NCBI GenBank assembly: GCA_019057865.1
Contig: JAHLWP010000013.1
Location: 26,181-90,180 of the forward strand
Reading direction: 5' to 3'
Length of the DNA: 64,000 nucleotides
DNA from: Promethearchaeota archaeon
GTDB taxonomy: Archaea > Asgardarchaeota > Lokiarchaeia > Sigyniarchaeales > SOKP01
In this document: positions 1 to 64,000 of the stretch, piece after piece
How the letters are laid out: the number at the start of each line of letters is the position of its first letter
How positions within the stretch are numbered: position 1 is the first letter of the stretch
Made by a program: the position numbers and the translations under genes
The notes under the pieces: generated by a model
Told to the model about the DNA's origin: nothing
The model's input: only the letters and a program-made list of their open reading frames with translations
Database searches by the model: none

Positions 1-215
1 TATTAAAATACGAAGATGTTGATAGGAATTATGTTAATTCTATTTTGAGAAAATGGGTCAAAAAGATTTTACTTGATCATAGAAAAAAATTACTACATGA
101 AGGAAGTCTTATTTTTAGGAAAATGTTAAGAGATAATTTATTAACTCCCTATGAAAAGATTAAAATCATCATAGTCGTTTTGCTAAAGAAAATCCAAATG
201 AAATTTTTCAAATAG
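1..215 (+). CDS. 3' end of a gene running in from outside the window (possibly a glycosyltransferase C-terminus)
   Basis: Open frame from position 3 (LKYEDVDRNY...MKFFK) to TAG at 213-215. Product guessed only from context. Confidence 0.55.
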   Translation, partial: LKYEDVDRNYVNSILRKWVKKILLDHRKKLLHEGSLIFRKMLRDNLLTPYEKIKIIIVVLLKKIQMKFFK

Positions 216-260
216 AATTTCATATGTAAGAAGTATGAATCTTCTGGATGATACTTATTA

Positions 261-1400
261 TTACTTAAAAGTTAGAAAATCGTAAAAACGTTCACAAAAA
301 GCTTTCTTACCTTCCTTCGTCCATAATCTTTTATATATATTTTGTCCATTTTTAGCAACTTCATAAAGAAGTGTTTTATTTGCCAAGATTTCATTAAACT
401 CATTGTCCCAATTCTCAATTTTCCATGATATAGGTATATATGTATCTTGTTTTTTATATAAATTTGGCCAAGTTTCTACATGATCCATATCAGGCTTTAT
501 CAATGCCGCACCTGCTATAAAAGCTTCAAAATCTCGAAAACAGATTTCTCCCCATCCAAAAGGACTACAAATTGACTTAGATTTTCTTAAATTTATTAAA
601 TAATCCTTTTTAGGCATTTTTCCTATAGATATCTTCTGGTTAGACTTATACTTTTCTTTTAAAAACTTCAAGAGAGCATGTCGCTGAAAATAATATTTTG
701 GTTTAGTAATTTTATAAGAGAAATTTGCAGATAAAAGTATTTTTCGGTTTATACTTGGCTTACAAAAATTCATTTCATTTTTTCTTGTAAAACCATATAA
801 AAATCTATCAAAACTATTAGTAAAACGATAATCTGTTAATGCAAGGTTCCATGATAGGCTGACTTTATGATTATATTTTGGATCAAGAGAAGTATAATTT
901 AAAAATTCATTTTTTTTATTGTATAATTTGTCTAAATTATATTCTTTATTATAAAAGTTAATATAGATTCTGCTTTCTTTTTTAAAAGAATTTTTTGTAT
1001 AGAAAGTACGGTCTTTAAGAATAGACCTTTTTAAATATCGATCAACATAAGGTAATACTTCAAATCGAGTGGTTCCTGTACTGGCAGTGTTATCAAACCA
1101 TATTAAATAATCAGTTTTTTTCTTTAACACTTTAAGAGTTGATAATAATTCTTCCTTATTTCTTACCATTGTACCAAGGAATTTACAATCAATTCCTACT
1201 ATTTTTGAAAAATTTGTTTTTTTTCTAAAAATTCTACCAAAATCATGTAAAAATCGGACATTGATGCCCATATTTTTAAGTTCCTTTTTATAATACCATA
1301 CGGGAAACCAGTAGGAATTCCACTTATAGGTAGGGAAAGAATAGTTTTGGTATTTTCGAAAAGGGGTGAGTGTAGGGATAAATATATCCACATTAAGCAT
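261..1400 (-). CDS. Glycosyltransferase-like protein (GT-B, family 1/CgeB-like C-terminus)
   Basis: C-terminal SKSICSPFGWGEICFRDFEAFIAGAALIKP motif; lies in a glycan locus. Confidence 0.7.
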   Translation of the reverse strand: MLNVDIFIPTLTPFRKYQNYSFPTYKWNSYWFPVWYYKKELKNMGINVRFLHDFGRIFRKKTNFSKIVGIDCKFLGTMVRNKEELLSTLKVLKKKTDYLIWFDNTASTGTTRFEVLPYVDRYLKRSILKDRTFYTKNSFKKESRIYINFYNKEYNLDKLYNKKNEFLNYTSLDPKYNHKVSLSWNLALTDYRFTNSFDRFLYGFTRKNEMNFCKPSINRKILLSANFSYKITKPKYYFQRHALLKFLKEKYKSNQKISIGKMPKKDYLINLRKSKSICSPFGWGEICFRDFEAFIAGAALIKPDMDHVETWPNLYKKQDTYIPISWKIENWDNEFNEILANKTLLYEVAKNGQNIYKRLWTKEGKKAFCERFYDFLTFK

Positions 1401-1574
1401 TTAGTAAATCCCCTGTTTAAATATTGAAATTAGAAATCCTTTGTTTTATTTATAATTTTCCTAATATTTCTAATTATTAATAATTTATTACTTAAAATTG
1501 ATATAAAAAAATAAGGTATAAACTAAGTATCAATAAAGAAAAAAGATTTAAATAACTAGTTTGACAAAATCTTT

Positions 1575-3248
1575 TTATTTTCTTCTTGTAAATTTCTTTA
1601 AAACATTTAAAGTTTTAAGCATAATTCTATTTAAAAATTTATCCTTACTTAACAAAGACTCAAAATATTCAAAATCAGTAGATTTTACAATTCCAAAAAC
1701 TAAATTCATTAATATAAAGAGTACGATGAATGTTCCAATAGATAAAAAATCGAGATTTATAAAGAGTGATAACCCTAAATTATGTAAAATTGTAATGTTG
1801 ATTTTTTTTAATATTAAATCCTCTAAAATTACCGTAATAACTAAAGGGATAAAAAATGTTAAATATTGCAATATAATCTTTTTAATATTTATTTTAATAT
1901 TTCCGATTCTATAAATTGAGTATATTTGTATTATTAATGAGATTATATTTCCGATTATTAAACCTAAAATTATCGCACCTTCAACCCCACCATATGTTAA
2001 ACCAATAAAAAACAATGGTATAGAATACGTCATATAGAGTATATTTAATAGAAATGACGATTTTACTTTATTCTGGGCGTTTAAAAGCGATAGGACAAAG
2101 ATTTTGAATATTTGAAAAATTGACGCAAGAACAAATAATTTAAGAATATTTGAAAAAATTAAACGAGATTCGAGAAAAACAAAATCTAAGAAAAAGTCTA
2201 CACTAAAAAATAGAATTCCAGATAAAATTAATAATAAGAATAATGTAATCCTATTCGCAATCTTAAAAATTTTGACAACATGGTAATAATCCTTTTTTGT
2301 ACTCAAACTTGTAAAAGAAGTCATTAAAGGAAAATAAAAAGATCCTACTGACACTTGCCCGATATGACTGTAATTTAAGGCGATATTAAATCCAGTAACT
2401 GCTCCTGCTGATTCAAAAAACCCAACTCCTTGTAGTTGTGCTTCTCTCCAACCCTTTGCAAAAAGATTAGAAAAAGTTGAATAACCACCATATTTCACAC
2501 TTTTAAAAATATCTTTTTTAAATGGTTCTATCTCATTCCCTACCGGTTTAATTCTAATTACTTTTATCAAAACATATAAAAACTTTAAAATAAATGGAAT
2601 TAAGGAAGAAATCATGACAATCAAGGCTATAGTATCAATATTAATATTAATATCAAAAATATAGTAAATTAATAAAGGGCAAATATGAAAAGCATTTTTT
2701 ATGAGCAATATTAGAAAAAGAAAATTAAATTTACTAAAACCTCTATTTATAGCATCTAAAAGAGAGCCTAAACTATTGAAAAAAATAGTTGGAGATAAGA
2801 TAAATAAAATAGATACATTATCTTCCAAATTAATTACAAATAAATCTTCAAAAATAGTGAAAAAAACGATGCTTATTATGAGAATAATTATTGTAAATAA
2901 TGATTTTATAATTAGTGTATTTTTAATTAATGCCTTGATTTTTTTTTTCTCATTTAAGGCAAGATATCTTGGAATATAATAATTTAAGGCATGATTCAGT
3001 CCTGGTGGTAATAAGGATATAATAATACCAATAATTGTTATATATGAGGTTGCTAATATTAGAAAGTCCCAAGTTCTATCTAAAATTAATCGTGCTAAAA
3101 GAAAAGAATATATTAATGTGAAAAAAAAGGATCCATAATTTATTAAATAAGAGTAAAATGTATTTGTAGCTAATCTTTTGTACTCTTTATTATTTTTTAA
3201 TTGATTATTTTCATGGTTATTATTTACCATTATAAGAAAACATTTCAT
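1575..3248 (-). CDS. Wzx/MOP-type oligosaccharide flippase
   Basis: Many TM segments; N-terminal 'LATNTFYSYL...LLARLI' and 'GLNHALNYYIPRY' pattern of polysaccharide exporters. Confidence 0.8.
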   Translation of the reverse strand: MKCFLIMVNNNHENNQLKNNKEYKRLATNTFYSYLINYGSFFFTLIYSFLLARLILDRTWDFLILATSYITIIGIIISLLPPGLNHALNYYIPRYLALNEKKKIKALIKNTLIIKSLFTIIILIISIVFFTIFEDLFVINLEDNVSILFILSPTIFFNSLGSLLDAINRGFSKFNFLFLILLIKNAFHICPLLIYYIFDININIDTIALIVMISSLIPFILKFLYVLIKVIRIKPVGNEIEPFKKDIFKSVKYGGYSTFSNLFAKGWREAQLQGVGFFESAGAVTGFNIALNYSHIGQVSVGSFYFPLMTSFTSLSTKKDYYHVVKIFKIANRITLFLLLILSGILFFSVDFFLDFVFLESRLIFSNILKLFVLASIFQIFKIFVLSLLNAQNKVKSSFLLNILYMTYSIPLFFIGLTYGGVEGAIILGLIIGNIISLIIQIYSIYRIGNIKINIKKIILQYLTFFIPLVITVILEDLILKKINITILHNLGLSLFINLDFLSIGTFIVLFILMNLVFGIVKSTDFEYFESLLSKDKFLNRIMLKTLNVLKKFTRRK

Positions 3249-3559
3249 TGATAATATTAAATTAAAAAAAAAAAATAGTGAATTTCAAATTAATTTTATG
3301 ATTAAAGATTTTTCTTTTTGATTTAAAATTACAATTTAATACTTTCACTATGACGTATTTTTTCTTATGATTTCTTTTTAAGTAGAATTGTTTAAATTTT
3401 GATTAAGATAATTATATTCTGTCCTTTTATTGCCAAGAGATATTCATTAAATTTTTATCCTTTTAAAAATTATTCCACATGCATAGAATATTTGTAGTTT
3501 TTAATATTTCAATAAAAATGTATAGAAAGAGCATTATAAAAGAGTCTGATGGTGTTCGG

Positions 3560-5065
3560 ATGAATATTTTCTGGATTGTGACCGATTCGATATGTAGCTA
3601 TGAAAGATCTGATCTGCATAGTTTACTTCCAATCTACAAAAAATTAAAAAAAAATAAAGAAGGTTTCTTTTTTAAAAACGCATTATCTCAGTTCACATCA
3701 ACAAGTTTATCTATTTTTTCATTTTTAACAGGTAGATTTCCTTATTATATATTTCCTGATTATTACCCTTCAATCAAATTTCTTCCAAGTTATAAATATA
3801 AAAATAATATCAACCCATTGAAGAGAGAAAATTATAAAATTCAAGCAATTATGCACTCGAAAGAAGCAGTTGATGTTTTTAAGGATATTCTTAATCCATA
3901 TTATGTGAATAATATGTATCATGGAGATCATTTGTTAGATAGTAAAGAAGTTTACCATTTTTTAGCTGAAAAAATTAATGAACTCGATATAAATGAGAAC
4001 AATTTCATATATGTACATTTCAGACCAACGGATCCTGAAACAAATTCATACATGAATAAAATAGTTTATTTATTAAAGGAGATGGGTTTTTGGGAAAAAT
4101 CCATCATTATTATTAATTCTGATCATGGTTATTATGATAAGTCAATTTATAAAAAGATAAATTTAATACATTTTAATGATATTCACCAAACCTCATTATT
4201 ATCGGCTTTATTTATAAAATTACCCCCCAATTTAACATCTAAAATCCCAAGAACTATTAAAAAAAGAGTTTATTTAATGGATATTATGGAAACAATTCTT
4301 GATTATCTTAATATTAAAGCAGATCATGAGAGAGAATCAATTTCTTTTAAAGAATTAATAGAAAAAGATATAGATATTAATAAAAACAGAAAAATTAGAG
4401 GAGATTGTTATTTAATGTTTCAACCAATTAAAAAAACAGTGATAATCAAAGATAATTGGAAGCTTTTTAATAATAACGGAAAATTTACCTTGTATAATCT
4501 TAATGAAGATAATCTAGAAAAAAAAGATGTTAAAAAAAAATATCCTAAGATTTATACCGAACTATATCAATTTTATTTAGACACAGAATTGAAAGCTTAT
4601 AAAATATTTAAATCAACCTTAAATACACTTTATAATCATAATAATTTAACTTTACTAGAATATGAGAATATTTTAGTTCCTCATCAATTTCCTCCACAAC
4701 TAGCAAACTATTTAAAAGAAAATTTAAAGATAAAGAATAAAATAGTGAAACCATCTGAAATCGGTATCTCAAATTCAATCAAAAATCAAAGCTTGATTAC
4801 AATTCTATTTTTTAATAGATTAACTGGTTATAGATTAAAAAAACTGCAAAGAAAATATAGAAAATATACAAAAAAATTCATAATTTTAGATACAGCATTA
4901 TCTGATGTATCAGATCAAATAAATAATACTGGTTATATGAAATTTGTTATTAGATCATTAATTACCCGAAAAAAACAGTTGTTTCAAAGATGGAAAGAGA
5001 TACTAATATGGACTTTATATTTTCCACTTTATTTCAATAAATTTATGAAAAAATACTATAATTAA
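3560..5065 (+). CDS. Sulfatase/alkaline-phosphatase superfamily protein (candidate phospho(no)-transferase)
   Basis: MNIFWIVTDS start (ATG 3560 after GGTG), 'TSTSLS..SFLTG' Thr-type nucleophile region, 'IIIINSDHG', 'LYNLNED..E' motifs. Confidence 0.75.
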   Translation: MNIFWIVTDSICSYERSDLHSLLPIYKKLKKNKEGFFFKNALSQFTSTSLSIFSFLTGRFPYYIFPDYYPSIKFLPSYKYKNNINPLKRENYKIQAIMHSKEAVDVFKDILNPYYVNNMYHGDHLLDSKEVYHFLAEKINELDINENNFIYVHFRPTDPETNSYMNKIVYLLKEMGFWEKSIIIINSDHGYYDKSIYKKINLIHFNDIHQTSLLSALFIKLPPNLTSKIPRTIKKRVYLMDIMETILDYLNIKADHERESISFKELIEKDIDINKNRKIRGDCYLMFQPIKKTVIIKDNWKLFNNNGKFTLYNLNEDNLEKKDVKKKYPKIYTELYQFYLDTELKAYKIFKSTLNTLYNHNNLTLLEYENILVPHQFPPQLANYLKENLKIKNKIVKPSEIGISNSIKNQSLITILFFNRLTGYRLKKLQRKYRKYTKKFIILDTALSDVSDQINNTGYMKFVIRSLITRKKQLFQRWKEILIWTLYFPLYFNKFMKKYYN

Positions 5066-5246
5066 TTTAATATTTTATTCAAGAGAATATGTTTAAGAAT
5101 CTAAATTTTTAATGCCTTAATCAAAATAATTTAAAGATTGAAAGAAGTAATCCTATTAAATCCCGTTGATATAAATTCAAATAAACCCATCATTAAGAAA
5201 TCCATAAAAAATTTAATATTTAAAGCACTTATTTTTAATAGATCTT

Positions 5247-6938
5247 ATGAGCTTAAAAAATCGAATTTCACCTGAAGATAGAAGGAAATCCTTAAAAAAT
5301 TTACTTAAAGAAAAAGATTTTATAAGAGCTATTGAAGCTCATAATGGTTTAAGTGCAATAATTGCTAATGATATTAAAGAAAAAGTAAGAAACGAAATTA
5401 TTGAATTTGATGCCATTTGGGAAAGTAGTTTAACTGATAGTGCCACAAAGGGTTATCCAGATGCTGAAATAATAGGACCAGAATCTAGATATGAAACGAT
5501 ACGCCAAATTTTACATAGCTCTCATAAACCATTAATAGTAGATGGAGATACTGGCGGAGAAGCAACAAATTTTGAATATTTTGTGAAAAATTTGGAAGAT
5601 TTTGGTGTTTCAATGGTAATTATTGAAGATAAAAAATTTCCAAAAAGAAATAGTTTGGAAGCGGGGGCAATACAAATCCAAGAAGATCCAGATACTTTTT
5701 CGATAAAGATTAAAAGAGGTAAAAGTGTTTTATTATCGCAGGACTTTATGATAGCAGCTAGAATAGAAAGTCTTATTTCTGGAGCAGGAATAGAAGATGC
5801 CTTATTTAGAGCTAGAAAATATTTAATGGCTGGTGCTGATGCTATAATGATCCATTCAAAGGATTCAAAACCTAATGATATTTTTAAGTTTGCTGAAGAA
5901 TATAATAAGTTAAGCTCTGAATTAGGTTTTAGAAAGCCATTAATATGTGTTCCTACTACATATAATACCATTACGGAAGACGAATTAAAAGAACATGGCT
6001 TTAATATTGTGATATATGCAAATCATCTTTTACGATCATGTCATAAAGCTATGAAAGAAACAGCCTCTTTAATTTTGAGGAGTCAAAGATGTTTTGAGGC
6101 AGAACCTATGTGCAGTTCTGTTAATACTATTTTTAAAGATGTAGGTTTTCTTGAAGTAAAAGAAAAAGATATGAAATATTCTAAAGGAAAAACACGTGTA
6201 ATCATACCCGCAGCAGGTAAAGAACCAATTTTCAAAATTCCTAAATCAATGATAAAAATCAATGGAAAACCAATTCTTCAAAGACAAATAGAAACTTTAA
6301 ATAGCTGCGGTATTTATAACATTATTGTTGTTAGGGGATTTAAAAAAGAACTTATTGATATTCCAGGAGTCAAATATATTGATAATGAGAATTATGAAGA
6401 TTATGGATTATTATATTCTTTATTTAGAGCAGAAAGTGAAATGGAAGGGGGATTTATCTATATAAATTCAGATATATTGTTTGATGGACATATCATAAAT
6501 TCTCTTTTAGAATCTAAAAAGGATATTGTTTTGGTTGTTGATAATTCTTATGCTTACCATAAACATGAGATTGACAAAAGATTAGATCTAGTTATGACAT
6601 TGAATAAGCCATCTGACCAAAGGAGATTATTATATTCTCGAGATAATGAAGTAATAAGAATTGGTAAGAATATAGATAAAAGTATGGCAGACTATGAATA
6701 CATAGGGATTGCTTATTTTTCTGAATATGGTATTGATATAGTAAAAAAAATATTTCATGATTGTAGTTCTAATAATAAAGGATGTTTTCATGCTGTTTCT
6801 ATTGAGAAAGCTACTTTTAATGATTTTATTCAAGAAATAATTGATCGTGGTTTTAAGGTTCATAATCTAGAGATACATAAAGGATGGATAGAGATTCATA
6901 ATAAAAAAGATCTTGAACTGGCTGAAAAGCTAATTTAA
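5247..6938 (+). CDS. pepM: Phosphoenolpyruvate mutase fused to a C-terminal NTP-transferase (cytidylyltransferase) domain
   Basis: EAHNGLSA, DGDTGG, diagnostic EDKxxxxxNS (EDKKFPKRNS), ARIESLI, GADAIMIHS. C-terminal 'IIPAAG...PKSMI' NTP-transferase. Confidence 0.95.
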   Translation: MSLKNRISPEDRRKSLKNLLKEKDFIRAIEAHNGLSAIIANDIKEKVRNEIIEFDAIWESSLTDSATKGYPDAEIIGPESRYETIRQILHSSHKPLIVDGDTGGEATNFEYFVKNLEDFGVSMVIIEDKKFPKRNSLEAGAIQIQEDPDTFSIKIKRGKSVLLSQDFMIAARIESLISGAGIEDALFRARKYLMAGADAIMIHSKDSKPNDIFKFAEEYNKLSSELGFRKPLICVPTTYNTITEDELKEHGFNIVIYANHLLRSCHKAMKETASLILRSQRCFEAEPMCSSVNTIFKDVGFLEVKEKDMKYSKGKTRVIIPAAGKEPIFKIPKSMIKINGKPILQRQIETLNSCGIYNIIVVRGFKKELIDIPGVKYIDNENYEDYGLLYSLFRAESEMEGGFIYINSDILFDGHIINSLLESKKDIVLVVDNSYAYHKHEIDKRLDLVMTLNKPSDQRRLLYSRDNEVIRIGKNIDKSMADYEYIGIAYFSEYGIDIVKKIFHDCSSNNKGCFHAVSIEKATFNDFIQEIIDRGFKVHNLEIHKGWIEIHNKKDLELAEKLI

Positions 6939-6965
6939 CTATTTTTCGAAAAGTGGAATAATGAA

Positions 6966-8102
6966 ATGATTGAATTTATTGAAAATGGCTCTATTAAAAA
7001 TCTTAAACGCATTTTAAAAGAAAATAACTTTAAAAATATTTTTTACATTACAGGTAATTCACCTTTAGAACAAGGTAATGTTGATAAAATCCAATTTATA
7101 ATTGAGAATGAATGTAAATTTTTTCATTTTAATGATATTGCACCTACACCAACAGTTGAAGGTATTAAAAAGGCGCTAAATTTATTTAAGAAAGGTAATT
7201 ATGATTTAATTTTAGCTATGGGAGGGGGGTCTGTTTTAGATATTGGTAAAAGTGTATCAATTTTTTCTACTAATAAAGGAGAAATTGAAGATTTTCTTTT
7301 AAAGAAACTAAAAATTAAAAGAAAAGGTACTCCATTAATATTAATTCCAACTACAGCAGGAACGGGTAGTGAAGCTACTCATTTCACCGTTATCTTTATC
7401 AAAAAAACAAAATATTCTTTAGCAGATCCTAAAATTTTACATGCGGATTATGCAATCGTAGACCCTGAATTAACATATAGTCTCCCTAAGAGAGTTACTG
7501 CTTATACAGGTATGGATGCATTAAGTCAGGGAATAGAATCTTATTGGAATATCAATTCTACAGATGAATCAAAAGAATATGCAAAAAAAGCAATAGAGCT
7601 TGTTATGAATAATTTATTAAAAGCTGTTCATAATCCTAATGAAGAATCTAGATACAACATGGCACTTGCCGCTAATTATGCTGGAAAAGCTATAAATGTA
7701 ACAAAAACAACAGCATGTCATGCCATTTCGTATCCTATTACCTCATGTTTTAATGTACCTCATGGCCATGCAGTAGCTTTGACTTTACCTTCTATGATTG
7801 TCTTTAATTCGAGAGTTAATGAAAATGATGTATTAGATACACGTGGAGTTGAATACGTAAAAAATATTATGAGTAAATTAGCCTCTATAATAGGTGTTTC
7901 TAGTTTTATTGAATCAAAAGAAAAAATCAAAAATTTAATGGTAGCTATTGAATTAGAAATAAAATTACAGGATTTGGGAATAAAATCTCAAGAAGATATT
8001 GAAATAATTATAAAAAATGGTTTTAATCTTGATAGAGTTAAAAATAATCCGAGATTATTAACAGAAACTCAATTAAGAAATATTTTAGAAGAAATAAGAT
8101 GA
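6966..8102 (+). CDS. Iron-containing alcohol dehydrogenase, probable phosphonoacetaldehyde reductase
   Basis: GGGSVLDIGK, IPTTAGTGSEAT, HAISYP...VPHGHA; sits between pepM and ppd. Confidence 0.88.
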   Translation: MIEFIENGSIKNLKRILKENNFKNIFYITGNSPLEQGNVDKIQFIIENECKFFHFNDIAPTPTVEGIKKALNLFKKGNYDLILAMGGGSVLDIGKSVSIFSTNKGEIEDFLLKKLKIKRKGTPLILIPTTAGTGSEATHFTVIFIKKTKYSLADPKILHADYAIVDPELTYSLPKRVTAYTGMDALSQGIESYWNINSTDESKEYAKKAIELVMNNLLKAVHNPNEESRYNMALAANYAGKAINVTKTTACHAISYPITSCFNVPHGHAVALTLPSMIVFNSRVNENDVLDTRGVEYVKNIMSKLASIIGVSSFIESKEKIKNLMVAIELEIKLQDLGIKSQEDIEIIIKNGFNLDRVKNNPRLLTETQLRNILEEIR

Positions 8103-8815
8103 AAGTTATATTATTAAATGCGGGGATAGGTAAAAGGTTAGCCCCTTTAACCAACAATTTGCCAAAATGCCTTGTAAAAATAAGTAATAATGAAACAATT
8201 TTAGATCATCAATTAAAAAATATTCTTAAGTATGGATTTAAAGATTTTATCATTCCAACAGGTCCGTTTGAGGAGAAAATTAAAACTCATATTATAGAAC
8301 ATTATCCTTCAATTAACGTTCAATATATTAATAATCCACTTCATGACAAAACAAATTACATATATTCCATATATTTAGTAAAAGACATGATTAATGATGA
8401 TGTTTTATATTCTCATGGGGATTTAATATTTTCTGGAAATTTAGTAAAATTATTACTTAAATCGAGTTATAAAAATTGTGTATTAGTTAATAAAGAAATT
8501 CCTCCTCCAGTAAAAGACTTTAAAGCAATTATATTAAATGATAGAATAAGTAAAATTGGAGTTAATTTGTTCGGACAGAATGCTGCATTCTTAGCCCCGT
8601 TATACAAACTCACTAAGGAATTTATGTTAAGTTGGCTTAATCAAATAGAGAAATTTATAAATGATAACAAAGTAAATTATTATGCTGAAGATGCTTTAAA
8701 TGAAATTCTGGATACTCTTGTTCTAAAACCTTGTTATTATAATGAATTCTGTGTCGAAATTGATGATTATGAAGATTTAGAAGGAGTAAAAAATTATTTT
8801 AATAATAATAAGTAA
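8099..8815 (+). CDS. Phosphocholine/phosphonate cytidylyltransferase (LicC/PntC-like)
   Basis: LLNAGIGKRL.PLT..PKCL, TNYIYS, HGDL, EIDDYED; overlaps the previous stop codon (ATGA). Confidence 0.85.
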   Translation: MKVILLNAGIGKRLAPLTNNLPKCLVKISNNETILDHQLKNILKYGFKDFIIPTGPFEEKIKTHIIEHYPSINVQYINNPLHDKTNYIYSIYLVKDMINDDVLYSHGDLIFSGNLVKLLLKSSYKNCVLVNKEIPPPVKDFKAIILNDRISKIGVNLFGQNAAFLAPLYKLTKEFMLSWLNQIEKFINDNKVNYYAEDALNEILDTLVLKPCYYNEFCVEIDDYEDLEGVKNYFNNNK

Positions 8816-8838
8816 AATAGTAGTTAATATAGGATAAA

Positions 8839-9975
8839 ATGATTTCTTGCGAAAAATTTTTTGAAATTCTAAAAATTAATAATTTTACATTCTTTACAGG
8901 AATTCCAGACTCAACTTTTAAAGATTTTATGAAATTCTTAGCTGATAATGATAGTAAAGATCTAAGAAATATTGTTGCATGTAATGAATGCGAAGCTATT
9001 GCATTAGCATCTGGTTATCATTTAGCAACTAATAAAATAGGAATTGTATATATGCAGAATTCTGGACTTGGTAAGGCTGTTAATCCTCTTACATCCTTAT
9101 GTGATCCTGATGTATATTCCATTCCAATTCTTTTAATGATAGGATGGCGTGGTGAACCTGGAAAAATTGATGCTCCTCAACATAAAAAAATGGGAAAGAT
9201 TACATTACCATTATTGGACACACTCCAAATACCTTATATCGTATTGGAACCAGATTTAAGTGTAGTTAAAAAAGAACTTATTAAAGCATTAAATTATTTC
9301 AATGAAATTAAAGGACCATATGCTTTTGTTTTTCGAAGAGGTTTCTTTAAAGAGCATAAAGTGAAATTTAAGCAATTAAATAACTATAGTCTAACCATAG
9401 AAGAAGTAATTCAATTGATTATGGATAATTTGAACAACGATGAAATCATTGTTTCAACTACAGGTTATATTACACGAGAGCTATATGAATATAGAGAATC
9501 AAGAAATAAAGATCATCATAAAAGTTTTTATAATATTGGTTCTATGGGGTGTGCCAGCTCGATAGGATTAAGTATAGCGCTACACAAACCAAAAAATAGA
9601 GTTATAGTATTTGATGGAGATGGCGCAGCTATTATGCAAATGGGTTCTTTTACAACAATAGGAAAAAATTCACCTTCTAACTTTGTCCATATTATTTTAG
9701 ATAATGAAGCTCATGAATCTACTGGTGGTCAACCAACTAATTCATCTAATGTTGACTTTGTAAATATTGCGCTCGCATCAAATTATAAATGGGGTGTTCG
9801 AGTTGAAAACATCGAAGATTTATTAAAATCGATTGATAAAATTAAAAACCGAAAAGGCCCAATCTTAGTATTAATAAAAATCAAAATCTATTCTAGATCA
9901 GAATTAAAAAGACCAAGTAAAAGTCCAAAAGAGTATAAAGAAGGATTTATGAGATATTTAAATGATTTAGATTAA
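8839..9975 (+). CDS. ppd: Phosphonopyruvate decarboxylase
   Basis: FTGIPDS, MQNSGLG, GWRGEPG..DAPQH, GSMGCAS, ThDP motif DGDGA...N, HESTGGQ. Confidence 0.95.
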   Translation: MISCEKFFEILKINNFTFFTGIPDSTFKDFMKFLADNDSKDLRNIVACNECEAIALASGYHLATNKIGIVYMQNSGLGKAVNPLTSLCDPDVYSIPILLMIGWRGEPGKIDAPQHKKMGKITLPLLDTLQIPYIVLEPDLSVVKKELIKALNYFNEIKGPYAFVFRRGFFKEHKVKFKQLNNYSLTIEEVIQLIMDNLNNDEIIVSTTGYITRELYEYRESRNKDHHKSFYNIGSMGCASSIGLSIALHKPKNRVIVFDGDGAAIMQMGSFTTIGKNSPSNFVHIILDNEAHESTGGQPTNSSNVDFVNIALASNYKWGVRVENIEDLLKSIDKIKNRKGPILVLIKIKIYSRSELKRPSKSPKEYKEGFMRYLNDLD

Positions 9976-10121
9976 GGAACTTAATAATTACCTATAAAAA
10001 TTTATTTTTTATGAACATTTTTATATGATATGAAATTTTTTATGATAAAATATAATTTAATAAAAAAATAGGATTTTTTTAATAAAAGGTAAATAATTTA
10101 AGTTTTTTTGTTGAAATACCA

Positions 10122-11114
10122 ATGACCTTACCCAGATCAAGTGACTTTTGGAAAAGTAGACGCATTTTAATAACTGGAGCTGCTGGTTTTATAGGAAGTA
10201 ATTTAACAGATAAATTATTAGAAATTGGAGCAGAAGTAATTGGTTTAGATAATCTATTTAACGGTAGGATTGAAAATTTAGAAGAAGCTTTGAAAAATAA
10301 AAAATTTCAATTTCATAAGGGAGATATAAGAGATATAAACTTTTTATTAGATATTTTAAAAGATATTGATATTATATTTCATAAAGCAGCATTCACTAGT
10401 GTCCCTCAATCAGTAAAAATGCCAGAATCTTGCAATGATGTCAATGTAAATGGCACTTTAAATTTATTAAACGCTGCTAGAAAAAAAGATGTAGAAAAAA
10501 TTATCTTTGCTTCAAGTTCTTCTGTATATGGTGATACACCTACCTTACCAAAGAAAGAAGATATGCCAAGATTACCAATCTCTCCCTATGGAGTATCAAA
10601 GTTAGCGTGTGAGGCATATATGCAGGCATTTCACCAGGTTTATGGATTAAAAACAATTTCATTAAGATATTTCAACGTTTTTGGTCCAAGGCAAAAAGAT
10701 TCTCCATATAGTGGTGTTATCGCAATTTGGTTAGGAAGAATCATTAATAATGAAGATTTGATAATATTTGGTGATGGCGAACAATCAAGAGATTTTACAT
10801 ACATTAAAGATGTGGTCCAAGCAAATTTAATGGCCGCTGAACATGATGTTTCAGGAGAGATCTTAAATGTAGGCGCTGGTTCTCCAATAACTTTAAACGA
10901 TCTTGCAAAATTAATTCTAAATATTACAAATAAAAAGAATTTAAAACTAATTTACACTGATCCTAGACCAGGTGATATTTTACACAGTTACGCTGATATT
11001 TCTAAAGCCAAAAGAATAATTGGATTTCAACCGGAATATGATCAGGAACAAGGCTTAAGAGATTATTTTATATGGTATTGTAAAAAGTATAACGTTAATT
11101 TAAAAATTAACTAA
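10122..11114 (+). CDS. NAD-dependent NDP-sugar epimerase (WbpP/GalE-like SDR)
   Basis: TGAAGFIGS, ASSSSVYG, YGVSK, RYFNVFGPRQ. Confidence 0.9.
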   Translation: MTLPRSSDFWKSRRILITGAAGFIGSNLTDKLLEIGAEVIGLDNLFNGRIENLEEALKNKKFQFHKGDIRDINFLLDILKDIDIIFHKAAFTSVPQSVKMPESCNDVNVNGTLNLLNAARKKDVEKIIFASSSSVYGDTPTLPKKEDMPRLPISPYGVSKLACEAYMQAFHQVYGLKTISLRYFNVFGPRQKDSPYSGVIAIWLGRIINNEDLIIFGDGEQSRDFTYIKDVVQANLMAAEHDVSGEILNVGAGSPITLNDLAKLILNITNKKNLKLIYTDPRPGDILHSYADISKAKRIIGFQPEYDQEQGLRDYFIWYCKKYNVNLKIN

Positions 11115-11119
11115 GAAAT

Positions 11120-13399
11120 ATGAATAGGCTTAGATTGAATCAAATACTTTTTAAGGTCAAATCCAGAAAGAATTTATTTATTTTCATTCTTTCTTTAATA
11201 TCTTTAGGAATTATCCTTCTTAAGTTAGTTAATATTGATGAAATTATTGGAATATCGGATATGTTCCTGTTGGGTTTCATTTATCAAATAGCAATTGCTT
11301 TTAGTACAATTTTTACCATACTATTCTTACCTACTTATCCCATTTTTTTTATTTTTTTTAAAGAAAAATCTTTTAATTTTTTAGAGAAACTGAGTTTGAC
11401 TATTATTATTAATTCAGTTTTCTATATCTTTACAGGATATATTGGTTATTGGTTTGGAGTTCCTTTAACCGGGACTTTTTTCTTTTGTGCAATAATTATT
11501 TTATTCTTTCCAATAATATTTTATATTATTTACTCTGAATTTAAAAATGGGCCATATAAATTTCTTAGAAGTGAAATATCGTCAATACAAAGTGATCGAA
11601 ATTTAATTAATTTTTCTTTATTTAACTACTTTAAAAAGCTAATTTCTGTTAATGCCCTTTTATTGATAGTTTTTATATTCTTAATCTGCATCTCATATAT
11701 TGTTAAAGTTAGCTATTTTGGAGGGACAGATCCATGGCTCCATGTTCTTAATAGTAGAATAATAACTGACATTAATTATTTACCTTTAGAAGGATATCAT
11801 GGAACTATGGGTTTAAATATATTTGGAGCTGTGATTTATTTTTTTTCGGGAATAAATCATTTGCTAATTCCAAGATATTTTGTTTTTTATACATTTTTTG
11901 TATCCGCCTTAATATTTTATAATATTCTCATGAGAATCTTCAGAAATAGAAACTTAGCAATTTTTGGTGTATTTATATTAGAATTCTCTTCATTAGGTTT
12001 TTCTACTATGATGCTTCAATATTGGCCATCCGGCTCAGCTCTGATCAAATGCCTAGCAATTTTCTTTCTTCTATATGTAAGATTGCAGGATTTTATTCAA
12101 CCCGAACGACCCTCTAAAAACCTTATTTTAAAAGATATATTTTTATTTTACATTCTAATAATCTTAATTTTTATTAGTGCTGTTCTTACGCATGTTGTTA
12201 CATCTATGGTTTTATTAATTTCCTTTTTATGGTTATATTTTGTATATTTTATAAAAGATTATAGACGGGGAGTTGATTTTATATTTCTATGTGGATTAAT
12301 TGGTATATTTTTAATTTTAAACTTATTTGGTATAGGCTCTGGTCATTATTGGTTTTTTATTCCATTTGATTTTCCAATTCAGCTACTTATTTTAGGCGCA
12401 ATCATGGGAGGAATAATAGGAATATTTTTTTTATGGAGGGTACAAAAATCAATTATTTTCACAAAAGGAAGGTATAAATTAATAATAACAGGGAAAAGAA
12501 GTAGATATTATAAGAAAATAGAAGACAAAATAATAATTCCACTAATATTTAGTATAACTATCTCGTTTACTCTTCTTTTTTTAATAGCAAACCTCTTTTG
12601 GTTTAATTTTCATATAGTGAATATCTTTTATGTTGCTGAAATCCTAATTATTAGTTCTTTTGCAATCTGGGGTTTTGTATTATATCAAAAAAAACCAAAA
12701 GGAAAGCCATTGTTTTTATGGTCTATAGGTCTTTTGGTTCTTTTAGCCGCGGGTTTTATTTTTAATATCTTATTTTTAAGCAATATGATTTGGCAGAGAA
12801 TTTTATATTTAATTCCTCCTGCTATTGTGATTGGATTTGTGTCATATATTTATAAACTAATTAAGATTGGTTCCATAAGAGCAATAAAATTGAAAATATT
12901 AATTTTATTTTTAGTATCCTTTTCATTATTTTCCACTTGTTTTTATGATTCTATTGCGTTTGAAGTTTTCAATTTAAAGAGAAGAGATGTATCTAATATC
13001 AGATGGTACTCTCGTTATACTTCTAATAGAAATGTAATTATTTCAGAATTCGGTTGGAGTTATATTTTTAAATATTATGATTATCCATTTGACAATAGAA
13101 GTGAAGCTCTTCTTTATAATGAAACAGATTATTTCTTGAAATATGATATTGATTTATTTCCCCCAGAAAACCATTTTGATGAAAATGGAACAAATATTTT
13201 ACAAGAAATAAAGAGAGAGTATAACACGGATGTTTATATAATATTTGATGGGGTTTATATAATTAATAAAGATTTTGAGTTGTTTGGGCAGTTGACGGAG
13301 GAAGAAGAAGAAATATATTATACTCTGGATTATTTAAATAAGATTTGTTCTTCAATGACTGAGAATGGAGAGGAAACACCTACATTTTGGGTTATTTAA
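11120..13399 (+). CDS. Large polytopic membrane protein (GT-C-like)
   Basis: More than 15 hydrophobic segments, 'GTDPWLH' loop motif, soluble C-terminus; glycan-locus context. Confidence 0.6.
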   Translation: MNRLRLNQILFKVKSRKNLFIFILSLISLGIILLKLVNIDEIIGISDMFLLGFIYQIAIAFSTIFTILFLPTYPIFFIFFKEKSFNFLEKLSLTIIINSVFYIFTGYIGYWFGVPLTGTFFFCAIIILFFPIIFYIIYSEFKNGPYKFLRSEISSIQSDRNLINFSLFNYFKKLISVNALLLIVFIFLICISYIVKVSYFGGTDPWLHVLNSRIITDINYLPLEGYHGTMGLNIFGAVIYFFSGINHLLIPRYFVFYTFFVSALIFYNILMRIFRNRNLAIFGVFILEFSSLGFSTMMLQYWPSGSALIKCLAIFFLLYVRLQDFIQPERPSKNLILKDIFLFYILIILIFISAVLTHVVTSMVLLISFLWLYFVYFIKDYRRGVDFIFLCGLIGIFLILNLFGIGSGHYWFFIPFDFPIQLLILGAIMGGIIGIFFLWRVQKSIIFTKGRYKLIITGKRSRYYKKIEDKIIIPLIFSITISFTLLFLIANLFWFNFHIVNIFYVAEILIISSFAIWGFVLYQKKPKGKPLFLWSIGLLVLLAAGFIFNILFLSNMIWQRILYLIPPAIVIGFVSYIYKLIKIGSIRAIKLKILILFLVSFSLFSTCFYDSIAFEVFNLKRRDVSNIRWYSRYTSNRNVIISEFGWSYIFKYYDYPFDNRSEALLYNETDYFLKYDIDLFPPENHFDENGTNILQEIKREYNTDVYIIFDGVYIINKDFELFGQLTEEEEEIYYTLDYLNKICSSMTENGEETPTFWVI

Positions 13400-14180
13400 T
13401 AAACTCAAAATCATTTGGAAAATAATCTTCAATTTTTTCTTTCAATATTTTTGTTGTGTTACCTTCAATTTTTATTAATTGAGGGATTTTTCCTATTTGC
13501 CCAATTTTACCTTTCCTGTAAATAAAGGCGCCAAATAAACCATCAACATCATTAACAGCATCTAAGCCTTTCTTTATAGATCCTTCAATATCGTTTCCCT
13601 TCACTAAATTTCCGATCGCTGTAGCAGCTCCATCTGCTAAAGTGGCATTTTCTGCAAAAATTGTAACTACATCTGCTTGACCAAGACTAATTGCATGACC
13701 TATTGTTGCAGAACTTGTAGCAATTCCTATGGGGCAATCATGCTTTTTAATTAAAAATCCCAAGTTTAAATTTAATTCATTAAATCCGGCATAAAGTGCT
13801 ATTTTCAAAGGTTTTTCAGATTCAATAGCAATTTCACCACCATTTTCAACAAGTGCGATTTTAACAGGAATAAAATCATTCTCATCCTTAACTTTCATAG
13901 ATTCTATCATTAGATCTGCAAAAGCTCCTGCTACTGTTGCCATAGGTCCTACATTGCAGATACCCGCTGCATTTGCCATCAGATTAATAATTTTTAAATC
14001 AGTTATAACCTTTACTGGAGAAAAAGAAATAAGAAAATCATTATTTTCTAATAAGAATTTTTCTAAATTATTTCTATGATAATAAAACGCTTCTTTTGCT
14101 CTTAATATCGCATTTTTCGATTCTGAAATAATTGTTATATCAGACTCTTTTTCCGTAAAATGAGATCTAAATATTTTCAA
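13392..14180 (-). CDS. UPF0280/ApbE-like protein
   Basis: VGPMATVAGAFAD, VENGGEI, ATSSATIGHAISLGQAD, ADGAATAIGN. Confidence 0.85.
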   Translation of the reverse strand: MKIFRSHFTEKESDITIISESKNAILRAKEAFYYHRNNLEKFLLENNDFLISFSPVKVITDLKIINLMANAAGICNVGPMATVAGAFADLMIESMKVKDENDFIPVKIALVENGGEIAIESEKPLKIALYAGFNELNLNLGFLIKKHDCPIGIATSSATIGHAISLGQADVVTIFAENATLADGAATAIGNLVKGNDIEGSIKKGLDAVNDVDGLFGAFIYRKGKIGQIGKIPQLIKIEGNTTKILKEKIEDYFPNDFEFIK

Positions 14181-14290
14181 TCTAATATGCTATTGAGTTT
14201 GATTAAAATCTTATTTTATAGAGCTTTATTTTTAAATAAATATAAATAAATAATTTTACATTATTTATTAAAAAACAACATCTCTTAATA

Positions 14291-14782
14291 ATGATTCAAA
14301 TTAATTACGAGGAAATTATCTCTCAACTTAAATCTGATTTAAAAGCTGAATGTGCTATAGCAAATAAGTATGGAATAGTGTTAGATTCTTTAATTAAAGA
14401 ATTTGCTAAAGGAAAAGTCATTCCACAAAAAATCATTTCTTTAATTGCAAGTTCTAAAGAAATTGCTAATGAGTTAAAGTTAAACCGAATCAATTCATTT
14501 ACTCTAGAAGCCCAGAAGTATAATTATTTATTTTCTTTCAGTGAAGAATTAATTTTAATATCAAAACTAGATTTAAATGTAAATTTAGCAAAGTTTATGC
14601 CAAGTATCAGTGTATTTTTAAAAAAATTAAGTGAAAGCTCTAAAGAGAAAGAAATTAAAAAATTTACAGTTTTCGATTTTTCCAAAGAAATCTCAAAAAT
14701 CGAAGAGACATTAAAAAGAGAACAAATTAAACAAGATAAATATTCAATTATTAAAGATCTAGTAAAACTTATTTCCGATTGA
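14291..14782 (+). CDS. Roadblock/LAMTOR-like protein
   Basis: Helix, then 'CAIANKYGIVLDS' beta hairpin pattern; directly upstream of a GTPase. Confidence 0.55.
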   Translation: MIQINYEEIISQLKSDLKAECAIANKYGIVLDSLIKEFAKGKVIPQKIISLIASSKEIANELKLNRINSFTLEAQKYNYLFSFSEELILISKLDLNVNLAKFMPSISVFLKKLSESSKEKEIKKFTVFDFSKEISKIEETLKREQIKQDKYSIIKDLVKLISD

Positions 14783-14822
14783 TCCTTATAAAATTATAAT
14801 TTAATTATTTTGGTGAATTGCT

Positions 14823-16967
14823 ATTTTAAGACAAGTATACATATATAAAGGTAATGAACTTTTATATTACAGACATTTTGGTAAAGCTTTAAAAGAAGAA
14901 ATTTTTAATACACTTGTTTCAGAAATCATGGATGATGCTTTCGGTAGAGGAGGAAACAAGATTCAATATCATGATTATTTCAAATTTAGGGTATCTTATA
15001 TAACTGAAAAGGATTTGGAATTAATTTTTCTGTTTGTCACTGGTTTAACTGATAATTTTGACAATATAAAGAAAGAATTAATAAGATGTAAAAAAGAATT
15101 CTTAAACCTATTTGAAGATATTTTACAACATAGATTTGATGCTAAAACCTTCGAAGTTTTTGATCCAACAATAGATTCTATTCATAGAAATTTAAGACCT
15201 AAAATTTCTCTTATTGGCTTTTCTGGGGTTGGAAAAACAACAATTACAAGATTGATAAAAGCAGAAGAAATTCCTATGCAACACATACCAACTATAACAG
15301 GAGATATCGCTACAATAAAAATTGGCAAATTATATTTTCATCTTTGGGATTTTGCTGGACAAGAACAATTTAGTTACCTTTGGAATAATTTTATTAAAGG
15401 AAGTGACGCTGTACTATTAGTAACTGATTCTACATTAGAAAATGTAGAAAAAAGCAAATTCTTCTTAGAATTAATTAAAGAACAAGCCCCACATGCCCAT
15501 ACTGCTGTAATAGGAAATAAGCAGGATTTAGATGATGCTATAAATCCCTCACAAATGGAAAAAATTCTTAACTTAAAGTCATATTCCATGATTGCTAAGG
15601 ATAGTAGTAATCGAGATAAAATGATCCAAATTATAGCAGATATTTTAGATATGAGTGCTGAGATTTCACCTTTATTAAAACCACTTCTAGAAAGAGATAA
15701 ATTAACAGAGGATGCCGTTAAAGCATTAGAATCTGCTGATTTCGATAAAGCAGCATTTCTATTTGAGAAAATAAGTGATCTATGTATTGATTTAGGAGAT
15801 GACTCACTAGGAAGAGAATTTTTTGAAAAAGCACAAAAGATTAAATCTATGCTACAAAAGGTAGGCGCACCACAACCTACACCAGCAACACCACTAGAGA
15901 CTGATACTCCTAGAAAACCAGCAATTACACCGAAGCCAGAAGCCCCCAAACCACCAATAACACCACCCCCTAAGAAGCCAGATGCACCTATACCACCAGT
16001 AATACCACCCTCTAAGAAGCCAGAAGTACCAAAACCTCCTATTACACCATCTCCTAAGAAACCAGAAGCACCTAAACCACCAATAACACCACCCCCTAAG
16101 AAGCCAGAAGTACCAAAACCTCCTATTACACCACCTCCTAAGAAGCCAGAAGTACCAAAACCTCCTATTACACCATCTCCTAAGAAGCCAGAAGTACCAA
16201 AACCTCCTATTACACCATCTCCTAAGAAACCAGAAGCACCTAAACCACCTATTACACCACCTGCTGGAATGACAGCAGAGCCTAAACCAGCATTCATTCC
16301 TCCTAAAAAGCAAAAAGCACCTAAAATTGCACAAGAGGATATGGGTTTAAAATTAGACCCAAAAGATTTTATGATTAAACAAAGACCAAAGTCAGTAGAA
16401 TTTGTACCTGAAGATGTAAAAACTAAATTAAAGACGGCTCCATATGGGCATGTTAAAAATGTAGAGCCGCCTAAGGCACCAGTATCTGTTTCACCAACTC
16501 AATTATTTAAAGAAAAACCAAAGACTAGACCAACTAGAGTTCCAAGTGCTACTGCTCCTAAAATCGCTCAAAAACCTATAAAAGTAAAAAAACCCGTAAT
16601 GCCACCAGAAATTCCTAAAACAAGTGTTCAAAAACAGACTCAAGTACCAATAATATCTAACCAGCAATTAGAACCATCAAAAATTACTAAATCAGATGTT
16701 CCCGAAACACCTCCTCAGAAAATTTTAGAAACTCCACAACTTGCTCCAATTATGGATAATAAACAAAAAGGAAACTTGAAGAAGACCTTATTAGATTTAA
16801 AGATAAAAAAGGCAAACGTTTCTAAGATATCCTTAGATTTTGAAATAAAAGAACTTACAGGAGAAATTACTGCTGATGAACTCAAGGAAAAGAAAAGCAA
16901 ATTAGTTCTTTTAGAAAAGAAAATCGATGATGAAATTCAAGAATTACAAAAACTTTTAAATAATTAG
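14823..16967 (+). CDS. Longin-like domain + Arf-like small GTPase + Pro-rich repeats + C-terminal coiled coil
   Basis: GFSGVGKT, HIPTI, WDFAGQ, NKQD. The frame is open upstream of ATG 14928 to ATT 14823 (LRQVYIYKGNELLYYRHFG), 6 nt after GGTGA. Confidence 0.85.
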   Translation: MLRQVYIYKGNELLYYRHFGKALKEEIFNTLVSEIMDDAFGRGGNKIQYHDYFKFRVSYITEKDLELIFLFVTGLTDNFDNIKKELIRCKKEFLNLFEDILQHRFDAKTFEVFDPTIDSIHRNLRPKISLIGFSGVGKTTITRLIKAEEIPMQHIPTITGDIATIKIGKLYFHLWDFAGQEQFSYLWNNFIKGSDAVLLVTDSTLENVEKSKFFLELIKEQAPHAHTAVIGNKQDLDDAINPSQMEKILNLKSYSMIAKDSSNRDKMIQIIADILDMSAEISPLLKPLLERDKLTEDAVKALESADFDKAAFLFEKISDLCIDLGDDSLGREFFEKAQKIKSMLQKVGAPQPTPATPLETDTPRKPAITPKPEAPKPPITPPPKKPDAPIPPVIPPSKKPEVPKPPITPSPKKPEAPKPPITPPPKKPEVPKPPITPPPKKPEVPKPPITPSPKKPEVPKPPITPSPKKPEAPKPPITPPAGMTAEPKPAFIPPKKQKAPKIAQEDMGLKLDPKDFMIKQRPKSVEFVPEDVKTKLKTAPYGHVKNVEPPKAPVSVSPTQLFKEKPKTRPTRVPSATAPKIAQKPIKVKKPVMPPEIPKTSVQKQTQVPIISNQQLEPSKITKSDVPETPPQKILETPQLAPIMDNKQKGNLKKTLLDLKIKKANVSKISLDFEIKELTGEITADELKEKKSKLVLLEKKIDDEIQELQKLLNN
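15930..16262 (+). repeat. 42-bp coding tandem repeat, about 8 copies (KKPEVPKPPITPxP)
   Basis: Near-identical aagaagccagaagtaccaaaacctcctattacacca units. Confidence 0.95.
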
Positions 16968-17203
16968 GCCACTTCTTTATTATTTTGCTTATTAGCAACT
17001 GGATTATGGATTCCATTATTTTTCACTTCTAAGAAAGCACTAATCAAATTAATATCAAACAATCAGATTTTAAAGATAAAATTAATTAATCTTATTTCTT
17101 AATTTTATTTAAATTTAGAATATTACTCAATAAAGTATAATTAATATTCATACTTTAGAATAATAATACTTAATAGAGAATCGATCTATTCGGAATTTTT
17201 AAC

Positions 17204-18631
17204 ATGACAATTGTTATTATGAAGTTTGGGGGTTCCTGTTTAATTGATAGACATACTTTTAAAAAAATTCTTAAGATTACTGACATTTATAACAACTCAA
17301 AAAAAATATTTGTTGTTTCAGCATTTTCAGGGATAACCGATTTACTTCAGAAAACAGCTCAGAATTTGGAAGATCCTATAGAAGTGGATAAAAATGTAGC
17401 TTTGATCGAAAAAAAACATATAGATATAGTTGAGCAAATATTTTCAGAAGATTCTGAACATTACATTAAAGTTAAAGAATGGATTGATGATAAATTAAGT
17501 GAGTTAGAGGATGCTTTTGCTGATATAAGAGAATTTGGTTTAGAACCTTATTATAAAGATTATGTTTTAAGCTTTGGTGAATTCTTCTCAACATATATAC
17601 TCAATCAATATCTCTTAAGTAATGGGATTGATTCAGTATTCATACCAGCAAATAAAATTATTATAACAAATGATGAATTTAATAATGCCTACCCCCTATA
17701 TGAATTAACAAATTCACGAATTAAAAGGTTATTAATTCCTTTGTTAGAGAATCCGAGAAAAGATACTATTATCTGTTTAACAGGTTTTATTGGTAGAAAT
17801 AAAATAGGGTATATTACAACCTTAGGTAGAGGTGGATCAGATTATACAGCAACTATTATAGCACATTCACTTTATGAAATGGGAAACGATAAGGATATTA
17901 AAGTTATTTTATGGAAAGATGTTGATGGTTTAATGGCAATAAACCCAAAATTTACACCCGAATCCTCACTAATTAGAAATTTAGATTACAATGAAGCAAA
18001 ACATATCGCAAATTTTGGTGCTAAAATTCTCCACCCAAAATGCTTAGAAGCCATAGAAAAAAGTAAAATCCCTTTAGAAATCAGAAATTTTGATAAACCA
18101 TTAGAAAAAGTTGATTTTACTAAAATTTCTGAATACTCAGATAAAGACCAAATAAAAGGACTTTCTGCTGTGGAAGATGTTGTTGTAATAACCATTTCTT
18201 CCGGAAGTTTAGTTGATGTTCCAGGAGTTTTAGCTAAAATTTTTAAAGTAATGAGTAAAAATAATATTAGTGTATCATTAGTTGCCCAAAGTGCTTCAGA
18301 AATTAGTACTTCATTTATAGTAAAAAGAGAGGATTCAAAAAAAGCAATTGATGCTTTAAATAAATCTGAATACTTCTCAAATTTTTTTGAAATTAATTTT
18401 GAAGATGTTGCTGTTATAAATATCACAGGTACAAAAATTTTAGAAAATATCACTAAAGCTTTAATTTTTCAAGCTTTAGATAAGAAAAATATTCATGTTA
18501 AAGCTTTAACTCAAAGTACTGAAGATTTAAGTCTTTCTATAGTTGTAGAAAAAGAAAATCTAATAGACGCGATTAATTTAATACACGATGATCTTTATGA
18601 AATTTTAGACACAACTAGATTTGAAGATTAA
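17204..18631 (+). CDS. lysC: Aspartate kinase
   Basis: MKFGGS, VVSA, TTLGRGGSDYTA, WKDVDG, GAKILHP, ACT domains. Confidence 0.93.
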   Translation: MTIVIMKFGGSCLIDRHTFKKILKITDIYNNSKKIFVVSAFSGITDLLQKTAQNLEDPIEVDKNVALIEKKHIDIVEQIFSEDSEHYIKVKEWIDDKLSELEDAFADIREFGLEPYYKDYVLSFGEFFSTYILNQYLLSNGIDSVFIPANKIIITNDEFNNAYPLYELTNSRIKRLLIPLLENPRKDTIICLTGFIGRNKIGYITTLGRGGSDYTATIIAHSLYEMGNDKDIKVILWKDVDGLMAINPKFTPESSLIRNLDYNEAKHIANFGAKILHPKCLEAIEKSKIPLEIRNFDKPLEKVDFTKISEYSDKDQIKGLSAVEDVVVITISSGSLVDVPGVLAKIFKVMSKNNISVSLVAQSASEISTSFIVKREDSKKAIDALNKSEYFSNFFEINFEDVAVINITGTKILENITKALIFQALDKKNIHVKALTQSTEDLSLSIVVEKENLIDAINLIHDDLYEILDTTRFED

Positions 18632-18763
18632 TCAATGATTTTTAATTTTTTATCTAAACGTCTATATCTTAATAAATTCTATTGTAAAGAGGGATTTAAT
18701 TAGATCCCGAAGTAATTTATAGTTATTTTTAAAATTATTTTAGTAAGAAAAAGATTAAATCAA

Positions 18764-19294
18764 TTAATGAGTTCTGGAATCAATAATTCGACCAGTAAGT
18801 TCAGTAAATGCCTCATCTACACTTACACCTGTTTTTGCCGAAGTTTCTATATAAATACTACCCTCATTTTCGGCAAATGATCTTGCATCATTACGATCAA
18901 TGACTATTCCTACATCTTCAACCAAATCAGCTTTATTTCCAATTAATACAAAGGGGATATTCTCTCCTGCAAATTGACGGATTTCTGTGAGCCATTTTCT
19001 AGTTTCTGTATATGTTTGTTCCCTTGTTAAATCAAATACTAATAATGCCCCCGCGGCTCCTTTATAAAATGTGCTACGTATAAATTCAAACCTTTGTTGT
19101 CCACCTATATCCCAAATGCTTAATGTAGCAATTTCTCCTTGTCGAAACTCAACATCTTTAGTTAAAATATCAACACCGACAGTTAATTTATAATTTGCTT
19201 GAAACCTATTCTTTATAAAGCGCTGAACGAGTGATGTTTTACCTACAGCCGCGGCACCAGTTAATAGAACTTTTAGCTTAAAACTTGACATCAC
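18764..19294 (-). CDS. Rab-like small GTPase
   Basis: GAAAVGKT, TVGVD, WDIGGQQRF, FYKGA, NKAD, ETSAK; no C-terminal Cys. Confidence 0.92.
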   Translation of the reverse strand: MMSSFKLKVLLTGAAAVGKTSLVQRFIKNRFQANYKLTVGVDILTKDVEFRQGEIATLSIWDIGGQQRFEFIRSTFYKGAAGALLVFDLTREQTYTETRKWLTEIRQFAGENIPFVLIGNKADLVEDVGIVIDRNDARSFAENEGSIYIETSAKTGVSVDEAFTELTGRIIDSRTH

Positions 19295-19484
19295 TGATCA
19301 CAATTATTTATATTGATATTTTTAATTTTGTATATAAATTATTATTGTAAATGATATTTAAGAATTTATTTAATTTTATTACACAAATTAAATTAAAGAT
19401 TAAATAAATTAAAAATTTAAATACTTTTACATAAAGTAAAATGGAATTCTAATCATTAAAATGAGTTAATTAGGTGATTTGATT

Positions 19485-21425
19485 TCATCTTTTTGGAATG
19501 TTATTATATTCTTTCAGAGTAGGGAAAAGTTCAAGAGTAAAGTGAGGAAAGTACATGGCATTTGTAAATTCTTTTTGAAATTCTTCTTTTGTAGCGATTT
19601 CAATATATTGGATTTTTTTTAATAATTTTTTAACCTTTTCTCTTAAATCTTTGTTCAATAAGAGGGATTGAGCGCCAGTTCCAGCAGCATTCCCGATTTG
19701 AAAAATATTTTCATCTGAAATATCTGGAATCATTCCAATAAATTTTGCATTATATTTATTAATATAATTACCAAAAGCACCCGCCAAAAATACTCGTTTT
19801 ATTTCTAGTTTAGTATCTAAATGCTTTAATATAAGTCTAGTACCAGAATAAAAGGCTGCTTTTGCCATTTGTATTTGCCTTATGTCATTCTGAGATATTT
19901 TGATTTCTTTTCCAATAGAGGTTTCTTCTCTTTTAGCTATTATGAACTCAATATTATTATTTCTTTTAAGAATTCTCTCTTGATCAATGAATTCTTTGTT
20001 AAAATTACCACTCCTTGTAAGAATTTTTGATCTTAACATCTCTGCTATAGCATCAACTAAACCAGAACCACAAATACCAATTGGCTTTTTATTTTTAATT
20101 GTGCTGTAGGAAACATCAAAATTTTGAGGATCGATTTTTATAGTATCTATAGCTCCAGCAGCAGCTCTCATTCCATCACTAATATGTGCTCCTTCTAAAG
20201 CAGAGCCAGCTGCACACGACCCTGTTGCTAAGAATTTACGATTTCCTAAAATAATTTCCCCATTGGTTCCTATATCAATAGCTAAAGTAAGATCTTTCTG
20301 TGAGTTGATATTTGATGAAAGTATTACACCAACGGTGTCTGCTCCAATAAATCCTGCAATTATTGGTACTGTATATACATATCCGTTTTTAAATATTTTT
20401 AAATTTAAAGTTCTGGCCTTTATATTCATCCCTTTTTGAATCACAGGGATATAAGGACTCAATCCAATATTTATTGGATCCAAATTTAAAAAAATATGGT
20501 GCATAACTGAGTTCCCAACAATGGTAGCTTCATAAATCTGGGAAGATTTAATTTTACTCTTTTCACAAACTTTTGAAATGATATTATTTAAGTCATTTAA
20601 AACAGCTAAATTTAACTTTTGTAGCCCATTTTCATCATTTTTAATAAAAGAAAGACGTGTGATTACATCTTCTCCATAAGCTGTTTGGCTATTTAGTTTT
20701 GAAGCTAATGAATAGACTTTTCCATTATCTAGATTGATTAAATATCCTACAATTGTAGTTGTTCCAATATCAAATGCAATGCCATAGTTATTTTCTGTTG
20801 TGTCACTAGGTTCACATTCTATAATCTCATTATCATTCCATAAAGTTAGAGTAATTTTATGGTTATTCTCTCTTAAAATATTAGGTAGTTTATTTATTAA
20901 ATTAAAATCAATTTCAATTTGATCTTCTTTAATAGTATTATCTTTAGCAATTATTTCAGCAATTACCCTTTCAAAATCAGGAATAGGCTCATCTAATGTT
21001 GGTTTTTTAATATCGAGGAAAAATTTCTTTATTGCTGGATTTAAGATAGTTTCTTTCCTAATTCCAAAAGTTAGAATATTGAAATCTTCAAATAATAGTT
21101 CACTAGGTAAGAAAATACGAAATTGAGGCGGTTTAAGCTCTTGTAACATATCTATATATTTATCATTAATTTTAGTTTGACATGCTAATCTATATCCACT
21201 TTCAAGATCTTCGTTGCTTAAAAATTTCTTTTCTGCGTTAGTTATTTGATTTAAACACTCACTGCCTTTCTGAATTAAGACTTTACATTTTCCACATGTA
21301 CCTAAGCCACCACATATGGATCTAATTGGCAAATTTAATTTCAATAAAAGGTCATATATTGGCTTATCATCCAAATAGTGAATTCTTCTGGAAATGGGTT
21401 CAAAATTAATAATTATTTTATTAAT
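19485..21425 (-). CDS. ASKHA-type ATP-dependent corrinoid reductive activator (RACo/RamA-like) with N-terminal 2Fe-2S domain
   Basis: CGGLGTCGKC...RLACQ, DIGTTT, DIGTNGE, GICGSG, LAGAFG. Frame extends to ATT 21425 (NKIIINFEP) after GGGAGA. Confidence 0.9.
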   Translation of the reverse strand: MNKIIINFEPISRRIHYLDDKPIYDLLLKLNLPIRSICGGLGTCGKCKVLIQKGSECLNQITNAEKKFLSNEDLESGYRLACQTKINDKYIDMLQELKPPQFRIFLPSELLFEDFNILTFGIRKETILNPAIKKFFLDIKKPTLDEPIPDFERVIAEIIAKDNTIKEDQIEIDFNLINKLPNILRENNHKITLTLWNDNEIIECEPSDTTENNYGIAFDIGTTTIVGYLINLDNGKVYSLASKLNSQTAYGEDVITRLSFIKNDENGLQKLNLAVLNDLNNIISKVCEKSKIKSSQIYEATIVGNSVMHHIFLNLDPINIGLSPYIPVIQKGMNIKARTLNLKIFKNGYVYTVPIIAGFIGADTVGVILSSNINSQKDLTLAIDIGTNGEIILGNRKFLATGSCAAGSALEGAHISDGMRAAAGAIDTIKIDPQNFDVSYSTIKNKKPIGICGSGLVDAIAEMLRSKILTRSGNFNKEFIDQERILKRNNNIEFIIAKREETSIGKEIKISQNDIRQIQMAKAAFYSGTRLILKHLDTKLEIKRVFLAGAFGNYINKYNAKFIGMIPDISDENIFQIGNAAGTGAQSLLLNKDLREKVKKLLKKIQYIEIATKEEFQKEFTNAMYFPHFTLELFPTLKEYNNIPKR

Positions 21426-21632
21426 GCTTTTCTCCCTTTCTTATTAGTTTATGAAATTATAAATGAGATAAATTCTCTCGGAAATTTAAGAACCTTTATC
21501 GTTTTTAATTATCTATAGTTAAAATAATTATAACAATATAAAAAGTTTAATTACTTAGTTTAACGTAATAAAAAAGATTGTTTATCAAAATAGATTATTT
21601 TTTAAATTAAGTATAAAAGGATTAATATTAAA

Positions 21633-24600
21633 ATGCAAAATCCTGAAAATTTAGCTCAAGAAGCCTTAAATTTGTTAGAATTAGCTCAAAAACTTGAAGA
21701 GGAAAGGAATGTAGAGAAAGCGATTGTAAATTACGAAAGAGCAGGAGAACTTCTTAAGCAAAGTGGATATTTAACTCACAGAATTCAAGATATTTATGAT
21801 AGAATTCAAGAATTAAATAAGTATCTCAAACAAGACAAATTATATCAATATACTCAAACACAAACTCAAATTGAGCAATTACAAGACCAAGCATTTGCGT
21901 TATTAGATGGTGCAAAAAAATTAGAATCTGATGGTTTTTTTGAAGATGCTATCAAACAATATAGTTCAGCTATAGCCCTCCTGACTCAAGCAGGTTGGTC
22001 TAATACTCAATTAAACAATTTAAATACAAAGATTAAGATTATCTCTGATAATATAGAGCAGGAGAAAAAGATACTTCGGCAAAAAGAATTAGATCCTTCT
22101 CAACAATATATTCGAGAAAAAACAGAAGAGCAACCTCAAATTGTCAGTATGTTTGGAGAAAAAGCAACTCCTGAAAAAATAGAAAGAATAGAAACTTATA
22201 AAGCAATGAAAAAACGAGAGGAAGAAATACAAAATGAAGCATTTGCACTTATTGATAAAGGAAAATTATATGAACAAAAGAAAAAATTCGATAATGCAAT
22301 ACTGAATTATGAAAGGGCTGTCGAATTATTAAACTCTATTGGTTGGACTGAACAAACGCGTAATATTCAAATAATAATTGAAAAGCTTAAAATGGATCGT
22401 AAAAACTTTCAGAAATTTCAAGCTCAACAAGCACAAGATTCCGAAGCAATAAAGAGTAAAGCTGAGTTAAAACAACCTAGTATAACTTCAGAAGCAGAAT
22501 TAAAAAAGCAAAAATTAACTGTATTTGAAGAGAAAAAGAAACAAGAAGAGGAAATTCAGACAAAGGCGTTTAATCTAATAGATATTGGAAAAATGTTCGA
22601 AAGGGATAATAATTACGATAAAGCAAACCAAATGTTTAATCAAGCAATTGAAATGCTTAAATCAATAGAATGGGATGCTTATATTCAACCTATTATTAAT
22701 TTAATAAATGATGTCAAAGAAAAACAGAAAAGAGAACAAAAATCGGACCAATTAAAGGAAATAAGACAAGGTCAACTAATGAAACTTCAAGAATCGATAT
22801 CTTTAAAACAACAAGAACAATTATTGCAATCTACTCAAGATTTAGAGCTTAGGAGAAAAGAACTTGAACAAAAGCGAAAAGAAAAAGAAAAGAAAGAAAA
22901 TGAGTTTTTTACAATATTAGAGAGAGCAGATAAAATATTACAAGAAGAAAAAGATTTTGATAAAGCAATAAATGAATATCAAAATGCATTAGAAAAGCTT
23001 AAAGAGTTAGGGGCAGGATGGGAACATTATATTAGCACACTAAAGACTACTATAACAAATGTTCGTAAGATTAAGCAATCTCAGCTCAAAAAGCAACAAG
23101 AAGAGCAAAGAGGAATCAAAGAAAGAAAAGAACAAGAATTAGAATTTCAGAGAAAAATTTCTGAACAGATAGATAAAGAACGAGCAAGGTTAAAGCAAAA
23201 AGAAATTGAATTAAAAGAAAGAGATGCCGAAATAAAATATAGAGAACAACGCAAAAGTGTTGCTTTTAATTATATGGATGATGCTCATGATTACATTACA
23301 CGAGGAGATTTTGAAAACGCTATTAATGCTTATCAAAATGCGGGAAAAATTTTTGCTGAAATTCAATGGACTGATGAGATACCATTAATTGAAAAATCTA
23401 TTAATGAAATAGAACAATTAAGAAGGAAACAACTTGATTTAAAACAGAAAAAGTTCCAAAAAGCAATAGAGAGACATAAAAAAGAAGAAGAATTTCAAAG
23501 ACAAATTGCCAAACAATTACAAGTAGAACGTGAAAAATTAAGAAAAAAAGAGATCGTTTTTAGAAAACATGAGGAAGAATTAAAAGAGCAAGAAGATAAA
23601 AGAAAAGCCGGTTTTGTTCTTCTAGAAGAGGCGCAAGACCATGTAAAACAAGGAGATTTTGATAAGGCAATCGAAATACTTCAGTATGCTATGAATTTTT
23701 TCGCAGATGCTCAATGGCACAATGAGATACGTTTGATTCAGAATTCTATTATTGAGATTGAAAATAGAAAACGTGAAGCTGAGATAAAAAAACAAATAGA
23801 ATTACAAACTACTCTTGAGAAAGAAAAACAAGAAAAGGAGTTTCAAGAAAAAATTACTAAAATGATGAAAACTCAACGTGACAAATTAAAACAAAGAGAG
23901 ATAATTTTAAGAGAAAAAGAAGAAGAACTTGCTCATCGCGAGAAAAAAAAAGAAGAGGCTTTCTATTTATTAGATAAGGCCCAAAATCTTGTTCTTCAAG
24001 GTAAGTTAGAGTATGCAATTGAGATTTATTATGATGTCGCTAATATTTTTGCAGAAATTCAATGGATTGATGAAATTCCAATAATCCAAAAAACAATTCA
24101 AAATATTAAAAATAAAATTAGGGAAAATGAGATTTTAAAACAAAAAGAAATTCAGAAGTCAATTGAAAAAGAAATGGTAAATAGAGCATTTGTAGAGAAA
24201 ATTAAAAAACAGAGAGAAAGAGAATTAGCAAAAGAGATGGAAAAAGCAGAGATTATCGAACAACAAAAAGAAATTTCAACAAAAAATTTATCTAAACAAC
24301 AAAGTGCCTTTAAATTAATTGGTAACGCAGATATATTGCTTCAAGAAGAAAATTTCAGTAAGGCTACAGAAAATTATAGGAAAGCAATAGGAATCTTAAC
24401 AGAAATAGGGTGGACCCATGGATATTTGAAACTGTTACAAGAGACCACTCAGGCTATAAATGAAAGAAAACGAGAAAGGGAAAGAGAAAAGCAATTAGAA
24501 CAAGAATTATTAATTAAGAAGCAAAAAGAAGAAGAAGAATTCCAATCAAAAATCTCAACCTCTATTCAGAAAGAAAAAGAGAGGATCAAGAAAAAAGAAT

Positions 24601-27600
24601 TTAAAATTCAAAGGAGAGAAGAATTAATAGATAAAATAGAAAGTCGTAAAGAAGAAGCATTTAAATTAATGGATGATGCCGAGAATTTGTTAAATCAAAA
24701 CCAATATTTACAATCCATTGAAAAATACCGTCAAGCCGAATTAATTCTAAATGAAGTCGGCTTTTCAACAAGGGTTATCAGAGAAATGATTCAAAAGATT
24801 CAACAAAAGAATAGAGAAGATGATCTTTCTAAACAAAAGGAATTTGAAACAAGAATTAGAAAGCAACAAGAAGATCTCATATTTCAACGAGAAATTTCAG
24901 AAAATTTAAAAATTGAAGAGGAAAAAATGAAAGCTAAGCAAAAATGGTTGAAAGAACAAGAAGATTTTAAGTTATTAGCTGAAAAAAGAAAGAAAGATGC
25001 ATTTGATTTATTAGAGAAAGCACAAAACTACATTCAAGAAGGAGAATTTGACAAAGCAATTGAATTATACCATGAAGCGGTAAAAATATTTACCGAAATA
25101 AAGTGGGATGAGGAAGTTAGCTTGATCCAAAATTCGATTTTTGAGATTGAAACTAAAAAACGTGAATTAGAATTAGAGAAACAAAGGGAATTACAGAAAA
25201 CACTTGAGCGAGAAAAACAAGATAAAGATTTTCAAGATCAAATTTCTACGATGATGAAAGCTCAATGTGATAAATTAAAACAAAAAGAAATTGCATTTAG
25301 AGAAAGAGAACAAGAATTAACCCATCGCGAAGAGAGAAAAGAAGAAGCATTTAATTTGTTGGATAAAGCTCATGAGCAACTGTCTCAAGGTAACTTAGAT
25401 GATACTATTGAACTGTATCATAGGATGGCAAATATTTTTGCTCAAATACAATGGAATGAAGAAATCCCGATAATTCAAAGAGCTATACAAGATATTGAAA
25501 ATAAAAGGAAGGAAAAGGAATTAATAAGACAAAAAACCTTCCAAATGGAAATTGAAAAAGAGAAAGCAGATTATGCTTTTATAGAGAAAATTAAACGTCG
25601 TAGAGAATCTGAAAGAGTTAAAGCATTAGAACAACAAGAATTCTTAGAAACACAAAGAATTATATCCGCACATAATTTATCTAAGCAAGAAAATGCTTTT
25701 AATTTAATTGAGGAAGGAGATCTATTACTCACCCATAAACAATTTAGTAATGCTATAGAAAATTATCAAAAAGCAATAGAAATTTTAAGGGAAATTGGAT
25801 GGACTAGTGAATATCTAAAGGTGTTACAAGAAACAATTCAAACAGTAAAATATCGACAATTAGAAAAAGAAAAAGAAAAACAATTAGAACAGCAAATGGT
25901 CATCAAGCGACAAAAAGAAGAAGAACAATTCCAAATAAAAATAGCTGAATATTTACAAAAAGAAAAAGAAAGGATTCAAGAAAAAAAAATCGAAATTCAA
26001 AAATTAGAAGATTTAAAACTCTACATGGAAAATCGTAAGAAAGAAGCTTTTAAAATAATGGATTTAGGAGAAAACTTATTAAATCAAGGCAATTATGAAC
26101 AATCTATTGAAAATTATCGTCAGGCTGAATTAATTTTAAATGAAATTAGATTTCCAACAGCAGCAGTTAAAGAAATGATTCATAAAATCCAGGATAAAAT
26201 TAAAGAAGAAAATTTAAGGAAACAAAAAATATTTGAAAACCAAATTAAAAAAGAGAGAGAAGAATTTTTATTCCTACAAGATATTAATGAACGGTCAAAA
26301 ATTAGAGATAAGATTAGGAAAACAAAAGAACAGCAGCTTGTGAAGCAGAGAGAATTATATGCTTATATGGAAAAGAGAAAAGAGGATGCATTCAATCTTT
26401 TAGAAGAAGCAGAGATTTTTATGAAAAATGGGCAGTATGATAAAGCCCTTGAATATTACCGTAATGCTGAAATAATTTTGAACGAAATTCAATTCCCAAC
26501 TGAATCTATAAGAGAGATGATTCATAAAGTTCAAGAGAAGAAAAAAGAGCATCAACTAGAAAAGCAGAATGAATTAGAGCTGGCAATTCAAAAAGAAAGA
26601 GAAGAACGAGAATTCCAAAGTAAAATTGCTGAAAGTATCAATAGTGAGAGAGATCGTTTGAAATCAAAACAAATTCAAATATTAGAAATCGAAGAAAGGA
26701 AAAGAATCTTAGAAAAAAGAAAACAAGAAGCATTTAAGATTTTAGATGAAGCTGAAAATGCTTCAAAAAGATTAGATTATAATGGTGCATTAGAAAGTTA
26801 TAGAAAGGCTGGTTTATTATTAAATCAATTACAATTTCCAACCGAATCTATTGAAAATACGATATCTAAGATTGCAGAACTTAAAAAACAAAAAGAACAG
26901 ACAGAAGTATTAAAATATCAAAGGGACTTAGAACGATTAGAAGAAGAAAGACAATTACAAGCAATTATTGAAGAAAGACAAAGACAAGAAAGAGAAAAGA
27001 AAATAGCTCATCAATTAGCACTTCAAGAAAGGGAGAGAGTTATTCAGGAACAAATGAACCAAAGAGAAGCTGCTTATTCACTTTTAGAAAAAGCTCAAAG
27101 TCACCTTAAAGGACATACTCCTGATTATGATTCCGCAATAGCATTATATACTCAAGCAAGAGACTTTTTAGCTGAAAATATCGGTTGGCAACCTGAAATC
27201 ACCCATTTGAATGATTTAATTAACGATTTACAACTAGAGAAAGCAAATTTCATTGAAAGGAAAAGAATAGAAGAACAGGCTAGATTACAAAGACAAAATG
27301 AATATATATTATTTCAAGAGGAAGTAAGAAGGAGACGCATAGAACAAGAAAAATTAAAACAAGAACAACTAAGGCAGTATAGAGTGTTATATTTAAAAAG
27401 AGAACAAGCAGATAGACTAAGAGATGAAGGCTTAAATCTAATTGATGAAGGAAAGAAATGGGCCGCATATCATGATTTTGAACAATCCTATGAGAATTTT
27501 AACTTGGCTATTGAAAAGTTCAAAGAAATTGGTTGGGATGAGGAAGTAAAATATATTCAAAATGAAATAAAAAACATAAAGATATTAGAAGACCGAGTAA

Positions 27601-27998
27601 AGAAGGAAGAATTGAGGATTCAATCTATCTATGAACAATTAGAAAAACAAAAATCTTTAGAAGAGTATCAGAGAAATCAAAAAGAGTCTGAGTTGCAGCA
27701 AACTATAGCAGAAGTTGGAGATTTAGCTGGTGATATAATTACTTTAATTGAAGATCGAAGAAAAAAACAAAGAACTGAGGCAGAACAACAAAAAATTCAA
27801 ATCAAGAAAGAAGCACAAGAATTTAGCAAAAAAATGGGAGGGTTAATTAGATTAAAAGAAGATCTTATTGCAGAATTGGCAAGAAGAGAAGATGAAAAGA
27901 GAAAGAAAGTAGAAGAACTAAAAAGCGTTAAAGAAAGAGAAAAAATTGATGATATAAAAAAGATGCTTAAAGAAGTTGCTAAAAAAAAGAAAAAATAA
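21633..27998 (+). CDS. Giant repeat protein: 18 MIT/TPR-like helical units joined by E/K/R/Q-rich helices
   Basis: Recurring 'AF.L.D.A...G.FDKAIE.Y..A..I..EI.W' roughly every 116 aa. Confidence 0.85.
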   Translation: MQNPENLAQEALNLLELAQKLEEERNVEKAIVNYERAGELLKQSGYLTHRIQDIYDRIQELNKYLKQDKLYQYTQTQTQIEQLQDQAFALLDGAKKLESDGFFEDAIKQYSSAIALLTQAGWSNTQLNNLNTKIKIISDNIEQEKKILRQKELDPSQQYIREKTEEQPQIVSMFGEKATPEKIERIETYKAMKKREEEIQNEAFALIDKGKLYEQKKKFDNAILNYERAVELLNSIGWTEQTRNIQIIIEKLKMDRKNFQKFQAQQAQDSEAIKSKAELKQPSITSEAELKKQKLTVFEEKKKQEEEIQTKAFNLIDIGKMFERDNNYDKANQMFNQAIEMLKSIEWDAYIQPIINLINDVKEKQKREQKSDQLKEIRQGQLMKLQESISLKQQEQLLQSTQDLELRRKELEQKRKEKEKKENEFFTILERADKILQEEKDFDKAINEYQNALEKLKELGAGWEHYISTLKTTITNVRKIKQSQLKKQQEEQRGIKERKEQELEFQRKISEQIDKERARLKQKEIELKERDAEIKYREQRKSVAFNYMDDAHDYITRGDFENAINAYQNAGKIFAEIQWTDEIPLIEKSINEIEQLRRKQLDLKQKKFQKAIERHKKEEEFQRQIAKQLQVEREKLRKKEIVFRKHEEELKEQEDKRKAGFVLLEEAQDHVKQGDFDKAIEILQYAMNFFADAQWHNEIRLIQNSIIEIENRKREAEIKKQIELQTTLEKEKQEKEFQEKITKMMKTQRDKLKQREIILREKEEELAHREKKKEEAFYLLDKAQNLVLQGKLEYAIEIYYDVANIFAEIQWIDEIPIIQKTIQNIKNKIRENEILKQKEIQKSIEKEMVNRAFVEKIKKQRERELAKEMEKAEIIEQQKEISTKNLSKQQSAFKLIGNADILLQEENFSKATENYRKAIGILTEIGWTHGYLKLLQETTQAINERKREREREKQLEQELLIKKQKEEEEFQSKISTSIQKEKERIKKKEFKIQRREELIDKIESRKEEAFKLMDDAENLLNQNQYLQSIEKYRQAELILNEVGFSTRVIREMIQKIQQKNREDDLSKQKEFETRIRKQQEDLIFQREISENLKIEEEKMKAKQKWLKEQEDFKLLAEKRKKDAFDLLEKAQNYIQEGEFDKAIELYHEAVKIFTEIKWDEEVSLIQNSIFEIETKKRELELEKQRELQKTLEREKQDKDFQDQISTMMKAQCDKLKQKEIAFREREQELTHREERKEEAFNLLDKAHEQLSQGNLDDTIELYHRMANIFAQIQWNEEIPIIQRAIQDIENKRKEKELIRQKTFQMEIEKEKADYAFIEKIKRRRESERVKALEQQEFLETQRIISAHNLSKQENAFNLIEEGDLLLTHKQFSNAIENYQKAIEILREIGWTSEYLKVLQETIQTVKYRQLEKEKEKQLEQQMVIKRQKEEEQFQIKIAEYLQKEKERIQEKKIEIQKLEDLKLYMENRKKEAFKIMDLGENLLNQGNYEQSIENYRQAELILNEIRFPTAAVKEMIHKIQDKIKEENLRKQKIFENQIKKEREEFLFLQDINERSKIRDKIRKTKEQQLVKQRELYAYMEKRKEDAFNLLEEAEIFMKNGQYDKALEYYRNAEIILNEIQFPTESIREMIHKVQEKKKEHQLEKQNELELAIQKEREEREFQSKIAESINSERDRLKSKQIQILEIEERKRILEKRKQEAFKILDEAENASKRLDYNGALESYRKAGLLLNQLQFPTESIENTISKIAELKKQKEQTEVLKYQRDLERLEEERQLQAIIEERQRQEREKKIAHQLALQERERVIQEQMNQREAAYSLLEKAQSHLKGHTPDYDSAIALYTQARDFLAENIGWQPEITHLNDLINDLQLEKANFIERKRIEEQARLQRQNEYILFQEEVRRRRIEQEKLKQEQLRQYRVLYLKREQADRLRDEGLNLIDEGKKWAAYHDFEQSYENFNLAIEKFKEIGWDEEVKYIQNEIKNIKILEDRVKKEELRIQSIYEQLEKQKSLEEYQRNQKESELQQTIAEVGDLAGDIITLIEDRRKKQRTEAEQQKIQIKKEAQEFSKKMGGLIRLKEDLIAELARREDEKRKKVEELKSVKEREKIDDIKKMLKEVAKKKKK

Positions 27999-28095
27999 AA
28001 TAAAATTTTATTAGAGATTCTAATTTCTTTTAAAAATAATTACTAATTTTATTTACATAATTATAGTATTTTAATCATAAACTCTTAATTTAAAG

Positions 28096-29682
28096 ATGAC
28101 AGAACGAGAAAGTGAGGACTTTTTTAAATCTCGTATGTTTGCGAGACAACAATTAATAGATGGTTGGTCTCAAGACATATTAGATGATGGTTGTATCCTA
28201 ATTATTGGAGTAGGGGCTTTAGGCTGTGAAATTGCTAAAGATTTCGCTCTGATGGGCATTGGCAAACTGATTCTTGTGGATTTAGATACTATTGAAACAT
28301 CGAATTTATCACGTCAAATGTTATTTAAACCGGGAGATGAAGGACGACCGAAAGCCGAAGTTGCGGCGGAGAGATTGAAAGAAATAAATCCATACTTGAA
28401 AGTTGACTATTATTTTGAAAAGCTCCAAAAATTACCTATGTCTGTATATGAAGAGGCAGATGTAGTTATCGCTGCTTTAGATAACTTTAATGCACGACTA
28501 GATTTGAATAAAATTTGCTTGAGATTGAAAAAACCAATGGTTGAGGGAGGGACTGTAGGTTTCGAAGGTCACGTTCAGATTGTGATTCCTGAAGGATCTG
28601 GTTTACAATACAAAGATAGAGAGACTGAAATTGATAATCTAGTAGAATCTAAGTTATGGGAGATCAGTGAAACTGAATTACCTGAATATTTTGCGGCAAT
28701 GAAAAGAATAGAAGAATTAGAAGATCGAATCGAGCGAATAAAAAAAGAGATAATTGAACCTGTTAAAAAAAAAGTTAGAAAAGAAATTGAAAATGTTTTT
28801 GAAAAAGGCCATGCTCCCGGATTGTTAAATGTCACACCTTGTTATAGATGCCTAGTTCCAATTCCTCCTGCTGATGATAAATTAGTTGCTGCTTGTACCT
28901 TAAAAGGGTTACCACGGAATAGGAATCATTGCGTTATTAAAGCAGAAGTAGAATTTGAAAAAAAGTTTGGTCATAAACCTGATCTTAATTTAAACGATGA
29001 AGTTATTAAATTGAAAGAATTAGCCGAAGAGGAACTGTACAAATTAAGGGAAAGAGTCTTTGACGAAAATGTACCTCCAGAAAAAAGAAAGCTTTTATCC
29101 GAAGAAGAAATAGAAGAATGGAAGAAAAATATAAAAGAAACGTTCGGACCAGATTATAAATTTGAAGAAATGGAAAATATTTTGGGTAATAAAATAGCTG
29201 CCATACAATCAGTTAGCTCAATTATCTCTAGTATACAATCTCAAGAGGCTTTAAAGCTTTTATTTAGAATTAACGGAAGAAACATCGGTCCTCCGATGGA
29301 TCCTCCATATGTAAACTATAATGGTATTTATGGTCAATTTGACCATTTAAATATTATGAAACGAGAAGATTGCCTAGCTTGCGGAAAAATTGAAGGTGAA
29401 GAGAACGTACAAATTGTAGTTCCTTTTGATGCTGACGTTGGTTATGTTTTTAAAGCTATGGAGATAACGGGATATAAATTAGATCCAGAATTATGGATGA
29501 TCACCAACCCAATGACAAAAGAAATATATTGGAATCCTTATATACCTTCAATGAAGGATCCTAATGTCAAATTGACTACTTTAAAAATAAAAAGCAATGA
29601 AATTGTGACTTTAAGCCCTTTAGGCAAAGCTTTAGTAGAATCAGAAATAAAAAAATATAATGTCGTAATTACATATATGTAA
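28096..29682 (+). CDS. Ubiquitin-activating E1-like enzyme (ThiF family, UBA3/UBA2-like)
   Basis: GVGALGCE, DLDTIETSNLSRQ, ALDNFNAR, PCYRC, catalytic-type CTLKGLPR..HC, CLAC. Confidence 0.9.
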   Translation: MTERESEDFFKSRMFARQQLIDGWSQDILDDGCILIIGVGALGCEIAKDFALMGIGKLILVDLDTIETSNLSRQMLFKPGDEGRPKAEVAAERLKEINPYLKVDYYFEKLQKLPMSVYEEADVVIAALDNFNARLDLNKICLRLKKPMVEGGTVGFEGHVQIVIPEGSGLQYKDRETEIDNLVESKLWEISETELPEYFAAMKRIEELEDRIERIKKEIIEPVKKKVRKEIENVFEKGHAPGLLNVTPCYRCLVPIPPADDKLVAACTLKGLPRNRNHCVIKAEVEFEKKFGHKPDLNLNDEVIKLKELAEEELYKLRERVFDENVPPEKRKLLSEEEIEEWKKNIKETFGPDYKFEEMENILGNKIAAIQSVSSIISSIQSQEALKLLFRINGRNIGPPMDPPYVNYNGIYGQFDHLNIMKREDCLACGKIEGEENVQIVVPFDADVGYVFKAMEITGYKLDPELWMITNPMTKEIYWNPYIPSMKDPNVKLTTLKIKSNEIVTLSPLGKALVESEIKKYNVVITYM

Positions 29683-29686
29683 ATCT

Positions 29687-30316
29687 TTAAATATTTCGGT
29701 TTTTCTTATAAATTTTTACAAGATTTATTAGATCATCGATGAAAAAGGTATCTATTCCTGCTCTTTCACCAGTTTGAATATCGTTCTGTAAATCTCCAAA
29801 AAATATTATTTCTTCTTTCTTAATCTTGTAGTGATCTTGAATTTTAAAAAGACCCTCGGGATTTGGTTTCCATTTTCTTACATCCTCTCTTCCAATGATA
29901 TAATCTATTTGTTCCATTAAGCTCACTAATTTTAAAGATTCTAAAATTGTAGTTCTTGTATTAAGAGACAGGATTGCTAATTTTGTTCCCTTTTCTACAC
30001 CAAATTTTTCTTTATTCTTAATAAAGAAAAGAGTTTCTTCAATTGGTTGGGTCTCTTTAATGTTTTCAAGTTCATAACGTTTGATAATATTGAAAAACTT
30101 TTTCAGATTCATTTCATCTTTCTTATCAACTATATCATTAAGGTAAGCAGAAATTCTATTAAATTCACCTCTTTCTCCATAAATCTCCACATAATTTTCT
30201 TCTATCATATTTTTCAATGAATTCCAATCTGCTGATAATCTTACAATTGTTCCATCCAAATCGAATATGATAACCTTTTTTCCTTTAAATGTGAATTTTT
30301 TCATGTTGTTATACAT
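29687..30316 (-). CDS. HAD-family phosphatase
   Basis: FDLDGT, KPNPEG, GDLQNDI. Confidence 0.88.
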   Translation of the reverse strand: MYNNMKKFTFKGKKVIIFDLDGTIVRLSADWNSLKNMIEENYVEIYGERGEFNRISAYLNDIVDKKDEMNLKKFFNIIKRYELENIKETQPIEETLFFIKNKEKFGVEKGTKLAILSLNTRTTILESLKLVSLMEQIDYIIGREDVRKWKPNPEGLFKIQDHYKIKKEEIIFFGDLQNDIQTGERAGIDTFFIDDLINLVKIYKKNRNI

Positions 30317-30488
30317 TATGATAATTCAATAAAACTAGTAAGAAAATAAATTTATTAGAAAAATTAAGTTTTTGGGAAATTATTTGGAATTAACTTAACT
30401 TTCTATTAAGTAAATATTAACACAGAAAATATAGAAAGCTTTAATTCTTCTTTATTAATAAAAATTTAAGAAAAAAAGAGTGGATGCT

Positions 30489-30533
30489 TTAATCCATAGC
30501 ATATTTTTTTTTTCCAAGCTAAAGCTTTTTTAC
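30489..30533 (-). pseudogene. Relic 3' end of a second E2 gene
   Basis: Reads KKALAW-(A10)-YAMD*, matching the adjacent E2 end AKAAAWTKTYAMD*. Confidence 0.65.
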
Positions 30534-30574
30534 TTAAAAAATAAGAATATTGGATAAAAAATAATTAATTTCCT

Positions 30575-31084
30575 TTAATCCATAGCGTATGTCTTAGTCC
30601 ATGCGGCTGCTTTAGCCCCAAACTTTTTCTGAGCACGAAAATATTGCTCGCCTGCTTCATGATTTAATGGATCACCCGGATTAAAGAAGGGAGGTTCAAC
30701 ATGCATCATACCCTTAAGGGCTTCGATAATATTTGTTAAAGTTTTACTTGGTGTCCACCCACTTGCCCCAGTCGAAGCATCCACTTTACCTACAAGATCT
30801 GGATTAATTAAGTCAAGGCATATATTTAATTTCCCTGGAGGAATAGAACTATCTATATTAGGATGCCACATGAGTGTCACAGCGTAAGCATAAGGGGGTT
30901 GGAACGGGTAATTTTCAGGGAATTTTATTTCAAAAACAAATTTTCCATCAGCGTAAGGAGTTCCTTTTTTACCAATAATAGTTAACCGTAAATGGTCAAT
31001 TGAGCGCCCCCAAGGTTCTAAAATAATGGAAGGTTCGTTCTTATAAGCTTCAATTGCTTCAGTATAGTCAGTTTCTTCTCTGAT
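30575..31084 (-). CDS. Ubiquitin-conjugating enzyme E2 (169 aa, inferred ATC start)
   Basis: GTPYADGKF.FEIKFPENYPFQPP, WHPNI, ICLDLI, WTPS. Frame extends past the track start (30880) to ATC 31084, 6 nt after AGGTGA. Confidence 0.9.
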   Translation of the reverse strand: MREETDYTEAIEAYKNEPSIILEPWGRSIDHLRLTIIGKKGTPYADGKFVFEIKFPENYPFQPPYAYAVTLMWHPNIDSSIPPGKLNICLDLINPDLVGKVDASTGASGWTPSKTLTNIIEALKGMMHVEPPFFNPGDPLNHEAGEQYFRAQKKFGAKAAAWTKTYAMD

Positions 31085-31418
31085 TACTCATCACCTATCT
31101 CTAAAAATTACAATTAAATTTTATTGTTAAATGTAAAGAATTAATAATTCTATATTAGTTTGATTTTATTTATTTATTTATTTATAGATTAATTTATTAA
31201 AAAGCTTTTAAAAAACAAAAATTTGATGTTTTCTATATTATCATTTTCTTTATGCAATATTTAAGCAGAATTAAAATAATTGATATAAAACTAATAGACT
31301 GCATTTTATAATTTTAAACAAAACTCTAAAAGAAGTATTTTACTTTAAGATTCTATAATTTCGTGTAAAAATCGAAAAAAATATATTAATTAAATTATTA
31401 TTAATTTTAAAAAGCAAA

Positions 31419-31567
31419 CCCCTCTTAACTCAGACTGGTAGTACACTTATAAAAGTGCGCTAAAAGTGCTCGGCTGTAGATAATACCGCGTACTAAAGCT
31501 AATTGCTAATGAAGATACGTCAGCCGAAACCGAGCGGTCGCCGGATCGAGGCCGGCAGAGGGGACCA
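31419..31567 (+). tRNA. tRNA-Tyr(GTA) with two introns (D-arm 31442-31464; anticodon loop 31480-31528), CCA encoded
   Basis: Acceptor CCCCTCT/AGAGGGG (C1-G72, A73), D-stem ACTC/GAGT after splicing, anticodon stem CTCGG/CCGAG, GTA at 31476-31478, T-stem GCCGG/CCGGC. Confidence 0.92.
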
Positions 31568-31706
31568 TATCCTTTTATTTTTTAATTATCTAAAATTATC
31601 TTTATTATCTATTTCTCAAAATTAAGAAACTCCTCCTTTTTAAATTTAATTTTTAAGTATTTTTTTATAATAGCATCCAAATTATTATTTTATATTAATA
31701 GTTAAT

Positions 31707-32441
31707 ATGAACTTGGAAGAAAATGAAAGATTGGCAGAATTAATAGGTATTATATTAGGTGATGGAAATTTATTTGATAATGGTAGACATTATGTTTTAG
31801 GAATTTCCTTGAATTACGTTAGAGACGCGGAATATGTTAATTATGTAAGAGATTTAATTAAAAATGTTTTTAATATTGATCCTAAATTAAATTATAGGAA
31901 ACAAAGTCATCAAGTAGAGATTAGAGTATTCAGAAAAGAAGTAGTTTTTGCTTTGGTTTCTAAGGGATTAAAAACAGGAGATAAAATTAGAAATCAAATA
32001 GGTGTTCCGGAGTGGATATTAAATAATAGAACATATGTCCTCGCTTGTCTTAGAGGGTTAATAGATACTGACGGCTCAATTTTTCTTAATAAACATAATA
32101 AGATAATTGGAATAAATTTTAAAAATACCTCCATTCCTCTCATTACTGATTTCAAGATAATGTGTCAAAAACTAGGTATTAAAACTTCTGTAATTACACG
32201 TAATGAAAAATTGCGGAAAGGATATAAAATTTCAATCCAATCTAAAAATGAAGTTGCTAAATTTCTTTATACACTTAAACCTAAAAGATGGATTCATCAC
32301 TTTAGAGATCTCATAAATATATTAAATAAATATGAAATTATATTTGAAGACCTTTTTAAGTATAAGAGAGAAAAATGTTTACGTTTTTACCCTAAAAAGT
32401 TAATTCATGAAATAAAAGAAGCATTTCCCCAATTTTTTTAA
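31707..32441 (+). CDS. Free-standing double-motif LAGLIDADG homing endonuclease
   Basis: LAELIGIILGDG and LRGLIDTDGS motifs; no intein splicing ends. Confidence 0.9.
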   Translation: MNLEENERLAELIGIILGDGNLFDNGRHYVLGISLNYVRDAEYVNYVRDLIKNVFNIDPKLNYRKQSHQVEIRVFRKEVVFALVSKGLKTGDKIRNQIGVPEWILNNRTYVLACLRGLIDTDGSIFLNKHNKIIGINFKNTSIPLITDFKIMCQKLGIKTSVITRNEKLRKGYKISIQSKNEVAKFLYTLKPKRWIHHFRDLINILNKYEIIFEDLFKYKREKCLRFYPKKLIHEIKEAFPQFF

Positions 32442-32447
32442 AATTTT

Positions 32448-32537
32448 TAGATTATTTCGCGTAATAAAGCAAATAGCTAATGAAGTTACGTCAGCAGGAT
32501 ACCGAGATGGCGCCAGATCGAGGCCGGCAGAGGGGAC
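32448..32537 (+). repeat. Degenerate direct repeat of the tRNA-Tyr intron + 3' half (copy of 31477-31565)
   Basis: Manual alignment: 13 mismatches and 1 gap over 90 nt; last 22 nt identical (gatcgaggccggcagaggggac). Confidence 0.92.
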
Positions 32538-32584
32538 TATTTTTTTATATTTCTTAAAATATAATAAAAAAAATAATTTTTGAT

Positions 32585-34558
32585 TTATCTTTCTAGTTTA
32601 TTTAATTTTTTGAATATTAGTAGTGTTAGTGTTATAACACTTATTATTACTATAATTGGCATAAAGAATCCAGAAATGATTTTTTCTTTATCTTCACCAT
32701 TGACAATCTGAATTTGGCTCTCTATATAATAAATATCTGGTGATTCTAATTGAACAATAACACTAGATGTATAAAGTAATCTTGCTTTGCTTGGTGTAAT
32801 AGTTGTTGGAATAGAAATTAATGTTGTACTGTTTATCCACACTATTTCGCTATATATTATAGAATCTGATTTATCATAGATATTAAGACGTATTTGTTGA
32901 GAATATCCATAATTATTCAACGGTTCATTCAGATCATTAATAGTAATTTCTAAGATATTTTCAGAAGCATTGTATACACATGATAAAAAGTTATATTTCG
33001 GAAGATAAGGATTGTCAAACCATGGAAAAAAGAACCAATCTAAAGACATTCCATAGATATCCTCCATAGCTTGTTGAAGATCTGATAATAATGCTATTTT
33101 ATATATTTTCTGTTCAAAGAAGAGTCGTAATCCAGAAATAAAATTTGAATTACCAATAGTAATACGTAATTTCTCAAGGATCAAAGGAGCTTTATAATAT
33201 GCTGTAAAAACATAATTGTCTTCATTAACAGCTTCATATACAGAAGCATTTATTCTTGAAGGTAATCCTTCAGAAGCATAATAATTTCTTACTTCATCGA
33301 TATATGGTATATATTGAAAATACAGACCATCCCCATAATATATTTCACCATAATAAATTACAGTCCAACAAGCCAAACCTTCATCTAAAAAGCCCCAATC
33401 AACTTCATCATTCCCAATTAAGTTATACCACCATTGATGAGCGGTTTCATGTGCTATAATATACTCCAGCCAATAGAGGGGATTATACCAAGAATCAACA
33501 TCCTCTGCTATATAAACTTGACATGGATATTCCATCCCCCCATATTCTGTGTATTCCTCTACAATATTGAATGTGGGATAGGGATATACACCAAAAGTGT
33601 CATTAAATAGAGTTAAAGATTTAATCCCATAATTTAATGCATTTATTTCCCAATTAACCTGAGATTTTGGCAAATAATAAGTTGATAAATTTACTCCATT
33701 TACTAAAGTAGATTCTACTAAAAACCACTTTGATGCTGAAAATGTTACTTCTCTTACAGGATAAGATGGATCAAAATGATAAAAGATGTTCACTCCTTTA
33801 TTAAATTTTTCTTCTAATTTGCCGGTTGCAGCGATTACAAAATCATTTGGCGCTTCAATAAAGAAATTATAGTATGCCATATCATAATAAAATGGATCTC
33901 CAATGTGTAAATATGGATCTGTATTCCAACCATCAAATGAATCATAAACACATGGCATAGGATAAAAACCAGCAAATTTATAGATTCGAGATTCATCATA
34001 ATCATCACCGTGAGAATTTGATCTGTCAATACCCCCATCTGGAATAGTTGAATTAAAAGATATAACAAATTGAACACGTTGAGAAGAGTTGAGAATAGTA
34101 TCTAAATAAACCCACATCGTTTGATTTGCTGGATAAACATCATAAACGAGAGCAATATTAGGATTATCTAATTTAGTTACATTTAATATTTCAACTTTAC
34201 CAAGTCTAGTGATATAACTCATACCTGATAAATAAATATGGAAGGGAAGTTTTGTAAAATTAACGGGATCATTGTTATAAAAGTCAACTGTCAAGTTTCC
34301 TTCGACGCTCGAAGTAGAATTATCGAATATTATGGAAAGATTATAATGAGAGAGATCCCCTCCATTACTTGACTCTTTTGGAAAATTCTTAAGGTTTTCC
34401 AAATTTTTATTAGGAGAAATGGATGATTCTTGAGAAGATTTATATAAATTTGAGAGAGATCCAATTTGAGAAAATCCAAAAATACAAGAATAGAATACAA
34501 TCCCTATAATAAGCATACAATATGTTTTTTTCATGAATTTCACTAAACATAATACCAT
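32585..34558 (-). CDS. Secreted, membrane-anchored M1 family metallopeptidase
   Basis: GGMEY, HETAHQWW...DEG, AYYKA; signal-like N-terminus; C-terminal IISGF-TM-basic tail (Loki-CTERM-like). Confidence 0.9.
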   Translation of the reverse strand: MVLCLVKFMKKTYCMLIIGIVFYSCIFGFSQIGSLSNLYKSSQESSISPNKNLENLKNFPKESSNGGDLSHYNLSIIFDNSTSSVEGNLTVDFYNNDPVNFTKLPFHIYLSGMSYITRLGKVEILNVTKLDNPNIALVYDVYPANQTMWVYLDTILNSSQRVQFVISFNSTIPDGGIDRSNSHGDDYDESRIYKFAGFYPMPCVYDSFDGWNTDPYLHIGDPFYYDMAYYNFFIEAPNDFVIAATGKLEEKFNKGVNIFYHFDPSYPVREVTFSASKWFLVESTLVNGVNLSTYYLPKSQVNWEINALNYGIKSLTLFNDTFGVYPYPTFNIVEEYTEYGGMEYPCQVYIAEDVDSWYNPLYWLEYIIAHETAHQWWYNLIGNDEVDWGFLDEGLACWTVIYYGEIYYGDGLYFQYIPYIDEVRNYYASEGLPSRINASVYEAVNEDNYVFTAYYKAPLILEKLRITIGNSNFISGLRLFFEQKIYKIALLSDLQQAMEDIYGMSLDWFFFPWFDNPYLPKYNFLSCVYNASENILEITINDLNEPLNNYGYSQQIRLNIYDKSDSIIYSEIVWINSTTLISIPTTITPSKARLLYTSSVIVQLESPDIYYIESQIQIVNGEDKEKIISGFFMPIIVIISVITLTLLIFKKLNKLER

Positions 34559-34881
34559 TCAAGTCAGTCTTCTATATTTCATTTTTACTTAAATATTTTT
34601 GCTTTAGATATTAATTATTGTCTTATAATTCTAACACTTGAATTGCTAAGCATTTGATTAATGATTTTAAAGAGACTTTAACTGATAGAGAAAAAATTGA
34701 ACAGTAAAATATTAAAAATAAAAGTAATACATAAATTTTCAAACTTTAGGAATGACTTTTTTTTATAATAGACTTCAAAAAATTATTATTTTAGTTGATA
34801 TTATTTTTTACTAAAGATAAAGCATAAAAAACAAAACTGGAGTAAATTCCATTTAAATCAAAATAAGGAGAGAAATATACA

Positions 34882-35310
34882 ATGGATAACAATAATAAAG
34901 ATCTTGATCAACACGAATTAGAAAAGATACGCTTAAGGAAATTGAAGGCTTTAATGGAAGCTAAGAAGAAACAAGAAGTTGTCCAAGAAAAAATTATCTC
35001 AATCTCAGAAAAAGTAGATTTTGTATTAAAACTTGTTCTGACTCCCGATGCTTATTCTTATTTAAATAATCTAAAAAATAAGGAACCTCATATTTATCAT
35101 AATGTTTATAATGAATTAATAAGTCCAGATGTAATACAAAATATCGATTACTTATTAGCTATAATTAGGAAGAGAGGTGGTGTTCCGAGAAAGATTCCTG
35201 TTGATGCGATAATATATTTAGAACGTAAAGTAAAGGGGATAAAAGGTAAGATTCAAGTTAAACGAGGAGATGATCTTATGGATTTAAGTTCATTTCTAAG
35301 TAAAGAGTAA
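34882..35310 (+). CDS. PDCD5-like DNA-binding protein (divergent)
   Basis: ELEKIRLRKLKALM...LTPDAYSYL pattern. Confidence 0.6.
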   Translation: MDNNNKDLDQHELEKIRLRKLKALMEAKKKQEVVQEKIISISEKVDFVLKLVLTPDAYSYLNNLKNKEPHIYHNVYNELISPDVIQNIDYLLAIIRKRGGVPRKIPVDAIIYLERKVKGIKGKIQVKRGDDLMDLSSFLSKE

Positions 35311-35344
35311 TAGGTTAAATTTTTAAAAGAATATTGGGAGCATT

Positions 35345-35641
35345 ATGAAGAGGAAAAAAAAAGAAGAATTAAATTATGTTTATGGTGGGTTAGAGGAGTT
35401 CGATGATTTTCAAGAAATAAGAGAAAGAGAACTCTATGAGGTAAAAAATATCTTAAATAATTTTATAAAACAACAGAATGTAATAAACTCAACAGAAACA
35501 TTTGAAAATCTTAAGGTAATAACTGATTTTCTAAAAAATGATCTAAATATGCTCCAAAATTTAAACTCCGCAATTGTTACTTTAACAAAACAAGTTGAAA
35601 ACATTAAAAAAAAAATGCAGAAAATCTTTTTGCTACCTTAA
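35345..35641 (+). CDS. Hypothetical coiled-coil protein
   Basis: 98-aa ORF with a GGGAG SD, co-oriented with the previous gene. Confidence 0.55.
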   Translation: MKRKKKEELNYVYGGLEEFDDFQEIRERELYEVKNILNNFIKQQNVINSTETFENLKVITDFLKNDLNMLQNLNSAIVTLTKQVENIKKKMQKIFLLP

Positions 35642-35658
35642 AATCAATTTAATATTAT

Positions 35659-36213
35659 TTATTGCTCCCTTCCTGAAATCACTGCTACTACTTCCCATTC
35701 ACCATTAGGGAGGGGATTTGCGTTAATATCAAAAAATTGAAAGGCAAAAGGACGTTCAAATATTTGTTCAACCATAAAACCAAACGAACTTATGGTAAAA
35801 ATAAAAATTCTCTTTAGAATAGAATCTGTACTGACCTCAATCTTCAATTCCTTTGTGACATCTTCAATAACTTCAATCTCTTTATTGTTATAGTGATATG
35901 AAAAAACTAATTTGAAATCTACTGCTGTTGGTGCTTCAGGATCTGAGAATGATAATCCTCTCTTTCGAAAATGAAAGAATGTATTTAAGTAGAAAGTAAA
36001 AATTTCTTCATAATGATCTTTTAAAAGGTGAGAGATACGTGACCGTTCTTTATATAATGGCCAATAATTTTTCATTAATTCCAAAAGCCTAGGGTAGTTC
36101 TTATATTTATTTTCGCTCTCTTTCTTTAAATAATTAAGCAACTGGTTTTTTAATGGCTTAAATTCAGACTGTTCACCGACTCGCGTTATAAATTTTCGAA
36201 AGTTGACACTCAT
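35659..36213 (-). CDS. Hypothetical protein
   Basis: 184-aa ORF with normal composition. Confidence 0.65.
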   Translation of the reverse strand: MSVNFRKFITRVGEQSEFKPLKNQLLNYLKKESENKYKNYPRLLELMKNYWPLYKERSRISHLLKDHYEEIFTFYLNTFFHFRKRGLSFSDPEAPTAVDFKLVFSYHYNNKEIEVIEDVTKELKIEVSTDSILKRIFIFTISSFGFMVEQIFERPFAFQFFDINANPLPNGEWEVVAVISGREQ

Positions 36214-36503
36214 GCTTTTTTGCTATAGAATAATTTTGAATGAACTATTTACATTTAAATATATTTTTCTTTATGATATTCTGATAATATAAATGGTACA
36301 CTAAATTCAAATATCTTGATATATCGCTAAGACGACAAAAATCTTTCATAAGTTCGATTTTTTATTATAATTATTATAAAATTCAGAGTTTATAAACGTT
36401 TTTTTTATCTTTATGCCTATTTTTTCAAAATTTATTATTTAACAAAGATTATTTTTATAAAATTATTTTCAAAGAATTAATTGAAAGTACAATTTTAAAC
36501 ATC

Positions 36504-37694
36504 ATGATTAAAGTCGGTCTCATATATACTGATGAATATCAAAAATACAACTTTGGAAAAGAACACCCATTAAGACCTTTAAGACTTAAATTAACATATG
36601 GTCTTATGGAGAAGTTACACCTGTTAGATAATCCAATATTAGAAAAATTTTCTCCTCGTTTAGCAACTAAAGAAGAATTAGAAAGAGTTCACTCATCTGA
36701 ATATATCGAAATTGTTAAAAAATTAAGTAAAAATCCTAATGAAAGTACAATTCAACCTTATATCTATGGTTTAGGGCCAGGAGATAACCCCATTTTTAAA
36801 GGAATGTATGAAGCTTCAGCATTAATATGTGGAGCCAGTATTAGAGCAGCAGACAAAGTATGGAATGACGAAAATTTTACTATTGCCTTTAATCCCGCAG
36901 GTGGATTGCATCACGCTCAAAAAAGTAAGGCATCAGGGTTTTGTATTTTTAATGATATTGCTGTAGCTATACACTATTTAAAAACTTTAAAAAAGGATAT
37001 AAGAATCGCTTATCTTGATATAGATTGTCACCACGGAGATGGTGTTCAATGGTTATTTTATGATGATCCAAATGTTCTAACTGTATCATATCACCAAAGC
37101 GGAAAATATTTATTTCCAGGAAGTGGAGATGTAAATGAAATAGGTGAGGAAAAAGGAAAAGGATATTCATTAAATTTCCCCTTACTACCAGATACTAGCA
37201 ATAAAATGTTTATGAAATTATTTCGAAGGACTATTCCTAAGATTCTAGAAGCTTATTCTCCGGATATATTATTTACACAACTTGGTGTAGATACTTATTT
37301 TAATGACCCACTAACTCAAATGGGTTTTTCCATTTCTATCTATAGGGATATTGCTCAAACTATAAAAACTTGTTCAAGAAATTATTGCCAAAATAAGTGG
37401 GTCGCTTTAGGTGGAGGAGGATATTTATTAACCGTTGTACCACGGGCTTGGACATTGTTTTTAGCGAAGATGCTCGATATAGATTTAGAAAATAAGTTAC
37501 CAGATAGCTGGATAAAGGAAATTAAAGAACAAGTTCCCTATGAAGATACTCCATATCTATTATGGGATCGAAATGATAAAACTGAACTCTTGCTACTAAA
37601 ATATCCTGAATTAGCGAAAAAAATGTTAGATTATAACAATTCTCTAATCAAAATTTGTGAAGAAAAATACTTACCAAGTTTAACTAAAACTTGA
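36504..37694 (+). CDS. Histone deacetylase superfamily protein (AcuC-like)
   Basis: HPLRPLR, GGLHHA, SGFCIFND, DIDCHHGDG, GVD..DPL, GGGGY. Confidence 0.93.
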   Translation: MIKVGLIYTDEYQKYNFGKEHPLRPLRLKLTYGLMEKLHLLDNPILEKFSPRLATKEELERVHSSEYIEIVKKLSKNPNESTIQPYIYGLGPGDNPIFKGMYEASALICGASIRAADKVWNDENFTIAFNPAGGLHHAQKSKASGFCIFNDIAVAIHYLKTLKKDIRIAYLDIDCHHGDGVQWLFYDDPNVLTVSYHQSGKYLFPGSGDVNEIGEEKGKGYSLNFPLLPDTSNKMFMKLFRRTIPKILEAYSPDILFTQLGVDTYFNDPLTQMGFSISIYRDIAQTIKTCSRNYCQNKWVALGGGGYLLTVVPRAWTLFLAKMLDIDLENKLPDSWIKEIKEQVPYEDTPYLLWDRNDKTELLLLKYPELAKKMLDYNNSLIKICEEKYLPSLTKT

Positions 37695-37755
37695 ATCTAG
37701 AAAATTGATAATGTTAATAAAAAAAAGAAAAAGTAAGTTAAATATTAAAAATAAT

Positions 37756-38055
37756 TTATTCTTCCATCTTTTCTGCTATTTTTAGCTTTATCTTGTCCCA
37801 AGCTTTATCAATTGCTTTTTCTACTGCTTTATCAGCTAATTTTTCTACTATTTTATTTTCGAGTTGTGGTTCTAATCTTTCCATAACTGCTCCATGAATT
37901 CTTTCTTTAATCTCTGATTCGACGGCTTCTCCTAATGATTCTTCTTCAAGAATCTTAGCAATTACTTCTTCAATTATTCCAGGAATTTTATTAACTAATT
38001 CAGGATCTAATTTTCCTACTTTTGGAGCTTTTGGAATTTTTGGTTTAAAACCCAT
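37756..38055 (-). CDS. Small helical hypothetical protein
   Basis: 99-aa ORF with GGTGA SD. Confidence 0.65.
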   Translation of the reverse strand: MGFKPKIPKAPKVGKLDPELVNKIPGIIEEVIAKILEEESLGEAVESEIKERIHGAVMERLEPQLENKIVEKLADKAVEKAIDKAWDKIKLKIAEKMEE

Positions 38056-38225
38056 TTATATTCACCATTATATTTTTATTAATTTTTAACGATGTTGTTA
38101 AAACATATAATAAAATTCATTATATTAATGATTATCTTAAATTTCTGTAAAAAAGTAACTTGAAAACAAAGAAAATTTTATATTTTAATATTTATTTAAT
38201 CCTTTCTGATAAATCTATGGCTTAA

Positions 38226-38942
38226 TTAAATATATTGCAAGTTATTCTTCTTTAAAAACCATGTATCAATAAGAAATGTTTGAGTTAAATCTTTATTCAG
38301 GTTATTTTGAGATCTTATGATTGACTTTGGAACCCATATTTCAGTATCATCATTAAAATTGATAAGTAAGGCATTTTTAGTCTCCGCTTCAATATTACCT
38401 TCTATTTGACTAGTTTCAATAATTTTTGAATTTTTCTTGTTTGAAATATCAGAATTTGCTTCGATTTCAGTAGCATTATTTATTACCTTATTCATTTCAA
38501 TCTTTTTTGATTTGTCCTTCTTTACAACAGAAATTCTAGAGGAAGTGGCATATTCTATTTTCTCTTTTAAAATATGTTTTAACAACAATCTAAATATCTC
38601 AATTTGTGCAAAATTCAGCATCTTGGAATAATTTCCAATATTTATCCATACTTTTTCTTCTTTTCCTTCCTCCCATTGAAACGATATTTGAGTTTTAACA
38701 TTATTAAAATCATGAAAACTGGACCAAGATTTGATTTTTCGTTTTAAAACCTGCAATATCATTATAATTTCGTCTAGATTACATTTAACTGTTTTACCTT
38801 CCGATTTTGAGGGTCTTTCCCATGTTCCATCCCCTTTTTTCTTAATACATTTCAAGAAGATAAAAGGCTCTGTTTTTGATGTACTCTGGATTGTTAATCC
38901 AGTAGATTGACCAAAAAAAATTTGGTTATGCGTATCAGTCAT
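38226..38942 (-). CDS. Hypothetical protein, possibly ssDNA-binding (PC4/Whirly-like N-terminus; 'ETKNALL..WVPKS' C-terminal domain)
   Basis: Likely start MTDTH. Fold assignment is inferred from the beta-beta-beta-alpha pattern only. Confidence 0.5.
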   Translation of the reverse strand: MTDTHNQIFFGQSTGLTIQSTSKTEPFIFLKCIKKKGDGTWERPSKSEGKTVKCNLDEIIMILQVLKRKIKSWSSFHDFNNVKTQISFQWEEGKEEKVWINIGNYSKMLNFAQIEIFRLLLKHILKEKIEYATSSRISVVKKDKSKKIEMNKVINNATEIEANSDISNKKNSKIIETSQIEGNIEAETKNALLINFNDDTEIWVPKSIIRSQNNLNKDLTQTFLIDTWFLKKNNLQYI

Positions 38943-39142
38943 GATTCTCACAATTATTTTATCATTAATTATTTTTAAGAACACACAGTTTGTTGATTTT
39001 TAATATTTTTAACATAGATATTTTAAAAATATTTAAAGAAAAATTTGATGTCATAATCTAGTAATTCAAATTACTATCTATTTTTATTAACGACACCATA
39101 GTATTTTTATACAATACAAATCTAATATGACGAAAGGGCAAA

Positions 39143-40033
39143 TTGAATAAATCTCTTCTATTTGAAAGCTCTAGTTCTGAATCCTGGCAGCATAAAGCAA
39201 TTAAATATTTATTATATAAAACTATTTCAGAAGAAGATAAGAATGTAAGAGAAAAATCTCTTGAAAAGTATTTCAACAATAGAAGAGCAGATATATATTT
39301 TAAGCTTCATTCTGGACAAGAAATCGTAATAGAAGTTCAAAATTCTAATATATCGGTAAAAGAAATCATTAAAAGAACTGAAGATTATAATAAAAAGGGG
39401 ATTTATGTATTATGGATATTACATGGTAAAGGAAATTGTGTAGCCTCACCAAAGGTTCCTAAAGATGATAAAAAAGTTAGAATTAGTACTGCTGAATCTT
39501 TTTTACACAAAATATATGGTGGGAGAGTGTATTATGTTAACCTTAACTCTTCAAGACAAAAATTAATAATTTCTACTCCGTTTGCTCTACATTTCTCATA
39601 TTCCTCAAACAAGAAATATCGAAGAATGTTTCGTGCAAAATATGATAGCTATTTTATTCGAAATGCAAATTTTTGTCTAATTCCAAGTTGGAGTCTCTTA
39701 TGTGTAAAATACAACGGTTTCAAAATAGCAAGGTTTTATGATAAAAGCATTAAAAGTGTTTTAAAAAATTCAATTTTTAATTTTGTTATAAAAAAGACGA
39801 AAAAAAACTGTAATAATTGTAGAATATCATTTAAGAAGCAGAGAAGTTGTTCAATAAATCAAGATTGTAATTTTAAATCATATAATAATAAGAAGTTAAT
39901 AAAAATAATTATTAAATGCTTCACTAAGAAATATGGAAAATATTTTATTTTAGAATCGATATTAGATTTAATCAAAGAAAGAAAAATAGATTTTAACAAA
40001 AATTATATTGTTAAAAAACTAAAACGAGTATAA
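39143..40033 (+). CDS. CoiA-like PD-(D/E)xK nuclease
   Basis: H..K, E....RRADI, IEVQNS, RT..Y...GIYVLWI. Confidence 0.75.
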   Translation: MNKSLLFESSSSESWQHKAIKYLLYKTISEEDKNVREKSLEKYFNNRRADIYFKLHSGQEIVIEVQNSNISVKEIIKRTEDYNKKGIYVLWILHGKGNCVASPKVPKDDKKVRISTAESFLHKIYGGRVYYVNLNSSRQKLIISTPFALHFSYSSNKKYRRMFRAKYDSYFIRNANFCLIPSWSLLCVKYNGFKIARFYDKSIKSVLKNSIFNFVIKKTKKNCNNCRISFKKQRSCSINQDCNFKSYNNKKLIKIIIKCFTKKYGKYFILESILDLIKERKIDFNKNYIVKKLKRV

Positions 40034-40166
40034 TTATTTATATTTTCATTGAAAGAAGTCCTAAAATTTAATTATCTTGAGTTAAATGTAAATTGAATTT
40101 AAAATTTCAGTTTAAATATAGATATCTTTTTTTGTCATTTTTTTCAAGTGAAAAAAAAGGAAATTC

Positions 40167-40173
40167 TTAAATA
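40167..40173 (+). promoter_or_regulatory. Putative TATA box with A-rich upstream element for the ncRNA candidate
   Basis: gaaaaaaaaggaaattcTTAAATA, about 25-30 nt upstream of the structured region. Confidence 0.4.
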
Positions 40174-40202
40174 CTAGCTAAGTACATATTTTATATGTAA
40201 GA

Positions 40203-40374
40203 ACACATAAAGATCGGAATGCCATGATAGCAAAATATATTCTTATACCTAATGCCGAGAAATCGGTAAAATACCTCAACCCTTAACCCTGTTATTAGAT
40301 AAATACAGTCTCCTCTTTTTAAAATTTTTATTGTATCATGGATTCCGGTTTTTACCTACTTCTTTATTTTGTGT
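40203..40374 (+). ncRNA. Putative structured non-coding RNA
   Basis: 23-bp closing stem 40209-40233/40331-40353, GAAA-capped hairpin 40254-40267, CU-rich single-stranded parts. Confidence 0.6.
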
Positions 40375-40475
40375 ATCGCATAAAAACTTATTATAGGTTT
40401 CTCTATTGAAATATTAATATTAAAAAATAAAGAAATTATTTTAAGTGATAAATAAATATTAAATAATGGTTTATT

Positions 40476-40667
40476 ATGATTCCAAAATCTTTAATTGAGA
40501 AGTTAGTACAAAAAGAAGTATACATTTATGTAAGAAATCAAAGTCGAGAATTTGCTGGGATAATTCAATCTATTACTGATGAGGAAGTTATAGTACTCGA
40601 GAATAAGTATAATAATCTAGTTTATATTCCAATATCTGAAGTCGATGTAATCACTGAAAGAAGATAA
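40476..40667 (+). CDS. Sm/LSm-like small protein
   Basis: 63 aa; helix + 'KEVYIYVR...FAGII.SI...IVLE...LVYIPISEV.VI' Sm-fold pattern. Confidence 0.65.
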   Translation: MIPKSLIEKLVQKEVYIYVRNQSREFAGIIQSITDEEVIVLENKYNNLVYIPISEVDVITERR

Positions 40668-40786
40668 CTATAAATAATCTGTTAATTGATTGAGTTATTT
40701 TCGATTTAACTTAAATCAATTAATTCTAATCTTAATTTTAAAGAAAGATAGATTGATTATTTTTGAAATTAATTTTTAATAATTGG

Positions 40787-41926
40787 TTAAATTACAATAG
40801 GTTCTTTTGAAACGGAAGTAACTTGTTCACATTTATCTTTTCCGATAATCACATCATCTTCTAATCTAATACCCCATTTATCAAGCCAATATAATCCTGG
40901 TTCATTAGTATATACCATATTTTCCTTAAGTATATGGTGTTCCGATACTTTCCAGCTTATTCTTGAACCAATATCATGGGCTTCAAATCCAAGAGAATGT
41001 CCTAAGCCATGAAAGAATAATTTTTCATGATCAAAACCTTTCTCGCTTAAATAATTACGGCACTCTTTTGCGGGTATATGATTAGGAGTATTCGCTATAT
41101 AGTATTTATTAGCTATTTCCTTAGCTTCATATAATGTTTGATATGCTTGTATAAAATCCTCTGGTGGTTCATTGCCAATCCAAAAAGTCCAAGTAATATC
41201 AGAACACATCTCATCGATTTGCATTCCAGTATCAATTAAAAGAACTCCAGATTCAATTTTTTTAGTTGATGTATTATGATGTGGGTCTGCTGAATGTATT
41301 CCAGTGGCTACTATTGCAGGAAAAGAAGGCTTTCCTAATTTTGAATATTCATATTCTAGTTTAGCCATAACTTCTTTTTCTGTCATTCCAACTTTGACCC
41401 AATTTGGAATAGTTTCTAATATTTCAATTGTGGCTTTACAGACATTACGTAAATCTTTCAACTCTTCTGAGGTTTTTTGACTTCTAAGCCCATAAATTAT
41501 AGGGGCAGCTGAAATAAATTTTGTATTGGGGATTATTTTTTTAATAGCAAAAAAGGCTCCAACTTGAAGATAATCAGCATAAGGAGTTCCATCAGGATCA
41601 AGAATATTTTCTCCAAAATTGAGAGCAATTTTCGGTCTGTTGATTATTGGTTTTAATTTTGAAATTAAGTCCTTTAAGGTGTTATAGGATATTACTTCAG
41701 CATTTATACCTTTAGATCCGAGAGATTTTCGAATCATATTCGCTTCCATTTCTACTGGAAGAACTTTATGGTGTCCATCAGTAGAAACAAAAATAAAATG
41801 AAGAGCATGAGACTCAACACCTAGTAAGAATTTAGAGTTAATATCACTATCTTCATTACATACAATCAACCAACCGTCTCCATTAATTTCTTTAAGTATT
41901 TTTTGAACTCTTTCAAATTTATTCAT
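40787..41926 (-). CDS. Xaa-Pro aminopeptidase (M24)
   Basis: SADPHH, IDTG...SDIT, HGLGHSLG.EAHD, EPGLY, GIRLEDD. Confidence 0.9.
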   Translation of the reverse strand: MNKFERVQKILKEINGDGWLIVCNEDSDINSKFLLGVESHALHFIFVSTDGHHKVLPVEMEANMIRKSLGSKGINAEVISYNTLKDLISKLKPIINRPKIALNFGENILDPDGTPYADYLQVGAFFAIKKIIPNTKFISAAPIIYGLRSQKTSEELKDLRNVCKATIEILETIPNWVKVGMTEKEVMAKLEYEYSKLGKPSFPAIVATGIHSADPHHNTSTKKIESGVLLIDTGMQIDEMCSDITWTFWIGNEPPEDFIQAYQTLYEAKEIANKYYIANTPNHIPAKECRNYLSEKGFDHEKLFFHGLGHSLGFEAHDIGSRISWKVSEHHILKENMVYTNEPGLYWLDKWGIRLEDDVIIGKDKCEQVTSVSKEPIVI

Positions 41927-42174
41927 AATTCAAGACATCTTAAGGTATTTAATTAATTTTAGTATGTTGAAATTCAATAATATTTACTACTAAATTAATT
42001 TATTTAATACAGATTTTAACCTCTATATCTAATACTAATTCTGTTTTGCTTATTTCTTAAGCCCTAAGAAGAAGATATTTCAAATTTTTTATATGTAAAA
42101 ATATTCATTAACACAAATATTTATTAGAACTAAGTCCATTAATTAATAAGTATTATCATAATTTACCATTTTAA

Positions 42175-42639
42175 TTGAGGTTTAAGATGTCTGAAATTAA
42201 AAAGATCCAATTAAGAAATGGCATGGAAATTGATTTTGACAAGAAAGCGCCAACTACTCTTTATGAGATGATTATCAGCGAAGTTTTAATTCCCAAATAT
42301 AAAGAAAATGAAGATTGGAATTTATCTTTAAACATTATAATTGAGGAAATGAACCGTCTTATTACTAAATATGATCTAAGCCCAAAATTAAAATTAGGGT
42401 TGCTTAATCAAGTTGAGGAACATTTGGATAAAGATATAGAGGAATTAACGGGTGTTGATAAAATCGAAATATTATTCTTAAATATGGATGATTATGTTGA
42501 GGATATAAGAAGCCTTATACTTGCTGGTAAAGATAAAGAAGAACTTCGTACTAGTATGGCACGAGTAATAATGCCAATGACTCTTTTTGAATTATCTGAG
42601 CTTTTTATTTATTTGGGAAAAAGAACTTTCTTAAAATAA
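42175..42639 (+). CDS. Hypothetical protein
   Basis: Acidic helical ORF; real start probably ATG 42187 after GAGGT. Confidence 0.7.
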   Translation: MRFKMSEIKKIQLRNGMEIDFDKKAPTTLYEMIISEVLIPKYKENEDWNLSLNIIIEEMNRLITKYDLSPKLKLGLLNQVEEHLDKDIEELTGVDKIEILFLNMDDYVEDIRSLILAGKDKEELRTSMARVIMPMTLFELSELFIYLGKRTFLK

Positions 42640-42757
42640 TGCTATATTTCAAAAAATTAAATTTTTTATCCTATTATTTTAACATTGTTATTGGACGTGT
42701 TTACAGAGAATAAATGACATCTAATCAAAAAAAGTTTTAATTTTTTTTCAAAATGAG

Positions 42758-43555
42758 CTACAGATTTACTTCCTTAGCTGTTTTATATAAATAACTAAAA
42801 TAATAGTTAGCAGAAGGTCCAAAGGCGATATGGTCAGTCACTATACCAAAATAAGACATTTTTTTTGGAAAGAAACCCTTAGAAAGAATAATGAATGCAT
42901 CTTCTCCCTCATCCATTACAATAGCACTTCCAAAAACCTGGTCTCGGGAACGAATTTCACATAATTCTTTATATTGTTTTAATGTTTTTCTGAATTTTTC
43001 ATCTTGTAAAGCTTTATCTTCAATTAAAAGTTTTAAATTTGTAACACCTCGAGCTCTTGCTTTTTTAATATCATCATAAAAAACATCTAAAAATTCCTGA
43101 TCAGTAGTAACTATATAAACAGATGTTTTTGCTAAATTTAGTAATGCTAATGCCCTATTAATACATACATCTCTGCCTCTATGAACATATAGAGCAATTT
43201 TAATAGGAGTATCGTGAGATTGATAAATTGGAGTTAATGAATGGATAATTTTATTTGAGTGACCATCAAAATTATCATTAAATTGTTTTTTTGCAATAAT
43301 CAGAGCCTCATCAGGCGATTTGGCAAAATAGCGCGATGGACGGCTTGCTTCCTCTTTAATTATCCACAACTTTTCTTTTTCCAGCTGTGTGAGGATGTTA
43401 TATATGCGGGAGTAGGGCACACCTGACGCTTCTGATAATTCCCGAGCATCCATAGGTCCTTTGCTTATTAAAGTTAAATATATTGAGATCTCATAATCTG
43501 TAAGTCCAATTGATCTTAAGGATTCTTTCACATTTTCAGGAATTTCTTTTGACAT
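42758..43555 (-). CDS. TrmB family transcriptional regulator
   Basis: GLTDYEISIYLTL...ARELSEASGVPYSRIY.IL wHTH plus PLD-like effector domain. Confidence 0.9.
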   Translation of the reverse strand: MSKEIPENVKESLRSIGLTDYEISIYLTLISKGPMDARELSEASGVPYSRIYNILTQLEKEKLWIIKEEASRPSRYFAKSPDEALIIAKKQFNDNFDGHSNKIIHSLTPIYQSHDTPIKIALYVHRGRDVCINRALALLNLAKTSVYIVTTDQEFLDVFYDDIKKARARGVTNLKLLIEDKALQDEKFRKTLKQYKELCEIRSRDQVFGSAIVMDEGEDAFIILSKGFFPKKMSYFGIVTDHIAFGPSANYYFSYLYKTAKEVNL

Positions 43556-43832
43556 AAACTTACCACTATTTTACATTTTTAAGAAGTTTAAGATATTTTC
43601 TGTATAAACTATATTAAAATAATATTTAGAATGTATTTAAGCATATTTTATATAGAGTAATATAATATTATTAATAATATTAATATTATTTTTTTAAGAG
43701 TCAATTTCTCAAATTAAAATTTAAAAGGGAAATTATAACTAAATATATAATTTTAACTGTTAGTAATAATGAATAAAAAAAGCAGTTAAAAGATTGGTTT
43801 ATTCTTTTAGAACTTCTGATATTACTATCTAT

Positions 43833-44180
43833 TTATTCAAGCTCCTTATAGAGAAATATTATTGGTGCCGAAACGATATTAATTATACCGATGATTATGT
43901 ATAATGTTCTCCATAATTGTATCCCTAGTAATTCAAAAATAATACTCTGAATTAATAACCAAATCACACTGCTTACTGGAATAATTGATATATGATAAGT
44001 TCTCACCCTTTCAGTTTTAGCAATATCATTTATCAATGCAAATATTTTTGGTAAGGCAAATGCAATAGTTCCTCCAATTATTATAAATGTTATTACGTAA
44101 ATAGGCCAAGTTGTAGTAAAAGCAGCATAAATACAGTTAAAACCAATTAAAATAAGACTAAAAGAAATGGCTGGTTCTTT
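43833..44180 (-). pseudogene. Fragment of a membrane (MFS-like) transporter
   Basis: About 4 TM helices, 'WRTLYIIIG' motif, no own start; abuts the truncated kinase. Confidence 0.55.
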
Positions 44181-44970
44181 AGCAATATTTTTTAAAAAAG
44201 TATAACGATATCTTTCCAATAATATCACTAGAATTGGCAAGGAGTGGTAATTTCTTGGCTAAGTTTGGAGTTGTAGCATTTAAAGCCTTCTCGTCCCACT
44301 TTTTTGTATTAATATTCATTAAATTCATCCCTGCGCCATCTCCATGGTCAATTGGAGCATTTCTCCCCAATAAAATCGATACCATAAAAGAACTTACTAA
44401 ATGAATAATGGCTGTATTCTTATATCCATTTGGATTTTCTTGATAAAATTTCCGTATTTGCGGACCAGAAAATCGTTCAAAAGTATTAGAGCTTGTTATT
44501 TTTATTGTTTCTTTAACCCCGCCTAGACGTTCACGTATCTCTTCACAGTGTTTAGAAGTGCTTGAATCCATCCAAATTGGACTAGTAATTCTACTAAATC
44601 TATCCCTTAGTTGATTAACCATTGAATCATTAGTATTTAAATTTTGAAGTCTTTTCTCAAATTGCTTATTTAAATAAACTGTACCATGTTGTTGAGCTGA
44701 ACCAGATATAGTTTTGATTTTTTCAATTGGCACAGATTCTTGGATAAATCTATTAAATAATAATTCTAATGCTTCAACCCACATTAATGGATAAGAATGA
44801 ACAACTTTTTCATCTTCAAATGTAATAACACCGTTTTTTGTATGATATTGGGGTAAATCTGTATCAAACTTTATTTTTAATTTATAAAGAATTTTACCTG
44901 CATCATAGTCTATTATTACTACGGTTAAACTTTGAGTTGAACAGTCTAAACCAAGAAACAGATTACTCAT
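44179..44970 (-). pseudogene. xylB: Truncated xylulokinase (FGGY N-domain only)
   Basis: GLDCSTQS, SGSAQQHG, PIWMDSST, ERFSGPQI, GMNL; ends at 263 aa, lacking the C-domain. Confidence 0.8.
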
Positions 44971-45305
44971 AATATAAAAATACGTATTTAAAGCTATTGA
45001 AATTTATCATTATTTACTAAAAAACTTTCTAATATCTGTTTTTAATTTAAAATCGTAATATAATTCTTGTTATACTATAATTTTAACCCATGATAAAATA
45101 TTTTTATCGAATAATAAAATATCTTAGTTGATTATTTATAGATTGATAAATTTATTTTTATAGTTTGTTAAACCCTTATTAGTATTTTTTAACAAAATTA
45201 ATTTTCTCAAAAACGAAATTAAAAATTTGATAACAAAAAAGAAAAAATTTAATAAATAATTTATCATATTTAATAATCAAATAATCAAAAAAGAATATAC
45301 TGACA

Positions 45306-45725
45306 ATGGATATAGTAGATTTAAAAATATTAGAATTATTAAAAGATGACGGGAGAAAGTCGTATAACGACATTTCTGAAAATGTAGGGAAAACAGAAGC
45401 AACTGTAAGAAGAAGAGTCAAGAATTTAATAGAAGAAGGAGTTATTAAAAAATTTACAATTGAATATAATATAGATTCAAAACCTAAAACCCGAGCTACT
45501 ATAAAAATCGAACCTGACTTTAAAGAGATTAAAAATATTTTAAAAGAATTAATAGGAATTGAGGAAATTACAGATATTTGGAGACTTAGCGGCGATTGTG
45601 GATTATTTATAAAGGTGGAAATCCCTTCAATTGAACAATTTAATCCATTAATTGAGGAAAAAATCTCCCGAATTGGGGGAGTTAAAATTATGGAAACGTG
45701 TTTTATAACAGATATTATTAAATAA
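45306..45725 (+). CDS. Lrp/AsnC family regulator
   Basis: DLKILELL..DGR.SY..I...VG.TEATVRRRV..L...GVI. Confidence 0.92.
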   Translation: MDIVDLKILELLKDDGRKSYNDISENVGKTEATVRRRVKNLIEEGVIKKFTIEYNIDSKPKTRATIKIEPDFKEIKNILKELIGIEEITDIWRLSGDCGLFIKVEIPSIEQFNPLIEEKISRIGGVKIMETCFITDIIK

Positions 45726-45810
45726 TATCATTAAAAGAGTGTGTTATCGCCCTTTTTTTTACTATTTTCTTCTATAAGAAATTTAATCTAAAAATGCAAA
45801 CCTTAAAATA

Positions 45811-47217
45811 TTATTTTTTCAAAAGTTTATTGATTGATGCCATCCTCTTTTTAGCTTTCTTTAAATCTGCTTGTAATCTTTTTGATTGCTTAATGTAAGA
45901 TACATCATCTATTTTTCCACTATCGCGTTTATTATCAATAATTTTCATTAAATTTTCAACAGAATCTACTTTGGTTTCTAATCCTTTCTTTTCTTCTCTT
46001 AATTCTTTAATTGATTTTGCTTTAGATTGCTTTTTGAGTTTAGGAGCAGGTTTTAAAGAAATCTTAGATTCATCATCAACTAAAGGTAAACCTATAAAGT
46101 CTTGATCTGCTTTTAGTTTCTCCGGTTTTGGAGGTAAAGCAGTTAGAGTTGGCTCTCCTTGTTCCCCCAGTTTGATATAATCTTGCTTTTCAGTTTCTTC
46201 TGAAATTTGAGCATCTGGAACAAAATCTTGAGTTTGTGAAGGTATCTTGGAAGTCTTAGTCTCAGTAAGTTCAATAATCTCTTTTTCTGATGCTTCAGTT
46301 GTTTTTATCAATTTATCAATCGTATTTTTTATTGTATTTATTTGATTTTGAAAGATTTTTAATAGTTCCATTAATTCACTTTTCTTATAGATTTTCATTG
46401 AAAAATCAATATCGAAAGCTCGTTTAGTAGTTGAGGTAGATTTAGCAGTTGTATCCAATTGTTCCGCTACCTGAGTTGATCCACTGGGGATCTCAGGTGA
46501 GGGAACAGGAATTTGACCACTTGATCTTAATTCCATTCGATAATCAGAAACTAGCCATTTAAAAATATTCAAAGCTAAATCTGGGTGTTGATCACATTGA
46601 AAGCCACCTCCAACTTTATCTCTAAAAATTTCATAACTTCCAATACAACAAACTCTACCATATTCTGATTCAGAAACACAAATCAAAGGACAAGAAAAAG
46701 GTTCAGAAGTTTCATTGGAATCGGCTATTGAAAAAGCACCACCACCGATAATCGTAAGTGAGCATCCAGAGCGATAGCATAATGAATAGATTTCAGTTGT
46801 TATAGGATGGGGGATATTGAATGTAGAGATTTTTGGTATATTCTCAATACCTAAATTAATAGTTTCATCCAAAACTTGATCATTTTCAAAAGCAATACCA
46901 AATTGTTCAGAAATTTCAGATAAATTACTATTGCGACCTCTATCACCACCAGCATGAGATAATAATAATAAACCTCCGCCAGCATTTTTAATCCAGTTTA
47001 TAATCTCAGTAATTTCTAAAGGAGATATCTTTGCAAAATCAGGGCATACAAATACTAAGATATCATATGGCATTAAAGATTCTTCTGTTATTGGTGCTTC
47101 TAAAAAGTTATAACATACAAAATCATTTGTATTTAAATAATCTCGAAGCTCAGTGAGGTTTTCATCGATTCTACCCCTTGGTTTATGTGCTGTATCAAAT
47201 GCAATATTAAAAGGCAT
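45811..47217 (-). CDS. IFT52-like GIFT-domain protein with disordered linker and C-terminal coiled coil
   Basis: IAFD.AH, YDILVF..P, GGGLLLLS..GGD...SNL...FGI.F.ND.V. Confidence 0.7.
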   Translation of the reverse strand: MPFNIAFDTAHKPRGRIDENLTELRDYLNTNDFVCYNFLEAPITEESLMPYDILVFVCPDFAKISPLEITEIINWIKNAGGGLLLLSHAGGDRGRNSNLSEISEQFGIAFENDQVLDETINLGIENIPKISTFNIPHPITTEIYSLCYRSGCSLTIIGGGAFSIADSNETSEPFSCPLICVSESEYGRVCCIGSYEIFRDKVGGGFQCDQHPDLALNIFKWLVSDYRMELRSSGQIPVPSPEIPSGSTQVAEQLDTTAKSTSTTKRAFDIDFSMKIYKKSELMELLKIFQNQINTIKNTIDKLIKTTEASEKEIIELTETKTSKIPSQTQDFVPDAQISEETEKQDYIKLGEQGEPTLTALPPKPEKLKADQDFIGLPLVDDESKISLKPAPKLKKQSKAKSIKELREEKKGLETKVDSVENLMKIIDNKRDSGKIDDVSYIKQSKRLQADLKKAKKRMASINKLLKK

Positions 47218-47372
47218 CTTAACTCATCAAAACCATATTTAATTAAATTTCTAATTTATTCAAAATCTTATTACTATTAATTAGTATTTTAATCTTTTTA
47301 TCTTTAATATTTAATTATAAAATATAAAAATTCTCTAATTTTTTGCTTAGGTTAAAATCATAGAGAAATTAT

Positions 47373-48470
47373 TTAAAAGGTGCTTTTATCACCAATAATT
47401 AAATTATCTTTACTTATATTTTCAACTTTTATATTACTTCCCATGATTGAATTTTCTGTAATGATATTTTTCAGTTCTACGCACTTTTCAATAACGCAAT
47501 TTTTTAAAATTGAATTTAGTATGTGTGAATTTATCCCTATAGTTACATATGGTCCAATGACGGAGTTTATAATATTTGTATTTTTGCCAACATGTATAGG
47601 ATTTTTTATAAAAGACTTATCTACAGTAATATTTAATTCTTGAAAATCCTCTTTTTTGATAGAATTTTGTTCTAAAAGATATTTATTTCCATTTAACACT
47701 TCAGAAGGACGTCCAAAGTCTAATACACCTTGTTTTAAATTAACAGCAGCAATTTTATAACCACTATTTACTAAATCTTGAAGGCTTTCTGTTAAATATA
47801 TTTCTTTTGAATCTTTTTTTCTATTATCTAGATATTTTTTGATATTTCTAAAAAGTGTATGTGTAGCAGAATTTGAAAAAGCATAAATGCCAGCAATAGC
47901 TAAATTTGATATAAATTCTTTTGGTTTTTCGACTAATCTTCTTATAATTGAATTCTCATCAATAGTTACGATACCATACGAAATTGCATCTTCTTTTGGA
48001 ACTTCTATTACAGTAATGATTCCATCTACGTCTGATTCATAATACCGATACATTAAGTAAGAATATTCGGCAATTGGAATCATATCACTTAGAAAAATTA
48101 AAGATCCCGCTCTTTTATCATCTTCATTGGATTTGAATTCTTCTTTCTTAAATCTTTTATGTGCTAAGTATACAGCTTCTCCAAGTCCCCAATAATATGG
48201 AATATCCTCCTTATAGCCACGTGGGACTTGCTCGATAAAAGTAAGTTTAAATTTATCGCTATAATTCTTTTTAATATACTCAATAATTTGTCTTTTCTTG
48301 TATCCAACGATTAGGATTAATTCAGTATCAGAATCAAATGTATTTGTGAATTTATCTAAGATGTGGTCTAGGACTGTTTTGCCTGCAACTCTAATAAAAG
48401 CCTTTGGCTTGCTTAAAGTGAAGGGGCGAAGTCTTGAACCTATGCCAGCCACCGGACCGATAATCTTCAT
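47373..48470 (-). CDS. Sugar-1-phosphate nucleotidyltransferase
   Basis: PVAGIGSRLRPFT..PK, LVEKP, AGIY, C-terminal hexapeptide repeats. Confidence 0.88.
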   Translation of the reverse strand: MKIIGPVAGIGSRLRPFTLSKPKAFIRVAGKTVLDHILDKFTNTFDSDTELILIVGYKKRQIIEYIKKNYSDKFKLTFIEQVPRGYKEDIPYYWGLGEAVYLAHKRFKKEEFKSNEDDKRAGSLIFLSDMIPIAEYSYLMYRYYESDVDGIITVIEVPKEDAISYGIVTIDENSIIRRLVEKPKEFISNLAIAGIYAFSNSATHTLFRNIKKYLDNRKKDSKEIYLTESLQDLVNSGYKIAAVNLKQGVLDFGRPSEVLNGNKYLLEQNSIKKEDFQELNITVDKSFIKNPIHVGKNTNIINSVIGPYVTIGINSHILNSILKNCVIEKCVELKNIITENSIMGSNIKVENISKDNLIIGDKSTF

Positions 48471-48533
48471 TTTTCGTAGAGAATGATTTTATACTAAATT
48501 AAAATAATTTTACTTTACTTATATCTTAGGGTA

Positions 48534-49310
48534 TTAATAAGATTTTGATTTATAAGAATCAAAAACTCTTTGTAAATATCCAAATAATAGATCAAGACCA
48601 TGTTCTTCTCTCGTACTACAAGGTATTAGTTCTGCAGTTGATCCCATTTGAAGAAAAACTTCAGATAAATTCATTGACAATTCTCTAATTAATCCACTTT
48701 CTCTTTCACTTGTAGATTCTTCCAATGCTTGAAAATCTTGACTCCAATTAACAATCATATCTATCTGATCCTCATCTAATAAGTCTGCTTTAGAAAGAAC
48801 ATTAATTTGAGGGATTTTTCTAAATCGAAATTGTACAGAAGCAGCTAGAAGTAATGTTGAAATAAAACCATTTGGTCTGAGTACAAAGTTAGAATCAAAA
48901 AGAAAGCTTACAGATCTTTGAATGGATCCAAATCCTAATGCACTAGCTATCAATGGTCCTGTTTCACGAAATGCAAAAAGTTCTAACTGACCCGCTGTAT
49001 CTACTAAAATCCAATCTGGATTAAACTCGTCTATCTCATCCTTAATATCATCTAGATAATTAACCATTAAATCAGAAGCCAATATCATCGCTCCGTTAGG
49101 ACCTAATCCATATTTTTCCATAACTTCCTCAAGAACAATGAAATCCCTGATATCTATATCAGGAGCGTAAGAAATAACTCTTACACCAGGATCCAAATTT
49201 ATTGTAATAACTGAAACTTCAGGGTCTCGATTTGAAATATAGTGTTTTAAATCACCGGTAAGTGTAGACTTTCCACTTCCCGCTGTTCCTATGAAGTAAT
49301 TTAATAAAAT
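48534..49310 (-). CDS. GPN-loop GTPase
   Basis: GTAGSGKS, NLDPG, LGPNG, DTAGQ. Likely ATT start at 49310 after GAGGTTA (track gives TTG 49337). Confidence 0.92.
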   Translation of the reverse strand: MLLNYFIGTAGSGKSTLTGDLKHYISNRDPEVSVITINLDPGVRVISYAPDIDIRDFIVLEEVMEKYGLGPNGAMILASDLMVNYLDDIKDEIDEFNPDWILVDTAGQLELFAFRETGPLIASALGFGSIQRSVSFLFDSNFVLRPNGFISTLLLAASVQFRFRKIPQINVLSKADLLDEDQIDMIVNWSQDFQALEESTSERESGLIRELSMNLSEVFLQMGSTAELIPCSTREEHGLDLLFGYLQRVFDSYKSKSY

Positions 49311-49452
49311 TTTTTTTAACCTCGAATGAATAAACAAGCTTTAATTATAATTTAATATTGGAAAGCAATAAAAGATTTATTAGTATTTATTCATGATGCA
49401 TTTAATCTAAATAATTTCGATTTTATTTTAAATTAAAGCAAAATTCCGAAAC

Positions 49453-50427
49453 TCACTTAGGTTTTTTTAATTTTTCTAAGGATAGTTCTTTTTTTTTATG
49501 TTTCTCTAATCGTTTTATTTGATTCTTAATAGCTTCTTCTTCTTTTTCCTCTAATTGTTTTTCATCTAGGATTAAACTTTTAAGTTCTTCATCACTCATA
49601 GGTTCTAAAATATCTTTTATACTAAATCCGTTATTTTTTTCATAACTTTCTTTAAAAACCGATTTCATTTCTTTAATTACTAATATTTTAGCTGAAGATA
49701 CTCCACTTTGGATTAAACCATCTTTTGAATATGGTTGTTTTATTCTTTCAATACCTATTTCTTGACTTCTTTTAATAACAGGAGGAGCTGGAAGATATTG
49801 TTGATTGGTAAAACTCCCGTTTTTTAAGATTACTGTTAGATTTTTTAATTGCTCTTCAATATTCTTTAATGTCTTATTACTTTCACTGATCATTGAATTC
49901 AGTGAATTATTTTTAGGAGTGGATTCAAACGCTTTCTTTTCATATACAATAGTTCTTTTTTGTTCATATTTAGTATATTCTGTTTTGATTTCTTCATAGA
50001 TTTTTTCTTGAGTAAAAGTACCTTTTAGATTTTTATTTGGGTCTAAATTTTCAATCTCGTATTCTATATAACAATCCTCATTAATTGAGATTTCTGACAT
50101 TTTAAATGTATCCTCAAAAGAATATTCAATACGTTGACCTGAATATAAAAATACTACTAAACGTAATATCTTAATTTGAAGATTCTCAAGAGTACTAATC
50201 AAATCTAAATCAATTGCAAAAGATAAAGCTTCTTTTGAATGAAATAACTTTTTGATGGAAATTAAATAGGGTGGTTCTTTATAAAAGACTTCTTGTTTTA
50301 AAATTTCAAATTGTAGATTTAAGCGTTTTATATTTTCAGGAAGGAATAATTGCTTTTCCTCCTTATTCTTTTTAAATTCTAAAAAAAGTTTATTTTGATC
50401 GTCCCAAAAAATTTGGAACAATTCCAT
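49453..50427 (-). CDS. Hypothetical protein with coiled coil
   Basis: 324-aa ORF. Confidence 0.7.
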   Translation of the reverse strand: MELFQIFWDDQNKLFLEFKKNKEEKQLFLPENIKRLNLQFEILKQEVFYKEPPYLISIKKLFHSKEALSFAIDLDLISTLENLQIKILRLVVFLYSGQRIEYSFEDTFKMSEISINEDCYIEYEIENLDPNKNLKGTFTQEKIYEEIKTEYTKYEQKRTIVYEKKAFESTPKNNSLNSMISESNKTLKNIEEQLKNLTVILKNGSFTNQQYLPAPPVIKRSQEIGIERIKQPYSKDGLIQSGVSSAKILVIKEMKSVFKESYEKNNGFSIKDILEPMSDEELKSLILDEKQLEEKEEEAIKNQIKRLEKHKKKELSLEKLKKPK

Positions 50428-50525
50428 TATTGTATATAACCCTTAATATTTTACTTAAATCTTACAATTTATTAGATTGAAATTATTATTGAGTTAAATC
50501 TTTAAAAAATATCGAGTTGCTAAAT

Positions 50526-50924
50526 TTATTGATTTTTATATAATTTTAAGTTTAATTCTGAAAGAAAATATATAGACCTTTTTAAATTGTTCTTAAAATA
50601 GTCAATTTCTTCCCTCGACTGTTCTCCAATATAATTATCTATATCAAGTACCAATATTGCTTCTTGATCATGTAATTTTCTTAATGCAATCTCTTGTAGT
50701 TTTTCCCATTCCTCATCAGCAAATTTTTCTTTATTCAATAAACCGTCCACTGAACAGATATTTACCAGTTTTTTATGGGTTATCTGAAGGATAGACTCAA
50801 TTTTAATAAAATATTCTCTAAAACGAATAGAACCAACTAAATATATCTTATTTTCTTTTATTTTTAAGAAATCATAATCTTTAAAATCAGCCAAGAAATT
50901 CTTATTTAATCGTTCTTTCTTCAT
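50526..50924 (-). CDS. Nucleoside 2-deoxyribosyltransferase-like/DUF4406-like protein
   Basis: IYLVGS.RF...AILVLD..NYIGEQSREEI.Y pattern. Confidence 0.55.
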   Translation of the reverse strand: MKKERLNKNFLADFKDYDFLKIKENKIYLVGSIRFREYFIKIESILQITHKKLVNICSVDGLLNKEKFADEEWEKLQEIALRKLHDQEAILVLDIDNYIGEQSREEIDYFKNNLKRSIYFLSELNLKLYKNQ

Positions 50925-51097
50925 AATTCGAATTTACTCCTTGTTTTATAACATTTTTAAAATTAATAAAAAAATTTTAACAATTATGTTATCTAGATAT
51001 TATATAATTTTTTACCTATTATTTAGGTATATTTTACCAATTAATTGTTCAAAGTTTTAAATCTCATTACCAAAATAAATTAGTCTTTTTATTACAT

Positions 51098-54000
51098 ATG
51101 GCTAGCGAAACTATCAATTATAATGAGTTTTCAGATGATAAAATCTTTAGTATTTTTGAGAATGCTATATTAGAAGGAGTCAAAACAAAGTATTATGAAA
51201 AATTAAAATTTGGAAAACCATTAAAATCAAAATATTTGATTATTGAAAGTGATCCTGAATCTTATACAAGAAGAAAACTAGAGCCTTGTATTAAAAAATT
51301 TTTTCCTGATTTTGATTTACATGCTGAAATTCATAAAAAAACAAGCTTAGGTAATTTAAGAAAACCGGATGGTTTTATAATTTCAAAAGATCAAAAAATA
51401 AATAAAAATCTTCTTATTGAATGGGAGCCTTTTAATGAAGATCTTAGAGTTAAAAGAGAACATGGCGTAAACCAAGCAAAATTGTGGATTTCAGACATTA
51501 ATATTGGAAATCAAAACAATGCTTTAGTTACTAATGGAAAGGAATGGATTTTCATCACTACTCAAGAAATGAAAAATGAGATTAGAGTAATTGAACGAGA
51601 TTTAACAATTAAAGAAGCATTCAAATTAATGGAAAATATTTATAATGATGAAAAAATTCAAGAAAAATCATTAGATGAAGCTATTGATATCACTGAAAAG
51701 TTTTATAACTGGTATATAGCATTAATTCATGGAGGAGAATATATTGATAAAGAAAATAAAAAGAAGATACTACCAAAAGAAGATTCCTTAATAAATAATG
51801 TGTTAAATGCTTCATCTGAAAAAGAAAAACAAAATTTTATCAGGTTAAATTTTTTTCGATTAATTTTTATTAGAATTTTAACAGAATATGGGATTATCCG
51901 AGGTGATATTCTTAATTATTTAAGCAATATCGAACCAGAAAATTTTTATAATCGAATCAACCAGCTTTATTTCGAGAGTTTAAATACACCCTTAAATGAA
52001 AGAGAAAACATTCCTAAAACTTATTATAATATTCCATATTTAAATGGTGACTTATTTAGAGAAAAACCAATAGACATAAAAGGTTTAAGAATACGAAGAA
52101 ATTCTTTTATAAAAGCGATTCAATTTTTAAGGACATTCCACTTTAAGAAAGAATATGAAGATATTCAGAATAATTATAAGATAGATAATACAATAGATCC
52201 TGAAATCTTAGGTCACATTTTTGAAAAGACAATTGAAGATAGGAAGAGTAGTGGTATCTATTACACTCCTCAATTAATAACTCAATTCATGGCTAAGGAA
52301 ATTATTGAAAATTATGTAAAAAAGAGAATCATTAATTATTTAAAAGAAAAAAACGATTTACAATGGAAATATATCGAGCAATTAGAAGATATTTATGATT
52401 TACCTAATGTTATTTTAAAAAAAATCTTTTTTACTATAATTAAAAAACTAAAAATTTGTGATCCCGCTGTAGGATCAGGGGCATTTCTTTTAAGTTGTGG
52501 AAATATCCTTTTTCAGGTAAGAAAACAAATGATGAAAAAATTAGGATTATATGAAAATGAATATGAAATAAAAAAAGAGATAATTCAAGATAACCTATAT
52601 GGAGTAGATATTAAAGAAGCTGCTGTTGATATATGTAAATTAAGATTATGGCTCTGGATAATTCAGAAGCAAGAACCTGAACCCTTACCTAATATTGATT
52701 TTAATATAAGAAAGGGTAATTCTTTGATTGGCTATACAAATCTTGAAACTATTAAAATTGATGTTGAAGATATTAGTTCTTGGGTAAAAAAAGCAGATTT
52801 AGCAGATATTTTTATGGAACGGAATAATTTAATAAAAGAATACTACTCTGTAAGAAATCCTTCTCATCAAAGAAAACTTAAAGAAGATATTGATGAATTA
52901 ACAAAAATTTTTAACATAAAATTAAACGATGCGATACAGAACGACTTAAAAAAAGAAAAAGTCAATATCAAAACATCAGAAATTTCTGATCTTAGTTTTT
53001 TTCATTGGATTATGGAATTTTCTGAAGTTTTCGAAAAAAATAACGGTTTTGACATTATTATTGGTAACCCGCCATATTTTAGAATAACTTTTGCACCTAA
53101 GACTGAACAAAGAATAATTGGAAGGTTAGGGATTCTAAAGAACTATCATCATGGTCAAGGGGATATTTATTATGATTTTACTGTTCGGTGTTTTGAGTTA
53201 TTAAGAGAAGGTGGACAATTTATTTTTATAACTTCCCGTTATTGGTTAGAATCTGCATATGCTAATTATTTAAAAAAATATTTGAAGGAAAAGGTAAATC
53301 TTATAAAGATAGTAGACTTTAGAGAACAATTAATCTTTAAAGGAGTGGACATACATAATTCTATCCTTTATTATGAAAAGGAGAATCCCAATTTATCAAA
53401 TAATAATTTTAATGTATATTTATTTAATGAAAACCTTCCTGTTAATTTAAAAAGTGCAAATTTGAAAGATTATTTGGAAGATATCGGATATTTCAATATA
53501 AATGAGTGGAATTTTGATGAAAATTGGGCATTTGTGCCAAAAGAACATAAGGAACTCTTTAAAAAGATTAAGAAAACGAAAACTAAATTAGGGGATGATT
53601 ATAATTGTAATCAGTATACAAACTCATTTAGAAAAAGGCATAAACCAATATTAATATTTGAGGAAAAACCTAATAATTTACCCGAAAAATTCTTAAGAAA
53701 TTACCGAAAAATGGGTGAAATTAAAAATTATATTGTAGAACCTCATTTAAATAAATTTGCTATTGTAATTCATAATAAAGATGAAGCTTGGGATAATACT
53801 AAATTAAAGCAATATCTATCATCAAAGAATATTTTAAAATCCGATTTAATTGAAATTAAAAAGAATAGTGAAAAAAATATAGATAAATATCAAGAGATAA
53901 TTTATGTTGGTTATCGAATCCCAAGATTATCTTATAATTTTGTTTATGTAGATGATAATACTTGGGTAGATAATACATACTTTATAACCAAGAAAAAAGC

Positions 54001-54355
54001 AACAGCATTCCCATTAAAGTATTTAATCGCTGTTCTTAATTCTGATTTAATGAGATATTATATTGATATTGTGGGAAAGAAAAAGGAGAATGAAATTGAG
54101 ATTGGATCAACTTTTTTAAAAAATTTACCAATAATACAGCGACGTGGATCCTTAACAGATGATACTCTTATTTTAATTGATAAAATTGAAAACCAAGTAT
54201 CTAAAATTATAGAATTAGAAAGAAGAAATAAAAATATTGATGATCAAATAATTGAATTAAATAAGAAGATTTATTCTCTTTATGAGATTAATGAAGAAGA
54301 ACGAATTTTAATTCAAAATTATATCTCTGAGATAAATTTAAAATTATTTCAGTAA
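51098..54355 (+). CDS. Type IIG fused restriction-modification enzyme (Eco57I-like N6-adenine MTase)
   Basis: N-terminal PD..ExE nuclease-like domain, LVTNG..W, GIYYTP, DPAVGSGAF, GNPPY, TRD with LNS motif. Confidence 0.92.
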   Translation: MASETINYNEFSDDKIFSIFENAILEGVKTKYYEKLKFGKPLKSKYLIIESDPESYTRRKLEPCIKKFFPDFDLHAEIHKKTSLGNLRKPDGFIISKDQKINKNLLIEWEPFNEDLRVKREHGVNQAKLWISDINIGNQNNALVTNGKEWIFITTQEMKNEIRVIERDLTIKEAFKLMENIYNDEKIQEKSLDEAIDITEKFYNWYIALIHGGEYIDKENKKKILPKEDSLINNVLNASSEKEKQNFIRLNFFRLIFIRILTEYGIIRGDILNYLSNIEPENFYNRINQLYFESLNTPLNERENIPKTYYNIPYLNGDLFREKPIDIKGLRIRRNSFIKAIQFLRTFHFKKEYEDIQNNYKIDNTIDPEILGHIFEKTIEDRKSSGIYYTPQLITQFMAKEIIENYVKKRIINYLKEKNDLQWKYIEQLEDIYDLPNVILKKIFFTIIKKLKICDPAVGSGAFLLSCGNILFQVRKQMMKKLGLYENEYEIKKEIIQDNLYGVDIKEAAVDICKLRLWLWIIQKQEPEPLPNIDFNIRKGNSLIGYTNLETIKIDVEDISSWVKKADLADIFMERNNLIKEYYSVRNPSHQRKLKEDIDELTKIFNIKLNDAIQNDLKKEKVNIKTSEISDLSFFHWIMEFSEVFEKNNGFDIIIGNPPYFRITFAPKTEQRIIGRLGILKNYHHGQGDIYYDFTVRCFELLREGGQFIFITSRYWLESAYANYLKKYLKEKVNLIKIVDFREQLIFKGVDIHNSILYYEKENPNLSNNNFNVYLFNENLPVNLKSANLKDYLEDIGYFNINEWNFDENWAFVPKEHKELFKKIKKTKTKLGDDYNCNQYTNSFRKRHKPILIFEEKPNNLPEKFLRNYRKMGEIKNYIVEPHLNKFAIVIHNKDEAWDNTKLKQYLSSKNILKSDLIEIKKNSEKNIDKYQEIIYVGYRIPRLSYNFVYVDDNTWVDNTYFITKKKATAFPLKYLIAVLNSDLMRYYIDIVGKKKENEIEIGSTFLKNLPIIQRRGSLTDDTLILIDKIENQVSKIIELERRNKNIDDQIIELNKKIYSLYEINEEERILIQNYISEINLKLFQ

Positions 54356-54407
54356 TTTTTGGAGTAATATTTTTAACTGTCTTTAATAAAGAAGTAAATA
54401 AGAAAAG

Positions 54408-54785
54408 TTAATCTCTCTTAATTATAATATCCTCAATCCCAATCCACTCCTTTGCCTCCTCCAGACTAGCCACAATTTTTCTTTTAGAGGACTCTGCTCT
54501 TTCTAATAAAATTTGAGCTTCTTTATCTAAAACAGGATTATCTGCTACAATATAGGCCGATCTCACTAATCTATCGTTATTTTTTTTAAGGAAATCTAAT
54601 ATAATCTCAAAAGATTTAAGATTAAGTAATATAAAATCTAATCCATCGACTATAACAGAAAAAGATGATAAATTCTTTGTCTTTTCATTAAATTCACTTA
54701 TAAAACGTTCAGCAACGGAAGGTGGCATTGTCCCTAGCGCTTTTGTATAGAATTCATTTTCACCTATTTTCTCAATCCGGAACAT
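54408..54785 (-). CDS. STAS/SpoIIAA-like small protein
   Basis: C-terminal 'SLEEAKEWI' motif. Confidence 0.55.
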   Translation of the reverse strand: MFRIEKIGENEFYTKALGTMPPSVAERFISEFNEKTKNLSSFSVIVDGLDFILLNLKSFEIILDFLKKNNDRLVRSAYIVADNPVLDKEAQILLERAESSKRKIVASLEEAKEWIGIEDIIIKRD

Positions 54786-54973
54786 TGTTTTAATTTCGAA
54801 TTTCTTTAGCTTTTAAATAAATAATTGTTAATTTTTCATATTAATTTTATCACAATTTTCCAATTTTCACTTAAAAAATGGAACGATCAATATGAAACAG
54901 CTTTAAGATCGTGAAATCGGGCTTTCACGAAAATTTTTCTTCAAAATAATTCCAAAAAAGGAAAGCAGGAATC

Positions 54974-55452
54974 TTATTTTCTTCTTTTCTTTTTAATTAT
55001 TTCTATAAATTCTATTATTGTTCCAAAAATTTTCTCAGTATTCATGTAAGATATTTTAGTCTAGGTGGAAATGTACCAGTTTGTATAGGTTCTATACCTT
55101 GCTTTTGGAATTCATCAATATATTCTTGTAAATTATCAATAAAAACACCAAAATGATGAATTCCTTCTCTTTTAGTGTCATTGAATTCTTTATAAACGCA
55201 ATCACCTTCAATCCATTGAAAAATCTCGATTTGCACATTGAAACATCGACTAATTCCTAATTTTAAAGAAAATTTTGTATCCTTGCCCCGATATTTAGCT
55301 GAATGGTCCAGATCTTCAGAAAAGATGAATTTTGGCATGTTAAAAAGAGATTCCATAATTTTTGCTTGTTTTTCAACATCCTTGTAGATATAACATATAT
55401 GATTTATTTTCAGATTTCCTAGATCAATACCTATACTCTTTTCCATTTTCAA
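54974..55452 (-). pseudogene. VOC/methylmalonyl-CoA epimerase-like gene with a frameshift near 55050
   Basis: HICY..KDVE, EGIHHFG; the C-terminal YMNTEKIFGTIIEFIE continues in another frame. Confidence 0.7.
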
Positions 55453-55614
55453 TCGATAATAATATATTGATTTGATAAAGTATATTTCAATCTTAAGGTA
55501 TAAAAAAATATATAAAAAGAAAAATTGTCATTCAAAATAAAAAGAAATAATCCTAAAAAACAAAAATATCTAAAATAATTAAAAAAAAAGAAGAATTAAC
55601 GCTCTATATAATGG

Positions 55615-55911
55615 ATGATTCATGTGAAAAAAATTATAATTTACGATTATAAAACCAAAGAAAACGAAACTCATAGCCTTGTTGCTGAAATAAATGATAA
55701 TGGTGATCTAGTCCTATCAGGATACGATTGTGGTCAATCAGTAAAAGAATTTTTTGGAGATTATGATCACGAATATTGGTTAACGGTAAAATCAGAGAAT
55801 ATTCCTGAAGTTTTATTACATTTAATAAAAGAAAGTTTTAAAAGCGACACAGAATTTAGAGATTGGCTTGAAAAAAAGAATATCCAATTTAAGTTCTATT
55901 CATATACTTAA
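55615..55911 (+). CDS. Hypothetical protein
   Basis: 98-aa ORF. Confidence 0.65.
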   Translation: MIHVKKIIIYDYKTKENETHSLVAEINDNGDLVLSGYDCGQSVKEFFGDYDHEYWLTVKSENIPEVLLHLIKESFKSDTEFRDWLEKKNIQFKFYSYT

Positions 55912-55933
55912 ATAGATAACTTTGTCATCTGAA

Positions 55934-55959
55934 ACTTTTTCTTTAATCGCTGAAATTGA
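55934..55959 (+). repeat. 26-bp direct repeat A, copy 1 (copy 2 at 59293-59318)
   Basis: actttttctttaatc[g/c]ctgaaattga, 1 mismatch. Confidence 0.8.
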
Positions 55960-55997
55960 ATTACTCTATTATTAAACTTTTCAACCCTAACGGTCTC

Positions 55998-56038
55998 TTT
56001 TTAACCTTATCAAAAATTTTAAGATAAAAAGCAATAGC
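55998..56038 (+). repeat. 41-bp direct repeat B, copy 1 (copy 2 at 58343-58383)
   Basis: tttttaaccttatcaaaaatYttaagaWaaaaagYaatagc, 3 mismatches. Confidence 0.85.
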
Positions 56039-56121
56039 GAAATAAATTTGATTTGATTTAATAGATTTGAATTAATAATAAAAGAAAATGTTTGACTTTA
56101 ATTTACTGTTCAATAGAAAGA

Positions 56122-58026
56122 TTATTTCTTTTTTATTTTTGTCCCACATTGTGCACATATAATTGCCTTCTTATTTAATTTATACCCGCAAAATTCACAA
56201 ATATAAGAAAAATCTTTAGGTTTCTCTTTTTTTTTAACTGAAATAGATAGTATTGGTTGTAATTCTTCTGTTTTCATTTGGGGAGCAACTATTACTGGTT
56301 TCTCAATTTTCTCATCTGTAATTAATGGAATCGGCTGTAGTTCTTCAACTTTTTCACCGCATTTAACACAAAATTTTGCTTCTAAGGATAATTCCTGCCC
56401 ACAATGAGGACATTTTTTAACTGGTTTCACTTTTTTCTCATCTGTAATTGATGGAATCGGTTGCACTACTTCAGCTTTTAGCTCTTTTTCAATGGTATCT
56501 ACTGGAGATTCGATAATTCGATCTGCTTTTTCACTTACCTCTTTATCCAGAACTTCTCCCTTTCTTAGCGTTTCTTTTTTTAAAAGGGCTTCATCTATTT
56601 TATAGTCTTCAAAATTCTTGATTTCAATAGGCCTTTCTGTTGGAGCTCTCAATAAGGAATAGTAAGCAATGCCATCCTTTTGTTCAGATTGAAGGATTCT
56701 TTCTCTTTGAAAAATTAATTTATTCAACATCCCTTTTATATTCTTTTTGAAATATTTAAGCTTATTTGGATTTTCAATATAAGTCCCTAATTTATCTAGT
56801 AAAGCTTTAGCTGTGAATGATTTCCCCTTATTCATTTTGAAATAATTGATTAATAAATCTTCTAATCCATTAATAACTTTTTCTGCTTCAATTCGTTGCT
56901 TATCAAATATAGATTTTTCTACAAGCATCAAATCATCGCTTAAATTATACTCTCGAAGAAATACATTACTCTTATATCCTTCCTTTACCCATTGTAGAGT
57001 CTTTTCATCTTGGTTTAGTTTTGCATAAGTTCTTGCTTTCTCTAAACACTCCTTAGTATATTGTTGCCTTAAATTTCTTATCTCACTATGAAATGTATTA
57101 TACCTCTGTTTAAATGCCTCTAAAGATTCATAAAGGGGTTCTCGACGTAATTTACAAAAGAAAACATTGTTAATTATCATTTCACCTTCCGATGTGAATG
57201 CCACTTTATTCCATGGTAAATAATGAAGACCAGTAGCCTCTTGTCTTATGACGGATGGTATAAATAAACACAAACCTTTAGAAGTCATTAAAACATCAGT
57301 AATTAAGCTTCCTTTATCCCTTTCGATTCCCTTTATATAGCCTATACCAGCGCCTATACCAGCACCTATACCATATATAGCAGCAACTACTGGTGGTAAT
57401 TTCAACCTCCCAAATCCTTTTTTATTTTCACCACCATAATTTCCTCCCTGAGGCGTAAATTTCACAGCCCAACTCATTTTTAATTCAGTGCTATAAATGA
57501 GATCATCCTCAGGTGGAATAATGTCTAATAAAGGAGATCTTGCTATTGGAATATAATAATTCTTTCCGTAATTAATACCATTCAATAATGCAGATTTTAC
57601 TCGTTGAGCTTTAGTATTATTTGGATTATAAGCTAAAGCTTTATCAACACATTCTAAAGCTTCTTTAAAATGTTTAAATTGCTCATGAACATAAGCCATT
57701 TGAAGCCAATATTTATTAGGGTGTATGTTTAATGCTTCATTACAACAATTAAGTGCTTCTTCATATTTGTTAAAATGAAATAATATGTACATTTTAGTTA
57801 ACCATGCATCGGCTGAAGAGGATTTTAATTCTAAAGCTCTATCAATGCATGTATTTGCCTCTTCATAATTTTTAAGATAATAGAGAGCTTTTCCCTTCTC
57901 ACGCCATGCTAATTCAAATTTTGGAAATTTTTCTATTACCCTGTTAAATTTATTAATCGCAGCTTTGTACTTTCCTTTTTTAAATAATTGCTTTCCTTTT
58001 TCAAAAATAGGTTTTTTTTTTTGCAT
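56122..58026 (-). CDS. TPR protein with C-terminal double zinc ribbons
   Basis: About 4 TPRs; CPHCG..FCVKCG; CEFCG..ICAQCG. Confidence 0.85.
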   Translation of the reverse strand: MQKKKPIFEKGKQLFKKGKYKAAINKFNRVIEKFPKFELAWREKGKALYYLKNYEEANTCIDRALELKSSSADAWLTKMYILFHFNKYEEALNCCNEALNIHPNKYWLQMAYVHEQFKHFKEALECVDKALAYNPNNTKAQRVKSALLNGINYGKNYYIPIARSPLLDIIPPEDDLIYSTELKMSWAVKFTPQGGNYGGENKKGFGRLKLPPVVAAIYGIGAGIGAGIGYIKGIERDKGSLITDVLMTSKGLCLFIPSVIRQEATGLHYLPWNKVAFTSEGEMIINNVFFCKLRREPLYESLEAFKQRYNTFHSEIRNLRQQYTKECLEKARTYAKLNQDEKTLQWVKEGYKSNVFLREYNLSDDLMLVEKSIFDKQRIEAEKVINGLEDLLINYFKMNKGKSFTAKALLDKLGTYIENPNKLKYFKKNIKGMLNKLIFQRERILQSEQKDGIAYYSLLRAPTERPIEIKNFEDYKIDEALLKKETLRKGEVLDKEVSEKADRIIESPVDTIEKELKAEVVQPIPSITDEKKVKPVKKCPHCGQELSLEAKFCVKCGEKVEELQPIPLITDEKIEKPVIVAPQMKTEELQPILSISVKKKEKPKDFSYICEFCGYKLNKKAIICAQCGTKIKKK

Positions 58027-58342
58027 AAGTAATCAATATTATTGTTTTCAGATTTGATTTTATTTTAACTAAAAATGGATAGACTCGTATTTAAAAAGAT
58101 GATATATGAATATTTAATACTAATTATTGGAAAAAGAAGTATCATAAACTAACAATTTTAATTTTCTTCGAAAACCGTATTTGAAACGTACAGATTGGTA
58201 TTTTGAAAAAAAAGAAACGTTTATCAAAAGATTCCTAAATAAAGAAAGAATGTAGTAGAATAACATGTATAATTTCTTTTTACCTTTAAAATTGGTCTTA
58301 AACATTTTATTTATTTTTTTGTCTAAACAATAAATGGATCTT

Positions 58343-58383
58343 TTTTTAACCTTATCAAAAATCTTAAGAAAAAAAGTAATAGC
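58343..58383 (+). repeat. 41-bp direct repeat B, copy 2
   Basis: Matches 55998-56038. Confidence 0.85.
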
Positions 58384-58470
58384 TTATAGAATAAAGATTT
58401 AAATACTATTCAAACAATAGTCTTATTATTTAAAATTTAATTGAACATAATTCCTTGAAGATGTGAGAAT

Positions 58471-59280
58471 ATGACTGATGGAATCTTTATAATACGAGGT
58501 GGTTACTTCGGGTGGGAATTTACACATAAACTCCTTTACGTTATATTCGGACTTATCCTTTGCATTTATGATTGGAAAAAAAATAAAAGAAAAGATTATT
58601 TCTGGATATTTATATTTGGGACAATGTTGTATCTTGGATCTGAAATAATGCTATATACCTTTGGAGGGCGTGTTATGCAGGATAAACTTTTATTCGGTAT
58701 GGATATTACTTCCATGACTTGGCTATGGATTCCACTGTTGGCGGTAGGTGATGTCGTAATGTTAGCAGTGATAGCTTTACTTTTCGCTGATAGAATAAGA
58801 AACTCAGAAACGCGAAAAAAGTGGGGAATTCTTTTCATAGTATGGGTGTTTTGTAGAGATGCATTACCGTACCTAATCATTTTTGGTTTGGGTGACACAT
58901 TTGATACTATTTCCATTGGAGAAGATCTCATTTATTCTAGAAGAAATATGATAGAAATGGGCACACTAATATCTTTGTCAATTATGGTTGGTATCGCAAT
59001 AATCTGGCTCGTTAAAACAGATAAGAAATCAAGAAAGCGAGGATTATATATGCTTGGCGTAATGCTTATTCTGATGACAGTATGGAGTTTCGGAGAATGG
59101 CTCGCGGGTCAACGATGGATCGAGGTTGGACCGGAAGAAGGTCCTTGGGATCTCGCTCCCCCTCTCCTACAATTTGCGATGTTCACTTATGATATTGTAA
59201 TTGAAATGGGGCTTTTTACGTTGTGTTTTCTAGCAATACCCTCCTTTTTAAAATTAATAAAATCTGAAAAACAAGATTAA
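58471..59280 (+). CDS. Multi-pass membrane protein
   Basis: About 7 TM segments; higher GC than the flanks. Confidence 0.75.
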   Translation: MTDGIFIIRGGYFGWEFTHKLLYVIFGLILCIYDWKKNKRKDYFWIFIFGTMLYLGSEIMLYTFGGRVMQDKLLFGMDITSMTWLWIPLLAVGDVVMLAVIALLFADRIRNSETRKKWGILFIVWVFCRDALPYLIIFGLGDTFDTISIGEDLIYSRRNMIEMGTLISLSIMVGIAIIWLVKTDKKSRKRGLYMLGVMLILMTVWSFGEWLAGQRWIEVGPEEGPWDLAPPLLQFAMFTYDIVIEMGLFTLCFLAIPSFLKLIKSEKQD

Positions 59281-59292
59281 TCTTTTTTTTTT

Positions 59293-59318
59293 ACTTTTTC
59301 TTTAATCCCTGAAATTGA
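59293..59318 (+). repeat. 26-bp direct repeat A, copy 2
   Basis: Matches 55934-55959. Confidence 0.8.
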
Positions 59319-59333
59319 TTTTCAATTTATCTT

Positions 59334-59720
59334 TTAAGCAAAGATTGCAACTATAAAACAACATAATGTAATAACTATTGCAATAGGGGTCATTATTCGT
59401 TTTTCCCATTTACTTCTTGAAATCATATTCATTAACACACCAAGAGTAAAATAAACAGCTAATATCCAAACTATAACTAAAGAAACCATAGGATTATTAA
59501 ATATCTTTATTAGTTCTACTCGTTCTAATACGATTATTGAACTAAAAATGAAAATCCCAATTGCGACTACGCTCATAATTCTTAACTTTTTAGGGAGTTT
59601 TTTATACTTCCCTCCATAAGCTAAATGGCCTAACGGTAAACCCAATACGAGTAAAAATTGAAATACACTCATTATAATGAACAAGATAATCAGTAAAATT
59701 GCCGCTATAATTACTATCAT
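59334..59720 (-). CDS. Small 4-TM membrane protein
   Basis: FQ.LL.LG.PLG..AYGG...LP..LR, SRSKWE motif. Confidence 0.75.
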   Translation of the reverse strand: MIVIIAAILLIILFIIMSVFQFLLVLGLPLGHLAYGGKYKKLPKKLRIMSVVAIGIFIFSSIIVLERVELIKIFNNPMVSLVIVWILAVYFTLGVLMNMISRSKWEKRIMTPIAIVITLCCFIVAIFA

Positions 59721-59944
59721 GTGATCTTATTCTCTTGTTATTTTTTTTTTAATTTTAGAGATTTTTAAGTATATTATAACTTTACTGTAATAATCTATAA
59801 ATCTAATTTGATTAAAATTCTATAGTTGAGATTTACTTCTTCAAAAAGCAACAATCTGTTCTATTTGCAATTAATGGACTCCCGTTAATTAATCAATCAT
59901 TTTTGAGATGAATATATTAAATACCTAAAAATTAAAATGCGAAA

Positions 59945-60694
59945 ATGAGAATGTCAAATATAGGTGTTAGAAAAGAATTCCATGAAAGTGGGAAATATTT
60001 TCGAGTTGCTGCAATTTTAACGATTGTAAGCATCACCGCAGGAATAGCTGGTTTTATAGCAATGATTTTTGTTTTCATTGCAATGGGGTGCCTTAAAAGG
60101 GCAAATTACACTTTAGATAACTCATCGTTACATGAATTTCGCTCAAAATACATCAGAGGATTTATATCAAGAATATGTGGTATGGTCGTCTTGATCACCG
60201 GAGTTGTTAACCTTGTTTTCTTTTTCTTTTTCTCAACCTCATTCCCTTTCTATATCTCGCTCTATTTACCTATAATTCTTATGATATCGGGGTTAGTGTT
60301 AATATACGTAGGTGTGGCAGCTGAAATGAAAGCGTGGAAAAATCTGAAAATATTTTTTGAGAATAATTTTAAGATGTTTCCAGCTGATATATCTGAAGAG
60401 GCAATTAAGGGGTGCGATAAACTAAAAACAGGTACGCTCTTAAGCTCATTATGGTTTTTAATCATCCCGGCAATCATCGGCTTTATCTATCAAGTGAAAG
60501 GATATTTTATGCTCGCAACATTAAACAAATTGTCGACTTATGACGCTCCAGAATCTACAGAACTGCAAGCTTCCTTACCTAAACCTCAACCAGTAAACAA
60601 CCTTGAACGAAAAATCAAATTTTGCCCAAATTGTGGAGCAAAATTATCTGTATTAGGAAAATTTTGTGCTTTATGCGGTTCAGAAATTAGCTAA
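59945..60694 (+). CDS. Membrane protein with C-terminal zinc ribbon
   Basis: TM segments plus FCPNCG...FCALCG. Confidence 0.8.
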   Translation: MRMSNIGVRKEFHESGKYFRVAAILTIVSITAGIAGFIAMIFVFIAMGCLKRANYTLDNSSLHEFRSKYIRGFISRICGMVVLITGVVNLVFFFFFSTSFPFYISLYLPIILMISGLVLIYVGVAAEMKAWKNLKIFFENNFKMFPADISEEAIKGCDKLKTGTLLSSLWFLIIPAIIGFIYQVKGYFMLATLNKLSTYDAPESTELQASLPKPQPVNNLERKIKFCPNCGAKLSVLGKFCALCGSEIS

Positions 60695-60728
60695 AAAAAT
60701 TTTTTTTAATTTTTTACTTTTTTTTCTT

Positions 60729-61377
60729 TCAATTTCTTTCAAAGACATTTATTGAAAAATTCTCTCCAGGTTTAATTATCAATAGATCTTTTATTATGTT
60801 TTGGAGATAGTGATATTCTCCTTTAAACTCAACTAATAGAAAAGGCATGTCATATTTTTTTTTTGAAATTAACAAGAAAATTCTGAATAAAATTGCTTTT
60901 ACCAGAACCTGTAGCCCCACATACAAACATATGCCTTTCAAGGTCATTAATCGGAAGGAAAAATTTATGTTTTTTTCTTGACTTTTTCATTGTTTTTCCT
61001 ATTTCAATTTTACCAAGACGAGATTTAAATAAAGAAGGACAATCAAGATCTATTACATCTTGATCTCTAATAAAAAATGAATATATAAGTAAAATTAATG
61101 AACCAAATAAAAACATCTGAATTATGCTTAAAAAAAGTGTATCACTGAGAGATTCTGACACATTTGAATCCGTATATAATTCCCAGTTTAAACAATATTC
61201 TATAAAAGAGAGAATCATAAGAATGTCAATAATAATATTTAATGTTAGTACCCTATATTCCTTTTTTTTAAAAAAAATCAATATGAAATTTAGAAAAAAC
61301 AATAAGAAATTTAATATTAAATAAATTTGAATGCTAAACATATGTCTTTTGTTTAGATAGAAATATTTTAAACTCAA
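60729..61377 (-). pseudogene. Frameshifted, truncated HerA/VirB4-like (DUF87) ATPase with N-terminal TMs
   Basis: RHMFVCGATGSGKS; an A10 run shifts the frame into YDMPFLLVEFKGEY; stops shortly after. Confidence 0.8.
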
Positions 61378-61508
61378 CTAAATGTTATAGTTTAAAACAC
61401 CGATCGACTGATACCGGGTTTTAAATAGGGAATAAAGTCAATTATCTCAATTAAAATTAATCCATTGTAGCCCAATGGTGAATATGTAATTGATTAACTT
61501 GAAAAGAG

Positions 61509-61643
61509 TGGGGACTGAGGGATAATTTCATGGAACGCGAAGCATGCACCCCATTTTGAACCCCCGACCGACAGGTGTCCACGGAATAGCTTTTGCTTAT
61601 AGGATCTGGAGCCTGCTGTGCTACCGGGCTACACCAAGTCCCC
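61509..61643 (-). tRNA. tRNA-Trp(CCA) with two introns (anticodon loop about 61577-61605; T-loop 61523-61554)
   Basis: Acceptor GGGGACT/AGTCCCC, anticodon stem GCAGG/CCTGT around CTCCAGA, T-arm GGGGG-TTCAAAT-CCCTC after splicing. Confidence 0.92.
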
Positions 61644-61779
61644 ATAGAGAGGTTAATTTGATAAAGAATGTATGAAATTTATAACTTTTTCTAATTTTAA
61701 TACTTTTCTTTGATTAATTAGTAAAAGTAGAAATAACTTAAGAATTAAAAGTTCATGTAATTGAAGAAAATTGAAAAAA

Positions 61780-62907
61780 TTAATACCTTTTTGCTTTTTT
61801 ATTTATTAAGATTACGACAACCGACAGAATGCCAAGCAGAAAAAACAGGTTATATCCTGTAATTATTTTATCCTTATCCCCACAATCATTATTTTCAAAG
61901 ATATTTCCTTCGCAGGTTTGTTCTGTTATGCATTCATCATTTCCTAGTAAGGTGTTTCCCGAAATTATGTTGTAATTACTCATTTCTAAGTAAATACCAT
62001 GTTCATTGTAATTTGCTATGTTTTCTGAGATTGTGTTATTATCACTTAAATATAATAAGATTCCATAACCTTCATTATTGCTTGCCTCGTTTGCCAAGAT
62101 GGTGTTGTTATTACTTTCTTTTAAGTATATCCCATCCCTATTATTATTAATGATGTTTTTCCAAAGGCCATTTTTATTACTATAGCTTAAACGTATCCCA
62201 ATAACAATATTATTATTTACGATATTTTCTGATATGGTGTTATTATTACTATCGCTTAAATATATTCCTGACCAATAGTTTTGGTTTACAGTGTTTATCA
62301 AAATGGTGTTGCTGTTACTATAACTTAAATAAATCCCATAATCTTTATTGTATCTTACATCATTTCCAAAGATAATAATATTATTGCTTTCCAATATTGA
62401 TATGCCACAATTGTTTTTTGAAAAAGTATTATTATTTAGAATTCCATTAGTCACATTGTAAAATTTAATTCCTGCATCAATCCAGAGACTTCCTGAATTG
62501 TAGGAAGAACAATTCTCAATCCTGAAGTACACATCTGAATTTTCAATCAATATACAACTTCCTGAACCTCCGCCATTGATTACTAAATCTTTTATAACAT
62601 ATGGGTTAGAACAAGTACCATTTCCCGTACATATTCCCGCATCCTTAGCCTCAGTCCAATTATTATCAATATGAATTTTCCCTGATACTTTCGAGAGTTT
62701 CAAATTATCATTATAAAAAATAATATCATCACTATATTCTGAACTTTTATTGATATTTCTAGCATTAAAATTAAGATTAGTGTTAATTATGAGTGATATA
62801 GCAAGAAAAGTACCTAAAATTAATAAATTTACTTTTATTTTAGTAATTCTTTTCATTTTCTTTTCGCTAAAAGTGTATAGACCTTTATATAAAAAGATCA
62901 TAGACAA
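61780..62907 (-). CDS. NosD-like right-handed beta-helix surface protein with Loki-CTERM-like tail
   Basis: GI.L..SNNNTI..N repeats; 'CTGNGT.SNPYVI'; IITGY-TM-KK tail. Confidence 0.88.
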   Translation of the reverse strand: MSMIFLYKGLYTFSEKKMKRITKIKVNLLILGTFLAISLIINTNLNFNARNINKSSEYSDDIIFYNDNLKLSKVSGKIHIDNNWTEAKDAGICTGNGTCSNPYVIKDLVINGGGSGSCILIENSDVYFRIENCSSYNSGSLWIDAGIKFYNVTNGILNNNTFSKNNCGISILESNNIIIFGNDVRYNKDYGIYLSYSNSNTILINTVNQNYWSGIYLSDSNNNTISENIVNNNIVIGIRLSYSNKNGLWKNIINNNRDGIYLKESNNNTILANEASNNEGYGILLYLSDNNTISENIANYNEHGIYLEMSNYNIISGNTLLGNDECITEQTCEGNIFENNDCGDKDKIITGYNLFFLLGILSVVVILINKKAKRY

Positions 62908-63070
62908 TCATTTTAATATTTTTGTCAAGATTAATTAGATTATTTATTTTTGTTTAATTTGGAATTGAATGATTCAGAAACTGATGCTGAGGTGGGAATA
63001 TTAAAGTATCTTGAAAAGCTAATCTAATCTTCAGGTTATAAAAATTAAAAGGGATGATGATTTATTATTT

Positions 63071-63982
63071 ATGGAGAAGATGAGTCAAATACATTATTGT
63101 CTTTTGATCTATCAAGGTAAAGTTTGTGTTAGATCGAATAAAATAAATGAGAATGTCTCAATTCAGAGATGTCAAGGATGTAGATGGCTTCGAGGGTTAA
63201 AAGAGGTTAAAAATGTTTTTGTTAAACCGGGAAAGCTACAATTACTTCTTGAACAATTAAAAGAAAATGAAAAATTAAAAACTTTTCTGGAAGATGAATT
63301 AAAAAAAGCTCAAAGCAAATTTGGTTTAAGAGATATTAAAAGAAAATATTTAGGTTCTGAAATAACTGAAAAACAAATTTTCCCATTAGATTTAAAATCA
63401 GCTGAAGAGGCAGTAAAAAAAATAAAATTTATAATGAAAGAACAATCTGTGAAAGAATTAACAATTGATAGAAAATATCTTCCAGAAATTATCAATGCTG
63501 ATCTATTAGAAATCTCTAAAACTGATGGACTTCCAAAATTAAAAACATTCGTATTAGAATATCTTAATAGGAAAGGAATTGAGACAAAACTCTTCGGTAA
63601 TGTAGTAAAATTTTTTACAGAAAAATACACTTTAGAAATTGAGGATAAAGTTAAGCAAATAAGAGATTTAAAAGATAAAAGGGGATTTTTAAGAAAAGAG
63701 CTTCAACAAAAACTTGAAAAATTAACAAAAGAAAAATCTACTTCTTCGGTTATTCGAATAGAAGATTTAAAACCTAAATCTCCTCTTAATGCTTTAGTAA
63801 ATGAATTACAAGAAAAAGTAAATAAACAACGCTCAACTATTAATGATTTAAAAAGACAAGTTGATAATGAAGTTAATGAATTAAAAGAAAGTATTAAAAC
63901 AAAACTTAATGAAGAAAACAAAACTAAACTTAAAAAAAATAAAAATAAACAGTATCAAAGGATTTTAAAGTCTGAATCCTAA
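63071..63982 (+). CDS. Hypothetical protein with N-terminal Cys motif and C-terminal coiled coil
   Basis: 303-aa ORF; CQGC motif. Confidence 0.7.
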   Translation: MEKMSQIHYCLLIYQGKVCVRSNKINENVSIQRCQGCRWLRGLKEVKNVFVKPGKLQLLLEQLKENEKLKTFLEDELKKAQSKFGLRDIKRKYLGSEITEKQIFPLDLKSAEEAVKKIKFIMKEQSVKELTIDRKYLPEIINADLLEISKTDGLPKLKTFVLEYLNRKGIETKLFGNVVKFFTEKYTLEIEDKVKQIRDLKDKRGFLRKELQQKLEKLTKEKSTSSVIRIEDLKPKSPLNALVNELQEKVNKQRSTINDLKRQVDNEVNELKESIKTKLNEENKTKLKKNKNKQYQRILKSES

Positions 63983-64000
63983 TGAACTGTGACTTATTCT

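Follow-up and report, generated by a model that had tools for sequence, protein, structure and literature searches.

A conserved 2-hydroxyethylphosphonate gene cassette, probably serving surface-glycan decoration, in a Loki-type Asgard archaeon

In a 64,000-nucleotide stretch of DNA from a Loki-type Asgard archaeon (hereafter the window), we found a four-gene cassette at positions 5247-9975 encoding a fused phosphoenolpyruvate (PEP) mutase (PepM), an Fe-dependent alcohol dehydrogenase (Fe-ADH), a stand-alone nucleotidyltransferase (NT2) and phosphonopyruvate decarboxylase (Ppd). The enzyme set leading from PEP to 2-hydroxyethylphosphonate (2-HEP) is supported as complete, as the first-pass annotation of this DNA had claimed, and is conserved as a unit across relatives. 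We consider it probable that the cassette makes 2-HEP and activates it for the decoration of surface glycoconjugates. Bacteria are already known for this chemistry; what is new is the host lineage.

Host and genomic setting

The host is a Promethearchaeota metagenome-assembled genome (MAG) with a completeness of 99.67%. The named homologues come from Promethearchaeota or Lokiarchaeota MAGs, the flanks encode Arf/Ras GTPases, an E1-like ThiF and a GIFT domain, and ‘Ca. Lokiarchaeum ossiferum’ (CP104013), which carries a HEP-type cassette of its own, is labelled as the same order as the host, all of which agrees with the Loki-like archaeal host proposed earlier. The objection raised at that time, a chimeric or non-archaeal contig, fails, because the same gene order together with the archaeal flank is repeated in more than 10 independent MAGs.

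The cassette was described as embedded among glycan genes, and glycosyltransferases (GTs), a flippase-like protein and a GT-C-fold protein were indeed found around it. The glycan locus spans about 25 kb, begins about 11 kb before the window start and holds at least six GTs, two SDRs and a methyltransferase besides the flippase-like and GT-C-fold proteins. Its upstream block (C18:15030-26395) comprises a GT2, three GT4, an SDR, a methyltransferase and a further GT2. The last gene of this block, a GT2 gene (303 aa, PF00535 128 bits), starts 696 nt before the window according to the ORF map of the contig, and its 3′ end occupies positions 1..215 (+ strand).

The phosphonate cassette

All of the phosphonate enzymes named in the first-pass annotation were recovered, with scores far beyond chance. 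The pepM fusion gene (5247-6938) encodes a PEP mutase domain (residues 1-300; 5247..6146, + strand) and a C-terminal MobA/LicC-like nucleotidyltransferase domain (6174..6938, + strand), which bears out the reported fusion of a PepM containing EDKKFPKRNS to an NTP-transferase. Against the TIGR02320 equivalog, PepM scores 330.9 bits (cut-off 319.55, model positions 1-278 of 284), or 333.1 bits in the genome-level search, and it matches 5unc and 1m1b with E ~5e-44. Residues D72, D99, D101, E127, K133, N135, S136, R172 and H203 are invariant in an alignment of 8 diverse sequences; through the 1m1b alignment, all of these but S136 correspond to Mytilus D58, D85, D87, E114, K120, N122, R159 and H190, which we take to be the Mg-binding and catalytic residues. 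The protein is a member of the PepM family, and its catalytic residues are intact. The motif itself (residues 127-136) aligns with EDKRFPKVNS of 5unc and EDKLFPKTNS of 1m1b, EDKxxxxxNS being the motif that separates PepM from the other proteins of the isocitrate-lyase superfamily (PMC6697681).

The fused nucleotidyltransferase domain (PF12804, 37.4 bits, residues 319-436) resembles LicC (1jyk, E 1.8e-11) and PntC (6pd1, E 7e-6). Its N-terminal motif, ‘IIPAAG..PK’, is atypical, with the GxGxR loop missing in 34 of 34 fused sequences, and Asn (INSD) stands at the position of Tde-PntC Glu104; the role of this domain is possibly non-catalytic.

An Fe-ADH gene and ppd were both located in the cassette with pepM, as annotated. 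The product of ppd (8839..9975, + strand) is a ThDP enzyme that matches the TIGR03297 equivalog over its full length (1-360 of 360) at 437.2 bits (cut-off 312.5) and has both ThDP domains, PF02776 and PF02775. The Fe-dependent (group III) alcohol dehydrogenase encoded at 6966..8102 (+ strand; PF00465 129 bits, PF25137 128 bits) falls under the cut-off of the TIGR03405 Phn_Fe-ADH equivalog (189.7 vs 423.7 bits) and scores similarly for lactaldehyde reductase (196.9 bits). From gene context, we infer that it is the phosphonoacetaldehyde reductase giving 2-HEP; its position in the cassette is conserved, as is a 4-nt overlap with the gene that follows it. Phosphonoacetaldehyde is the known branch point between AEP and HEP, so the substitution of a class-V aminotransferase (Aminotran_5) gene for the Fe-ADH in genus g11 supports the HEP reading.

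The window has no AEP transaminase and no candidate MpnS gene, in accordance with the first-pass annotation. In a profile search of the genome, neither PhnX nor PhnW was found above cut-off, PhnJ was absent, and LicD (PF04991) gave no match in the genome or the locus. No unassigned ORF of a size suitable for MpnS or HEPD occurs in C18:13000-41000, and a 437-aa gene of relatives that was considered as MpnS was rejected, as it encodes an MFS transporter. The genome thus lacks LicD, PhnJ and above-cut-off PhnX and PhnW, which fits structural use of the phosphonate better than recycling.

NT2 (238 aa; 8099..8815, + strand) corresponds to the second cytidylyltransferase previously proposed. It is a LicC/PntC-like nucleotidyltransferase (PF00483, 50.2 bits) which, like the fused domain, resembles LicC (1jyk, E 2.2e-11) and Tde-PntC (6pd1, E 3.6e-6), and it carries NAGIGKRLAPLTNNLPK, the full G-x-G-x-R...PK signature. 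Tde-PntC is a crystallised AEP cytidylyltransferase whose Glu104 contacts the AEP amine (PMC6697681). An equivalent of this residue is absent from NT2, which has His there (SHGDL). The same His was found in the NT2-clade proteins of 29 ADH-type loci, to which the clade is confined, whereas Glu was present in 9 of 9 stand-alone nucleotidyltransferases of aminotransferase-type loci and only in enzymes of such loci; the contrast is one between two clades, with only one or two independent transitions, and is therefore not statistical covariation. Judged from its sequence, NT2 may be a HEP cytidylyltransferase, with CTP and HEP as its presumed substrates.

Distribution and variability of the cassette

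The intergenic gaps of the cassette are 27, -4 and 23 nt. Its four genes stay together in every PepM-bearing genus-mate, and the grouping is also kept in DPANN, Thermotogaceae and other lineages. A survey across Asgard MAGs, suggested by the first-pass annotation, showed that PepM is patchy, being present in 42 of 400 genomes of the phylum and 33 of 134 of the family, and that it falls into two unrelated lineages. A PF01467-PepM architecture is found in the other Asgard families, ‘Ca. L. ossiferum’ among them. A TagF-like CDP-X transferase occupies a matching place in the cassettes of g2, g11 and g12, and LicD does so in f13, while in the genus of the window a sulfatase-fold gene stands at this place in 17 of 17 PepM-positive genomes. 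In genus-mates the cassette includes an MFS transporter gene, which the window lacks, and in most cassette-bearing genus-mates a CDP-alcohol phosphatidyltransferase gene (PF01066) adjoins the sulfatase-fold gene; the latter transferase is absent from the locus in the window, G179 and G210. There are signs of cassette exchange in the hypervariable glycan locus, and on the best reading the cassette is accessory there, a module that can be exchanged, within a single family of Lokiarchaeia.

The sulfatase-fold protein

The gene between the flippase candidate and pepM had been called a GT, which proved incorrect. It encodes a sulfatase-fold (alkaline-phosphatase superfamily) protein of 501 aa (3560..5065, + strand, with the true start at ~3560; PF00884 30.8 bits, cut-off 25) that lacks both a TM segment and a signal peptide, and it runs in the same direction as pepM, 181 nt upstream. 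The family is nearly Asgard-only, with 56 clusters at ≥38% identity and the next match at 27%. D9, S187-D188-H189-G190 and H204 are conserved (D9, D188 and H189 are invariant), and the metal ligands are kept. Thr48 lies at the formylglycine position, T48-S-L-S being aligned to C-T-P-A-R of true sulfatase outgroups, and across the Asgard family the nucleophile position is taken by Thr (21 sequences) or Ser (2 sequences). Since the C/S-x-P-x-R motif is absent, identity as an S1 formylglycine sulfatase was rejected. The best folds for the AF2 model (pLDDT 79.7) are S1 sulfatases (Foldseek E ~3e-13) and YejM.

The gene is also present in 5 genus-mates without PepM, e.g. G204 (100% completeness), and is therefore not phosphonate-specific; there it is found with a third nucleotidyltransferase, an MFS transporter and a CDP-alcohol phosphatidyltransferase. 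We regard the protein as a candidate phosphonyl transferase or phosphodiesterase, and as the leading candidate for the transfer step. Elsewhere in the genome, a separate glycan locus on contig C66 includes a TagF-like gene whose identity to the cassette-linked one of g2 is 41%.

Flanking glycan genes

A flippase had been annotated next to the cassette, and the 557-aa product of the gene at 1575..3248 (- strand) is a candidate Wzx/MOP-like polysaccharide flippase. The multi-TM topology stands, with many hydrophobic segments, while the family assignment does not reach its threshold (Polysacc_synt 21 bits, cut-off 28.2, E 2.6e-4); proteins 54-91% identical are encoded at the same place in genus-mates. 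The gene at 261..1400 (- strand) encodes a soluble 379-aa protein with no Pfam or NCBIfam match, possibly a GT-B glycosyltransferase, as its neighbours in ESM (language-model) features are Glyco_trans_1_2 (GT-B) clusters with a score of 0.98. Among genus-mates only G179, with the same variant of the locus, shares it, at 97% identity.

On the other side of the cassette, the annotated epimerase (10122..11114, + strand) was confirmed as an NAD-dependent sugar-nucleotide epimerase/dehydratase of the SDR type, TviC/GalE-like (PF01370 226.9 bits; NF011728 TviC 246 bits, under its cut-off). The adjacent gene (11120..13399, + strand) encodes a 759-aa membrane protein with no Pfam match even at E 5. 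Its AF2 model (pLDDT 85.8, pTM 0.90) has GT-C structures as all of the best 24 Foldseek PDB matches (STT3, PglB, AglB, DPY19, AftA, ALG12; probability 1.0, E down to 6.6e-6), although TM-scores to these are only 0.35-0.48. The predicted fold thus upholds the label ‘GT-C-like’, and the protein is a putative GT-C-fold glycosyltransferase in which D204 and H208 are invariant. Its gene marks the right edge of the variable locus and is conserved there in genus-mates whether or not they have PepM. Identity as AglB/STT3 was rejected, as the protein has no STT3 Pfam domain and a canonical STT3 is encoded on C60 (163 bits).

Discussion

In the pathway that we propose, PepM would convert PEP to phosphonopyruvate, and Ppd would decarboxylate the latter to phosphonoacetaldehyde, pulling the unfavourable PepM equilibrium. 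Fe-ADH would then reduce phosphonoacetaldehyde to 2-HEP, which NT2 would join with CTP to give CMP-HEP. At the cytoplasmic face, a lipid-linked oligosaccharide, which the neighbouring GT2, GT4, SDR and methyltransferase enzymes would build, may receive the phosphonyl group on one of its hydroxyls, the catalyst most likely being the sulfatase-fold protein with a covalent Thr48-phosphonyl intermediate. The flippase-like protein would export the decorated glycan, and the GT-C-fold protein would hand it to the final acceptor.

A bolder proposal, which we put forward tentatively, is that the Thr-nucleophile, cytoplasmic, Asgard-restricted sulfatase-fold protein is a head-group transferase of a new, nucleotide-dependent class for phosphonyl/phosphoryl groups, passing HEP from CMP-HEP to a lipid-linked glycan in the role of LicD or TagF-like enzymes, and that the His-type NT2 is the first LicC-fold HEP-specific cytidylyltransferase. 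EptA/MCR-1, LtaS, OpgB and BcsG have the PF00884 fold with a Thr/Ser nucleophile and an Asp plus Asp-His metal site, and are membrane-anchored, extracytoplasmic enzymes with phospholipid donors. The sulfatase-fold protein likewise has PF00884, a Thr nucleophile and a single Asp plus Asp-His site; in contrast to them it lacks a TM segment and a signal peptide, would depend on a nucleotide-activated donor, and has sulfatases as its nearest folds. The 759-aa protein shares with AglB/STT3/PglB, DPY19 and AftA the GT-C fold, a C-terminal soluble domain of small size and, within the first large loop, an Asp that is invariant, but differs from them in its low TM-scores, its lack of an STT3 Pfam match and the separate STT3 homologue in the genome.

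An archaeal precedent for the cassette is the mpn cluster of Nitrosopumilus maritimus. This cluster, described by Metcalf et al. in 2012, reportedly also has sulfatase-like and nucleotidyltransferase genes. In it and in the HEP-glycan clusters of Stackebrandtia and Glycomyces, as is proposed for the window, PepM, Ppd and Fe-ADH lead to HEP, there for exopolysaccharides decorated with HEP or methylphosphonate (PMC8942020), whereas the window belongs to another phylum and its locus is hypervariable, bounded by a GT-C enzyme and without a candidate MpnS gene. With no such gene in the locus, the end group is likely to be HEP as such. Fom1 of fosfomycin biosynthesis, a PepM-fused PF01467 protein, is to our knowledge the only biochemically shown HEP cytidylyltransferase. 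Its PF01467 domain is N-terminal to PepM, as in ‘Ca. L. ossiferum’ and other Asgard families, while the PF12804 domain in the window is C-terminal, and the window has no Fom3-type methylase. The bacterial phosphonyl-tailoring (Pnt) clusters also have a PepM with a C-terminal MobA/LicC-like fusion and an extra stand-alone LicC-like nucleotidyltransferase one or two genes off, among surface glycan genes (PMC6697681); the Ppm-PF12804 fusion is the commonest bacterial form, at 33% of Ppm (PMC6697681, Rice et al. 2019). The characterised PntCs act on AEP beside an aminotransferase, whereas the window has an Fe-ADH and the His of NT2 in place of Glu104, and differs further in its Asgard host, the lack of LicD and the sulfatase-fold protein at the LicD place.

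The step most exposed to another explanation is the transfer. HEP could be made and cytidylylated while the sulfatase-fold protein is a hydrolase engaged in trimming, recycling or something unrelated, and the C66 TagF-like protein, the 379-aa protein, a 293-aa protein or a GT performs the transfer. We hold this to be a real though clearly minor possibility: hydrolytic S1 sulfatases are the closest to it in structure, the gene persists in the 5 PepM-less genus-mates, and the TagF-like protein could act in trans; yet the latter is encoded in a separate glycan locus, the sulfatase-fold protein has no CxPxR and so is not a formylglycine sulfatase, and it is cytoplasmic, encoded co-oriented with pepM, and present in all 17 PepM-positive genus-mates. 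Less probable is that the same HEP/CMP-HEP route supplies the polar head group of a membrane phosphonolipid. In bacteria, PepM clusters that include CDP-OH transferases and multiple sulfatases have been assigned to phosphonolipid groups (PMC8942020), and the CDP-alcohol phosphatidyltransferase beside the cassette in several genus-mates would suit such a product. However, the loci of the window, G179 and G210 lack this enzyme, G204 retains the CDP-OH module without PepM, so that the module is independent of phosphonate, and GTs, the flippase-like protein and the GT-C protein lie on both sides of the cassette.

Two further explanations seem very unlikely to us. The cassette might make a diffusible phosphonate (an antimetabolite) or a processed product such as methylphosphonate, as fosfomycin, phosphinothricin, dehydrophos and methylphosphonate all arise by way of HEP (PMC8942020), and the cassettes of genus-mates include an MFS transporter; but the window lacks that transporter (the 437-aa gene of its relatives), no radical-SAM, ATP-grasp or NRPS gene and none of cupin/HEPD/MpnS size lies in the locus, and the surrounding genes are all glycan genes. 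Hardly more credible is an AEP decoration, with the Fe-ADH using another aldehyde and a distant class-V aminotransferase making AEP. The sub-threshold Phn_Fe-ADH score would allow it, and such an aminotransferase is encoded on C69, but its PhnW score of 162 bits is far under the cut-off of 360.8, and the search gives hits in 14 of 14 control genomes. Moreover, the Fe-ADH is translationally coupled inside the cassette, and NT2 falls in the His clade, which was never found alongside an aminotransferase, whereas AEP loci, including that of Asgard g11, use a Glu-clade enzyme.

We therefore favour a 2-HEP cassette serving surface glycoconjugates, and the HEP-type cassette of the cultured relative ‘Ca. 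L. ossiferum’ makes the system open to testing. If the sulfatase-fold transferase and the His-type NT2 are as proposed, Lokiarchaeia would gain a phosphatase-resistant, strain-variable surface coat.

Gene organization of the glycan locus

The window occupies positions 26181-90180 of contig C18 in an assembly of 4.26 Mb (87 contigs, completeness 99.67%, contamination 5.15%), and its G+C content is about 27%. Seven co-directional genes on the + strand at window 3479-13399 encode, in order, a sulfatase-fold protein (PF00884), a phosphoenolpyruvate (PEP) mutase (PepM) fused to a PF12804 nucleotidyltransferase-like domain (563 aa), an Fe-alcohol dehydrogenase (Fe-ADH), a PF00483 nucleotidyltransferase named NT2 (238 aa), a phosphonopyruvate decarboxylase (Ppd), an SDR epimerase, and a polytopic membrane protein of the GT-C fold (759 aa, ending at 13399). 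The genes pepM, adh, NT2, and ppd form the cassette (5247-9975), with intergenic gaps of 27, -4, and 23 nt. Since relatives of the sulfatase-fold protein measure 501 aa, the real start of its gene was set at about 3560.

On the - strand 5′ of the cassette are a flippase-like gene, whose product has multiple TM segments and matches Polysacc_synt weakly, and a 379-aa ORF without a family match, whose closest language-model neighbours are GT-B Glyco_trans_1_2 clusters. The glycan locus reaches beyond the window edge, and the preceding 11 kb also encode a GT2, a NosD-like beta-helix protein, three GT4, an SDR, a methyltransferase, a 293-aa protein without a family, and a second GT2 that extends into window 1-215. 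The first-pass annotation had described the protein beside PepM as a glycosyltransferase, which proved to have a sulfatase fold instead, and the 759-aa protein as GT-C-like. The latter call was borne out by an AlphaFold model (pLDDT 85.8, pTM 0.90), whose 24 best PDB matches are all GT-C enzymes, including STT3, PglB, AglB, DPY19, AftA, and ALG12; a Pfam search with this protein returned no match, even at E 5. The canonical oligosaccharyltransferase is distinct from it and sits on contig C60. No tRNA or Rfam family was found in scans of the window, and a sigma-70 scan, a method unsuited to archaea, gave an uninformative 109 promoter-like sites (107.7 expected) and 7 terminator-like sites (3.9 expected).

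The remainder of the window encodes Asgard-typical proteins: Arf-like and Ras-like small GTPases, an E1-like ThiF, an IFT52-GIFT domain protein, a GPN-loop ATPase, TrmB, and RACo. The best 120 homologues of the PepM fusion are 55-99% identical and share the same two-domain architecture throughout; their named sources are Promethearchaeota/Lokiarchaeota MAGs, with one label each for Hermod-, Odin-, and Aenigmarchaeota. Promethearchaeota is a phylum within the archaeal kingdom Promethearchaeati, which we take to be the current naming of the Asgard group. In more than 10 other genomes of the genus, the cassette is located at the same site beside the same flank, which encodes the GT-C protein, a PRK04334-family protein, a 163-aa protein, and the Arf-like GTPase. 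This recurring gene order therefore excludes the concern raised at the outset that the contig is chimeric or bacterial.

Several other features of the window were recorded. Directly adjoining the conserved edge of the glycan locus are two GTPase genes, one for a 679-aa protein whose GTPase domain is of the Arf/Roc type (14928-16967, +) and one for a 176-aa member of the Ras family (18764-19294, -); the Arf-like gene is syntenic in every genus-mate checked. A 2121-aa ORF (21633-27998, +) lies where base composition is strongly skewed between the strands (GC skew 0.20-0.28, AT skew about 0.35), and a free-standing LAGLIDADG-domain protein of 244 aa is encoded at 31707-32441 (+).

Prediction of the phosphonate pathway

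PepM scored 330.9 bits against TIGR02320 (cut-off 319.55) and Ppd 437.2 bits against TIGR03297 (cut-off 312.5), and both thus rank as equivalogs under the curated thresholds. The PepM domain, the only one in this genome, aligns over its full length to two PEP mutases of solved structure, 5unc and 1m1b (E about 5e-44); the EDKKFPKRNS motif is retained, as are conserved residues of the types Asp, Glu, Arg, and His. The predicted steps to phosphonoacetaldehyde are equivalog-level assignments. At this intermediate the pathways to 2-hydroxyethylphosphonate (HEP) and to its amine counterpart (AEP) diverge (PMC8942020). By score the dehydrogenase is a generic Fe-ADH (TIGR03405 189.7, cut-off 423.7). 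We propose that it would act as a phosphonoacetaldehyde reductase, giving HEP, since it holds a fixed and translationally coupled position in the cassette, since it co-occurs with PepM, Ppd, and NT2 across Asgard archaea, DPANN, Thermotogaceae, Falkowbacteria, and other lineages, and since a class-V aminotransferase takes its place in genus g11.

Distribution and phylogeny of PepM

When the distribution of PepM across Asgard MAGs was surveyed, as the first-pass annotation had suggested, the protein proved to be present but patchy. PepM scored above the cut-off in 42 of 400 genomes of the phylum, 33 of 134 in the family of the window (f1), 16 of the 53 other genomes of its genus, and 7 of 90 high-quality genomes.

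A maximum-likelihood phylogenetic analysis was carried out on 111 PepM domains (quick search, SH-aLRT support, unrooted). The PepM of the window fell in a clade (support 98) consisting only of Asgard sequences of family f1, all with C-terminal nucleotidyltransferase fusions. This clade is nested in a group (support 100) with Nitrospinota, Chloroflexota, and single Thermoplasmata, Methanosarcinales, "Deltaproteobacteria", and Falkowbacteria MAGs, the internal order of which is not resolved by the tree. Sequences of families f3, f13, f15, and f16 and of one f1 genome form a separate lineage with an N-terminal PF01467 cytidylyltransferase domain, intermixed with Woesearchaeota and Nanoarchaeota sequences. 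Since the PF12804-fused and PF01467-fused proteins fall apart in the tree, there are at least two PepM lineages in the Asgard phylum. Horizontal transfer clearly occurred between domains; its direction is not given, the tree being unrooted. The GC content of the cassette is 0.25-0.28, the same as in the flanks, so composition shows no sign of a recent foreign origin.

The closest bacterial PepM-nucleotidyltransferase fusions, at the Nitrospinota loci L066-L075, are 58-60% identical. No Ppd, Fe-ADH, or aminotransferase was found within 6 kb on either side of them, and these fusions may feed a different early branch.

Probable exchange within the locus and variants among relatives

PepM-negative genus-mates retain the right-hand flank, and the content beside it differs. 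Genomes G184 and G190 carry wholly different GT and SDR genes there, and G204 carries only the sulfatase-fold gene, a third nucleotidyltransferase, an MFS transporter, and a CDP-alcohol phosphatidyltransferase (locus L144:6570-12745). When the PepM-positive genome G208 (L041) was compared with window 3560-14782, protein identity was 85-97% from the GTPase through the ADH and dropped to 70% in the PepM fusion and 66% in the sulfatase-fold protein, which indicates a probable recombination breakpoint between adh and pepM. In the 111-domain tree, the PepM of the window clusters with its counterparts from g12 and g2, two other genera, and not with the main clade of its own genus. Together, the drop in identity and this grouping point to recombination inside the locus, which would resemble that of O-antigen and capsule loci.

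A nucleotidyltransferase-MFS pair lies between the sulfatase-fold gene and pepM in most PepM-positive genus-mates and is missing in the window, G179, and G210. The 437-443-aa gene at this place was considered as MpnS/HEPD and rejected, Pfam identifying it as an MFS transporter (164-188 bits). Four genes form a recurrent module in this genus, encoding a CDP-alcohol phosphatidyltransferase, the sulfatase-fold protein, a third nucleotidyltransferase (NTP_transf_3), and an MFS transporter; it accompanies the phosphonate cassette in G206 (L039:4493-9400) and stands without it in G204. The combination of an importer and a nucleotidyltransferase without a kinase suggests that a phospho(no) compound is taken up ready-made and then activated.

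Other variants were observed beyond the genus. Genus g11 of the same family has an AEP-type cassette in G170 (L048:9533-14418) and G175 (L057), made up of the PepM fusion, Ppd, a Glu-type nucleotidyltransferase, and a class-V aminotransferase replacing the ADH, with a TagF-like gene nearby. In family f13 (G033, L053:5330-7439; L054; L124), LicD and a 451-aa protein without a Pfam family precede the cassette; the latter is seen again together with LicD, and in G234 it accompanies a CDP-OH transferase.

Nucleotidyltransferase domains

Both NT2 and the domain fused to PepM resemble LicC and the AEP cytidylyltransferase Tde-PntC. NT2 has the complete G-x-G-x-R...PK signature, the loop of which is a feature of LicC/GlmU-type enzymes. 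The fused domain (window 6174-6938) has "IIPAAG", a shortened loop of 5-9 residues without Arg, and then "PK"; all 34 fused sequences compared, from Asgard archaea, Nitrospinota, Thermoplasmata, and Falkowbacteria, lack G-x-G-x-R. The fused domain may be catalytically divergent or non-catalytic.

In Tde-PntC, Glu104 hydrogen-bonds the AEP amine (PMC6697681). The equivalent residue is His in all 29 NT2-type sequences from ADH-type loci, which come from many phyla, and Glu in 9 of 9 stand-alone nucleotidyltransferases of aminotransferase-type loci (Asgard g11, Clostridium, Erysipelotrichaceae, Ekhidna, and Coriobacteriaceae); in the fused domain it is Asn or Tyr, irrespective of the branch enzyme. 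On this pattern, NT2 is likely a HEP-specific cytidylyltransferase. We rejected covariation of His/Glu with the branch enzyme, as the nucleotidyltransferase tree shows only two changes, with 1-2 independent pairs; the contrast is an association of two subfamilies, a clade marker. The only HEP cytidylyltransferase found in the literature is the PF01467 domain of Fom1, unrelated to NT2.

Proposed transfer step and probable fate of the product

The transfer step is the weakest link of the proposed mechanism. In other parts of the phylum, TagF-like proteins (g2, g11, and g12) or LicD (f13) occur alongside the cassette; such enzymes are known to transfer phospho-head groups from CDP/CMP donors. LicD is absent from the entire genome of the window, and the gene next to pepM encodes the sulfatase-fold protein (3560-5065). 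This protein belongs to a family nearly confined to Asgard archaea and occurs in 17 of 17 PepM-positive genomes of the genus as well as in 5 PepM-negative ones. It has no TM segment and keeps the metal-binding Asp and Asp-His; a Thr replaces the Cys of the CxPxR motif of true sulfatases, and the Pro and Arg are lost, which within the superfamily is the pattern of phosphoryl-transfer members (EptA, LtaS, and NPP), not of sulfatases. The best structural matches of its model are sulfatases and YejM, so the fold does not separate hydrolase from transferase. As the gene is present without PepM, a role specific to phosphonates is excluded for its product; any nucleotide-activated head group could be its substrate, given that G204 pairs it with another nucleotidyltransferase. 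Alternatively, transfer may be performed in trans by a TagF-like protein encoded on contig C66, whose gene is 41% identical to its counterpart linked to the cassette in genus g2. This second glycan locus of the same genome (C66:24500-31500, L159) also encodes two GT2, an FkbM methyltransferase, a GT4, and an SDR, the TagF-like protein being of the CDP-glycerol-type phosphotransferases.

Judging from the surrounding genes, the phosphonate is more likely attached to a glycan than to a lipid. In several genus-mates a CDP-alcohol phosphatidyltransferase adjoins the cassette, and there a lipid head group is a possible destination. The genome of the window encodes no C-P lyase (PhnJ), and no phosphonatase or PhnW above cut-off; marine producers with a structural use of phosphonates have been reported to show this pattern (PMC8931226).

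Discussion

The pathway, the PepM-nucleotidyltransferase fusion, the idea of phosphonoglycans, and an archaeal precedent (Nitrosopumilus) are already known, and automatic annotation of public MAGs already names these genes "phosphoenolpyruvate mutase". A full-text search, with incomplete literature coverage, found no publication joining phosphonate biosynthesis with Asgard archaea or Lokiarchaeota. Three points appear to be new: that Asgard archaea possess the cassette, at the frequency given here and with an origin in two lineages; that it forms an exchangeable module within a hypervariable glycan locus delimited by an unclassified GT-C enzyme; and that there are two candidate enzyme families for late steps of phosphonoglycan assembly, the His-type LicC-like nucleotidyltransferase and the Thr-type sulfatase-fold protein.

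The Asgard envelope has been assigned a role in the cell-cell contacts that underlie syntrophy and eukaryogenesis. It is unusual in that it is rich in surface proteins and lacks an ordered S-layer (PMC9834061). The single-contig genome of "Ca. Lokiarchaeum ossiferum" (CP104013, about 4.93 Mb; G138, L051), of the same order, likewise carries a HEP-type cassette. This cassette comprises a PF01467-PepM, Ppd, Fe-ADH, and a His-type NT2, with a nucleotidyltransferase and an MFS transporter transcribed divergently from it. The paper describing this organism depicts its surface densities as complex and unordered, with no ordered S-layer, and does not mention phosphonates. Since this relative is cultured, the prediction is testable now.

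The phosphonoglycan-decorated surface proposed in the first-pass annotation would be a measurable modification, predicted by a conserved yet patchy cassette in a hypervariable glycan locus, and its C-P bond would be visible by 31P NMR. The cassette differs among closely related species, as expected if viruses, grazers, or partners exert pressure on the trait, and its product would place sediment Asgard archaea among the HEP-type phosphonate producers in the phosphorus redox cycle.

Follow-up and report, generated by a model that had tools for sequence, protein, structure and literature searches.

The locus considered here lies directly upstream of a small Sm-like gene, and it raises the question of whether it encodes an RNA and, if so, whether that RNA acts on the adjoining gene or elsewhere in the genome. 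A sequence-only reading had proposed a structured RNA with loops complementary to Shine-Dalgarno (SD) type motifs, either as an sRNA forming a module with the Sm-like gene or as a switchable leader. The window, i.e., the whole stretch of 64,000 nucleotides that was analysed, belongs to a genome that is 99.7% complete (G000). The features of the locus are collected in Table 1.

Anatomy and fold of the RNA gene

The RNA gene is approximately 160 nt long. The elements listed in the earlier reading were located in the sequence: the TATA-like box, both stem arms, the GAAA hairpin and the C/U tracts. Two others are present here but not kept elsewhere. The CTGT/ACAG hairpin needs an extra A peculiar to the source genome (TACG in homologs), and even the closest relatives lack the 3' arm of the alternative pairing. 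The fold is better than expected by chance (z -3.3; 1/200 shuffles). The closing stem P1 and hairpin P3 covary across 29 homologs; assessed by pair counts, 15 of 22 pairs were altered on both sides (0/500 shuffles), and slid controls were far below. The locus is a structured RNA, as had been suggested. Module A (40234-40251) and most of module B (40270-40302) show no variation among 29 diverse homologs, around 46 loop bases being near-invariant, and the loop contains four quasi-repeats A-N-(A/C)-C-C-U spaced 7 nt. The RNA of genus g18 is without the inner hairpin and has a few substitutions. Module C is a possible Sm/LSm site.

A conserved operator and TATA box, a terminator-like tract, and neighbours that differ between loci in kind and in strand mark this as a stand-alone gene. 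The operator is found 5' of the TATA box, in most of the 101 loci at a distance of 6-10 nt, and from this position it is probably an activator site. A 20-aa peptide was considered and rejected: the 20-codon frame is not kept, its AUG varies and the AUACCU-AUACCU spacing occurs in all three frames, so the gene is non-coding. Three short contigs on 40197-40283 came from one sequencing run of uncertain type and no contigs from three others, an outcome that speaks neither for nor against transcription.

Table 1. Positions of the RNA gene, its control elements and the adjoining gene in the window.
Feature	Position	Strand	Remarks
Palindromic operator, consensus TTT(G/T)TC-N4-GA(A/C)AAA	40140..40155	+	Near-invariant in 101 homologous loci
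TATA box, purine-rich BRE-like stretch just 5'	40166..40173	+	TTTAAATA/TTTATATA kept at similar distance in homologs
sRNA body	40197..40360	+	Putative 5' end from TATA spacing; putative 3' end in pyrimidine tract
Closing stem P1, 5' arm	40209..40233	+	Fold; compensatory changes
Module A, invariant, with first AUACCU	40234..40251	+	Invariant columns; intron junctions of homologs after 40245, 40246
Hairpin P3	40254..40267	+	Covariation; loop variable, GNRA not kept; missing in genus g18
Module B, invariant	40270..40307	+	40281-40307 antisense to TFB leader G000:C75
Module B intron junctions (homologs)	after 40277, 40278, 40279, 40284, 40285, 40286, 40291, 40295	+	Insertions in relatives
Module C, CUCCUC and U-tracts	40308..40329	+	About 90% conserved; lengthens TFB duplex in one genome (L471)
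Closing stem P1, 3' arm, then pyrimidine-rich terminator-like tract	40331..40353	+	Fold; covariation
63-aa Sm/Hfq-fold protein	40476..40667	+	Weak DUF6897/MM0924-family matches; neighbour in this clade only

Distribution and identity

The RNA is single-copy in G000. Within one Lokiarchaeia family, a DNA search recovered it in 118 of 134 genomes, including a few weak matches that arose by chance, and a covariance model recovered it in 106 of 126, nearly always as one copy. It is thus present in about 85% of the family's genomes, spanning 13 genera. In the sister family and the other orders searched it was not found by DNA search, covariance model or inspection of the HDAC locus, two weak matches being spurious; viral contigs held no exact match to the core. 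Records with the exact core were almost all Asgard MAGs, mostly Promethearchaeota (Lokiarchaeia), Loki_b32 among them. One record labelled as a Nanopelagicaceae bacterium (L210) also carries the RNA and is probably a mis-binned contig. In one genome (G099; L069, L144) there are two diverged copies, of which one retains the TFB-pairing 3' part and loses the middle repeats, and in another (G155; L087) the gene is duplicated in tandem. A MITE, named beforehand as an alternative, is refuted, since almost every genome has a single copy and none of the dispersed copies of such an element.

A scan against Rfam gave no match, in line with the earlier reading, which did not recognise the RNA as SRP, RNase P or tRNA. 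The genes for SRP RNA, RNase P RNA, 16S, 23S and a permuted 5S rRNA each sit elsewhere in G000, and the RNA is therefore none of these. A Y RNA was set aside because the Ro60/TROVE protein (PF05731) was not found in G000. An rRNA-guiding RNA of C/D, H/ACA or U3-like type was likewise rejected, as no boxes were seen and the best duplex with 16S was equalled by 22 of 200 dinucleotide shuffles. Complementarity to 23S, 5S, SRP and RNase P RNAs was at background.

Introns in homologous loci

Insertions of 28-38 nt are carried by 28 of 108 distinct loci. The 29 insertions occupy ten junctions, all inside the invariant modules, and their excision gives back the family sequence exactly; the copy in the window is intron-free. 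A four-base exon segment that stops two bases short of the cut is paired with a four-base intron segment that stops two bases short of the 3' cut. This central helix is perfect (4/4) in 22 insertions and 3/4 in seven, with the mismatch always at the first position. Among the first 21 insertions, 15 were at 4/4 against a shuffle-null mean of 0.6 (maximum 5 in 20,000), and the reverse strand gave 2. The body of the intron forms its own fold, and AA terminates 27 of the 29 introns; the outer exon helix is missing, which makes this a relaxed bulge-helix-bulge (BHB) motif.

This geometry identifies the + strand as the RNA strand, and introns of BHB type imply splicing by EndA. We infer that the + strand is transcribed and spliced, and that the exact sequence of the loop would matter. 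Asgard genomes possess mostly (alpha-beta)2-type EndA and have gained many tRNA introns (10.64898/2026.10.13.758758), and the archaeal BHB substrates given in PMC7714728 are tRNAs, rRNAs, one mRNA and one 5' UTR. As a separate observation, the 5S rRNA gene of the family (G000:C63:32300-32440, minus strand; L311-L322; L359) looks circularly permuted inside its terminal stem, scores only 25-33 bits with Rfam, and has BHB-type inserts of approximately 30 nt in some genomes.

Predicted target in a TFB leader

The invariant loop was scanned against all 2781 leaders of G000. The top-ranking leader (1/2781, -35.0 kcal/mol) belongs to a TFB paralog of the PRK00423 family (G000:C75, start codon 68123), followed by a runner-up at -23.4 kcal/mol, while the mean over the 2781 leaders was -7.9 (sd 3.3). 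The duplex comprises 27 bp with two 1-nt bulges and joins RNA positions 40281-40307 to leader positions of about -38 to -10. The unpaired probability of the seed is 0.79, and net binding with the structures of both molecules counted is about -9 kcal/mol at 37 C. TFB-like genes number about a dozen in G000, and a second paralog among them (C47; L411:1272-2177) ranked sixth (-20.5); no orthologs of the C47 type were retrieved from metagenomes.

The complementarity extends well beyond the genus of discovery. Among 53 related TFB leaders from 13 genera, 28 fell within the top 1% and 41 within the top 5% of a background energy distribution taken from one genome, and 9 of the 13 genera, which are related to each other, had at least one top-1% leader. 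Averaged by genus over the 12 other genera, the energy was -19.1, compared with -12.1 when the RNA and -12.3 when the leaders were shuffled (0/500 each). In the sister family, which is without the RNA, nineteen TFB leaders were at background (-3.4 to -12.8). The ranges coincide too: the RNA was found in 118 and the TFB clade in 131 of 134 genomes of the family, and at that threshold the clade was found in 0 of 14 genomes of the sister family. In G099 the syntenic RNA copy is altered 3' of the core, and it is with these very bases that the TFB leader of the same genome pairs, through 21 contiguous bp (-30.6, vs -24.5 for the consensus RNA). Clear covariation of this kind was seen in one genome, own-RNA matching being overall only weakly better than matching to other RNAs (mean rank 0.38).

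The TFB leaders differ among themselves: separate genera match separate stretches of the loop, and the perfect runs are 10-18 nt long. An RNA that stays invariant while its leaders vary suggests more than one target, e.g., other TFB paralogs. A strong site is missing in about a quarter of the related leaders (e.g., L434, L442, L445, L463 and L477). For genus g18, the site of the closest TFB lies about 70 nt upstream, an SD-overlapping site being found on another paralog; the leader of a C77-type paralog of that genus (L417, L419-L421) pairs with the RNA at -25. Complementary leaders on other TFB paralogs suggest target switching among paralogs. Module A is invariant and no pairing partner was identified for it, which counts against the RNA being a repressor of TFB.

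Conserved TATA boxes are located roughly 90-175 nt 5' of the TFB start codons, a placement that should put the pairing site inside the 5' UTR. Pairing peaks at -21 to -9, which is the SD region, and in most leaders the duplex overlies this region (78-95% coverage at -18 to -10). The earlier proposal of an sRNA with loops complementary to SD-type motifs is in this way borne out in a specific form, as a loop against the SD region of a TFB paralog. A general anti-SD sponge was rejected, since the modules favoured leaders no more strongly than did shuffles with matching composition and GAGGTAT was not above SD plus background. The upstream regions of the TFB genes (leaders and promoters; L429-L477) also contain repeated GTGTGT/ACACA and TTTT..AAAA motifs, possibly protein-binding sites.

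From these computed duplexes we consider it probable, at roughly 0.7, that a trans-acting sRNA represses the translation of a TFB paralog. This repression is read from the position of the site and would act through SD masking, as with Methanosarcina mazei sRNA41 and sRNA154 (PMC5867862). The same site could serve activation of translation or stabilisation of the mRNA, by opening leader structure or masking a nuclease site. The TFB leader of G000 can fold over part of the site, small hairpins flank it in some leaders, and M. mazei sRNA154 stabilises some targets while blocking others (PMC5867862). With the SD region itself under the duplex in most leaders, and the leader's own structure weak (-7.3 kcal/mol), we regard a positive effect as unlikely.

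Other functions considered

A second alternative, compatible with the TFB target, is that the transcript is a precursor from which EndA releases the invariant core (40246-40302) as a 31-60-nt circle, the working RNA. At about three quarters of the loci, module A could combine with the sequence that follows the core into an h-B-H motif resembling an anticodon arm, its bulge being 3 nt long. Invariance stops at the predicted 3' cut, the g18 core has the usual intron size (31 nt), and the 5S gene of the family appears to be released in similar fashion. However, the central helix has a predicted probability of about 0.001, with a local hairpin winning over it, the bulge length varies in about a fifth of the loci, and several TFB duplexes run past the predicted cut. 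A circle as the working form is accordingly quite improbable.

The quasi-repeats might instead be units that titrate a protein, so that the RNA would be a decoy or scaffold of CsrB/6S type and its match to TFB secondary. Four such units at regular spacing and an invariant module A without target would fit, as would a co-regulated protein. The operator of the RNA gene recurs at a gene for an 88-aa protein, where it precedes the TATA box in all 30 orthologs from this genus, compared with 34 of 2897 background genes (1.2%); outside the genus it is above threshold in only 3 of 18. In G000 this gene (C55:24381-24647, equal to L355:2882-3148, minus strand) has two tandem operator sites. Its product, found in 122 of 134 family genomes with one weak match among 14 of the sister family, has the same range as the RNA. 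It is a four-helix protein with six paralogs in G000, and fold searches gave only generic helical bundles. We treat it as a lead for co-regulation with the RNA and as a candidate partner. Some leaders of the 88-aa gene (L406, L364, L374) pair moderately with the RNA. An operator at the 16S promoter was dismissed as a chance match in G000 that is not conserved. Known decoy RNAs vary in sequence, the 88-aa protein is without a recognisable fold family, and a decoy would leave the conserved, turnover-tolerant complementarity to TFB leaders unexplained. We therefore hold a decoy or scaffold to be distinctly improbable.

A template RNA for a telomerase-like or DRT-like reverse transcriptase (RT) was suggested by tandem AACCCU resembling the vertebrate telomerase template, the ring-plus-hairpin layout and the one RT gene in G000. 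For want of a co-occurring RT this is already largely refuted and very improbable: RVT_1 was found, with the query used, in only 21 of 89 family genomes, G000 has no product repeats, and its RT looks like a sporadic fusion of DRT/retron type. The RT gene itself (L261:259-3339; G000:C11) encodes a 1026-aa protein with a methyltransferase-like N-terminus and a DRT3a/retron-like RT; it is sporadic and likely defence-related.

A role in cis, as leader or switch for the Sm-like gene, or an operon of the two, has a negligible chance: the gene is adjacent and co-oriented in the source genome and three to four close relatives, yet adjacency holds in 5-6 of 108 loci, inverted in one, the downstream strand is random and the alternative pairing is not conserved. 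In detail, the Sm-like gene is the downstream neighbour in four loci, lies inverted upstream in one and is on the same contig in a sixth genome, while its orthologs mostly have no such RNA upstream. Gene order thus gives no support to the proposed module. A switchable leader is refuted, as the gene that follows the RNA shares its strand in 51 loci and has the opposite one in 49, and the alternative pairing is not kept. The rarity of the adjacency and the random strand show the RNA to be neither leader nor operon partner of the gene. The protein itself has the fold that had been proposed for it: structure prediction gave an Sm/Hfq fold (pLDDT 94, TM 0.76 to Hfq). Four genes of the LSM family are located elsewhere in G000. 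In L022-L030 a paralog of the Sm-like gene has, 50-60 nt 5' of its start, a conserved motif ATCTAATGAAGGTAAG with modest loop complementarity (-10 to -17), which could equally be a DNA operator.

Two other neighbours recur. A 154-aa protein of no known family (window 42175-42639) is encoded by the commonest downstream neighbour (28 loci), and several leaders of its gene pair moderately with the loop (-16 to -19). A gene for a CoiA-like PD-(D/E)xK nuclease (window 39143-40033) is directly upstream of the RNA in about half of the loci, and several orthologs look stop-broken. As an obligate partner the nuclease was rejected, since the query used did not find it in g18, g21 and g26, all of which bear the RNA.

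Proposed mode of action

Under the preferred reading, repression of a TFB paralog in trans, an activator at the palindromic operator would switch on the RNA's own promoter, and the closing stem would guard both RNA ends while keeping the loop exposed. The invariant loop is then predicted to pair with the 5' UTR of the family-specific TFB paralog across the SD region, a pairing that is computed and conserved. Blocked translation initiation would be the most likely result, leading to less of that TFB and to altered promoter usage. In intron-bearing copies, EndA and RNA ligase would have to splice to yield the family sequence, judging from the intron geometry. In a crude comparison, duplex energies of spliced and unspliced RNAs showed no consistent direction.

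A wider scheme can be put forward tentatively. One activator may induce both the RNA and the small helical protein, the RNA may silence an alternative TFB, and the introns in the seed may let the tRNA-splicing machinery gate basal promoter selection, in the manner of a sigma switch; the working RNA may here be an excised circle. To our knowledge, how an archaeon chooses among its TFBs is an open question, and the present results suggest control over this choice at the RNA level. An Asgard regulatory RNA gains a named, conserved and testable predicted target within the basal transcription machinery. The range of EndA-type introns is extended from tRNA, rRNA and rare mRNAs to a predicted regulatory RNA, which has gained them repeatedly, at ten junctions within about 50 bases. 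The gene, being compact and single-copy, could also be used to study how such introns arrive, which is an open question (10.64898/2026.10.13.758758).

Comparison with known systems

In its closed ring with a pyrimidine-rich loop and in short motifs the RNA resembles telomerase RNA, Y RNA, U7 snRNA and 6S RNA. These likenesses are just 6-10 nt long, and they come with no co-occurring RT, no TROVE protein in G000 and no Rfam match. Bacterial multi-target sRNAs tied to sigma factors or regulons include DsrA and RprA acting on rpoS, Spot 42, GcvB and FnrS. Like these, the Asgard RNA has a regulated promoter of its own, an invariant single-stranded seed and predicted leader-level control of a promoter-selection factor; unlike these, it concerns TFB rather than sigma, its predicted effect is repression over the SD, and it has introns.

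The introns agree with archaeal BHB introns in tRNA, rRNA, one mRNA and the HVO_1309 5' UTR (PMC7714728, PMC6125680) and with Asgard tRNA introns (10.64898/2026.10.13.758758) in their length of approximately 30 nt and the 4-bp central helix with the 5' exon. An intron-internal helix, many independent positions and a lineage with (alpha-beta)2-type EndA are shared as well. They differ in the missing outer exon helix and in their host, a predicted regulatory sRNA, which is absent from the substrates in the cited papers.

Close parallels are also sRNA154 and sRNA41 of M. mazei (PMC5867862), likewise trans-encoded archaeal sRNAs with anti-RBS loops masking ribosome-binding sites. These two act on metabolic genes and a specific regulator, whereas the predicted target of the Asgard RNA is a basal factor, its duplex is longer (up to 27 bp) and the RNA itself persists across 13 genera; homology is not claimed, there being no Rfam match. 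RBS-masking sRNAs as such are already known, while this gene belongs to no catalogued family, and a literature search of incomplete coverage found no earlier report of it. What is new, in comparison, is a basal transcription factor as predicted target, the family-wide invariance of the RNA and the repeated gain of tRNA-type introns.
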